In this document: one piece after another, positions 1-64,000 of the stretch
Layout of the letters: each line of letters begins with the position of its first letter
How positions within the stretch are numbered: position 1 is the stretch's first letter
Assembly: GCA_002269645.1 (NCBI GenBank)
Contig: NIVC01000719.1
Span: 114,020-178,019 of the forward strand
Direction: 5' to 3'
Source: Macrostomum lignano
Taxonomy: Eukaryota
Length of the DNA stretch: 64,000 nt
Program-made: the position numbers and the translations under genes
The notes under the pieces: model-generated
The model's input: the letters and a program-made list of their open reading frames with translations, nothing else
Told to the model about the DNA's origin: nothing
The model's database searches: none

Positions 1-114
1 ATAAAAACAAGAAACTAATCAATCTAGACTTGAACTATCTAGTTGAACTATTTAGAATCTAAACTTAAACTTTATACACTTGTAGTCTCTAGAAGTATAC
101 ATGTTATGTATGTA

Positions 115-288
115 CAGTAGCGCAACTAAAAATTTTTTGAGGGGATGGATTCTGGAGGGTAAAGTCCCAGGAGGGGGGGCGGAAGGGGTGGCTCTATTTT
201 TGGCAAAAATTCACTTGGTCCCCCCTTTGATTTTTTTTGGGTCTCCGCCTATGGGGGGCAGCTGCCCCCCCCCCTGGTTGCGCCACTG
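115..288. mobile_element. hAT-like MITE (CAGTRGCGCAAC termini)
   Basis: Starts CAGTAGCGCAAC and ends GTTGCGCCACTG (inverted). Flanked by a near-perfect 8-bp duplication, TGTATGTA/TGTATATA. A related copy lies at 22964-23157. Confidence 0.65.
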
Positions 289-762
289 TGTATATACATT
301 TTTCTATTATATCTAGGCCTAGCAAAAAAATAACTTTAAATCTAATCAAATTTCTTATTTTTTATTATCAGTAGTATTAAAATTTATAAATAAATTTATA
401 ATATATAAATTATATAAATTTATAATGTATTTATAATATAAATTTATTTAGAGCAGCTATACTTTTTAAAACAGAGAAACTGATTTTCCATTATTATTTC
501 ACAATAAATTTAAATGAGAACAATTTATCTGAAAATAGGGCCTAAACAGAAATAGAAATAATGCAGAATATAAATCCATGTTATAACAGATCTAAATCTG
601 AAGATTTTCTGCATTTGCTATTTATACATTTGTATTGATTCCACAAAATAGTAATCTTCATCCATATTTGCATTTTAGTATACAAATCCTTTTTATATCC
701 ATGTCCTATTAGCTCTTAATAAATATATTATTATATACAATATAAAATAGGCCTTACATATT

Positions 763-1236
763 GGGTACTAGTCCTTTCAGTGACAAGTCATTTCAGTGAC
801 AGATGTTTTGGTGACAAATAGTTGTTTCAGTGACAAGTTGCTTTTGTTACAGACACACTTTATTTGAGTAATAGGAGGTACTTCAGAATAGGCCTATCAG
901 CTTGTAGCTTTTTTATGTTTCATTCAAATTTGAACATTTTCATCAACTACCATATAAAAAAGAAATCAAACTAATTATATGGTTTTCTTTTTGTGCAGAT
1001 TGTTTTGAAGTTTCCTAAAATATTTTGAAACATAAACCATAAACTTATAAAGAATCCTCATGAAATGCTGACCACGAGAAAAGCAGAGATATTCACTAGA
1101 CACATTGACATTTAGGTAATTTTCTGTTAAAAATAAAATGGCTATATCACAAAAAGATATTTTTCTTATCACCAAAATGACTTGCTTGTCACCAAAATAT
1201 CACTGAAACATCTTATCACCAAAGTGACTATGATCC
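763..1236. mobile_element. Putative MITE with subterminal TCAGTGACA/TGTCACCAAA repeats
   Basis: Left end has repeated TTTCAGTGACA(A/G) motifs; right end has the inverted motifs (TGTCACCAAA, TCACTGAAA). TSD not clearly resolved. Confidence 0.4.
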
Positions 1237-1252
1237 TATATATTAGCCATGA

Positions 1253-1590
1253 GGGGCCTTAGCCCAGTAGTCTAGCACAGGCTCTGGTGTGCTAGCAACC
1301 CAGGCTCGATTCCAAGTGCAGTCACATTAATTTGGGGCTGAATTGGAATCTTGGCTTGGCTCTGCTCGTGCAATTAACGGCCTTGAGAGCCAACCCCCAA
1401 GGCGCAGTGAAGTGTACATGCCTAACGATAAAATAAGTTAGGGCCGCTGCACACTCCTGTGTGAGTGTGTGCCTGCGTACGTATCCACGCAGCTTGTATG
1501 CCTGCTCAAAGGAGTTGGCAGAATGGGCAGTAATGCCTCTCGCTGGTTGTGTGCCCATGTTGCTTAAAATGCACCAGGGTGCACACAACC
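1253..1590 (+). mobile_element. tRNA-derived SINE, family A, copy 1
   Basis: Head GGGGCCTTAGCCCAGTAG...GGCTCGATTCC carries Pol III A-box- and B-box-like motifs. The body is shared with copies at 5213-5558 and 12350-12581. Confidence 0.75.
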
Positions 1591-2895
1591 TCTGCCTCTA
1601 ATAAAAAATATATATTAGCCACACTTAGGAAGGTTATCACATCTGTATGGAAATATATTTTAGCATATTTTTGGAATGTGCTGTGTGCAAAGCTAAAATA
1701 TAAGTTTGTATACCAAGGCCTACATTTGTTTATTTATATATTTAGTTAGAGCACTAATGCATAATAGAACTAAAAAACTGAGTAAAATGTGAATTAAATC
1801 AATAAGTTAAAATAACAGTATAAGAGATCAATTTTATATCTTTCAAACTGATTACTAGTAAGCACTTTTTAATTTAAAACTGTTTTTTAGCTCACATTGA
1901 AAATTGTCAAAAATCAGCTAAAACTTTCTGATAAAGTGCCATTTTGAATTGAATTATTTGTTTAACTTACCAAAAAGCAATTATTTAATTGATTAATTTG
2001 GAAAAAAAATCTAAAAGAATATTTTTTTGCTTTGCATTATCTGTAGATTATACATTTTGGATGACCCATTGTAAGCTAAGTTTTTCTGATCAGCATTTGC
2101 TTAGTATCACTATGAATTAAAAATTTCTGTTTGACTTTTGTTGTACAACTTTTTTAGTTCATGTGCTAGAATTTTCTGCCTCTGTACACCTTCCTGGGTG
2201 TGGCATATTAAAAGATATTAGTGTAGACTATTTATCTGCCAGCTTTAAAAATATATCTTATATCTTATTATTCTTCTATATAAAAATAAGTTATCAAATT
2301 GCACAAATGTAATGTCAGTTCTAGTATTAGTAATTGGAATTAGTTAGATTAGATATATAAGAATGAAGTTCAATTCAATTCAGATACTAGATAGATATAG
2401 TATTTTAAGCCCAAGATAGATTGAATCTTGTCAGTAAATTAATGTACAGCACTAATATGATTACTAATTAGATTACGAGGCATTTTTGTCACTGAAAGTT
2501 GTTACTCCCGCCGTTTACCTTTCACTTTTTTTGAAAGACAATCTGTGTATGTACTATGCTCAGATGTATGCTCTAAGCCACAAAAAATCTATTTAAGATA
2601 CACCAAAAATTTAATGTTAAAAATGAAGGTTACATTAACAAGTAATTGTGTAATAAAAAATTTATTTATTTACCAATGCGCTGTGCTAGGGACCTTAATT
2701 TATACCATAATTATACAAAGAATCTATTAAAGACTTTGTATACAATTTTTTGAATCTTTAGACCTATATTTACTGATACATTTTATGCAGAAACTAAAAA
2801 ATGTTGGCTGCATAAAAAAAGAACAATGTAGTTTAATGCATTTTTATAGCAAAATTCATGAAGTTTTTAATTACATACTTTTCCTATTTTTTTAG

Positions 2896-4628
2896 ATCAT
2901 CTTCAAAGGACTGGAAGATTTGCTAACTGTGCTGAAAATGTATTACAGGTAATCATTAATTATGATTTTGAATGGAATTTACGATTCGTATTTGATAATT
3001 GGTATAGCTACCATTTTTTATATTAATTTTATAGTGGTTCACCTGCTGCTGTCTCAACTGATGCCAATGGCCAGTCTGAAGATCAAGAAGCTGATGCAAT
3101 GCCAGCCGACTGCAACGGCACTGGCAGCGGCGAGTCAGCCCAGAAGAAAAAGAAAAAGAAGAAGCAGAGAAAGTCGGAGCCGGCTGCCGAGTCAGAAGCT
3201 GTCAAAGCAGAGGAGGCGCCGGTGACAGAGAAGCAGGAAGAGACTGTTGCAGAGCCGGCCGCTGCCGTTCCTGCTGACGCCGAAGAGAAGAAATCCAAAA
3301 AGAAGAAAAAGAAACGCCAGTTGGAAGCTGCAGAGCAGCCTGATGAGACGGCCAACGGTCAGGCTGAGACTGATGAAGCCCAGCTGAAGGAAGCTGAGCC
3401 GGAGGCCGCTGCCGAATCCGAGGAAGCGCCCAAGTCTAAGAAGCGAAAGAAGCAACGCCGAGAAGTCGAGGAAGATGTCAGCAAGACCGCTGATGAAGAA
3501 TGCAGTGTGAGTGCCGACTCGTAGCTTGGTGTCGGGCTAATCTTGGTCAGATTTTTTTTGCCTAGGATTCCTAGGAAAGCAAAGTCGGCCTTAGTAAAAG
3601 GATTTTCTGGCTTTCAATATTTCAATTTCGATATTGTTGACAAAATGGGATGTCAAAATCCGTTTCAGAAGCTGGAGGCCGATGGGCAGGAAGTTCAGGA
3701 GAAGCAGACTGAAGCTTCCGCCGAACTCAATGGATCGAAAAGTGGAAAGGTGCGACACTAAATAGCTACTAGTAGTAGTTAGACAGGTTATTTTATTCTT
3801 TAATCCAGTCTTATTATCTTCCCATATTTGCATTTATTCCTATCTTTATTATCGATCAATAATCACATCCAATCCTGTCTTTATTATCGATCAATAATCA
3901 CATCCAATCCTGTCTTTATTATCGATCAAAAGTCGCATCTAATCCTGTCTTTATTATCGATCAAAAGTCGCATCTAATCCTGTCTTTATTATCGATCAAT
4001 AGTCGCATCTAATCCGGTCTTTATTATCGATCAAAAGTCGCATCTAATCCTGTCTTTATTATCGATCGATAATCGCATCTAATCCGGTCTTTATTATCGA
4101 TCGATAATCGTCTCTAATCCGGTCTTTATTATCAATCAATAATCGTCTCTAATCCGGTCTTTATTATCAATCAATAATCGTCTCCTTAGAATCACCGAAT
4201 AGCTCAGTTGAAGAATTTTTTTACAGTTTACAATCAGCTCTAATCTGACCAGTGATTTATTAAACCGCTATTCCAGAACAAGAAGCGGCATAACGAACCA
4301 TATCGTCGCGTTCGCGAAGACGAAGTGATAAATAAGCATTTTCGAGATAACAGCTTCGATGCTAAGGTAAGAGAAATGTACTTTAATTCACTAATTGTAG
4401 TTTTCTAATATGCTAATACTCATTTCTGACAAAATGGATTGTGTGCACTATAAATTCGGCCAGCCCGGCGCCGCCTCCAGCTGGGGCTACAAGGCCAACG
4501 AGGATCTTAAGCCGACGCAGGGTCGCTCGTTTCGTCACGAGAAGACAAAGAAAAAACGCGGCAGCTACAAAGGCGGCGCTATCGACACGGGCGTGTGCTC
4601 GATCAGATTCGAGTCCGACTCGGAGTGA
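2896..4628 (+). CDS. NOLC1: Nopp140/NOLC1-like nucleolar protein with C-terminal SRP40_C domain (5' end unresolved)
   Basis: Phase-compatible GT-AG exons 2896-2948, 3035-3506, 3669-3749, 4277-4366, 4464-4628. The C-terminus EPYRRVREDE...DNSFDAK / WGYKANEDLKPTQGRSFRHEKTKKKRGSYKGGAIDTGVCSIRFESDSE is the SRP40_C signature; the middle is K/E/A-rich. Confidence 0.85.
3845..4185. repeat. 35-bp intronic minisatellite
   Basis: About 9-10 copies of ATCGATCAAWAGTCGCATCTAATCCKGTCTTTATT in a NOLC1 intron. Confidence 0.9.
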
Positions 4629-5212
4629 AGTTAGGCGACTTGAACTCAAGCGATTCAGCCTTAGACACATCTCAGGCTGCTGCATTTCGTTATTATCCCA
4701 ACTTCTACTAAATTGCGATCTGTGGTGTGTCGAATGTAAGCCTGGTTGCTGTTTTTGATTGCGTTTATAATGATAAATACATTGGCGGATCATTACCGAG
4801 TATGGCGAAAGTATAATCTTTATTTGCGCGTTTTGACAGGAAAAAAATATGCTTAGAGTTGTTTTTTAAGACCTTCTGGGATATTAAGGGTATGATGAAA
4901 AAAACTTTTTTTCGGTGTCCATAGTCACCCGGTGCTACCCGTTGAAGGTGCCGACGGCGTCGGGGTGATGATGGAATGCTTGAGAGACTAGCTGTGGATG
5001 TTGAGCAGTTGGGTGCCTCGGCGCTCTGGTGATGAACCCCGATGACATTATCGAGGAACCAGGTCTAGCGCGCCGAGCACCTTCTCAGGAATGTCTGAGC
5101 TGTCACAGGCGCTTGCGCTGACCTCTCAGGCTGCTGCTGTCTGCTCCTCCCTCCTGTTCTTCGAGCGCATTCGCGTTCGTTTATGGGTCGGATAGTTACA
5201 GTTACAGGGAAG

Positions 5213-5558
5213 GGCCTGTGTGCACCCTGGCGCACTTTAATCGACATTGTCACACAACCGGCGAGAGGCATTACTGCCCATTCTGCCGACTCCCATGAGC
5301 AGGCACACAAGTGCGCGGATACGTACGCAGTCATAAGCACAGGCATATACTCGCACAGGAGTGTACAGCGGCCCTAACTTTATCGTTAGACATGTAAACT
5401 TCCTGTGCCTGTGGGGGGGTTGGTCCTGATCATGGGCGTTAATTGCATGAGCAGAGCAGAGATTCCAATTTAGCTCTAAATTAATGTGACTGCACTTGGA
5501 ATCGAGCCTGGGCCGCTGGTACATCAGAGCGCCGCGTCAGACCACTGGGCTACGGCCC
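5213..5558 (-). mobile_element. tRNA-derived SINE, family A, copy 2
   Basis: Reverse complement begins GGGCCGTAGCCCAGTGGTCTGACGCGGCGCTCTGATGTACCAGCGGCCCAGGCTCGATTCC; body matches 1253-1590. Confidence 0.75.
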
Positions 5559-6433
5559 GCTTTTGTCGGTGGCATTCAATATACTCGTATTTAATGTTTA
5601 CGTAAACATTTACTACCAAATTCTCTGACACAAACCAGAAACTCGATCTCTGCCGACCGCCTATTGACAAACATGAAAAAAATTATTAAGTTGCTGCAGC
5701 AGAGCAAAACGTAAAATTTTATGTGCAAGTGCTATTCTAACTGTAATAGAGAATAATCAAGTGTATTATTAACAGATGAATATTTTTTACCTTTTTTTAT
5801 AGTTGATAGAAAAAGGTAAAAAATATTCATCTGGTAATATGAATAGAAGGCCTGCGGAAAGTGGGTAGAGTCGAAGCAAGCAGCTTTCAAAAATAAAATT
5901 ATCCAAAATGTGAAAAAAAACAAGCAAAATTGTTAATGTAAAGAAAACACTTATTAAACAGAATCCGTTGAAGTATTATTAAAACACAATTGCAGTAGCT
6001 AGTTAAGAATCTAATTAGAAAAAAATTCATTTGATTTGATAAGTGGCTCCAGATTCAGCTGTTTCTACAGATGAAGACAAACTAATTAGTAAACTAAAAA
6101 TTGTTTACGAGCGTAACACATAAAGGTAAGTATGTGGTATGTGAAAGCTTGTGACATGTTGATATCAGCATGTACGACAGGATTCATACCAGAACAATAT
6201 AAAGAACATTTAAGTTTCATTAACGAACAGAGCATAAACTCAAATCTTGACATCTATGTCTTGAGAACTCGCGAAAATGGTCTGATATAAAATTCTTTCT
6301 GCTATTCAGTGTCCGCAGTAGTCAGCCAAAACAGTTGGTGGAAACTCGGCCTATAGACTCACCACCAAGTTGTCAAGAGTCATCCAAAACTCAAAATTTG
6401 GATTTTTATGCCTTCAGTATTAAAATAACCGGC

Positions 6434-8370
6434 TCAGGCGCAGCTGCCAGGGCGGATCAGGCCGAACAGCAACAGGCCGCTGTCGCTCAGCGAGTTGCCG
6501 CCCGACTCGCCGCTGCAGCCGACGCCGGAGCAGAAGGAGCCGCCGCCGCCGCCGGCCTGCGGATACCAGCTACCGGCTCCACCGCCGCTGAAGCCGCCGC
6601 CGCCTCCGGCAGCGCCGCTTTGATGGCTGCCGCCTCCGCCTCCACCGAAGCCACCGATGGCGCCCTCGTTGCCGTGTCCGGCGACGCCGCCGATCCAACT
6701 CTCGTTGATGCCGCCTCCTCGATCGCCGTAGCACCTGTTGGTCTTGGCGTTGGCGACTCCCAGCCAGCCGGCTCCCAGGCCGCCCTTGTATGTCCTTGTA
6801 GACGGTCCGTAGCTCCCGGACTGCCCGTTCGCACCGCCGTAGCCGACGTAGGAAGCCGTGCCGACCGAGTCGGTTCCGTTTGGACCAGCCGATCCGTTCA
6901 CGCCTGCGTTGAGGCCACAAAGATAGCAAAGATCGGAGCTGTGAGTCACCTAAATGCACTACGGTGATCACCATTAAAAGTACTTTAGAATCGTTGGTAT
7001 CGTTAGAAGTGAAATCACGTTAGAGGTATCATGTTATTCTTAATTAATAGCCTGTATCTGAATTTATACCTTTGTATCCGATGGAGCCACCGCCGCCTCC
7101 GCCGGCAGCCAGGTACAGCAGGTTGTCCGAGCTCCGGTACACGAAGGTGCCGCCGCCGCCGCCAGAAGCGGCGTGGTTGTAACTCTGAGTGGCGTCGCCG
7201 CCCCGCTGTCCGATCACCAGGCTGAGCTGCGTTCCCGCCGTCAGGTTGAAGCTGCCTCCGATGCGGGCCCCGAATCCGCCGGTGTAGACGGGGCTGAAGG
7301 CCGGGTTGGTGCTGCCGCCTCTGGCTCCGAGCGCCTCCATGCGGTAGCAGCCGGTCTCGTTCACCGTCAGGGTCTGGATGGAGCCGGTCCGGCCCGAGCT
7401 GCTGTCTGGAATGCGGGTCAGCTCCTCTGTGAGCGCTGCCGTGCAAAACTGAACAACAGTGCTTCTATTTGATAGGCAAGAGTGAAATGAGCAATCTCAC
7501 TTTTATAGGCATAGATGGCCTTGGTTAGCTGGGATTCGAAATTTTCCGACAAGAATACTTCATCAGGACCAGCTCGAATTTCAGTTTTAATATCGCACTC
7601 GACCTTCTTCGATTCATTGAACGCCAGGGTCTCCAGTTGAACCATCTGACAGACTCCGTCCTTGAAGGCCACAGCCGAGAAGCCGGAGCTGCTGGCCCTG
7701 AAGATGCACTCGGTGCTGCTTCGAATGTCCCGGAGAGTGTGCACTGACTTGCAGACATACTTGTCCCCCTCGAGCTTGAAGGCGGCTAAGCCAGGTGGCG
7801 CTTTCGTCAGGTGAAAAGCCTCACCGGAGCTCGGGGCTGAGTCGGCTGTGGATGAGCCGATGAGTCCTGGAACAGTTCAAAGCGGATCTGAATGGAGGAG
7901 CTGGTCAGTTAATGAGTGGTGAAGTCATGAGTCCTGGAACAGTTCAGAGCGGAACTGAATGGAGGAGCTGGTCAGTTAATGAGTGGTGAATTCATGAGTC
8001 CTGGAGCAGTTCAGAGCGGAACAGAATGGAGGAGCTGGTTAGTTAATGAGTGGTGAAGTCATGAGTCCTGGGGCAGTTCAGAGCGGAATAGAATGGAGGA
8101 GCTGGTCAGTTAATGAGTAGTAAAGTCATGAGTCCTGGGGCAGTTCAGAGCGGAACAGAATGGAGGAGCTGGTTAGTTAATGAGTGGTGAAGTCATGAGT
8201 CCTGGGGCAGTTCAGAGCGGAACAGAATGGAGGAGCTGGTCAGTTAATGAGTAGTGAAGTCATGAGTCCTGGGGCAGTTCAGAGCGGAATAGAATGGAGG
8301 AGCTGGTCAGTTAATGAGTGGTGAAGTCATGAGTCTCACCCGTCAGAAACAGAACAGGCAGTAGCTGCAT
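6434..8370 (-). CDS. Secreted protein with ALK/LTK-type glycine-rich domain and a Cys-containing (PAN/apple-like) N-terminal region, copy A
   Basis: Exons 8370-8340, 7866-7501, 7435-7070, 6903-6434 total 1233 nt in frame. Hydrophobic leader MQLLPVLFLTG. Motifs IQTLTVNETGCYRMEALGARGG, GGFGARIGGSFNL, LVIGQRG, GGGGGTFV, LAAGGGGG, GGGFSGGGAG match the ALK/LTK Gly-rich family. Confidence 0.8.
7862..8335. repeat. 67-bp minisatellite in intron 1 of Gly-rich copy A
   Basis: About 7 copies. On the coding strand each unit ends ...CCAG-GACTCAT, a copy of the real 3' splice junction. Confidence 0.9.
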
Positions 8371-9640
8371 GACAATTATTTGTGGTTTAAGTTTCGCGCG
8401 CGATGGAATGGAACGCTGCGAGCTCTCGATTGTCTCTGCGAGCGTTTCTTAAATGCAATGCAGATAATTCAACTCTCACCTTGTTTATCAACTATCGGTA
8501 AACAGTTTACCGTTCCCAATGCGACATCTGACGCTGCCCTCCTGCAGGCACACACCGGAAGTCACACCGTTAGGTATTGGGTTTGTCTCCTGCCCTGTCA
8601 ACAAGCAAACGAAACTGATGTGCGGCGTTGTCAAGGCAAATAAAATGATATTGTCATCTGAAACCTGTTTGTTCGTAAAAAGTCTCTTGTACTCGGGTTA
8701 TCCGTTTGCTGATGAGGTATTTACCCATGGTATAAAATTTACTTAGTTTTCATCACTCTTTGTTGACCGTGTCTGCAGGAGTTCCGCGTATCTTTCGTTT
8801 TCTATTGCTTCCCAAATGCAAAATTATACCTTTCGTTGGATACAGGGATTCACTCGATTGAGATTCTGGCTAGATTAAATCTTCACGACTGCTGTCAGTA
8901 GACAGGGATGTAGCATCCCAGATAAAATTTTCCCTGGTCACTGCGTTACGGATGCAGCAGACACGAAGGGGAGCATCACACGCCTTGGCTTAGTTGCTTG
9001 CCAAGGCAAAATAATTTGTTAACAAGGAGCTGGAGCATAGCCGAGCTACAGTAAGACTAACTGCATACATGCAAATCTACATGTAAGCTTAAGAAAGTCT
9101 AACCCAAGAGACACAGACGTTAGTGAGTCTGGCCCAATGCATTGCATTGATGGCGCACACACGCATGCAGATGCAGAGCTGGCTGTAAAACTCTTGGACC
9201 ATGCAGTCAAAGCTTCTTTGTCTCAGCCAATGCTGCTGGGCGAGGAGGCCTATTCAGTAAGGATTGCCCAGCAAGCCCCCGTGTCAGCGGAGCTGATCGC
9301 GCAGCGCTGTCACAGTTCAGTAACTTCAGTAACTCTGGGCTTCGCCTTCATTGTCTTGCTCGGCCCTGAAACGTCTGTCAAAATCACCCCACAAGTTTCT
9401 AGGCCTCGACTCTAATTCTATTTACACGCGGTGGCCGAGTGATAGAACCTCTTCCCCCGCAAGTTGCCTGCAGCCAATCAGACAGATGAGGCATCGCCGC
9501 GTTGGCATGGGAACCCGCATCACCTAATACCCCATTTGGTTGTTTTTAAATACCCGGCCGCTTGGATGAAGGCCGAGCGCTTCCATCAAAAGCTTCAAGA
9601 CGACTTATACCCCTGCTAACAAACTGCTTTGGCTTCAACC

Positions 9641-11387
9641 ATGTTTCTGCTCTTTCTGCTTCTCATCGGTAAGGCTGTTTAGCTCCTTCAGTTAGTTTGT
9701 GATTGTCTCTGTCTCCACTGCGATTTCTCAAAACCTTGCAGGACTTGTTGGTCTAACGGCGGCCGAAAACCCTACCGGCGAGGTGTTCCATCTGAAGCAG
9801 GCACCCGCCGGCTCGGTTGTCGTGGAGAAGAATGTCTGCAAGTCAGTGCACACTCTCCGGGACATTCGAAGCAGCACCGAGTGCATCTTCAGGGCCAGCA
9901 GCTCCGGCTTCTCGGCTGCGGACTTCAAGGACGGAGTCTGTCAGATAATTAAACTGGAGACCCTGGCGTTCAATGAATCAAACGAGTGCGATTTTAAAAA
10001 TGAAATTCGAGCTGGTCCTGATGAAGTATTCTTGTCAGAAAATTTCGAATCCCAGCTAACCAAGGCCATCTACCTGCATGCCTATAAAAGTGAGATTTTG
10101 TTCATTTCATTCTTGCTTGTCAACTACCAGCGTAGTATCTGTTGTTCAGTTTTGAACGGCAGCGCTCACAGAGGAGCTGACCCGCATTCCAGACAGCAGC
10201 TCGGGCCGGACTGGCTCCATCCAGACCCTGACGGTGAACGAGACTGGCTGCTACCGCATGGAGGCGCTCGGAGCCAGAGGCGGCAGCTCGAACAGCCCCG
10301 TCTACACTGGTGGATTCGGGGCCCGCATCGGAGGCAGCTTCAACCTGACGGCGGGAACGCAGCTCAGCCTGGTGATCGGACAGCGGGGCAGCGACCCGTC
10401 TGAATCGAGTTCCAGCGGCCCATCTGGCGGCGGCGGCGGCACCTTCGTGTACCGGAGCTCGGACAACCTGCTGTACCTGGCTGCCGGCGGAGGCGGTGGC
10501 GGCGCGGCTGGATTCAACGGTGATTGAAATTGTGCCTCTCCTGACATTTGCTTTATCATCAGCTTGCACATGCAGAACTTGCCGTCTTTCCGGCTTCATC
10601 ATCTGCGTGCACATGCAGAACTTGCCGTCTTTCCGGCTTCATCATCTGCGTGCACATGCAGAACTTGCCGTCTTTCCGGCTTCATCATCTGCGTGCACAT
10701 GCAGAACTTGCCGTCTTTCCGGCTTCATCATCTGCGTGCACATGCAGAACTTGCCGTCTTTCCGGCTTCATCATCTGCGTGCACATGCAGAACTTGCCGT
10801 CTTTCCGGCTTCATCATCTGCGTGCACATGCAGAACTTGCCGTCTTTCCGGCTTCATCATCTGCGTGCACATGCAGAACTTGCCGTCTTTCCCGCTTCAA
10901 CACCGCAGGACGGAACGGATCGGCCGGCCCGAACGGAAGCGGCTCCGTCGGCTCCGTGTCGGCCTCCTACATCGGCTCTGGCGGTGCGAGCGGACAGCCC
11001 GGGAGCTACGGACCGTCACTCAGCTCGTGGAGGGGAGGCCTGGGAGCCGGCTGGCTGGGAGCCGCCAACGCCAGGACCAGCACTTGCTCCGGCGATCGAG
11101 GAGGCGGCATCGGCCAGGGCTGGGTCGGCGGCGTCGCCACCACTCATTCCAACGTGGGCGCCGTCGGAGGCTTCGGCGGAGGCGGAGGCGGCAGCCACTC
11201 AATCGGCTCTTCCGGAGCCGGCGGCGGCTTCAGTGGCGGTGGAGCCGGCAGTCAAGGCACGCAGGCCGGCGGCGGCGGCGGCTCCTTCTGCTCCGGCGTC
11301 GGCTGCAGCGGCGAGTCGGGCGGCAACTCGCTGAGCGACAGCGGCCTGCTGCTGTTCGGCCTGATCCGCTACGGCAGCTGCGCCTGA
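9641..11387 (+). CDS. Secreted protein with ALK/LTK-type glycine-rich domain, copy B (paralog of 6434-8370)
   Basis: Exons 9641-9668, 9742-10089, 10163-10519, 10909-11387 total 1212 nt in frame. Leader MFLLFLLLIG; same exon phases and motifs as copy A. Confidence 0.8.
10565..10890. repeat. 43-bp minisatellite in intron 3 of Gly-rich copy B
   Basis: About 7.5 copies of TGCACATGCAGAACTTGCCGTCTTTCCGGCTTCATCATCTGCG. Confidence 0.9.
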
Positions 11388-12349
11388 GCCGGCCATGCCT
11401 TGTACTGGAGGCAAAAAGATAAAATTTTGTGGTTTGGATGACTCTGACAACTTGGCGTTTAAGTTTAGGACAGGTTTCGACCAACACGTGTTTTGACTGA
11501 CCTTTGCGGACACTGCATGGATACGAGCGTAGCAGATGGGTTTTTCATATCGGACCATTTTTGAGAGTTTTTACGTCACAGATTTAGGTTGATACTGAGA
11601 TCTCTAATGAAGCTGATAAAGAACTTGATATCAGATGTTTTTAATGCTAATCTTTACTTGATATTGTTCTGATCGGAAGTTTAATAACTTAAGAATCGCT
11701 GGTTTTTGTTGATGGAATTAGAGAACAAAGATAGCAGTTACCAGTTAATGACCGTTGGATGCCTGAAATTTGTTTATTTTTGTATTTTTGCTATGCTGTC
11801 TATTTTTTGAAGATAATTATTTTGCAAACCTTGCTGTAGCTGACACACGCGTATTTGAATTCTTTGTTGTTAAACTGCCTATCTGATTTTACTGTTTATG
11901 GAATATTTCTATTTTCTTTTTTAGTGTATTTACGTCTTTTTTGATATATTTACGTATATCATGAATATTTATGCAAGTTTTTGTAACCCCCCCTAATGCC
12001 CTAAAGCAAATTAATCTTTTCAACTGATTGTTAAAACTTTCAATGTAATTCTAGTTTCCTTTTTGCCTAAACTCGCGATTTTTTGCAACTATAAGCTATT
12101 TTACTCGTTCATATACGCTGTTTCCTAATGCTGCCATATTTAACTTTTGCTTTAAGCTGTGTTTAGTTAAGTCGATAATAAGGTGGCAAAATTTTATTTT
12201 CTGTAGCCAATGTAAACGTGAAAACTTGTCGCTAAAATTGTTAAATTCTTTTTTTTTGGAGCACAATAAACAGAGCTTATAGTTTTCTAAAATAAAATCA
12301 CTGATTCTATCAATTAACCAATCATATCGCTTTTCATTGATTTTATTAG

Positions 12350-12581
12350 AGGCCCACTCTGCCGACTCCCCTGAGCAGGCACACACTCACACAGGAGTGT
12401 ACAGCGGCCCTAACTTTATTTATCGTTAGGCATGTACACTTCACTCAAGCTCGGAGTTAATTGCACGAGCAGAGCCAAGCCGAGATTCCAATTCAGCCCC
12501 AAATTAATGTGACTGCACTTGGAATCGAGCCTGGGCCGCTGGCACACCAGAGCCTGCGTTGGACGACCAGGCTACGGCCCC
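12350..12581 (-). mobile_element. tRNA-derived SINE, family A, copy 3 (3'-truncated)
   Basis: Shares GTGACTGCACTTGGAATCGAGCCTGGG and the head sequence with copies 1 and 2. Confidence 0.75.
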
Positions 12582-13374
12582 TTATAATTAAAAGACCATG
12601 CTGATTCAACACAATAACTGATTTTTATAATCTGTCAGAAATATCGATGAAGCTTATAATTTATTCTGCAGCACCACAACACACATTAAACACAATGGTA
12701 CATTGAATTTGTTTAGAATCTGATTACGAAACGAGTTTAATAAAAATTCAAAAACTGTATGGGATATAATTATTAATCAGAAATGGACGCACAGCAACAA
12801 AGCGCTTTTATTGTGTTTGTAACGGTAGGGCAGGGGTTGTAAAATCACACAAAAATTCGCCGCAAACAATCGATGCAAATTAGAATAATAATAAGGGCTT
12901 AAAAAATAAATCAAATTTGATTTAATTAAACTGAAGGTCCACAGAATCGGAGCAGCATGTATCAGTGGTCATTGTACAAAGAGCATTATATTACGAGTAA
13001 AAAAACAAACACTTAATTTTATATCATTCTGAGCAAACTAACAAACTTGTAAAAAACAGTTCTAATTGTCCATAATTTATTGTAAGGGAAGCTCTATGAA
13101 CAATAAGACGAACTAAATATTCGAATATTGTAGTTGTAAATAAATAAAAATTTGTTAATTTTTGACACTTATTAAAAGTTCGTTCTCGCAGTACCTTAAA
13201 ATGGTTGTAGCTTATCATGTTTGTATTTATTAAATCGTAGCATACATGTATACTACATTTTGATTTCTGATTTTAGTATTTGTTTGAATCTTGCCCGACA
13301 GTTAGACCAAAACTTTTACAGTATAGTTTTAGGCGACAGGAGTTTCAATGGGCCACTGTTCAGTTTGCAGTTTA

Positions 13375-13860
13375 GTGGCAGAGTTTGGGGTGGGGGTCGT
13401 GGCGGAGTTTGGGGTGGGGGTCGTGGCGGAGTTTAGGGTGGGGGTCGTGGCGGAGTTTGGGGTGGGGGTCGTGGCGGAGTTTGGGGTGGGGGTCGTGGCG
13501 GAGTTTGGGGTGGGGGTCGTGGCGGAGTTTAGGGTGGGGGTCGTGGCGGAGTTTGGAGTGGAGGCAGAGCTTGAGTTGGGGTTGTGGCGGTGGTGGGCCA
13601 CTGCACAGTTTGGGGTGGGGGTCGTGGCGGGCCACTGCACAGTTTGGGGTGGGGGTCGTGGCGGGCCACTGCACAGTTTGGGGTGGGGGTCGTGGTGGGC
13701 CACTGCACAGTTTGGGGTGGGGGTCGTGGCGGGCCACTGCACAGTTTGGGGTGGGGGTCGTGGCGGGCCACTGCACAGTTTGGGGTGGGGGTCGTGGTGG
13801 GCCACTGCACAGTTTGGGGTGGGGGTCGTGGCGGGCCACTGCACAGTTTGGGGTGGGTTC
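13375..13860. repeat. G-rich minisatellite (24-bp then 34-bp units)
   Basis: GGCGGAGTTTGGGGTGGGGGTCGT repeats switch to GGCGGGCCACTGCACAGTTTGGGGTGGGGGTCGT repeats. Confidence 0.9.
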
Positions 13861-14475
13861 GCTGTGTTTTGGATATGCTGAAATGACCAGCTGTTAAACA
13901 CACTAGCTGTCAAATAAATCAAATTGCTGGCACAAGTCAACGGCCCTGATGGCAGACATAAATATAAACTACTAACAAAAATAGCACAATTCTTCTACTC
14001 ATAGAAATCTGTATATAGCACGATATTTGATAAATATTTATAACAAAAAAGGGGTCACATCTGGATAAGCCAGTAAGGGAATGGAGAGTCCAAATTCATA
14101 CATACATTTATGTATAATGTGTAAGCATAAATAATTAATTTTTTAGCACCTTAGCTTCGCAATTTGAAACTATGAAACAAAGTGAAGTTGAGGGGGGGGC
14201 CCAGGCAATGTAAAATTTTCATTCCTATAAGATTCAAAGCTTTACCTAAGTATGTTAAGCTACGAAGACACTATGGGTAAAAGGCGGAAGTAAATTTACA
14301 ATTTTTTAATATATAAGCGCTTCGTCATCTACTTAGTGCTTGGCAACTAACAGGAAATAACACTGATAGAAGATTGTTGTACTAACAATCATGTTTTCAC
14401 CTGAAGTTTATCAAACCCCTAATATAGCGGGTTACTGACGTCATCCGGAGATCCAATTAGCTAGTTGACAGGTTG

Positions 14476-17400
14476 TCAGGGCAGCGGCACAATCACCTCC
14501 ACGTAGTTCACAGGGAAGAAGCCGCGCTTGCCTTTCAGTTCGCCTTCGAACCAGTTCTCGTCTACCTGGGCAATTAGTTGGATTACGTCACCCTCGTCGA
14601 ATGCCAGCTCGGTGTTGTTCTCGGCGGTGAAGGTGAACAGAGCCCGGCAGGTGGGCGTGCCCGACTTCGCTGCGGAGGGAGGGAGGGAGGGGCAGTGAGT
14701 GGGTGACTCTGTGCGGCCCAATGTGTCTGGAGCGTAAGCGCTACTGCGAGGAAAAAATGAACTTAGAGAAAATTAGGAGGAAAGGAGGTAGGAGTGTTAA
14801 TAGATGTAGGAAAGGAAAAGGGGGAGACAGAGGAGAGAGGAGGGAAAGAGAGGAAAAGAGAGGGGAAAGAGAGGGAAAGAGAGGGGAAAGAGGGGGAAAG
14901 AGAGGGGAAAGAGGGGGAAAAAGAGGGGGAAAAAGAGGGAAAGAGAGGGGAAAGAGGGGAAAGAGAGGGGAAAGAGAGGGGAAAGAGAGGGGAAAGAGGG
15001 GGAAAGAGAGGGGAAAGAGGGGGAAAAGAGGGAAAGAGAGGGGAAGGAGAGGGAAGAAGAGGGGAAAAGGGGGGAGAGGGGAAAGAGAGGAAGGAGTGTT
15101 AATGGATGTAGAAAGGAAAAAGGAGGAGACAGAAGGGAGAAGGCCAGAGAGGAAAAGAAAGGAGAAAGAGAGGGTAAAGAGAGGGGAAGAGAGGGTAAAG
15201 AAAGGAAAGAGGGGGGAGAGGGAAAAGAGAGGAGAGGGAAAAGAGAGGAAAGAGGGGGAGAGGGAAAAGAGGGAAGAGGGAAAAGAGGGGAAAGAGGGGG
15301 AGGGGAAAAGAGGAAGAGAGCAACCAAAAAGCCCCCCCCCCCGGAATAGCCAGAGCACCTGCAGTCGCTCACCCTGCAGTCGAGGCTTGACGCTGATGGC
15401 TGGGCCGGCTGGCTCATGCGATTTGTCATTAGCCGACAATCGCCACGCATCGCCGCCGCTGCCTCCTCCGGCGCCGCCGATTGCTCCGGCGCCGGCGCTG
15501 GCGCCAAATCTGGCGCCGCTCTGGTCGCTACTAATGCTGCTGCTTTTAGAGGCGCCGCGTACAACTGGCCGGAACGGCACGTGCTCGGACTTGGGCCGAC
15601 TAGCGGCCTGGGAGCGCCTGTTGTAAATTCGGAAAATTATTTTAAAATTCAAATCATCCTACTACTACTAACAGTAATACAATAGGAGCAGAAGTTTATA
15701 ATTTTCATGAATTGAAAATTGACGCACTTTGTTTCCAATCTAGTCTGCAGATTTGATAGAATCCGACAGGCCTCCTGATGATAGACCAGCTCGGCTGAGA
15801 CCAGCTCGTACATGGCCGAGACGTGTTCAGCCTGCGAGGTGATTTAATGTTGATAGGCATTATCTTTGTTTGCAATGTATGTTGTAATTGGAGAGACCGG
15901 TATTTACTGCAACATTTAAGTTCAAGTTTTAAGTTTAATTAGGTGTAAGTTTAGGTTTAGGTTAAGAGCCTAGATTAGGGTTTAGGTTAGGATTTAGGTT
16001 AGGATTTATGTTAGCGTTTAGGCTAAGGCTTAGGTTAGGGTTTAGGTTAGGATTTAGGTTAGGATTTATGTTAGCGTTTAGGCTAAGGCTTAGGTTAGGG
16101 TTTAGGTTAGGATTTAGGTTAGAGTTTAGGCTAAGGCTTAGGTTAGGGTTTAGGTTAGGATTTAGGTTAGGGTTTAGGTTAGGATTTAGGTTAGAGTTTA
16201 GGCTAAGGCTTAGGTTAGGGTTTAGGTTAGGATTTAGGTTAAAGTTTAGGCTAAGGCTTAGGTTAGGGTTTAGGTTAGGATTTAGGTTAGGATTTATGTT
16301 AGCGTTTAGGCTAAGGCTTAGGTTAGGGTTTAGGTTAGGATTTAGGTTAGAGTTTAGGCTAAGGCTTAGGTTAGGGTTTAGGTTAGGATTTAGGTTAGAG
16401 TTTAGGCTAAGGCTTAGGTTAGGGTTTAGGTTAGAGTTTAGGCTAAGGCTTAGGTTAGGGTTTAGGTTAGGATTTAGGTTAGGATTTAGGTTAGAGTTCA
16501 GGCTAAGGCTTAGGTTAGGGTTTAGGTTAGGATTTAGGTTAGCGTTTAGGCTAAAGCTTAGGTTATGGTTTAAGTTAGGGTTTATATATTAAGGCTCAGG
16601 GTAAGGTTTCGGTTTCGGTTTAGGTTAGGATTTATATTAAGGTTTAGGTCAAGGTTAAGGTTAGGGTTTAGCTAGGGCTTAGGTTGGGTCGGCGGGCGAA
16701 TTGTCGGTAGTCAAATGGCTGGTAAGTCAAACACCCATCAATATTGAATATTAACTGTTAAATTTCGTTAACCCTAAAAATAAGAATTAACGTGCAATGA
16801 CACTCGTAAGGAACAAAAACCGTTTCTTGGAAAATTTATGAAGGCTCTTATTTTCTAAAAGTCTAGAATTCTTCCATAAAGTGTTGATTATAAAGACTAT
16901 GCTAAAAGAAATAACAGTTCCCTCTTAATCACAACTTCATGTAAATGAACCACCATTTGGGTGCAAGCTACTTACCCAAGCTAATTGCATTTCGAGCCTT
17001 CAAAAAGTTTCCAAGAAACAATAAAGCGTATCATCCTTATCATTTTACTAATATTGATCTGATTGTTAGTCAGTTCAATAAAATAATATAACTTGAAACT
17101 TGTCTACTAATAGTAGAACAAAAAAAATTCGTTTTGAATTTACATCAGAATTCAAAAAATTGACCATCGCATTTTCTGCCAAATTTTTCGATTCGACGAA
17201 TTTATCTTCGGCCGCGTGCAAATCGTCTTCGTTTGGTCTGCTGCCGCCTGGATTAGGGGAGAATTGGGGGGGGGAATTGATAGGTAGAACAATTAGCAGA
17301 CTAATTTTTTGAAATAATCTGTTTTCTGTCCAGCAAAATTTGGGCAATTAAAATCTGCATACGCTCGTACAAGAATTGGCGCTAATTGCATGCAATAAAA

Positions 17401-20400
17401 GTTGCGCTTTATGGAGCCCTAGCGAAGTTAAAAATTCCTTTGACGCTCCTGTCTAACAGGTGATGCTCCTGTCTAACAGGTGATGATCCTGTCTAACAGG
17501 TGATGCTTCTGTCTAACAGGTGATGCTCCTGTCTAACAGATGATGCTTGTCTAACAGGTGATGCTCCTGTCTAACAGGTGATGCTCCTGTCTAACAGGTG
17601 ATGCTCTAGTCTAACAGGTGATGATCCTGTCTAACAGGTGATGCTCCTGTCTAACAGGTGATGCTTCTGTCTAACAGGTGATGCCCCTGTCTAACAGGTG
17701 ATGCCCCTGTCTAACAGGTGATACTCCTGTCTAACAGGTGATGCTTCAGTCTAACAGACGATACTCCTGTCTAACAGGTGATGCTCCTGTCTAACAGGTG
17801 ATGCTTCTGTCTAACAGGTGATGCCCCTGTCTAACAGGTGATGCTCTAGTCTAACAGGTGATGCTCCTGTCTAACAGGTGATGCCCCTGTCTAACAGGTG
17901 ATGCCCCTGTCTAACAGGTGATGCTTCTGTCTAACAGGTGATACTCCTGTCTAACAGGTGATGCTTCAGTCTAACAGACGATACTCCTGTCTAACAGGTG
18001 ATGCTCCTGTCTAACAGGTGATGCTCCTGTCTAACAGGTGATGCTCCTGTCTAACAGGTGATGCTTCTGTCTAACAGGTGATACTCCTGTCTAACAGGTG
18101 ATGCTCCAGTCTAACAGGTGATGCTCTAGTCTAACAGGTGATGCTTCTGTCTAACAGGTGATACTCCTGTCTAACAGGTGATGCTCCAGTCTAACAGGTG
18201 ATGCTCTAGTCTAACAGGTGATGCTCCTGTCTAACAGGTGATGCTCCAGTCTAACAGACGATACTCCTGTCTAACAGGTGATGCTCCTGTCTAACAGGTG
18301 ATGCTTCTGTCTAACAGGTGATACTCCTGTCTAACAGGTGATGCTCCAGTCTAACAGGTGATGCTCTAGTCTAACAGGTGATGCTCCTGTCTAACAGGTG
18401 ATACTCCTGTCTAACAGGTGATGATCCTGTCTAACAGGTGATGCTCTAGTCTAACAGGTGATGCTTTTGTCTAACAGGTGATGCTTTTGTCTAACAGGTG
18501 ATGCTTCTGTCTAACAGACGATACTCCTGTCTAACAGGTGATGCTCCTGTCTAACAGGTGATGCTCTAGTCTAACAGGTGATGATCCTGTCTAACAGGTG
18601 ATGCTCTAGTCTAACAGGTGATGCTTTTGTCTAACAGTTGATGCTTTTGTCTAACAGGTGATGCTTCTGTCTAACAGGTGATGCTTTTGTCTAACAGGTG
18701 ATGCTCTAGTCTAACAGGTGATACTCTAGTCTAACAGGTGATGCTTTTGTCTAACAGGTGATGCTCTAGTCTAACAGGTGATGCTCCTGTCTAACAGGTG
18801 ATGCTCTAGTCTAACAGGTGATGCTCCTGTCTAACAGGTGATGCTCCTGGTTAACAGGTGATGCTCTAGTCTAACAGGTGATGCTTTTGTCTAACAGGTG
18901 ATGCTTTTGTCTAACAGGTGATGCTCTAGTCTAACAGGTGATGCTCCTGTCTAACAGGTGATGCTCTAGTCTAACAGGTGATGCTCCTGTCTAACAGGTG
19001 ATGCTCCTGGTTAACAGGTGATGCTCTAGTCTAGCAGGTGATGCTTTTGTCTAACAGGTGATGCTCTAGTCTAACAGGTGATGCTCTAGTCTAACAGGTG
19101 ATGCTTTTGTCTAACAGGTGATGCTCCTGTCTAACAGGTGATGCTCTAGTCTAACAGGTGATGCTCCTGTCTAACAGGTGATGCTCCTGGTTAACAGGTG
19201 ATGCTCTAGTCTAACAGGTGATGCTTTTGTCTAACAGGTGATGCTCTAGTCTAACAGGTGATGCTCCTGTCTAACAGGTGATGCTCTAGTCTAACAGGTG
19301 ATGCTTTTGTCTAACAGGTGATGCTCTAGTCTAACAGGTGATGCTCCTGTCTAACAGGTGATGCTCTAGTCTAACAGGTGATGCTCCTGTCTAACAGATG
19401 ATGTTTTTGTCTAACAAGCTTTGCAGGGATGTTGAGTAAAATGGATTAAAAAATACTGATCTATTTCAAAAGTATACAGGCTTCCTAGATACTTTACCTT
19501 CCCCTGCAATTCAGTAAGGTACATGTAGTTGGTGAACAAATTATTAAATTTGTAATAATCTGCAGTTTCCGATCATGATATTGATAATAAGGTATATTTA
19601 CCTTTACGCTTCTTGCAGTCGAAGTCTAGCCGACGACCTTCCAGCTTCTTGAGATGATGCTAAAATTATTATACAAAAATAAAGCTTAGTTTACACTATT
19701 GGAGAGCATTTAAACAATTAAATAAAACTAGACTCACATTAATCTCTTTCAGATCGCGATTCTGCATGGCGGTGAATGGGTCTAGGAAATTCTGCTTAAC
19801 ACTGTCCTCTAGGCTGTATTTGATCTCAGCCATCTGCTTGTAGGCCTCACCGCTGTCAATGAGGGCTTCACCTGGATTAAGTTAAACAGAAACGCTTGCT
19901 GACTCATTTCTGTACACCTTGATCAAACCGCTTTCAAATGGCTGGAGGTAACTGACTCAAATAGCTGGAGGTAACTGACTCAAATGGCTGGAGGTAACTG
20001 ACTCAAATGGCTGGAGGTAACTGACTCAAATGGCTGGAGGTAACTGACTCAAATGGCTGGAGGTAACTGACTCAAATGGCTGCAGGTAACTGACTCAAAT
20101 GGCTGCAGGTAACTGACTCAAATGGCTGGAGGCAACTGACTCAAATGGCTGGAGGTAACTGACTCAAATGGCTGGAGGTAACTGACTCAAATGGCAGGAG
20201 GTAACTGACTCAAATGGCTGGAGGTAACTGACTCAAACGGTGAAAGGTCACAAGTCTCACCTAGACAAGAGTCATGACCAAGATCGTTGCCATGCTTTAT
20301 CATGCAGTCGCCAAGGATGCCCTCAGGCTGGGGGTAAGACAGATTGCGACCTTTGTTCTGCAGATTGTTAAATCCTTTGGCAGCGGTAAGGCGAACGCGG

Positions 20401-23400
20401 GCCACTAAAAGAAAGAATTTTTTAAATTTGAAAATAAAATTTCACAGAAAATCAACTTGATAAGAATGAATAAGGATACTATTGCTTACTAGGATTTGGC
20501 TGCAGATATTCTTGAGTTTTAGTAATCAAGTCGTCAACCATTTTATTTGCAACTTCAATTTTCTAAATATTCAAAAGAAAATAACTATCATTTAGAGTGT
20601 CATATATTAAATTAAAATAAAAATGATTAGGAGACATACCCTTTCCATTTCTAGAAAGTCAGTATCAAGCTCTGTGCCTTTAGTGCCAGCAATTCGCTCA
20701 CTCAACATCTGTGTGGGGGTGCAAGTAATAGAGATAGATTTATGTAAAGGCAAAAATAGGCATATTGTACATATTATCTAGCATTTTTACCCATATTAAG
20801 TGCTCTACTCTCATTATAAACTGCAATGGTTAGGTTGAACAAGGTCAAGCCAAGTTAACACACCTAGCAAATACTACCTTTTCCAAAAAAGACTGTTTTA
20901 ATTTTTATTTTTCTGAAATGGTCTTTGTTAAAAAATTCTTTGACAAAACTGGTGGATTGGTCAGGCCAAAACAGTTATTTGATTATGACCAACAGGTTAT
21001 TTTTTTAAAGGTTTGGATGTGACTCCTGAGTTAATAATCTTATATGATTATCTTATATATGATAGTCCTATATATTTGCAACATGGCCAATAAGTTTCTA
21101 CTAACATCATAAATACTAATTTTGATAAATATATAGTATATATTCAGCAATTGAGCTAAAAAATGCAATTATGCAACAAAACTTTAAAACAAGATATGTT
21201 GCAAAATTTGATAAAAAATGAAATTTTACACTTTTTTGAAAGTGTGCTTGTGATATTGCAGTTAACAAAACAGCAATGCTGCCAATCTTAATCATGAAAG
21301 TAAAAAACCAAGTCAATACTAAACAATAAATACTGCTTTCAAAATAAAAATGAGTATGATCATATTAAATTATGCAGAATCTACTTTAATTACAAAAAAA
21401 TATATTACAAACAAAAATCAAAGCATTTAACAGACATAACTTTATTCTTGCAATCAGGTAATAAAAATTACTCTTTTTACTAATCTGTAATTTGGAATCT
21501 ATAAAGTTCTAAAATCATTAAGTGCAACAAGGAAAAAGTAATTTGCACAAAATAAAAAGTCACATGATTTTGTTGGATATGCCAAATAAAAGAATTTTAT
21601 CCTAGACTATTTCCTAGTGATAAAAGAAGTGTTATGTCCAAGAGATTCCTTTGGGAATCCCTAAGATGTCGAGGCTTGCAGGGAATTGCTATAGTGCTGT
21701 AGTGCTATAATGACTCTTGGTGAGAATTACTAAAATGCCAATGCTTTAGGGTAAAGGTTAGGGTTAGGGTTAGGATTAGAAGGTAACCAATGGTCTTGCT
21801 TGACCTGCCTTGGAGGTGGCGCCAGCAATATAATAGCATCACAAATATGATTGCAATGGCATATAAGTGAACAACTCTTAGATGGACTAGCATGGGCATG
21901 CACTAGCTGTCATGCTCAGGTGTCAATTTGGAAAGGCTCATTTTTTGAAGCTAGTCATCTTATGTTGCAGCAGCTGCTAGATCTCATTTGTTGGTAGGCT
22001 ACAGAAGCAAAGCAGGGTGAGTGTCAATGACAATGCAACATTGGTCATAATGCTATTGTTGACTGGCAAAACTTCATTAGGGGCATTTGTTCTTAGTACC
22101 TGATTGACCATCCAGTGGAACTAGGTGGTCCTAGTAGAGATATAGAGATAGACAAATCCTATTTCTTTCACCAAAAGTACTACCAAGGTGCCCAGAAGCC
22201 TAGAGAGTGGATACTAGGCATGGTTGAATGTGGTGCCAGGAAGTGTATTATGATTGCTGTTCCTAACTGCACTGCTGCAACGCTGCTACCTTTGATTCAA
22301 TACCATATTCTCCCTGGTATACATGTGATTACTGATGAATGGCAAGCGTATACCCAGCTCTAGAATCATGCTATTGTCAACCATCAGCTCTCATTTGTCA
22401 ATCCTCAAGAATCAAGACCCAACTATGCATAAAAACCTTATCAAGGAGACATGGGCACACTATGAGGCCAAGCATACATGCACAACCTCGAAAATTTTGT
22501 TGGCCAAAAAAATATGACTTACATGTAAAAAAACCCTAAAGCAAAATTAATGCAACTTTGGGTAAATGGCAGGAGTAACTATAACTATCTTATTAAGCCA
22601 AAATGCCTTGTTAGCTACTTAGTACTACTACTTGGGTATTTTTTCGGGTGGGCATTTTTGCAGCTTCCTTAGTTGGCCGCCATATTGGTCAGCCAGATTG
22701 GCCAACTTGGCCAACTATTGCGCATTTATGAGGCAAAGTTCCAAGCTATACATGGTATAAGCCAGGCCCTCTTTGAGTCACATTTTGAGGAATTCATGTG
22801 GCAGAAAATGTACCCACAGAACACTTTTGGCAATATACTCTTTTGGATTGCCCACTATTACCCCCTATAAACCAAACTTCAAAGTTTTGACTTTTGAACT
22901 TTATCATGTTTTCTATTGATATCCCCGCAGTTTTAACCATAGACAATTGCAAAAGATAGTAATCAGTGGCGCAACCAGGGGGGGGGGGGGGGGGCGGTCG
23001 CCCCCCCCCCTTAGGCGGGGGACCGAAAAAAAATCAAAGGGGGGACCAAGCGAATTTTCGCCAAAAACAGAGCCACCCCTCCGCCGCCCCCCCCCTCCCG
23101 TGACTTTACCCTCAGAATCCGCCCCCCCCCCTTGAAAAATTTCTGGTTGCGCTACTGAGATAGTTGTTGCTTCACTTTCTTATATGTCTTGGCACAATTT
23201 CAATTTTATGCTTTTCTAAATGCTACAAAGGTTTCCACAACATACTGTTATTGTTTTTTGTTGTTTTAAGTTAGTACTGTTTGTGTTCAAATGAAAAAAA
23301 AATTATCAAACAAAAGAGGAAAACTGCCAAATATTTTATTTTAGCAACTTTAATTTAATAATAATAAATAAGTTTAATTATTAAATATAAATTTAATAAA

Positions 23401-23623
23401 TTTATTTATTCATTTATTCATTATATAACTTATAAGTATAACTAAGACAAGTCATGAAAAGATATATAGAAACTGTCAAATGATATTATGCTGGCAGCTA
23501 TAATATTAGGCCCCTAGTATTAAATTAAGCCTTAGCCACTAGGACTAAACTTAAGGTAAACCCAATATGAATAAATTACAAGATATTATATGATTAAAAT
23601 TATTATTGTTATTATTATTATTA

Positions 23624-23673
<50 letters not shown>

Positions 23674-23754
23674 AATATTACCTTATCTCTCTATGTATTG
23701 AAATCTTACCTGGTTGGCTTTGTTGAGTTGCTTTCTAAATCCTGCTAGAGACAT
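14476..23754 (-). CDS. SH3GL: Endophilin A (N-BAR + SH3)
   Basis: Exons 23754-23710 (MSLAGFRKQLNKANQ), 20708-20640, 20562-20490 (TKTQEYLQPNP), 20404-20261, 19871-19738, 19659-19602 (HHLKKLEGRRLDFDCKK), 17247-17144, 15831-15728, 15617-15373, 14669-14476 (SH3: CRALFTFTAENNTELAFDEGD...WFEG...GFFPVNYV). All phases are compatible. Confidence 0.95.
14790..15320. repeat. Polypurine (A/G) low-complexity tract
   Basis: Almost exclusively A and G (GAGGGGAAAG-type); endophilin last intron. Confidence 0.9.
15940..16685. repeat. Degenerate telomere-like (TTAGGG-variant) tract
   Basis: Mix of TTAGGG, TTTAGG, TTAGGA and CTAAGG units with higher-order periodicity. Confidence 0.85.
17449..19415. repeat. 20-bp minisatellite, about 2 kb
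   Basis: About 98 copies of TGTCTAACAGGTGATGCTCC with variants. Confidence 0.95.
19936..20237. repeat. 23-bp minisatellite
   Basis: About 13 copies of AAATGGCTGGAGGTAACTGACTC. Confidence 0.9.
22040..22870 (+). pseudogene. Degenerate Merlin/ISXO2 (IS1595-family DDE) transposase in endophilin intron 1
   Basis: Translated fragments NAIVDWQNFIR...ELGGPSRDIEIDKSYF...KYYQG...EWILGMVE...TLLPLIQYHILPG...ITDEWQAY...FESHFEEFMW, with stops and insertions. Confidence 0.75.
22964..23157. mobile_element. hAT-like MITE (CAGTGGCGCAACC termini)
   Basis: CAGTGGCGCAACCAG ... CTGGTTGCGCTACTG inverted termini; same family as 115-288. Confidence 0.65.
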
Positions 23755-24892
23755 TGTTTGTGGGCTTTTAGGTTAATGTGTTTACGCCTATCTTTACTTC
23801 CAAAGATCAGGGTGGGTTTAATTGGCAAGACTTTCAACTTCGTGCTTAAAAGGTTAAAAGGCAGCAAAAATCAGCTTAAAAAACGGTAGAAGAGAACAAA
23901 GAAAAACAGTTCAAATCAATAAGATGAAATGGGAAACTCAACTCAATACATTCGTGCTTTCACACCTTTCACCCTGTTCCAACGATGTAGAAGAAATGAT
24001 GATCTAATTAATCCAGGATTTAATGCAAGCTTTAAAAAACAATATCATCAATTCGTATAACAAAATTCTTGCCTTAAAAATTTAAAACTATTCAGGAAGA
24101 GTTTCCTGTACTTAAAAATGATTTTGCTGAGTTTTTAAGATCGAATGCAAAACTGTGAGCAGAAATTTTGACAAACTTTTTCTCGCAGAAGTAATGTATA
24201 GGAATATTGGAGCGCCATCGTGACGAACTGTATGTCTTGTGTATGCTTTAGCCAAGGATCACTTGGAGTAGACTATTCCACGTGGTCCTGGGCTTTAGCA
24301 CGGGAGGCGAGCTGAGTGTACATGTATACAGTGTACGATACATACGACAAACAATGTAAAAGGACGACAGCAGCAGGATGTCAATTTTGTGTAGATAATA
24401 TAATATATAATAATGTACATGGTTTACGTACATATGGTTGTACATGGTGATGGTGGTTGCTAAATCAGTTATCGACGATTTGATTTTTCGAGCTTATGAT
24501 GGTGGTTGCTAACCTTTTCGACGATGTTACTTTTCGAGCTTGTGAGTCTCGAGCTTGTGATGGGAACTTGAATTACCTTTCGACGATGTGATTTTTCGAG
24601 CTTGTCATTGGCCCCCGAAAATTGACTTTGGATAGAGGAGAACAATTTCCAGGGGGGGATAATTAGCGACTCTACTTTATGAGCTTTTTGACATAATAAT
24701 CCCTATAATTATCCCTAAGTCCTCCCAAGTCCAATTTTGTCACTTTTTTGCCAAACAATATAGCTTGTGCTTCCAGCTTCCTCATGCGACTAGCCTTCCT
24801 TCCTTCTTTCTCTGCCCCCCCCCATCATCGTTTAGTTGTATAGGCCCCGTCACCCTCAATGGGTACATGTGGCCGGCCTTGTGCTTTTAGTG

Positions 24893-25112
24893 CAGGGGTC
24901 GGCAAAATTTTTACCTCGATCAAAGCTAGTAGGTCAGATTGAGAATCTAGCGCTCGACTGCGGGCCAGAGGAGGGAGAGAGGAGAGGAGAGAGCTAGGTG
25001 AGGAGATGAGAGGAGAGCTGAGAGAGAGGAGAGGAGATGAGAAGAGAGATGAGACAATTGAGAGCTGAGAAGAGACACAAACATCAAGCGGGCCGGAGTG
25101 TGCCGATCCCTG
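24893..25112. mobile_element. hAT (Charlie-like) MITE with internal GA microsatellite
   Basis: TIRs CAGGGGTCGGCA / TGCCGATCCCTG; 8-bp TSD TTTTAGTG/TTTTAGTA. Related partial copies at about 35191-35405 and 49080-49250. Confidence 0.75.
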
Positions 25113-26956
25113 TTTTAGTATTTACCCTTTTACTTGACTCTGATCGACATTCCGAATTCGGAAAATTACTGATTGGTCTTGCCCTTGCAATTTTCATTCA
25201 TTTTGGATTACTTACTAAATAAATTGATAGTGCAGTTTGAATCAGTTAAAAATTCGAACACTTTTCAGACTTTCAGACTTCCAACACAGAATTGAATGTT
25301 GACCTGCATCATGGTTGTCACAATGTCACAAACTCACATAACAGTATGAGTTAGGGTTTGCCCTTAGATTACAAAACCGTATGTACAATGGTAGATTGTA
25401 TAGTATGCAACTGAGTTGAATAATGGCCAAAACTCGAGTGCACGAGTGTCTATGGCCATTATTCAACGAAGTTGCATACTATACAAGTGCATTGTATTTA
25501 TACTTTCACTCAGCGCTCAGTCATTATTCCACACTTTTGCGGCCATTATTCCACACTTTTGTCGCTGCCATTATTCCACACTTTTTATCATGCTTCAATT
25601 GGCTGTTTTAAGAGTTGTTTTACCCATAGACGACTGAGTTGTGTGGCTTAGTTTGACCATAGACAACACTGATGAGTGCTGATTTTGCTTGCGTCTTGCA
25701 AGAAATCAGGAAAGCGAGTAGTGGGAGAAAAAGCTATTTGTCTTGTCAAACAACTATGGCTATAGTGCATCTCGTCAAACAGCCGCGCTTATTAATTGAA
25801 AAAATCTTCCTGTCGACGACTGAACGAACCGTGCGGCGCTACCTAGGAAGAAAACGCGACCATGCAGTCCTCAACGCCTCCACGGCTATAAACGATGCCT
25901 GAAAGCGGCCAATCGATTCAGTCGAGCAGCCGACAGTCCCAAAGAATCCCTGCTTGGATACTGCGGTACCAAAGAAGCTCATCAGACGAAGCTCATCAGT
26001 AGCATGCCAATTTAACCAAGACGTGCATCTTTCAAATGGTAAGTTCGGCAACTATACTTGAGCACCTGTATTTCTCCTTCATAGAAAACATTCAACATAG
26101 ACCAACTCCTTTTACAGTGCCAAATCATCAGGCTTAAGTGTCGAGCATCTGTGGAAACTGCGGCTTTGAGAACTGTGCATGTTTCACTTTGGGTGACAAA
26201 TTGATTTTTACATTGTCAAATTTCGACTACAAACTGATAAACTGCACTAGCTGTGACATTTATTATTAACTCTTTTCGTGTAGCTGGTACTTTAGTTTTA
26301 ATGATTTTTCCTTTTTGTTCATTTACTTCTTGTTGTTCTGTATTTACTAACAAAAATACTGAGCGATGGATTTTTTCAATCCAAATGTCTATGGTACACA
26401 TCAAAACTGTGGAATAATGGCCAAAATATTTTTTCATTGCGTCTGGGTAAAAGTATAATTACAATGTGCCCTCCCACCAATAGCCACTACGCTGACTTCA
26501 ATGCTAGAATTTATATTTTCTAAATTAATGCAACTCAAACGTAAAATCTCAACAAAGTTGACACCCGAATTATTTAAGCGCGATTTGTTGACGCCCAAAT
26601 CCATGCAATTTGCGGAAAATCGTGCGGGTTGGGCTCGAGTTACGAAACTGGACGATCATCAGAATTCGCAAATCTATGGTGTACATGTACACTTGACGGG
26701 TTCCTATGTACATACGTACGTATTGACGCTGCATGTATTTGGAAATCGTCGAACTGATACATATGTAAACTTATAGGTACGAATATAAAACTACATAACG
26801 AATGTGCAAAAGTCTATGGCCTGTAGCGAAGTGATAAAACTCGGTTTGAAAAAGGACATCAAGCATTCATCGCTCAGAAGTTCCGACTTCGCTAAGTTGA
26901 TTTCAAAAGACAGAGCCAGCTACCAGTGTCCAGGAAGCAGCGTATATAACTGACTA

Positions 26957-31205
<4,249 letters not shown>

Positions 31206-31489
31206 GATTACCGAAAGCTATACGCCGCGGTGCATAAAATTGAAGAAATCAATTACGTTTAAGTTGAATTTTCGTTTTGATTGATGCATCTCTTTAATTT
31301 TCTTGAAGAAAAAAACGTTTATTTAAAAGCAACTTTTGGCTTAGTCGATATACTCGTTAGTCCTTCCTACTTCATAATTTATACATGTACTCGTACATAC
31401 GCAGATGCGCTCGTATAAAAGTAAAAAACCTTTGCATCTATCAAAGCACTTAATTAGACCCACCTCTCCTTGTGAAATTTCTCTCTGCC

Positions 31490-31970
31490 TCTCAAACACC
31501 CCACTGCCTGCAAACTTTCTTTGCCCCTCAAACACCCACCCCACTCCCTGCACAACTTCTTTCTGCCCCTTAAACAACCCCACTGCCTGCACAACTTCCC
31601 TCTGCCCCTTAAACACCCCCACTGCCTGCACAACTTCTCTCTGCCTCTCAAACACCCCCACTGCCTGCAAACTTCTCGTTGCCCCTCAAACACCCACTCC
31701 ACTCCCTGCACAACTTCTCTCTGCAGCTCAAACACCCCCACTCCCTGCACAACTTCTCTCTGCAGCTCAAACACCCCCACTCCCTGTACAACTCCTCTCT
31801 GCAGCTCAAACACCCCCACTCCCTGTACAACTTCTCTCTGCAGCTCAAACACCCCCACTGCCTGCAAACTTCTCTCTGCAGCTCAAACACCCCCACTCCC
31901 TGTACAACTTCTCTCTGCAGCTCAAACACCCCCACTCCCTGTACAACTTCTCTCTGCAGCTCAAACACCT
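31490..31970. repeat. About 39-bp minisatellite
   Basis: CTGCAGCTCAAACACCCCCACTCCCTGTACAACTTCTCT units between the kinase and PSMC5 3' ends. Confidence 0.85.
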
Positions 31971-32786
31971 AGCCAACTCCTTTCAAAATTGCTCTTGCCC
32001 TGCACAATTAAATTCAATAAACACTTTGTAGTAACACAGGTGTGTACATATAATATGAAGAATGCCGCTAAAAATGAATGAAATAGCAAGCTGAGAGACA
32101 ACTAAATTTATTATTAAATCACAAACACTGTAAGTTACAAAATAAGACAACAGAAGCGCATCACAACAGTCTGAATAAGTAAGCAAACTGTCTAATTAAG
32201 CAAATATTATATTTATTTGTTGTTTAGTAGGATTTTCTTTATATACACAATAGAGGTTAATTATAATATATATAAGACTACTTGAAAGTGCATTTTGACA
32301 TTTAGAGTTGAAAGCAATGCAGACTGTACACGGCCACCAATCTGATCTTAAAAAGCATTTTTGAAGGCTGATTCAATATTTGTAATAAAACAACAGGCCT
32401 TCAAACAGCTTCTATAGTAGTGCTTAATCGTAAATCCCAGTAATTGAAAAGCTTGCATTTTTACCTGAACCGAACTCAAAATTTTGATGAAGAGAAAAGA
32501 ATACTAGCACCAATAAAGCCATATTTTGACATATTTCAAAATTTAGTGGGACCAAGGTGCGTGTTTACGTTGAATCAATGCAAAAAGACTGAATGTACTT
32601 TATACTATTCACGCCTACCGAATATGCATGAGGTGATTGCTAAAACTTGAAATGAATTTTAAATAACTGCAGACAGTAAGAAGCTGACATAAAAAGTCAA
32701 TCATTTCTTGGGTAAACAGGACGCAGGTGCAGAATCCAACATCAGTGACCTGCTGGTCAGTTATAAGTATTATAGCAGTAGCGACT

Positions 32787-36101
<3,315 letters not shown>

Positions 36102-36893
36102 CTGGATGGAGATTAGTGTATTATTGTAAATAGATTTACATAATTACTATATTTACATATGGATTAGCATTGAAAAGCTAAGGACTACTAAAGTAGTGAT
36201 TGTGTGATTCTTACCGGCTAATTTCTTAGAAAAAAATACACTGTGGAGATAGTAAAACATCATTTTTCAACACAAAATCAATGAAAAATTGCATTTGATC
36301 TGGGGCAGTGAAGATTATCTTTCTTTTAATCTGTTCTGCACAACATGTTACTCTGTTGTATTTTATATAGTTTTGCAGTGAAAGTTTCATTCTCATTTTG
36401 TTTTCTTTTTAATTCATAAGCCCAAGCCAAAGTTGTAAATACTCATAAATGAAATTCTTGTTTTGTCACTTTTTAAATCAAGCATATTTGTAATAAACTT
36501 GTTGCATATGAGTAGTCATGGCTTTAAGCAAGGCCTTGGCCTAAAAGTACCTAGATGAAACTTTTTTCAAGAAGCAACAAAAATTGCAATAGCTATCTTC
36601 TTACTTAGTGAGAAAGCAAATAATGATAGCAACAGTTTAAATTACCACTTACTAACAGTGTCTCATTTATAAAATGTACAAGAAGAATGAATATAACAGC
36701 ATTTATCTACACCATAACAATGTATAAGGCATCAAAAATCTCTATTTCATAAGTCTTTGATCCCCAAGGACTTAAGAGTTCCTTCCTTTTAAACAAATGT
36801 ATAAAATAGACAAAATTTATTCATTTCTACTGCTCTACTTTTACCAATGAAATCAAATTATTAAGTGGCCAAAATTACCAAACATGGAAACTA

Positions 36894-39578
36894 TGAGGGG
36901 TGTCCCAGAAGTAGTGTCATTTTTGCTTGCTTCGACAAGTATTAATGTGTGTTTAAAAAATCATATGCCTTAAAAGTTAGCGGCTTATTTTAGCTTTCAT
37001 GCCATGAAAGTCTGATTTTTATAAGTGCTTCCTGAAATATACACTACATAGTACTTCATGCTTACTCAGAAGAAAGCCACAAGTAGAGCTGATCAAGCAC
37101 AGAGTTGCAAGACAGCAGCTGCAAGATTTGTTCTAGTCATGGACCCAGGGACAACTAAAACCCTCGGGACGCGAAACGAGCCAATTCATGGCAAAAAATC
37201 TGAGGGGCTTGCTTAAAAGTATTGTTCTATGGCTTTTTCAAGTTTTCTATTATATCAAGAGAAGCATTTTTTATTCACTTGATGAAATGCCAAGAAAGTG
37301 CAGCATATTTCCGTGCTCGTCAAATTACAACTCTGAAGCCGTTCGAACACAGACATTTGCATTTCCCAGAGATCCACAGGAGCGAGAGCGATGGAGAAAG
37401 GCGCTGCCAAATATTCTCCAGGTAAGAAACCAGATCATTTGCTGTCATTACTGCTGCATAATTCCGCTTCAATTCTGCATGCCAGTCTCATCCAAACAAC
37501 TTGAAAACCCAAAATTTATTATTTTAGAGAGTGAGTGACAATATGGGTGTGTGCGTAAAGCATTGGCCAAGCGATGCTCCAATGGTCAAGAAAAACTCTA
37601 CCGAAAGGCCAATTAATCCTCCTTCTGTTTTTAATGGAGTTCCTAGCTTGTGTTTTGTTCAGAACCAAGGTACATAACTTAAAGATTGCTCAACACTTAG
37701 CGTCTATATCGATTTTGCCGCTCACAATTATCTTACTTTTATTTTTACTATTATTTTAGACCAGGACTGACAGGCCAAAAAGCGCAGTGTTCTTTCTGAC
37801 ACGAGGTGCGGCGACATCGATGAGATGGACGCTTTTCAGCTGCTTGATTTTTTGCCGGCATGGGAAAGTTTTCGAGCTGAGGTAAAAAATTCGGATGTCG
37901 TATCTCGACATGCACTGAACACAGCTATTCTGAACGAAGACGTTTACTTGTTTACGTTAGATAAAGATGGAGACCTGTCTGTTGTCTGTCGTGCGGTGCA
38001 AAAATTCCGACACCAATCCCCAACGTGAAGTCGAAGTGTTGCGTTTGTTAGTAGAATCAGTGATGATATAGATTCTGACTCTGATTTGGATCCATCGCTT
38101 CAGTTTTTGATTCGACAACTTAGCCTTACACTAGTAAATCGGAACAATCGCCGCTATGACATTTCACTAGTGCGACAGTCAGCTTCGCTCTACTATATCG
38201 CAGGTAAGCTGGATATTAATTAAAATTTAATTCACAACGAGGTTTTACACAATCTCATAAAAACAATTGAAACCGTGCTTTATTGGAAATTGACAGGTTA
38301 TACAGCGACTAAAGAAGGCATCAAAGGAACAGATTTGATATCAGAGACGAGCATTCCAGCCAGCGAATTCACTGAAGAGTTATCTTGCAGAAAGCTTTGT
38401 CATCCTCCACAATGGCTGTTAGACTTATCCCTCTGCTACAGCAGTTTTATTCTGCACTCTCCTACGTGCGCAACTCGCGTGCAGAAGCTGTTTTATGTTA
38501 TTAAGGACTTTTACTTTCCAACTAAGACACAGTTCAGCATGGACAGTGTGTCCCGTCGGCTAGCCAACGTTTTTTTCAAAGGACTAGTAAGACGCTCGTC
38601 AAAACTCCCACCAATACCGACGACATCCCATGATAGAAAGCTTTGGAAGTTAGATGCTCAGTAGGTGAAGTTCCAGCGTTTCCTTTATGTACGAGCTACT
38701 GACTGTTTGTGTCGTCTTGTCCTTGGAGTTCCGTATTTGCTTCTATCTTCTTGCCGTTGGAGTTTCATCTTCGCTTTCATCTTTTATCTTCTTGCCGTTG
38801 GAATTATATCTTTGCTTTCATCTTTTATCTTCTTGCCATTAGAGTTTTTTTGTAGATATGGCGGTTACTTTATTGTAAATACATTGTAATTATATCACTG
38901 GTTCCTATTCTTTAAATTAAATACTCGACATTGCCTCACTTTACTATTTAATCTAACCGTTAATGCTTGATAGCAGAGAAGACTTGAAAAAGCCATAGTA
39001 CAATACTTTTAAGCGAGCCCCTCAGATTTTTTGCCATGAATTGGCTCGTTTCGCGTCCCGAGGGTTTTAGTTGTCCTTGCATGGACCCTAACTTTTAGAT
39101 AAGTTGGCAACATATTACCGGCCAGCCTCAAACTGTTTGATCCACCTGTAAACTGTTGCCAATTGATGGCATCAGGAGTTGGGACTGTGAATGTGGGTCA
39201 GGTTTTTGTGAATATCAGGGAATTTCTGACCAAGACTCAAAAGTGTAAAAACTGTGTCTCCACCCTTCTGTAGAGTGAAAGTTAGGGTCCATGACTAGAA
39301 AAAATCTTGCAGCTGCTGTCTTGCAACTCTGTGCTTGATCAGCTCTATTTGTGGCTTTCTTTTGAGTAAGCATAGAAGCACTATGTGGTGTGTATTTCTA
39401 TGGCTAAGGGTATGCAAACAAATGCATGCTGCTTACACAGCAAGAAGCACTTATAAAAATCAGACTTTTTTGGCATGAAAGCTGAAATAAGCCACTAACT
39501 TTTAGCACATAATATTTTTTAACATACATTAATACTTATGGAAGCAAGCAAAAGTGACAACTTCTAGGACACCCCTTT
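36894..39578. mobile_element. Tc1/mariner-type foldback MITE (about 270-bp inverted arms) interrupted by a P-like element
   Basis: Termini TA-TGAGGGGTGTCC ... GGACACCCCTTT-TA. The left arm (36894-37145, continuing at 39080) is the reverse complement of about 39278-39578. Confidence 0.75.
37146..39079 (+). mobile_element. Internally deleted P-element-superfamily transposon encoding a THAP domain
   Basis: TIRs about 115 bp (CAGGGACAACTAAAACCCTCGGGACGCG...) and a perfect 8-bp TSD CATGGACC. Spliced ORF 37287-37421, 37528-37669, 37760-38203, 38297-38664 encodes a THAP C2CH finger (MPRKCSIFPC...FPRD...W...VCVKHW...PSVF) and a P-transposase-like C-terminus (YYIAGY), with two in-frame TGA codons. 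Confidence 0.8.
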
Positions 39579-40149
39579 TAGATATGGGAAATATATATTC
39601 TCATAACTATATATTTGGCCTATGCCTAATAAACCTTAATGTCTATAATATTCTATAGCCATATCCATAGCTATGATAAAACTCAGCCTTCCTGGACTTT
39701 AGGTACGTAAAATATTTCCAATTTCCTAATTTTTTTGAAACTTTCACCAGAGTCTTAGAGGCTGTCCAAAATGATAATAAAGCAAAAAAACTACAAAAAA
39801 TTACCCTCAGAGGTAATAGGAGGTTTATTTGTTAATCTCTTATATAACTAGTATTAATTTGATCCAAGTAGTTTTGGAGAATTGTGTGTTTAAAAGTTGA
39901 ACTTTTTTTAGAATTATAACTTTCTATTTTTAATGTAAATATTATCCAAAATTTGATGAATTCATCCTAAAAAAACATTTAGAACATTTGAGTTTTATCT
40001 CTGAAAAAATAGTGTCTATTCTAATTTTCCTTCACTCAATTTGTTAAGTGCAGTGAGAGTGCCACATCAGTTTACTGTTTTTAAAAAATGCTGACTCACA
40101 GTTTCCCTCATTTTTTTATTTTTAAGCTTTATTTCAATTTTTCCCCTAG

Positions 40150-40780
40150 GACCTCCCCCCTCAGTCTCCAAATTTATCTACCTAATCTTCAATAGACTTC
40201 CATGCCTTTTGAAGTTTAGGTATATAAAATCAATCCATATAAAGATTCTCCCCATCCTAAAATCCCACATTTCCCATGCTGCAGTTGTTGACAGTTGTCA
40301 GCCCCCCCCCCCGAGACCTCCCTCAGTCTCCAAATTTATCTACCTAATCTTCAATAGATCTCTATGCCTCTATTGAAGTTTAGGTATATAAAATAAATCT
40401 CCATGAAGATTCTCCCGGCCCTAACATCTCCCATTCCTCATGCCTCAGTTGTTGGTAGTTGTCAGCCCCCTCCCCTCGAGACTCCCCCCTCCCCTGAGAC
40501 TTGCCCCCACCCCTTCAGTCTTTGAATTTATCTACCTAATCTTCAATAGACTCCTATACCTCTATTGAAATTTAGGTACATAAAATCAATCCCAACCCCA
40601 TGAAGATTTTCCCCACCCTAAAACCCCCCATTTCCCATATCCCGGTGGTTGGCTTTAAGCTACAAAAAATGAAGCTCAAATTTGAAATCAGCACCATCAA
40701 AAACCCATATAGAGACAAAATTATGATCCTATTGAAACTGCAACTATTTTATCTACCTAAAGTTCAGAAAGGCCCAAATT
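40150..40780. repeat. Degenerate tandem repeat, about 165-190-bp unit, about 3 copies
   Basis: Recurrent CAGTCTCCAAATTTATCTACCTAATCTTCAATAGA motif near 40160, 40325 and 40515. Confidence 0.7.
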
Positions 40781-41496
40781 TCTGGTTGTAGGCCTACTAA
40801 TGATCTAGACTATGGTCATGGGAGGGGAGTAAAAAGGATTACCTAGCTTAATACTATATTAGGCCCCCTATATATATATCTGTATAGCATTGCAGCTTTG
40901 CAGCCAAAACGCCTATAATTAAACTGGTTTGTAGGCAACATGGACTATGGCCCTTTTCAATATGCAGTAGGCCTATAAATAAAAGCTACACTTACCACAG
41001 CAGCCATTATTCTTATATTTGGTTGGCTGGATCTGGTCTGAAAATTTCCAACTAATAAAAAATATAGTAATAATACTTTTAGAAGCACTGTCAAAAATAA
41101 GTTAAACTTTAAAGCTTTGCTTAATTCAAATCTTGAAATTATTAAGCAATAGGGCTACTGCAATAGCACTGGCTACGAGTAGGTCTTTGTAGTACGCCTG
41201 TAAGTATAGTCTGATAAATTCGGTGTTTAGTAATAGTTTCCAAAGAGAATAGTTATTAAACGTAAAAATATACTATGAAGAGCAAGTGAAATGGATTGTT
41301 TCTCGGAATCAGAACATATCAATGTATTGCGTGCAGAATGATTAGCCACTTTTTAAATACTTTATGAGATATAACAATTTGTTACTGCTTTAAACATTAT
41401 TGAAAATTTAGTAAACAATATGACCAGTTTAAAGAAGTAGAAATTTTTGTATGTATTACAAACTTACTATTTTTCTTTACATAGAAATTTAAACAT

Positions 41497-42200
41497 TGTC
41501 CACGTTAATGCGCTCAGTCACAGTCCGTGTGAGAATCTGGAAAATTGGAGGAGAGGTCCGTGTGTGACGAATAAGGCGAATAAAGACGGATTTGTGTAGC
41601 GGTTAATTTAGATAGTTCACGATTAATTAGCAGATCGGCAAGCCGCTTCAACCCTCAGACTTTTGCTAATGCTACTTAAAATTGCTGGATCACTTAATTA
41701 ATTAATTGGTGTGCCAAGGTAGACGGCGGAAGAGTTGGTGTAAGGAGGCCAGACAGCGTCACAGCTAAGGGTTAGCGAGCCTAGGTCGAGAAGCGAAGCA
41801 AGGGGAAGGGCGAGAGCGGCTGCTGACTGTAGTGTAAGCATATATTTAAAGGTAAACAGATAACAACAACACCCTTAATCCAAAACCCAGACAAACAACC
41901 CCCCACGCGGCGCGCAATGTACATGTACAAATTAATCGATAAATATATCGTGCAAGAATAACATACGTCAGTACAAGTACATAGGTAGAACTACTTTACG
42001 AGAAATAATAACGATATGAATGAATTACAAATAATAGAATAAATACATACGAGGCTACAAAAACAAAGCAATTAACAGTAAAAATAGCGCGCTGATAATA
42101 CGTACGAATAATGGAAGAATACAGTAGTAGTACGGTATGCATATGAAAATAAAGAAATACGATACGCGCTTCTACGAATCACACTGTCACACGTGCGACA
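41497..42200. mobile_element. Possible solo LTR or LTR remnant
   Basis: TGTC...GACA termini, AATAAA about 50 bp before the 3' CA, followed by TTGGGGTGGCG (PBS-like). No matching TSD found. Confidence 0.3.
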
Positions 42201-42650
42201 TTGGGGTGGCGAACGGTGCAGGCCTCTGACTCTACACGCGCCCAGATGGCGAAGTTCAGTGGGTTTTACATGTAAATCCGGTGACTGCGGTGGCCAAAAG
42301 AATATGTCTCCAGAACGACATGTTCTTGGCCAACCAATTCTGCACGATAGTGGCTATGTGCGCTAGGGCCCCGTCCGGCTGAAAAAACGTAAGGCTTACC
42401 AGCTGTGATCCTGCATGGTGACCCACGGAAGTAGTTTCCTGTCTTGCCTGGGGCAAGCAGACACTTGAGTACCAGTGACCAGTCACTGTGGCACCTTCCT
42501 CGAGTAGAGTGGGTGGCAGGATGCCACACCGCCGGAAGAAGACTGCTGTCATGACCTTGCCGACACTTCTCTCGCGTAAGAATCTGATTGGGGCATCCTC
42601 TTCTTCCAATCCACTGGGATTTCGTCTCTGGGTCATAAAAGTAAACCCAA

Positions 42651-45191
42651 CCCTAGATGAAGTTCTGTTTACTCATTCTTGGCAGATCTGTTCTTACTTA
42701 AATTTCTTAACAGATCTGTGAACTTTGGTTAACACATTCTTAACAGATCTGTTCTTACTTAAATCTCTTAGCAGATCTGTATCTGCTTTTGTCTTACAAG
42801 ATCTTACAAATCTTTGCAAGCCATTTTTTATTGTTTAATACGTAAAAAACATTCGTGATTTTTTAGAAAATACTTATGAGGTAAAGAGAAAACAAAATTT
42901 CTAACTGTATATCAGAAAAAAGACTTTCGTATATTTTCACATTTCTCTGCTGGATCTTGTCAGATCAGTTCTTGCAGATCTGTACAGACCAGTTTTGAAA
43001 AGTGTCTGAATTGTTTTTTTCCACAAAATATTTAACATAATAGTAATTGCGTTTTTTAATGATTTGTATTTATTTTAGTTGTTCTTCTGGCAGCCAACAG
43101 TAAATGAATTTGTTTAAATATTCTTTCTGCAGTTCTGAACATAGTGGACCCTTATAGTTTGAATTCTCGCTCTTGCAATAATCTCAGTTCTTTCTTTTGA
43201 CTTTGCCGAATACGTAATTTTTAATTCCTTAAATTGTTTCATAGTGTAGTATCACTATTTTTTACTTTTTTAGCCATAATAACTTTTTTGATTAAGTATA
43301 GCTATGGCTTTAAATGAAGAGCAGATTGCGTCATCAATTAAAAAAATTTGACATAATTGACAGACTGACTATAAAATGGATGATATGCTATATATATATC
43401 TATATCATATATATATCTAGGCTTGTTTCCTACTCCCAGGCCTATAAGTATGAGTAGGCCTAGGCCTATGACTTTGTTCTATGCTTTAATAGAAACAGAA
43501 TGCATGTCTAGACCTAGTGATGTCCATTAATAATTCATTAATCCATTAATAATTCAGAAATTCAGTTACATACATAGATCAGTATTTTTGTAGTCTTTTG
43601 CATTTCATTATATTATATTTATATATACCTAGTTCTAGCCCCTAGGCTAGGGCTAGGCTAGTTCTAGTGACCTAGCTAGTAAGTAAATCTTAATTAAATA
43701 GGTCTATTCTGTTTTTGTTTGTTTTATATATGCTTATCTAGATTTATAAATAGGTAGACTGACATATCTGTAAAACTTGGTTTTAATCCCTCCTTGATTT
43801 TAAACACTTAGGTTAAGAATGTAATGTCTATTTTTAGTAAATAGTGTTATAACTAGGCTTATCATTTTAATTTTAAAATAAAATAGGCCCTACTCTACTA
43901 AAAATTGTAATTGCTATATAGGGTATAGTTTTTCTGAATTAGAATTAAACCTGGATGCTTAAATATAGGCTTGTGGTTGTTAGAAAGTTATCTTAAGCCT
44001 TGACCTACTATTTGAAGAATATAGATAGGCATAGCAAAATCTAAAATTATTTATACTAGATAAGCCTAGATAAATAATATGAAAAATATAGAATAGAAGA
44101 AAAACAGGTCTAAATTTAATTAGACCAAAGAACTTTTACAAAAGTTATTACTCTGACTATTTAAAAACATAACAATGATATTTGTTTTATGTTTTAGTTA
44201 TTTTGAATTGAATATTAATGTTTAAAATCCCAGAACTTTACTAAAATTTTCCCTTTCATTGCAGCTACTTTACATGGTCAATATGGCATCGCTACTTATG
44301 GGTTCCAAGCTTGTCTTTATACAAATGATTGCTAAAAGTGGCAAGCATCCTATGATTGCTAAAAGAAAAAATGAAGCCAGCCTAAAGTAAAAATGCAACA
44401 TGATAAAGAGCCCTAAAGTATTACTAAGAGCTCTTATAGACCTACTTTTATTGATAACAAAGTAAGCTTTCTAGCAATATTGACTTTAAAATCTTTCAGT
44501 ACTGGACTCTTTCAGTTTCAATTATTTGCAAACCAATTTAATTGTACATTGTAGTAAAAGATGCACCTGGTTTTTTTTCAAATGTTTCTGCTTCTATTTT
44601 TTAGTTTCTAAAAGTATTGCTCACCCTAATTTTATTAGTCCATTGTACCATTAGTATTTTTTCTATTGAATGTGTGCTTAACTTTTGTTTTGAAGTTGAC
44701 TTATTTTTTGCTTGTGCTATTTCCCTTGTGCATACAAGTTTTATTTCATGAGCATATATGTGTATTTGTTTACATTTTCACAAATAAATATGTCTACTTT
44801 ATTTTAATTGTTCAATGGCATTTGCTTTTGTTCTGGCAGCTTACTAGCACAATACTAAAAGTGCAGAATCAAATAAGAAAGTCCTGTCATAACTCGTGTT
44901 CTTTATTGGAATTAAATTAGTGCATTAGGGTTTTATAAATGGATTACTAAACAGATCTTGGAAGATTTGATAAGACGGACAATGCATTCAATTGGTAAAG
45001 CTTAATACATCTTACAAGATCTGCCCAGATCTCCTAAGATCTGCTCGTGCAGACAGTGCAAGATCTTCCTGCAGATCTTGTAAGTTCTGCCTATACATTT
45101 TAATAGTGCAGATCTGTTACGTTCTTGCAAGAACGTAGCGAGAAGCTCCAGACAGATCTGCTAAGAAATGGCATGACGATTTCATCTAGGG
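42651..45191. mobile_element. Non-autonomous TIR element (CMC/EnSpm-like), copy 1
   Basis: Ends CCCTAGATGAA / TTCATCTAGGG; multiple subterminal AGATCT palindromic repeats at both ends; 2541 bp; no intact transposase. Confidence 0.8.
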
Positions 45192-45384
45192 TCATATACA
45201 TTTTTAGGGCGCACACAGTAGACCACTAGCGCGTAAGCGCTCGCAGAACAGGCAGGAGGAGCAGGCAGCTGCCTGAGGGGTCAGTGCAAGCGCCTGCAAG
45301 TCAGCAATGAGGCAGTCCGTCAGAGTGGCAGTGCAGGCCGGGCCGCGGCGCAGTTGCTCGGTTGACCGGTGCAGCAGAGCCTGA

Positions 45385-47924
45385 CCCTAGATGAAGTTGT
45401 TTACTCATTCTTGGCAGATCTGTTCTTACTTAAATTTCTTAACAGATCTGTGAATTTTGGTTAACACATTCTTAACAGATCTGTTCTTACTTAAATCTCT
45501 TAGCAGATCTGTATCTGCTTTTGTCTTACAAGATCTTACAAATCTTTGCAAGCCATTTTTTATTGTTTGGTACGTAAAAAACATTCGTGATTTTTTAGAA
45601 AATACTTATGAGGTAAAGAGAAAACAAAATTTCTAACTGTATATCAGAAAAAAGACTTTCGTATATTTTCACATTTCTCTGCTGGATCTTGTCAGATCAG
45701 TTCTTGCAGATCTGTACAGACCAGTTTTGAAAGGTGTCTGAATTGTTTTTTTCCACAAAATATTTAACATAATAGTAATTGCGTTTTTTTAATGATTTGT
45801 ATTTATTTTACTTGTTCTTCTGGCAGCCAACAGTAAATGAATTTGTTTAAATATTCTTTCCGCAGTTCTGAACATAGTGGACCCTTATTGTTTGAATTCT
45901 CGCTCTTGCAATAATCTCAGTTCTTTCTTTTGACTTTGCCGAATACGTAATTTTTAATTCCTTAAATTGTTTCATAGTGTAGTATCACTATTTTTTACTT
46001 TTTTAGCCATAATAACTTTTTTGATTAAGTATAGCTATGGCTTTAAATGAAGAGCAGATCGCGTCATCAATTAAAAAAATTTGACATAATTGACAGACTG
46101 ACTATAAAATGGATGATATGCTATATATATATCTATATCATATATATATCTAGGCTTGTTTCCTACTCCCAGGCCTATAAGTATGAGTAGGCCTAGGCCT
46201 ATGACTTTGTTCTATGCTTTAATAGAAACAGAATGCATGTCTAGACCTAGTGATGTCCATTAATAATTCATTAATCCATTAATAATTCAGAAATTCAGTT
46301 ACATACATAGATCAGTATTTTTGTAGTCTTTTGCATTTCATTATATTATATTTATATATACCTAGTTCTAGCCCCTAGGCTAGGGCTAGGCTAGTTCTAG
46401 TGACCTAGCTAGTAAGTAAATCTTAATTAAATAGGTCTATTCTGTTTTTGTTTGTTTTATATATGCTTATCTAGATTTATAAATAGGTAGACTGACATAT
46501 CTGTAAAACTTGGTTTTAATCCCTCCTTGATTTTAAACACTTAGGTTAAGAATGTAATGTCTATTTTTAGTAAATAGTGTTATAACTAGGCTTATCATTT
46601 TAATTTTAAAATAAAATAGGCCCTACTCTACTAAAAATTGTAATTGCTATATAGGGTATAGTTTTTCTGAATTAGAATTAAACCTGGATGCTTAAATATA
46701 GGCTTGTGGTTGTTAGAAAGTTATCTTAAGCCTTGACCTACTATTTGAAGAATATAGATAGGCATAGCAAAATCTAAAATTATTTATACTAGATAAGCCT
46801 AGATAAATAATATGAAAAATATAGAATAGAAGAAAAACAGGTCTAAATTTAATTAGACCAAAGAACTTTTACAAAAGTTATTACTCTGACTATTTAAAAA
46901 CATAACAATGATATTTGTTTTATGTTTTAGTTATTTTGAATTGAATATTAATGTTTAAAATCCCAGAACTTTACTAAAATTTTCCCTTTCATTGCAGCTA
47001 CTTTACATGGTCAATATGGCATCGCTACTTATGGGTTCCAAGCTTGTCTTTATACAAATGATTGCTAAAAGTGGCAAGCATCCTATGATTGCTAAAAGAA
47101 AAAATGAAGCCAGCCTAAAGTAAAAATGCAACATGATAAAGAGCCCTAAAGTATTACTAAGAGCTCTTATAGACCTACTTTTATTGATAACAAAGTAAGC
47201 TTTCTAGCAATATTGACTTTAAAATCTTTCAGTACTGGACTCTTTCAGTTTCAATTATTTGCAAACCAATTTAATTGTACATTGTAGTAAAAGATGCACC
47301 TGGTTTTTTTTCAAATGTTTCTGCTTCTATTTTTTAGTTTCTAAAAGTATTGCTCACCCTAATTTTATTAGTCCATTGTACCATTAGTATTTTTTCTATT
47401 GAATGTGTGCTTAACTTTTGTTTTGAAGTTGACTTATTTTTTGCTTGTGCTATTTTCCTTGTGCATACAAGTTTTATTTCATGAGCATATATGTGTATTT
47501 GTTTACATTTTCACAAATAAATATGTCTACTTTATTTTAATTGTTCAATGGCATTTGCTTTTGTTCTGGCAGCTTACTAGCACAATACTAAAAGTGCAGA
47601 ATCAAATAAGAAAGTCCTGTCATAACTCGTGTTCTTTATTGGAATTAAATTAGTGCATTAGGGTTTTATAAATGGATTACTAAACAGATCTTGGAAGATT
47701 TGATAAGACGGACAATGCATTCAATTGGTAAAGCTTAATACATCTTACAAGATCTGCCCAGATCTCCTAAGATCTGCTCGTGCAGACAGTGCAAGATCTT
47801 CCTGCAGATCTTGTAAGTTCTGCCTATACATTTTAATAGTGCAGATCTGTTACGTTCTTGCAAGAACGTAGCGAGAAGCTCCAGACAGATCTGCTAAGAA
47901 ATGGCATGACGATTTCATCTAGGG
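45385..47924. mobile_element. Non-autonomous TIR element (CMC/EnSpm-like), copy 2, direct repeat of copy 1
   Basis: Same termini; 2540 bp; about ten substitutions or indels versus copy 1 seen by eye. Confidence 0.8.
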
Positions 47925-49783
47925 AAGTTTCATCCCCTGTCAGGATATTGTTTACCAATTTTGAAGCCCCTGCATCAAATTTGTTAAGCATGAAGTTCAG
48001 AGCATCTTCATCGAGCAGTCTTCGGACACTGGCCACTTGGCCAAATTCGGACGGCCTTCGAGTTCGTCGTCGTCTAGCTCCAGGCAGCCAGAACGAAATC
48101 GGCCAAACTACTTGTACACCATTGTCTAGGATGGGGCTTCATCACCCAATGCTTTTTGAAGCATCTGCACGCACTCAGAGGCAGATTGGCCAAGTCGAAA
48201 TTGAACAAGAATTGTGACTCGTCTGTCGCGCTCTGTCAATCGCAGGGCAGGGTCTGCAGTCGTATCACTTTTTCGACCACTGCGTCGTAGCATTTTAGTC
48301 AAAGAGGCTGAAAACTGACATGAAAGATTTCAATATCTACTGAAAGAAGCACATAAAATCTTCTTTTATTTGCATAAAAAGAAGTTAAATCTTTCGCGAA
48401 CTTACTAAGCAACACGTATGACATGACGTACGAGTATTGTGAAAGTCTAAAGTGTCAAGTTTTTTTGCAACACCCAGCTAGAGTACAATTTTGCATAAAA
48501 ACTCAAATGTAGTCTTGCAAGATTGCGGTCGGATGGACTCTGCTCTCAAGGAAATCTTTTACTCCAGATAAAATGAAAAACTTCATCCCCTATAATCTCC
48601 TAATCTGTGCATTTACATCTGACACTGAATTAAGGAATTAGGAATCAATTATAAGAACCAACTTCAGTTGCTCAGTTGCAGCAGTACATGTAGTAACGCA
48701 CTGCTGGTGCTCCAATGGCTTAAGGGTAAAAAGAGACGATCGAACTGCGTTTTGTATTTATCTTCCGACAAACCAACCAACCTGAATCCGTCCGAGGGTT
48801 CGTCCAAGGGCACTCACAATAAGTTTATAAAAAAAACAGCTTGAAAAAGTATTGTCATGAGAGAACGGCAACACTCACAATACAGTTGTGATTTTTAAAT
48901 GAATTTCGCAAGCACTTTCCTTTTTGCACAGCGCTGAATGGGTTTTTGGCCATAGACAAATTCGGTAGAAAAAAGTCCGTCTAGACCAAAGATCATATAT
49001 ACTGTAAGATCTATGGTCCAGACTCGCAGACGTCGGTACCTCCGGCACTCGGGTCCTTTGAAACTTCTCACAATAGCAATCCGGCCCGCTCAGAGTTTGT
49101 GTCTCTTCTCATCTCTCTTCTCAGTTCTCTCCTCTCTCCCCTCTTAACTCTTTTCTCTCCTCTCCTCTCTTATCTCCTCTTATCTTCTCTCTCATCTTGC
49201 CTTTCGCCTCTCACCTCTCATCTCTCATATCCTCCAACATTTTCTCTCTCAAATCACACCACAGAGACAGTAACAGCAGGAATATCACCGGAATTTAGCT
49301 TGCAATTTGCACGAATTTCGAATTCAGCGTTCTTATGACTTGATTTGTAAACTATTAACTTTGCCAAAGCAAGTAAATATAAATCTGATATATATAGCTA
49401 GATATGGGAGTAAAGTACGCGCATGTTAATATCTCAGCTGTCTGGAGCAGACGTCGCGTCACTTGTAATATCAGGCAGTTTATTGAGATGGAGAGGAGCC
49501 CCCTCTCCCCCTCGCAGTATTGGTCCTCACCTGAGTCTGCTTGCGTGAAGCAAATCGATCTTGGGTGGAAAAAAGAGAAGTAACAAGCTGAAAACCAATA
49601 TATATAGCTTTCTTAACTTGCCAATCAATCATTCAATATCGAGGGTATACTTGTGTAGCCCCGGCGGCCACAATTCGTATGTTAATGGATAGGAGAAACA
49701 AATGCGACTTAAAAACACCTTATTACAACAACAATAATAGCGAGAGAGCTTAGCTAGACAATCTTGGGTTCAATTTTTAAGCC

Positions 49784-50452
49784 TCAGCTAATGCCAAGGA
49801 AGGCCTTTATCCCGCTGAAGCCTCTAGCCCGACTGTCTGTAGTTGTTGAGGACGCTTTTTTCAACGCGCCGCCCAACGGCATGTAGTGCTCAAATTCCGC
49901 TTGATTAACGTAGAGAGCCACATCCTGGCAGCCCTGGCTGTAGTAGTCGCGCAACAGTTTCTTCCGACGCTCGGTCAACTGAAACGCCACCCGGGTCCGG
50001 TAGACGTGATAGGCGTGCACCCGGCCCGACCGGAGCCGGAACGCCGCCACAAGCTCGTAGCGTTCGTGCGACTCGCGAACTTTGTGCCTATAGAGCTGCT
50101 CCAGGAGCGTCACCTCAGATTCTGTTAGCTGACGTGGCGGCGGCTGCTGCTGCTGTTGTTGCTGTTGCTGCTGCTGCTGATGTTGCTGCTGGTGGGCTAA
50201 CGCTTCAGGTGATAAGCCAGAATTTGCGGATGAGTTAGCAGTGTCTGGCTGCTGCTGGTGCTGGTGCGGCTGGTCCTGCTGCTGCTGGCCGCAGCTCCGG
50301 CCGCCAGAGATTCCCGAGGCGAAGCCGACTCCCCTACGCGAGTACGGCAACAGATCCCACACGTAGGTTGGCTGCTGGCGGGAGCTTCCGCCGCCACCGC
50401 CGCCTCCGCCGCCGCCACCGGTTGTCCCGCCGAAGGAGAAACCGCCTGGCAT
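49784..50452 (-). CDS. Hypothetical protein with polyG/polyQ N-terminus and an unrecognised C-terminal region (possibly the last exon of a larger gene)
   Basis: 222-aa GC-rich ORF; an AG acceptor sits immediately before the ATG; the C-terminal half (~100 aa) is non-repetitive. Confidence 0.55.
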   Translation of the reverse strand: MPGGFSFGGTTGGGGGGGGGGGSSRQQPTYVWDLLPYSRRGVGFASGISGGRSCGQQQQDQPHQHQQQPDTANSSANSGLSPEALAHQQQHQQQQQQQQQQQQPPPRQLTESEVTLLEQLYRHKVRESHERYELVAAFRLRSGRVHAYHVYRTRVAFQLTERRKKLLRDYYSQGCQDVALYVNQAEFEHYMPLGGALKKASSTTTDSRARGFSGIKAFLGIS

Positions 50453-51204
50453 CTGTTGCGCAACTATAGGCGTCTGAAACGTGTAAATCTTTGCTCCCAG
50501 TTAAAATAATAAGTCCATTGATACTTAACCAGCTACTATATGGGGCTGGAACACCCGTTACCCACACCCCAGCAGAACAGTCAGACGAGGCCCCATTGGT
50601 GCTCAGCATCTCTTTGCTGCGCCGCGATAGGCAATCAGCTATTGCTCCCAATGGCTAATCTGCATCTGCCTCGCAGGCTCCGCACTCCCTCTCTCTTCCA
50701 AGGGCATTCCGGCGTGTACTCTGCAGCCGGTACTGCGTGCAGGGTGAATCGTTGTAGCGGCAACGGCAAGTAGCAGTGGAGAGATTGTATGCCGAGAAAA
50801 GAATTGGGACAGAAATGGACGAGAGAGCAGAGAGAGAGGAGGGAGAGAGGGAAGAGAGAAAAGTAACTCTGTGTGACAGCCCCCTTGCTTCTTCGACTTG
50901 ATGGCACCTGGCGCAGAAAAAAGAGCGTCATCTGAAGCTGGGCTAAGCGAGATATCCTCCACCATCTTCAGAGCACTCCGCTCCGGCTCGTGATACTGCC
51001 TCTTTTGTTTATTAATAATGACTTATTGCACTGCAATTTGATAAGTTGGAAGGAAGCTGGGCGGAGGCCGGAGAAGGAGCACAAGAGGGACTTATAGTGA
51101 AGCAGATAGGAGATGGAGACGGGTAGAAACAACGGGACAGAAAAAGAAGCACGGATCCGTGCAGTCCGTGATAGAGTAATATGGAGATGCTCCCGCAGGC
51201 AGGG

Positions 51205-52690
51205 AGAGATGCGGGAGAGAGGGGGACAGGGAGATGCGGGAGATGCGGGAGATGTTGAAGATGCGGGAGAGGGGACAGGGAGATGCGGGAGAGAGAGGGG
51301 GACAGGGAGATGCGGGAGATGCGGGAGATGTTGGAGATGCGGGAGAGGGGACAGGGAGATGCGGGAGAGAGAGGGGACAGGGAGATGCGGGAGAGAGAGA
51401 GGGACAGGGAGATGCGGGAGAGAGAGGGGGACAGGGAGATGCGGGAGAGAGAGAGGGACAGGGAGATGCGGGAGAGAGAGGGGGACAGGGAGATGCGGGA
51501 GAGAGAGAGGGACAGGGGGATGCGGGAGAGAGAGGGGGACAGGGAGATGCGGGAGAGAGAGGGGGACAGGGAGATGCGGGAGAGAGAGGGGGACAGGGAG
51601 ATGCGGGAGATGCGGGAGATGTTGGAGATGCGGGAGAGGGGACAGGGAGATGCGGGAGAGAGAGGGGGACAGGGAGATGCGGGAGAGAGAGAGGGACAGG
51701 GAGATGCGGGAGAGAGAGGGGGACAGGGGGATGCGGGAGAGAGAGAGGGACAGGGAGATGCGGGAGAGAGAGGGGGACAGGGAGATGCGGGAGAGAGAGG
51801 GGGACAGGGAGATGCGGGAGAGAGAGAGGGACAGGAAATGCGGGAGAGAGAGGGGGACAGGGAGATGCGGGAGAGAGAGGGGGACAGGGAGATGCGGGAG
51901 AGAGAGGGGGACAGGGAGATGCGGGAGAGAGAGGGGGACAGGGAGATGCGGGAGAGAGAGAGGGACAGGGAGATGCGGGAGAGAGAGGGGGACAGGGAGA
52001 TGCGGGAGAGAGAGGGGGACAGGGAGATGCGGGAGATGCGGGAGATGTTGGAGATGCGGGAGAGGGGACAGGGAGATGCGGGAGAGAGAGGGGGACAGGG
52101 AGATGCGGGAGAGAGAGAGGGACAGGGAGATGCGGGAGAGAGAGGGGGACAGGGGATGCGGGAGAGAGAGAGGGACAGGGAGATGCGGGAGAGAGAGGGG
52201 GACAGGGAGATGCGGGAGAGAGAGGGGGACAGGGAGATGCGGGAGAGAGAGAGGGACAGGAAATGCGGGAGAGAGAGGGGGACAGGGAGATGCGGGAGAG
52301 AGAGGGGGGCAGGGAGATGCGGGAGAGAGAGGGGGACAGGGAGATGCGGGAGAGAGAGGGGGACAGGGAGATGCGGGAGAGAGAGAGGGACAGGGAGATG
52401 CGGGAGAGAGAGGGGACAGGGAGATGCGGGAGAGAGAGGGGGACAGGGAGATGCGGGAGATGCGGGAGATGCGGGGGGTGCGGGAGGTGCGGGAGGTCCG
52501 GGAGATGCGGGAGGTGCGTGCGGGAGATGCGGGAGATGCGGGAGATGCAGGAGATGCGGGAGATGCGGGAGACGCGGGAGATGCGGGAGATGCGGGAGAT
52601 GCGCGAGATGTTGGAGATGCGGGAGAGGGGACAGGGAGATGCGGGATATGCGGGAGATGCGGGAGATGCGGGAGATGCGGGAGATGCGAG
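51205..52690. repeat. Purine-rich minisatellite (GGGACAGGGAGATGCGGGAGAGAG core)
   Basis: About 1.5-kb array of roughly 27-29-bp units and 9-bp subunits. Confidence 0.9.
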
Positions 52691-53339
52691 AGCTCACATA
52701 GCATAAAGAGAAGATGGGAGAGAGCCGGAGAGGAAGGCACTGAGCCAAGTCTGCCTGGAGCAGTGTAATCCAGTCATTAATCCTGATGGCTTCTTTTCTA
52801 ATCAGCCGCGTTGCAGGCACGCGGGCCGCCCCGCGGAGCCAAATCCCAGGCCGATCGATTCAAACGCTGCCAGAGGGAAACCGCGCGAGTTTAGAGATTG
52901 TGCTGCCGGATATGAAAGTTGATTAATGCCAATCCAGTATTCTGAGCTGAATTGAGCAACCTGCAACTGGCCAGACAGAGGCTCTACATGCATCGGTCGC
53001 AGGCTGTATAAGCTTGAGCTTTGCTATAATTCATGAGCAGCTCTAACCCCCATCAGTTCATATTATAGCTATTGAATATGATGATTATAGCTATACTGGC
53101 TTGTGCGTTCGTGACTTGCGTCGCATTAATTATATAAAGGGCTATTTGGGGGATTAGCGGCAGCAGATGTTTCAGATTATTCTTTTTATGACGCTCAGAG
53201 CGGCGAAACCTGAAGTCTAGTGGATAAATATTTGAGGGTGGGAATTCTCTGTCTTAACAGGCTTAACAATGCGCTGGTACAGCGAAATATACTGAAGTAA
53301 TGATATACGATGTATTAAAATAGAGTAATACACCCACAC

Positions 53340-54745
53340 ATTAAAATAGACACCGGAAACACATTAGAATAGACACCGGAAGCACATTAGAATAGACACC
53401 GGAAGCACATTAGAATGGACACCGGAAGCACAAACTAATATAGACACCGGAAATACTAATATAGACACTGGAAACATATTAAAATAGACACCAACAACAA
53501 CAACAACAACAAACAACAAAATACGCAGTCAGCGTCACAGGGCGCGCTTTAAGGCCGGGTCGCGAATGAACGCCTCGCCGCCGGCCGAATCCGGGACGCC
53601 GGCGCCAGCCAGTAGGCAGTCGACGAAACGCCGAGTGCGCGCCTGCCCCCGCCGGTAGGGTGCCTGCAGCGTTAGCAGCAGCACCTCCTGCACCGGCTCT
53701 GGGCAGTACGGCTCGGCGCGGATGATGTGGCCTGCCAGCTGGAGTCGCCGATTGCGCAGCAGGTCGCTTGGCGGACCAGGCCGGCGCGGCGATACAAAGC
53801 CGCGTTGGTCACTCGCTCGTAGCCGATCTTGAAGGCGGCGCGCAGCAGGCCAGAGTGCGCCGCATCAACTTGTTGTTCGAGCGACTCCGTCAGCGTCCAG
53901 GTCTCGGCGATGTACAGCAGGACGGTCTCGATCACCGCCTGTAACAACGCGGCCCTCTGGCGGTCAGGTAAGGCCTCGGACTGCAGGACGGCCCTCACAG
54001 AACGAAAGGCAGCCCAGGCAAGCCCGCGGCGACGCCGCAGATCCTCGCGGACACCGAGAACCAGACCGCCGAGGTAGACGAACTGCTGACAACGCGGAAA
54101 CTCCTCGCCTGTCCATCAGCGCCTCGGAACAAAATCGCAGCCTCGATGTCGTCCGGCACGCAGAGCACGACGGTCTTCTGCGTGTTGTCCACCAGGCCGA
54201 CACTCGCCGCAACAGCATCTAGCTTGTCCAGTTGTCGCCGGGCGCCCTCGACAGTTGAGGACAGCAGGGCGAGATCGTCGGCGTATCCAAGCACGCTGAG
54301 CCGCCTCTCCGGTTGACGTCGACTCACGCGTCGCCGCAACAGAAAGCCGTCGTCGTTGGTAGGAAGAGCGGTCCGCAGCACCCAGTCAAGCACCAGAACG
54401 AACAGGAACGGTGCAAGCGTATCTCTCACCGGACAAAATAGACACCGGAAACACAAACTAATATAGATACCGGATTTAGACACCGGAAACACTAATATAG
54501 ACACCGGAAACACTAATATAGACACTGGAAACACTAATATAGACACCGAAAACACTAATATAGACACCGGAAACACTAATATAGACACCGGAAACACTAA
54601 TATGACACTAACACCGGAAACACTAATATAGACACCGGAAACACTAATATAGACACATGAAACACTAATATAGACACCGGAAACACTAATATAGACACCG
54701 AAAACACTAATATGACACTAACACCGGAAACACTAATATAGACAC
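53340..54745. repeat. 21-bp minisatellite (GACACCGGAAACACTAATATA) split by a LINE
   Basis: Arrays at about 53340-53492 and 54435-54745. Confidence 0.85.
53493..54434 (-). mobile_element. 5'-truncated RTE-like non-LTR retrotransposon
   Basis: RT motifs DTLAPFLFVLVLDWVL, GYADDLALL, NTQKT, AWAAF...VLLYIAETWTL; (GTT)n 3' tail; 12-bp TSD AAAATAGACACC at 53481-53492 and 54435-54446; frameshifted. Confidence 0.9.
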
Positions 54746-55437
54746 ACAAACACAAATAGACATCAGAAATGCCTAAGCAAACAGTTTAATAATTTTATTG
54801 CAACGTTATACAGACTATATCTAGTTACTTCAGAGTACTTTTAACCTTATCGGCGATAAACTGAGGCAACCCTGAGTTCCAAAATCATAAATTTGCAGTC
54901 TGACGTGTGATTGGCATGGATAATAAAAAGAATTCTATATCAGAAATGTGTATGCCTGCCTGATGAATGTCAAGCACATATCAGCAGAGTTGGCCCAACT
55001 CCAATAGAGAACTGAGAAATGAATAGCAGAGAATGCGCACAGCAATATAAAAATCACATTCCTCTCCATCAATCTCCCCCCCAGAGTCCTGCCGCAGGTT
55101 TCCCCATCGGAGTCCCAAAATTGAGAGACTTCCCTCCAACTTCCAATTTATTCATTCCGAGCAGTCACAAGCAAATCACAGCAAAATGAAGAGAGCGAGG
55201 CTGAAGAAGGCGAGGGTTTGACCGCGGTCGCATGGTTCAAATCTCTCAGAGCCAGACTGGTGCTGCTCACCCTTCATCCGGAACCAGTTAGCTAATTGCA
55301 GAATCCTTACTGCACAGCTCTGACTAACTATCAGACAAATTTTCATATATAGCGGTCAGAGTAGTTAATTGCTGCTCCTATGGGTCATGGGCATGAAATT
55401 GGCTAGACATTGATGGCCCATCCTGTATGGTGCGGTA

Positions 55438-56462
55438 GAGAGGGACAGGGAGATGCGGGAGAGAGGGAGAGAGGGACAGGGAGATGCGGGAGAGAGGGAG
55501 AGAGGGACAGGGAGATGCGGCAGAGAGGGAGAGAGGGACAGGGAGATGCGGGAGAGAGGGAGAGAGGGACAGGGAGATGCGGCAGAGAGGGAGAGAGGGA
55601 CAGGGAGATGCGGCAGAGAGGGACAGGGAGGTGCGGCAGAGAGGGACAGGGAGATGCGGCAGAGAGGGACAGGGAGATGCGGCAGAGAGGGACAGGGAGA
55701 TGCGGCAGAGAGGGAGAGAGGGACAGGGAGATGCGGCAGAGAGGGACAGGGAGATGCGGCAGAGAGGGACAGGGAGATGCGGCAGAGAGGGACAGGGAGA
55801 TGCGGCAGAGAGGGACAGGGAGATGCGGCAGAGAGGGACAGGGAGATGCGGGAGAGAGGGACAGGGAGATGCGGCAGAAAGGGAGAGAGGCACAGGGAGA
55901 TGCGGGAGAGAGGCACAGGGAGATGCGGGAGAGAGGCACAGGGAGATGCGGGAGAGAGGCACAGGGAGATGCGGGAGAGAGGCACAGGGAGATGCGGGAG
56001 AGAGGCACAGGGAGATGCGGGAGAGAGGCACAGGGAGATGCGGGAGAGAGGCACAGGGAGATGCGGCAGAGAGGGAGAGAGGGACAGGGAGATGCGGCAG
56101 AGAGGGACAGGGAGATGCAGCAGAGAGGGACAGGGAGATGCGGCAGAGAGGCACAGGGAGATGCAGCAGAGAGGGACAGGGAGATGCGGCAGAGAGGGAC
56201 AGGGAGATGCGGCAGAGAGGGACAGGGAGATGCGGCAGAGAGGGAGAGAGGGACAGGGAGAGAGGGAGAAAGGGACAGGGAGAAAGGGAGAAAGGGACAG
56301 GGAGATGCGGGAGAGAGGGAGAGAGGGACAGGGAGAGAGGGAGAAAGGAACAGGGAGATGCGGGAGAGAGGGAGAGAGGGACAGGGAGAGAGGGAGAAAG
56401 GGACAGGGAGATGCGGGAGAGAGGGAGAGAGGGACAGGGAGATGCGGCAGAGAGGCACAGGG
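55438..56462. repeat. Purine-rich minisatellite related to 51205-52690
   Basis: GGGACAGGGAGATGCGG(G/C)AGAGA units. Confidence 0.9.
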
Positions 56463-56997
56463 AGCTAAACAGCAGGGGTCCTCATGAAAAGCGAGCCGCA
56501 CTCAGACATAAAGAGAATTAATTTATTGGTCGCAGTCGATAAAATGAAGAAAAATCAAACACCCAAGCCGACTTTCGTCTTTAATGGCAATGACTCAACT
56601 TAGAAAATGGTGAAAACGGACTATTTTCAGCAGCATATAAGATAGATGTCCGTCTGCCCTGTTTGCATGAAGGCAACAAACACTTCGCAGAGGCTCTAAG
56701 ATTGACAGTATTGATAGCATCAGTTTTTTATTTCGCAGAGAAATTTATATCCAACCCCAAGGCTCTCAAATTGCAGCTGAATGTTTGCGAAGTGCCCGCC
56801 ATTCGCGCTATCAGTCGGGCCAATCTCGTTCGCATTTTTTCCTCTTGCTCGGCGGCAAAGGGCGTGAACGTGAATGCCCCAATGGAAATGCTTTGTCACC
56901 ATGGATACACAGCGGAGGGGATGGAGCTCACATGAGAGACCGGCTGGAAGGGCAACTTTGATGAAAATTCAAACTCGAAGGGTGCTTCTATAAAATA

Positions 56998-58120
56998 ATA
57001 CCCACCACTGGAAGGGTATTTATACAAAAGATACCCACCACTGGAAGGGTATTTATACAAAAGATACCCACCACTGGAAGGGTATTTATACAAAAGATAC
57101 CAACCTCTGGAAGGGTATTTATACAAAAGATACCCACCACTGGAAGGGTATTTATACAAAAGATACCCACCACTGGAAGGGTATTTATACAAAAGATACC
57201 CACCACTGGAAGGGTATTTATACAAAAGATACCCACCACTGGAAGGGTATTTATACAAAAGATATCCACCACTGGAAGGGTATTTATACAAAAGATACCC
57301 ACCACTGGAAGGGTATTTATACAAAAGATATCCACCACTGGAAGGGTACTTATACAAAAGATACCCACCACTGGAAGGGTATTTATACAAAAGATACCCA
57401 CCACTGGAAGGGTATTTATACAAAAGATACCAACCTCTGGAAGGGTATTTATACAAAAGATACCCACCACTGGAAGGGTATTTATACAAAAGATACCAAC
57501 CTCTGGAAGGGTATTTATACAAAAGATACCCACCACTGGAAGGGTATTTATACAAAAGATACCCACCACTGGAAGGGTATTTATACAAAAGATACCCACC
57601 ACTGGAAGGGTATTTATACAAAAGATATCCACCACTGGAAGGGTATTTATACAAAAGATACCCACCACTGGAAGGGTATTTATACAAAAGATATCCACCA
57701 CTGGAAGGGTACTTATACAAAAGATACCCACCACTGGAAGGGTATTTATACAAAAGATACCCACCACTGGAAGGGTATTTATACAAAAGATATCCACTAC
57801 TGGAAGGGTATTTATACAAAAGATACCAACCTCTGGAAGGGTATTTATACAAAAAGATACCCACCTTTGTAGGGGTATTTATACAAAAGATACCTACCTC
57901 TGTAGGGGTATTTATACAAAGGATACCCACCTCTGGAAGGGTATTTATACAAAAGATACCCACCACTGAAGGGGTATTTATACAACGGATACCCACCTCT
58001 GGAAGGGTATTTATACAACGGATACCCACCTCTGGAAGGGTATTTATACAACGGATACCCACCTCTGGAAGGGTATTTATACAACGGATACCCACCACTG
58101 GAAGGGTATTTATACAAAGG
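56998..58120. repeat. 33-bp minisatellite
   Basis: TACCCACCACTGGAAGGGTATTTATACAAAAGA, about 34 copies. Confidence 0.95.
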
Positions 58121-58589
58121 ATTTACACAAAGGCCCTGGCTATAACTATAGGTTAGCTATTGATCGTTTTACTAAATTTAACCCCCACCCTTTTTGAAAG
58201 CCGATCAATACAGTCTCGCGTTCGTGCACTTGTATAGTAAATGCTTATATAAGTTCCTGAATGGGCCACCAAACAGCGATGGTCGATAGGCCAGTTCTCA
58301 TTTTGGATGATTTAAATTCTATAGCTACTCACTCATACAGAGGTAGGAGGGAGCAGACAGAGAGGTGCGATCCAATCAAAAGTCTATCTATCCATCTATA
58401 CATTGTCAGTGGCGTATGCAGCGGCGAGTATAGGAGGCGTCCCACCCTCCCGACATCGACCGCTCCTCAAGAAAACTAAATGAAAGAGGCAACACCGAAC
58501 TCGACAAAGGACAGGAGCTCAACTTCCGCCACCTCTTGGACGTGGCATCCAGCGGCCGAGAAGACAGGGGTGGCTAGGGGCCCGCACAC

Positions 58590-59060
58590 CAAGAGACAGT
58601 GGCGCCCCACCCAAGAGACAGGGGCGCCCCACCCAAGAGACAGTGGCGCCCCACCCAAGAGACAGGGGCGCCCCACCCAAGAGACAGTGGCGCCCCACCC
58701 AAGAGACAGTGGCGCCCCACCCAGGAGACAGTGGCGCCCCACCTAGGAGACAGGGGCGCCCCACCCAGGAGACAGTGGCGCCCCACCCAGGAGACAGTGG
58801 CGCCCCCACCCAGGAGACAGTGGCGCCCCACCCAGGAGACAGTGGCGCCCCACCCAGGAGACAGTGGCGCCCCACCCAGGAGACAGTGGCGCCCCACCCA
58901 GGAGACAGTGGCGCCCCACCTAGGAGACAGTGGCGACAGGAGATAGGAGACAGGGGCGCCCCACCCAGGAGACAGGCGTCCACCCAGGAAACAGGGGCGC
59001 CCCACCCAGGAGAGTTGCGCCCCACCCAGGAAACAGTGGCGCCCCACCCAGGAGGCAGGG
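58590..59060. repeat. 22-bp GC-rich minisatellite
   Basis: GGCGCCCCACCCAGGAGACAGT units. Confidence 0.9.
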
Positions 59061-59844
59061 GCGCCCATTCAGGCGACAGTGGCGCTAACCCAGGAGATAG
59101 AGGCGCCAACAAAGCGATAGGCGTTCTTCACCAAGAGATTCACCAAGAGTCTCTCAGGAGACTGAGAGATTTTGGCGCCAATTTAGCTTTGCAGGTGAGA
59201 TTTGGGAATTAGCAATGGCAGGATTTTAATACTCATACCTACCCTTCTCTCTCGCACAGACCAGTCAGTCAACCTTCAGTGCTAAACCTAATCAGTCAGA
59301 GCTGCTGGGGCGGCCTGTCAGCTCCGCCAAAACCAGTTTTTTAGTCCAGGTCAAGGCTCACGGGGGGAATTGCTGAAATATTAAGGCTTACAGTGGGATT
59401 TCTGAGATGTTAGGGCTCGCGGGGGGGGGGGGATAACTGAGATGTCAAGGCTGAGGCCAGAAGCTACATGTAGTTTATCCAAAAATTTGTATTCCATTCT
59501 TTGTTGACTTCCCTACGGGGGGGGGGCGCTGATCGCTAGTCCATATACTAAAAATCGTTTGTTCGTATGCCCATTCATATGCGATTGATTTTTGAAAATT
59601 CAGTGCTCAAACTAATCAGTCAGAGCTGCTGGAGCGGCCTGTCGGTTCCGCCAAAACCAGGCTTTTTATTCGAACGAGTTGGCAACAAAATTAATTTTCT
59701 GCTAATTGATTGATTAAATCACACCGTATTCGTGGGAAGGGGATGGCTTTAAATAAAATAGCTCACGTTTACAATAAAAATTTTATCCTTCTCAGAAATT
59801 AGACATGAATTTATAATTTAATATGTCATTTATGCCCCTTAGAT

Positions 59845-60605
59845 GCCTCACGTCTCATAGATTGATTTCTCACGTCTCATAGTATGATCTCTCACATCTC
59901 ATAGTATCATTTCTCACATCTCATCAAATGATTTTTGCGTCTCATAGAGTGATTTCCCACATCTCATAGATTGATTTCTCACATCTCATAGAGTGATTTC
60001 TCACATCTCATAGATTGATTTCTCACATCTCGTAGATTGATTTCTCACATCTCGTAGATTGATTTCTCACATCTCATAGATTGATTTCTCACATCCCGTA
60101 GATTGATTTCTCACATCTCGTAAATTGATTTCTCACATCTCATAGATTGATTTCTCACATCTCGTAGATTGATTTCTCACATCTCGTAGATTGATTTCTC
60201 ACATCTCATAGAGTGATTTCTCACATCTCATAGATTGATTTCTCACATCTCATAGAGTGATTTCTCACATCTCATAGATTGATTTCTCACATCTCGTAGA
60301 TTGATTTCTCACATCTCGTAGATTGATTTCTCACATCTCATAGATTGATTTCTCACATCCCGTAGATTGATTTCTCACATCTCGTAAATTGATTTCTCAC
60401 ATCTCATAGATTGATTTCTCACATCTCGTAGATTGATTTCTCACATCTCGTAGATTGATTTCTCACATCTCATAGAGTGATTTCTCACATCTCATAGATT
60501 GATTTCTCACATCTCATAGAGTGATTTCTCACATCTCATAGATTGATTTCTCACATCTCGTAGATTGATTTCTCACATCTCATAGATTGATTTCTCACAT
60601 CTCAT
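59845..60605. repeat. 22-bp minisatellite
   Basis: GATTGATTTCTCACATCTCRTA units. Confidence 0.95.
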
Positions 60606-61459
60606 CTCACGATTGTATGAAGTTGAAAACTCAAAGTACACAAAAATAAAAATACGCGGAAGCTTTTAAAGTAAAAAAATAGCTTAATGATATGCCTTTT
60701 CTTTATACTTGGTACTGGAAAATTAAACAGGTAAAACACCTCAAAGGCTCAAACAAAATTGAAAGAAAGTTCGTTTGGAAATTAAAAAAAGTCAATTGAA
60801 ACAGAGATCTGATCCAAAATAGCGTGCTTTCTCCCTCATTAATAAATATGCAAATTTCAGATGCCCCCGTGGTGTCAACTTTAACAGATAAAAAAAATAA
60901 ATACTGTGCCGCTCAGGATGCAAATTTTCAGCGTCAGAGGTCCCGCCGTCAGGTTCGATGACTGCCACTGGGGAATTAATTAATTAACCGCCAATTAATT
61001 CGGGCCAGACCAACCAAACCCTCCCCCCTCCGCCTGAACCAAACCGTGGCGGATGAACTTTTCCGGCCGATAAGAGAGAATGGGGGGGTTGGGGTAGAGG
61101 TTTGGTTTGGGGGTGGGGGTTGGGGGTTTGGTTTGAGGGTTGGGCCTGGCGCGCTGGATGCGCCGGGACACAGCGGGGAGTCAGCGGCTGCGACGGCCCG
61201 CCAGTCGGACAAAAAAAGGGCGACGTCAAGAGTTGGGTGATAAACTCATTTATATATGAATAGGGAGGGCCCGTGGCCGCGCAGAGAGCTTTAACAGCGG
61301 CTTGCGTGTATAATTTCATATTAACTATATATAAAAATAGTAAGCCTAAACGTATAATTCTTAGGGAGGGAGGGGGCGGGTAGAAAAACTAAAGCCTAAT
61401 AATGATGGATTCGCGTCGAGACTCAGCCGACAGGCGAGCAAAAAAAGTTCGAATATTTT

Positions 61460-64000
61460 TCAAAGTCCACCGCCGGAACGGTCAACCGGAATTCGGGCGT
61501 CCTGTTGCGGCTTTTTGTAATTAGCGGCTGACGAATCGCCGAGCACGTGCTTGAATCGGGATGAGCCAACGAAGCCGCTCTTAGTGGCTGACATGTACTG
61601 CAGAGCGGTTATTAGCGTTCTTTGTCATTTAGAGCACATTCTGAGCACACTGATTCTGAGCACACTGATTCTGAGCACACTGATTCTGAGCACACTGATT
61701 CTGAGCACACTGATTCTGAGCACACTGATTCTGAGCACACTGATTCTGAGCACACTGATTCTGAGCACACTGATTCTGAGCACACTGATTCTGAGCACAC
61801 TGATTCTGAGCACACTGATTCTGAGTACACTGATTCTGAGCACACTGATTCTGAGCACACTGATTCTGAGCACACTGATTCTGAGCACACTGATTCTGAG
61901 CACACTGATTCTGAGCTCACTGAATCTGAGCACACTGATTCTGAGCACACTGATTCTGAGCTCACTGAATTTGAGCACACTGATTCTGAGCACACTGATT
62001 CTGAGCACACTGATTCTGAGCACACTGAATCTAAGCACACTGATTCTGAGCACACTGAATTTAAGCACACTGATTCTGAGCATACTGATTCTGAGCATAC
62101 TGATTCTGAGCACACTGATTCTGAGCACACTGATTCTGAGCACACTGATTCTGAGCACACTGATTCTGAGCACACTAAATCTGAGCACACTGATTCTGAG
62201 CACACTGATTCTGAGCACAATATTTTGGGCCAAAGTCACCATCAAGAATAAAGTATATAAAAGTAATTTTAATAGTTTTAGCCCCCAATTAAATAGTGGA
62301 AGTGCTGTGCTAAAAAGTACTAAAACCTACTGCTCATGCAATTGCAATTAAATAGGCCAATTCCGGAATAATCCAGACTGGACGACAAAAAGCAGCGCGC
62401 TCCCAGAATCCGGCCAGACCGATGGGGATGGGCAAACGGAGTCTGGGCTTCATCCCGTTCGGTCATCAATTTCACAGTGTTTTTTTATCACAAAAATCGG
62501 TTTTCACCAGCACTTTGGGAAATTAAACTTCTGCTCGCAGTAAAGGCTTCTCAATATTTGTTTATCCCATTAATTTTTTTCCTAAGCCAAAGCAGCTCAC
62601 CTGCAGAAACTCGGATATTTCGATGCGGCCATTTCTGTTGAGATCGACTTCGTCGATAATCTCTCTGATCTGGTGCGGCTCCAGCCTGTGATCCGAGTCC
62701 TGACAGGAAACAAATTATGAAATTTTTTAAGCTTTCGAGTTTGAGTAAGCCTTGCCATTGCAGAAATTGGTTCAGACCAATTTAAAATTGATTTCGCAAA
62801 GGGGTAGAAAGGGTAGGGATATAACAGGTAGGGGTAGAACAGGTAGGGGTAGAACCGGTTGGGGGTAGAAAAGGTTGGGGTAGAACAGGTAGGGGGTAGA
62901 AAGGGTAGGGGGTAGAAAGGGTAGGGGTAGAACAGGCAAGGGGTATGCCAGGAAGTTGGAGAACAGGCAGGGGTAGAACAGGCAAGGGATAGACCAGGCA
63001 GTTGGAGAACAGGCAGGGGTAGAACAGGCAAGGGGTAGAACAGGCAAGGGGTAGAACAGGCAAGGGGTAGAACAGGCAAGGGGTAGAACAGGCAGGGGTA
63101 GAACAGGCAAGGGGTAGAACAGGCAGGGATAGAACAGGCAGGGATAGAAAAGGCAAGGTGTAGAACAGGCAGGGGTAGAACAGGCAGGGGTAGAACAGGC
63201 AGGGGTAGAACAGGCAGGGTGTAGAACAGGCAGGGGTAGAACAGGCAGTTGGAGAACAGGCAGGGGTAGAACAGGCAAGGGTAGAACAGGCAGGGGTAGA
63301 ACAGGCAAGGGGTAGAACAGGCAGGGGTAGAACAGAGGAGATTAGAGCGTGACAGAAACTGATGTGTCGACATCAGAGCGAAAAGTTTAGCTCGTATCAA
63401 ATCAAAATTACTAATTGCTTTTAAAAACAAGGCTACGACCAAGCTGCTCCGAGGATGAGTTCTTAATCTGAAGAAGGAAAAGGAGTAAGCTGGGAGTTGC
63501 TAATTAATTGTTTATTGCCTTCTTACTGATAAAACCAGAGGTTTAAATAACGTTCTTAAAAAACAATACAAGTCGAAGATAAAATGAAGAGATGAACTAA
63601 GAGACAATCATACTAATCAAAGATAATCACAATCAATAAGGGGACTATAGGATAAAGGGAATTCCGGATAATTCAAAAGGGGAATCCCAGATTATTTGAT
63701 AAGGGGAATCCCAGATTATGCGATAAGGGGAATCCCAGATTATGCGATAAGGGGAATCCCAGATTATGTAATAAAGGGAAACCCAAATTCTACGATAAGG
63801 GTAATCTAAATTTTACGATACGGGGATATCTCAGTTTCTAAGATGCAGTAAAGGTAAGGCAGTACTAAGGTTAACTAAACAAGCAGTAATAGCAGTAATA
63901 GTATACCTTAAAGAATCGCTCCATATCGGACAGAGTGATGAATCCTTTATTGTCCGAGTCGATTGATCGGAATTTTTTGGTAAGATCGGCCACCTCCTCG
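61460..64000 (-). CDS. GPD2: Mitochondrial FAD-dependent glycerol-3-phosphate dehydrogenase, 3' end (EF-hand region); gene continues beyond the window
   Basis: Exons 64000-63907 (EEVADLTKKFRSIDSDNKGFITLSDMERFFK), 62699-62601 (IIDEVDLNRNGRIEISEFLQ), 61597-61460 (YMSATKSGFVGSSRF...RIPVDRSGGGL*) match the GPD2 C-terminus. Confidence 0.92.
61637..62218. repeat. 15-bp minisatellite, GPD2 last intron
   Basis: TTCTGAGCACACTGA, about 39 copies. Confidence 0.95.
62805..63335. repeat. About 17-bp minisatellite, GPD2 intron
   Basis: GGGGTAGAACAGGCA(A/G) units. Confidence 0.9.

What the first reader, a model, noticed from the sequence alone, without database searches (positions are those of the whole stretch)
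42651..47924. Eukaryotic composite transposon: two direct-repeat 2.54-kb TIR elements plus a 193-bp passenger inserted as one unit
Seen: copies at 42651-45191 and 45385-47924, each with its own CCCTAGATGAA/TTCATCTAGGG termini, bracket a unique GC-rich 193-bp spacer. Only the outer ends carry a duplicated target (cccAA|CCC ... GGG|AAgttt); the inner flanks are TC and GA. Deleting the 5274-bp block and one AA restores ACA GGG GAT GAA ACT TGG GTT TAC TTT TAT GAC CC (TGDETWVYFYDP), the mariner catalytic motif. The spacer is not mariner sequence, so local tandem duplication does not explain it. Known: CCC/CAC termini, a 2-bp TSD and subterminal repeats are typical of CMC (EnSpm/Chapaev/Mirage) elements, and composite transposition is a classic bacterial mechanism that is much less often documented in animals. 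Inference: the two outer ends were mobilised together and carried host DNA.
Basis: partly seen in the sequence, partly recalled or inferred. Interest (0 to 1): 0.82.

Follow-up and report, generated by a model that had tools for sequence, protein, structure and literature searches.

The report
Two-copy composite DNA transposon insertion
Two near-identical copies of a 2.5-kb non-coding cut-and-paste transposon, with 193 bp of foreign DNA between them, landed as one 5.3-kb block inside a dead mariner transposon in what is almost certainly the flatworm Macrostomum lignano; this is a tidy animal example of a mechanism already well described in maize and bacteria, not a new kind of element.

Summary
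Copies A (42651-45191) and B (45385-47924) are 99.5% identical and direct. Each carries the 11-bp inverted termini CCCTAGATGAA/TTCATCTAGGG and AGATCT-core subterminal repeats. A 193-bp, 62% GC spacer lies between them. Only the outer ends are flanked by a duplicated AA. Removing the block and one AA restores TGDETWVYFYDPETK, which is identical in nine intact mariner relatives and colinear with Mos1, so the target duplication is 2 bp.

The best reading is a single integration that used the 5' end of A and the 3' end of B, like a maize Ac macrotransposon. A reversed-ends, re-replication "composite insertion" gives the same architecture and cannot be excluded.

- The spacer is not unique. Its nt 15-136 are about 85% identical to window 5078-5228.
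- The copy differences are clustered: 9 of 10 events lie in the first 677 bp, which points to gene conversion or a mosaic origin.
- CMC membership is untested, because no transposase and no other copies could be found.

No further DNA from this genome could be reached, so solo-copy duplications, a donor locus and read support remain unchecked. This is a new member of a known kind, of moderate interest.

The parts
42328..42650 (-). Mariner fossil, C-terminal part of the DDE domain (residues 179-286 of the intact relative P0121); the target of the insertion
   Evidence: tblastn of P0121; Pfam Transposase_1; frameshifted and truncated
42649..42650 (.). Left copy of the 2-bp target site duplication (AA)
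42651..45191 (+). Element copy A: 2541 bp, 30% GC, non-coding (longest stop-to-stop frame 93 aa)
42651..42661 (+). 5' terminal inverted repeat of A, CCCTAGATGAA
42676..42981 (+). 5' subterminal repeats of A: six AGATCT cores, four of them within a 28-bp unit repeated 3.6 times (TTCTTAACAGATCTGTTCTTACTTAAAT, 42676-42780)
44953..45159 (+). 3' subterminal repeats of A: eight AGATCT cores, a 10-bp unit repeated 3 times (45015-45044) and a perfect 20-nt palindrome (45118-45137)
45181..45191 (-). 3' terminal inverted repeat of A
45192..45384 (.). 193-bp passenger, 62% GC, flanked by TC and GA. It has no inverted termini or duplication of its own and matches no Rfam family. It is a fragment of a dispersed repeat.
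45385..47924 (+). Element copy B: 2540 bp, same orientation as A, with the same subterminal repeats (about 45416-45713 and 47686-47892, placed by offset from copy A rather than read directly)
45385..45395 (+). 5' terminal inverted repeat of B
47914..47924 (-). 3' terminal inverted repeat of B
47925..47926 (.). Right copy of the 2-bp target site duplication (AA)
47925..48293 (-). Mariner fossil, N-terminal part: HTH domain and the stretch up to the first catalytic Asp (residues 1-85 and 155-178 of P0121). About 69 codons are missing between 47997 and 48039.
5078..5228 (-). Relative of the passenger elsewhere in the window: 85% identity over 117 aligned columns, with indels. It is a family member, not the donor.

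Best explanation
The unit is a 2.54-kb non-autonomous cut-and-paste DNA transposon. It has 11-bp inverted termini and clusters of AGATCT-core motifs near both ends, which are presumably transposase-binding sites served by a transposase made elsewhere.

At a donor site, two copies sat in the same orientation 193 bp apart inside a copy of a GC-rich dispersed repeat. The transposase paired the outermost ends, the 5' end of A and the 3' end of B, instead of the two ends of one element. It cut out the whole 5274-bp block and inserted it with a 2-bp staggered cut at an AA. That AA lies in the codons just after the first catalytic aspartate of an already decaying mariner copy. This is macrotransposition, the eukaryotic counterpart of a bacterial composite transposon.

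Shown: the architecture, the four intact ends, the single outer 2-bp duplication and the exact empty site. Inferred: the donor arrangement, the trans-acting transposase, and the later gene conversion that made the 3' 1.86 kb of the copies almost identical.
For: - The two copies are full length and 99.5% identical, in direct orientation.
- All four 11-bp termini are intact, and the motif occurs nowhere else in the window.
- Each element has 14 AGATCT motifs, all within the first 330 bp or the last 240 bp. About 0.9 are expected by chance, and only 6 occur in the other 58.7 kb.
- A is flanked by AA/TC and B by GA/AA, so neither has its own duplication, while the block as a whole is flanked by AA/AA.
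- Removing the block and one AA restores TGDETWVYFYDPETK, identical in nine intact relatives, colinear with Mos1, with exactly two surplus bases.
- The duplication boundaries fall exactly on transposon termini at all four junctions. An assembler or an unequal crossover would not produce that.
- The passenger is one colinear piece of a repeat family, as expected for a contiguous donor segment.
- Precedent: Ac macrotransposons excise and reinsert in maize (PMC9910405, which cites Huang and Dooner 2008 and Wang et al. 2022).
Against: - This is a single locus in a single assembly, with no read-level support.
- No solo copy was available to show that 2 bp is the family's normal duplication length.
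- No donor, footprint or second composite copy was found.
- The differences between A and B are strongly clustered (9 of 10 events in the first 677 bp; KS p = 2e-4). Simple composite transposition does not predict this, so an added conversion step is needed.
- The reversed-ends, re-replication route gives the same end product.
Confidence: 0.55

Rival explanations
1. Alternative (reversed-ends) transposition with re-replication, as described for maize Ac/fAc. The facing inner ends of a B...A pair are cut and inserted into an unreplicated target. The elements and a little of their outer flanks are replicated again, the forks abort, and the two broken ends are joined. The product is target-A-flank/flank-B-target with one target duplication.
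For: The final architecture is identical to what is seen here: composite insertions are 'transposon termini flanking segmental duplications', bounded by one target duplication, with an end-joining junction inside (PMC4270019). The first 14 nt of the spacer (TCATATACATTTTT) do not align with the repeat relative, so an internal junction is conceivable.
Against: Spacer nt 15-136 form one colinear piece of a single repeat family, which suggests a contiguous rather than chimeric passenger. Both re-replication forks would have had to abort within 193 bp in total, far less than the kilobase-scale flanks reported in maize. The process has not been documented in animals in the papers I read.
Confidence: 0.17
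2. A solo element first inserted at the AA. A later double-strand break in or at it was repaired by synthesis-dependent copying from an ectopic A-spacer-B locus. This converted the solo copy into the dimer without the composite ever transposing.
For: It would explain the outer duplication equally well. The mosaic pattern of differences shows that recombination or conversion has acted on these copies.
Against: It still needs an A-spacer-B locus elsewhere, plus an extra event, so it is less economical. It does not specifically predict the observed pattern of divergent 5' thirds and near-identical 3' two-thirds.
Confidence: 0.1
3. Assembly artefact: a false tandem duplication or chimeric join in a repeat-rich, neopolyploid genome assembled from long reads.
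For: The source is probably Macrostomum lignano. Its assemblies are described as difficult, repeat-rich and prone to collapsed or chimeric sequence (PMC10733133). One of the indels is in a homopolymer run.
Against: The copies differ at 9 substitution sites. The join is a 193-bp GC-rich sequence with no run of N. All four boundaries fall exactly on element termini. The two outer flanks fit together to the base as one mariner codon series. A misjoin of two loci would not do that.
Confidence: 0.08
4. The 5.27-kb block is a single element with 2.5-kb terminal direct repeats, for example a non-autonomous LTR-type retroelement with a very short internal region.
For: Two long direct repeats at 99.5% identity around a short internal segment resemble a young LTR element.
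Against: The termini are CCC...GGG, not TG...CA. The duplication is 2 bp, not 4-6 bp. The spacer starts TCATATAC (no tRNA primer-binding site) and ends GCAGAGCCTGA (no polypurine tract). Each repeat has its own 11-bp inverted termini and oppositely oriented subterminal motif clusters, typical of a cut-and-paste element. The LTR hallmarks used here are established knowledge, not tool results.
Confidence: 0.03

Closest known systems
Maize Ac/Ds macrotransposons (hAT superfamily; Huang and Dooner 2008; Wang et al. 2022, as cited in PMC9910405)
   Same: Two closely linked elements in direct orientation. The outer 5' and 3' ends are used in one reaction. The intervening host DNA travels with them, and a single family-typical target duplication flanks the block.
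   Different: The transposon family is different and unclassified here (2-bp rather than 8-bp duplication). The host is an animal, the passenger is only 193 bp, and the event is inferred from one fossil insertion rather than seen genetically with excision footprints.
Maize composite insertions from reversed-ends transposition with re-replication (PMC4270019)
   Same: The end product is the same: element, flank DNA, element, bounded by one target duplication.
   Different: In maize the passenger is a chimera of the two outer flanks joined by end joining or recombination, and is kilobases long. Here the passenger looks like one colinear 193-bp repeat fragment.
Bacterial composite transposons (two IS copies flanking cargo, such as Tn5, Tn9 or Tn10; established knowledge)
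   Same: The logic is the same: the outer ends of two copies act as the ends of a larger mobile unit with one target duplication.
   Different: Here the element is eukaryotic and non-autonomous, with the transposase supplied in trans. The cargo has no evident function, and there is no sign that the composite has spread as a family.
CMC (CACTA/Mirage/Chapaev) non-autonomous elements of animals, for example the CMC-NA MITEs and ENS1_Cis of Ciona (PMC6004678)
   Same: A 2-bp target duplication, short inverted termini that start with C, and subterminal repeats.
   Different: Those elements have invariant CAC...GTG termini, whereas this one has CCC...GGG. Chapaev makes 3-4-bp duplications (PMC4079192). 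No transposase link could be made.
piggyBac superfamily
   Same: The terminus CCCTAGATGAA starts like the canonical piggyBac terminus (CCCTAGA..., from memory).
   Different: piggyBac inserts at TTAA and duplicates it. Here the target was CCAAGT with AA duplicated and no TTAA.

Membership tests
Composite DNA transposon / macrotransposon | Two complete copies of one element family flank non-element DNA | tested here: met
   Copies are 2541 and 2540 bp at 99.5% identity, all four 11-bp termini are intact, and the spacer is 193 bp
Composite DNA transposon / macrotransposon | One target duplication flanks the outer ends, and the individual elements lack their own | tested here: met
   Outer flanks AA/AA; A has AA/TC; B has GA/AA
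Composite DNA transposon / macrotransposon | Removing the block and one duplication copy restores the target exactly | tested here: met
   TGDETWVYFYDPETK is identical in 9 intact mariner relatives; exactly 2 surplus bases
Composite DNA transposon / macrotransposon | The duplication length equals that of solo insertions of the same family | not testable with these tools
   No other copy in the window, in the protein collection, or in the metagenome, prokaryote-genome and viral collections
Composite DNA transposon / macrotransposon | A donor locus, an excision footprint or further copies of the same composite | not testable with these tools
   The rest of this genome could not be reached. The only relative of the spacer in the window is 85% identical, too diverged to be the donor.
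CMC (CACTA/Mirage/Chapaev) superfamily | A DDE transposase with the CMC-specific conserved residues, in the element or in an autonomous partner sharing its termini | not testable with these tools
   The element has no frame longer than 93 aa, and no partner was found
CMC (CACTA/Mirage/Chapaev) superfamily | Short target duplication (2 bp in animal CACTA, 3-4 bp in Chapaev) | tested here: met
   2 bp at this one insertion; literature values from PMC6004678 and PMC4079192
CMC (CACTA/Mirage/Chapaev) superfamily | Termini 5'-CAC...GTG-3' (CCC in Mirage-type elements, from memory) | tested here: inconclusive
   The termini are CCC...GGG. The papers I read give CAC...GTG as invariant for Chapaev and animal CACTA. 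I could not check the CCC variant.
piggyBac superfamily | Insertion at TTAA with TTAA duplicated | tested here: not met
   The target was CCAAGT with AA duplicated
LTR retrotransposon | TG...CA repeat ends, 4-6-bp duplication, and a primer-binding site and polypurine tract in the internal region | tested here: not met
   CCC...GGG ends, 2-bp duplication, spacer ends TCATATAC... and ...GCAGAGCCTGA
mariner (the target element) | HTH_48 and mariner DDE transposase domains | tested here: met
   Pfam HTH_48 E = 1.8e-07, above the curated cut-off. Transposase_1 scores 22.2 bits, just under its 24-bit cut-off, on the degraded conceptual protein. Mos1 E = 1e-14. Intact relatives are 52% identical. The copy is dead: frameshifts, stops, about 69 codons deleted, truncated after residue 286, and no inverted termini found.

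The most novel reading that the evidence does not exclude
The block is the product of alternative transposition coupled to re-replication, a route so far shown only for Ac/Ds in plants. Alternatively, it is a composite that is still mobile and has begun to spread as a unit in a flatworm, carried by an unclassified transposon family with a 2-bp duplication and CCC termini whose transposase is still active. Either reading would give an animal system for studying how paired DNA transposons move and duplicate host DNA. It might also yield a new cut-and-paste tool for Macrostomum.
Probability: 0.15. Interest if true: 0.6.

Novelty: new member of a known kind. Interest (0 to 1): 0.36.

Why it matters
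Paired DNA transposons that act together are a known source of segmental duplication, gene shuffling and chromosome breakage in maize. Naturally fixed examples with base-exact junctions are rarely reported in animals.

This locus is a clean structural example because the target is a conserved transposase motif, so the empty site can be reconstructed without a second allele. If the family is still active in Macrostomum lignano, a laboratory model with transgenesis, the mechanism could be tested directly there.

On present evidence it is one fossil event of a known type, carrying a functionless repeat fragment.

Tried and rejected
1. Other copies through protein space. I joined 23 stop-to-stop frames from the element, the spacer and the inner junctions into one query. 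There were no hits at E <= 0.001. A single long query of low-complexity frames may have cost some sensitivity.
2. Other copies through DNA patterns.
   - The 5' end pattern found nothing in JGI metagenomes.
   - A looser pattern (terminus plus first subterminal motif) found nothing in GTDB genomes or IMG/VR.
   - It gave one metagenome hit, L002, which is a chance match inside a bacterial coding region with no other similarity.
3. The same locus in another assembly. The exact-protein look-up of the neighbouring 222-aa ORF was not on record. The best contig carrying the proteasome gene (L001, ENA) is from a different species, with 76% nucleotide identity in the exon.
4. Other copies, or an autonomous partner, in the window. 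nhmmer and sensitive blastn found nothing. The near-match ACCTAGATGAA at 36549 lies in unrelated sequence.
5. The spacer as an RNA gene. No Rfam match, even at E <= 1.
6. Mariner inverted termini around the fossil were not found.
7. piggyBac, LTR-element and assembly-duplication readings were rejected on the target sequence, the termini and the junction structure (see the rival explanations and the membership test).
8. A literature search for the terminus sequence returned only unrelated primer matches.
9. Yuan and Wessler 2011, the source of the CMC definition, is not held.
Full report
**What is there**

The block is as described. Copy A (42651-45191, 2541 bp) and copy B (45385-47924, 2540 bp) align end to end at 99.5% identity in the same orientation. 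The element is 30% GC. Its longest stop-to-stop frame is 93 aa, so it is non-autonomous.

The 11-mer CCCTAGATGAA occurs exactly four times in the 64-kb window. These are the four element ends, forward at the 5' ends and reversed at the 3' ends.

Each copy carries 14 AGATCT cores, mostly as the palindrome CAGATCTG. All lie in the first 330 bp or the last 240 bp. About 0.9 are expected from composition, and only six occur in the remaining 58.7 kb. The 5' cluster includes a 28-bp unit repeated 3.6 times. The 3' cluster includes a 10-bp unit repeated 3 times and a perfect 20-nt palindrome. This is the usual anatomy of a cut-and-paste transposon with subterminal transposase-binding sites.

Between the copies lie 193 bp of 62% GC sequence.

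**The target and the duplication**

The block sits in a dead mariner element on the minus strand. Pfam finds HTH_48 and the mariner DDE domain, the latter just under its curated cut-off on this degraded sequence. PDB search finds Mos1 at E = 1e-14. The closest intact relatives are 52% identical. The copy has frameshifts and stops, has lost about 69 codons, and is truncated after residue 286.

Joining the flanks and removing one AA gives ...NNILTGDETWVYFYDPETK.... In nine intact relatives this stretch reads TGDETWVYFYDPETK with no gap, and the T and W on either side of the junction are invariant. Mos1 aligns without a gap as IVTGDEKWIFFVNPKRK.

tblastn places residue 178 on 47926-47928 and residue 179 on 42647-42649. 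That leaves exactly two surplus bases, so the event duplicated 2 bp (AA). Longer duplications are excluded because the flanks do not repeat beyond 2 bp.

Taken singly, A is flanked by AA/TC and B by GA/AA. Neither has a duplication of its own.

**The source organism**

A proteasome Rpt6 exon at about 34450-35075 differs by one substitution and a 3-residue gap from a UniProt protein of Macrostomum lignano over 194 residues. The next-best hits are at most 94% identical. The window is therefore from this flatworm or a very close relative.

Its genome is described as about 75% repeats, neopolyploid and hard to assemble. That fits the 47 tandem-repeat rows found in this window.

**New observations**

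First, the spacer is not unique. Its nt 15-136 align colinearly, with indels, to 5228-5078 on the minus strand at 85% identity. The score is 93.5 against 20.6 +/- 3.0 for shuffled spacers. The passenger is thus essentially one contiguous fragment of a dispersed GC-rich repeat. At 85% identity the relative is a family member, not the donor.

Second, the differences between A and B are not spread evenly. Nine of ten events lie in the first 677 bp and one lies in the remaining 1864 bp (KS p = 2e-4; largest-gap p = 0.004). GC content is about the same in both parts (0.299 and 0.301). Some recombination has therefore acted on the pair. Either the 3' two-thirds were homogenised between the tandem copies, or the 5' third of one copy was converted from a diverged relative.

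**Mechanism**

The most economical account is one integration that used the 5' end of A and the 3' end of B. The supporting points are:
- four intact termini;
- transposon-exact boundaries at all four junctions;
- one duplication at the outer ends only;
- a perfectly restorable target;
- a passenger that is not target sequence.

This is what maize geneticists call macrotransposition, where closely linked Ac/Ds elements in direct orientation excise and reinsert as a unit (PMC9910405).

I rate it at 0.55, and not higher, because a second documented route gives the same product. In reversed-ends transposition during S phase, re-replication of the elements and their outer flanks is followed by end joining. 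The result is a "composite insertion" bounded by one target duplication (PMC4270019). The colinearity of the passenger and its shortness argue for the simpler route, but they do not exclude the other (0.17).

The remaining rivals are:
- ectopic gap repair of a solo insertion from an A-spacer-B template (0.10), which needs an extra event;
- an assembly artefact (0.08), which is unlikely given nine substitutions between the copies, no gap, transposon-exact boundaries, and flanks that fit to the base;
- an LTR-type element (0.03), which fails on termini, duplication length and internal signals.

**Family**

A 2-bp duplication that is not TA, termini starting with C, and subterminal repeats are compatible with the CMC group. 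Animal CACTA elements making 2-bp duplications are documented (PMC6004678).

However, those elements and Chapaev have invariant CAC...GTG termini, and Chapaev makes 3-4-bp duplications (PMC4079192). That Mirage-type elements start with CCC, and that ISL2EU also makes 2-bp duplications, is my recollection and was not checked here.

The terminus also resembles the start of the piggyBac terminus, but there is no TTAA at the target. Without a transposase or a partner element, the superfamily stays open.

**What could not be done**

None of the collections reached it:
- The protein search with concatenated element frames found nothing.
- The DNA pattern scans found nothing real in metagenome, prokaryote-genome or viral collections (the single hit was a chance match).
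- The look-up of the neighbouring ORF was not on record.
- The only related contig is from another species.

**Verdict**

The core interpretation, that the block was mobilised as one unit through its outer ends, is the best reading. The superfamily assignment and the exact route are unproven.

The mechanism is known from plants and bacteria, and no function is attached to the cargo. This is a new member of a known kind and of moderate interest (0.36).

Noticed in passing
window 42651-45191 compared with 45385-47924: The differences between the two copies are clustered. Nine of ten events fall in the first 677 bp and one in the remaining 1864 bp (KS p = 2e-4). This points to gene conversion between the tandem copies or a mosaic origin.
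   Followed up: partly
window 5078-5228 (minus strand), and 5540-5590: An 85%-identical relative of the 193-bp passenger lies 37 kb away. About 350 bp upstream on the same strand is a stretch that looks by eye like tRNA A and B boxes (TAGCCCAGTGG ... GGCTCGATTCC). ARAGORN and Rfam do not call a tRNA there, so a SINE origin is only a guess.
   Followed up: partly
window 34450-35075 (minus strand), also 33348-33648 and 35772-35909: Exons of a 26S proteasome Rpt6 (regulatory subunit 8) gene. The large exon is 98% identical to a Macrostomum lignano UniProt entry, which identifies the likely source organism.
   Followed up: yes
whole window, e.g. 17441-19416, 28722-29548, 51206-52692, 55447-56464, 56998-58122: Minisatellites are very dense. 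Tandem Repeats Finder reports 47 rows at score 150 or more, including a 20-bp unit repeated 99 times and long purine-rich arrays. These arrays create spurious long ORFs in several frames.
   Followed up: no
window 15939-16689: A degenerate telomere-like array (units TTAGGT / GGTTTAGGTTAG, about 120 hexamer copies) lies in the interior of the window.
   Followed up: no
window 47997-48039: The mariner fossil lacks about 69 codons (residues 86-154 of its intact relatives) here. It also carries stops and frameshifts, so it was probably already dead or decaying when hit, or has decayed since.
   Followed up: partly
window 53995-54597 (minus strand): An ORF with a weak reverse-transcriptase match (RVT_1, E = 1.9e-06, below the Pfam cut-off), probably a retroelement remnant.
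   Followed up: no
window 49784-50452 (minus strand): A 222-aa ORF starting with ATG lies 1.9 kb from the right junction. It has poly-G and poly-Q tracts and a non-repetitive C-terminal half. It has no credible Pfam domain, and its exact sequence is not on record in the protein-to-contig index.
   Followed up: partly
window 26957-27391: The end of this ORF matches the start of a protein kinase domain (Pkinase, E = 7e-05, below cut-off). It may be an exon of a kinase gene.
   Followed up: no
L001 8870-9673: In the related-species contig carrying the orthologous proteasome gene (ENA ERZ25070917), a Tc3-type transposase ORF (HTH_Tnp_Tc3_2 and DDE_3) sits about 330 bp upstream of the gene.
   Followed up: no
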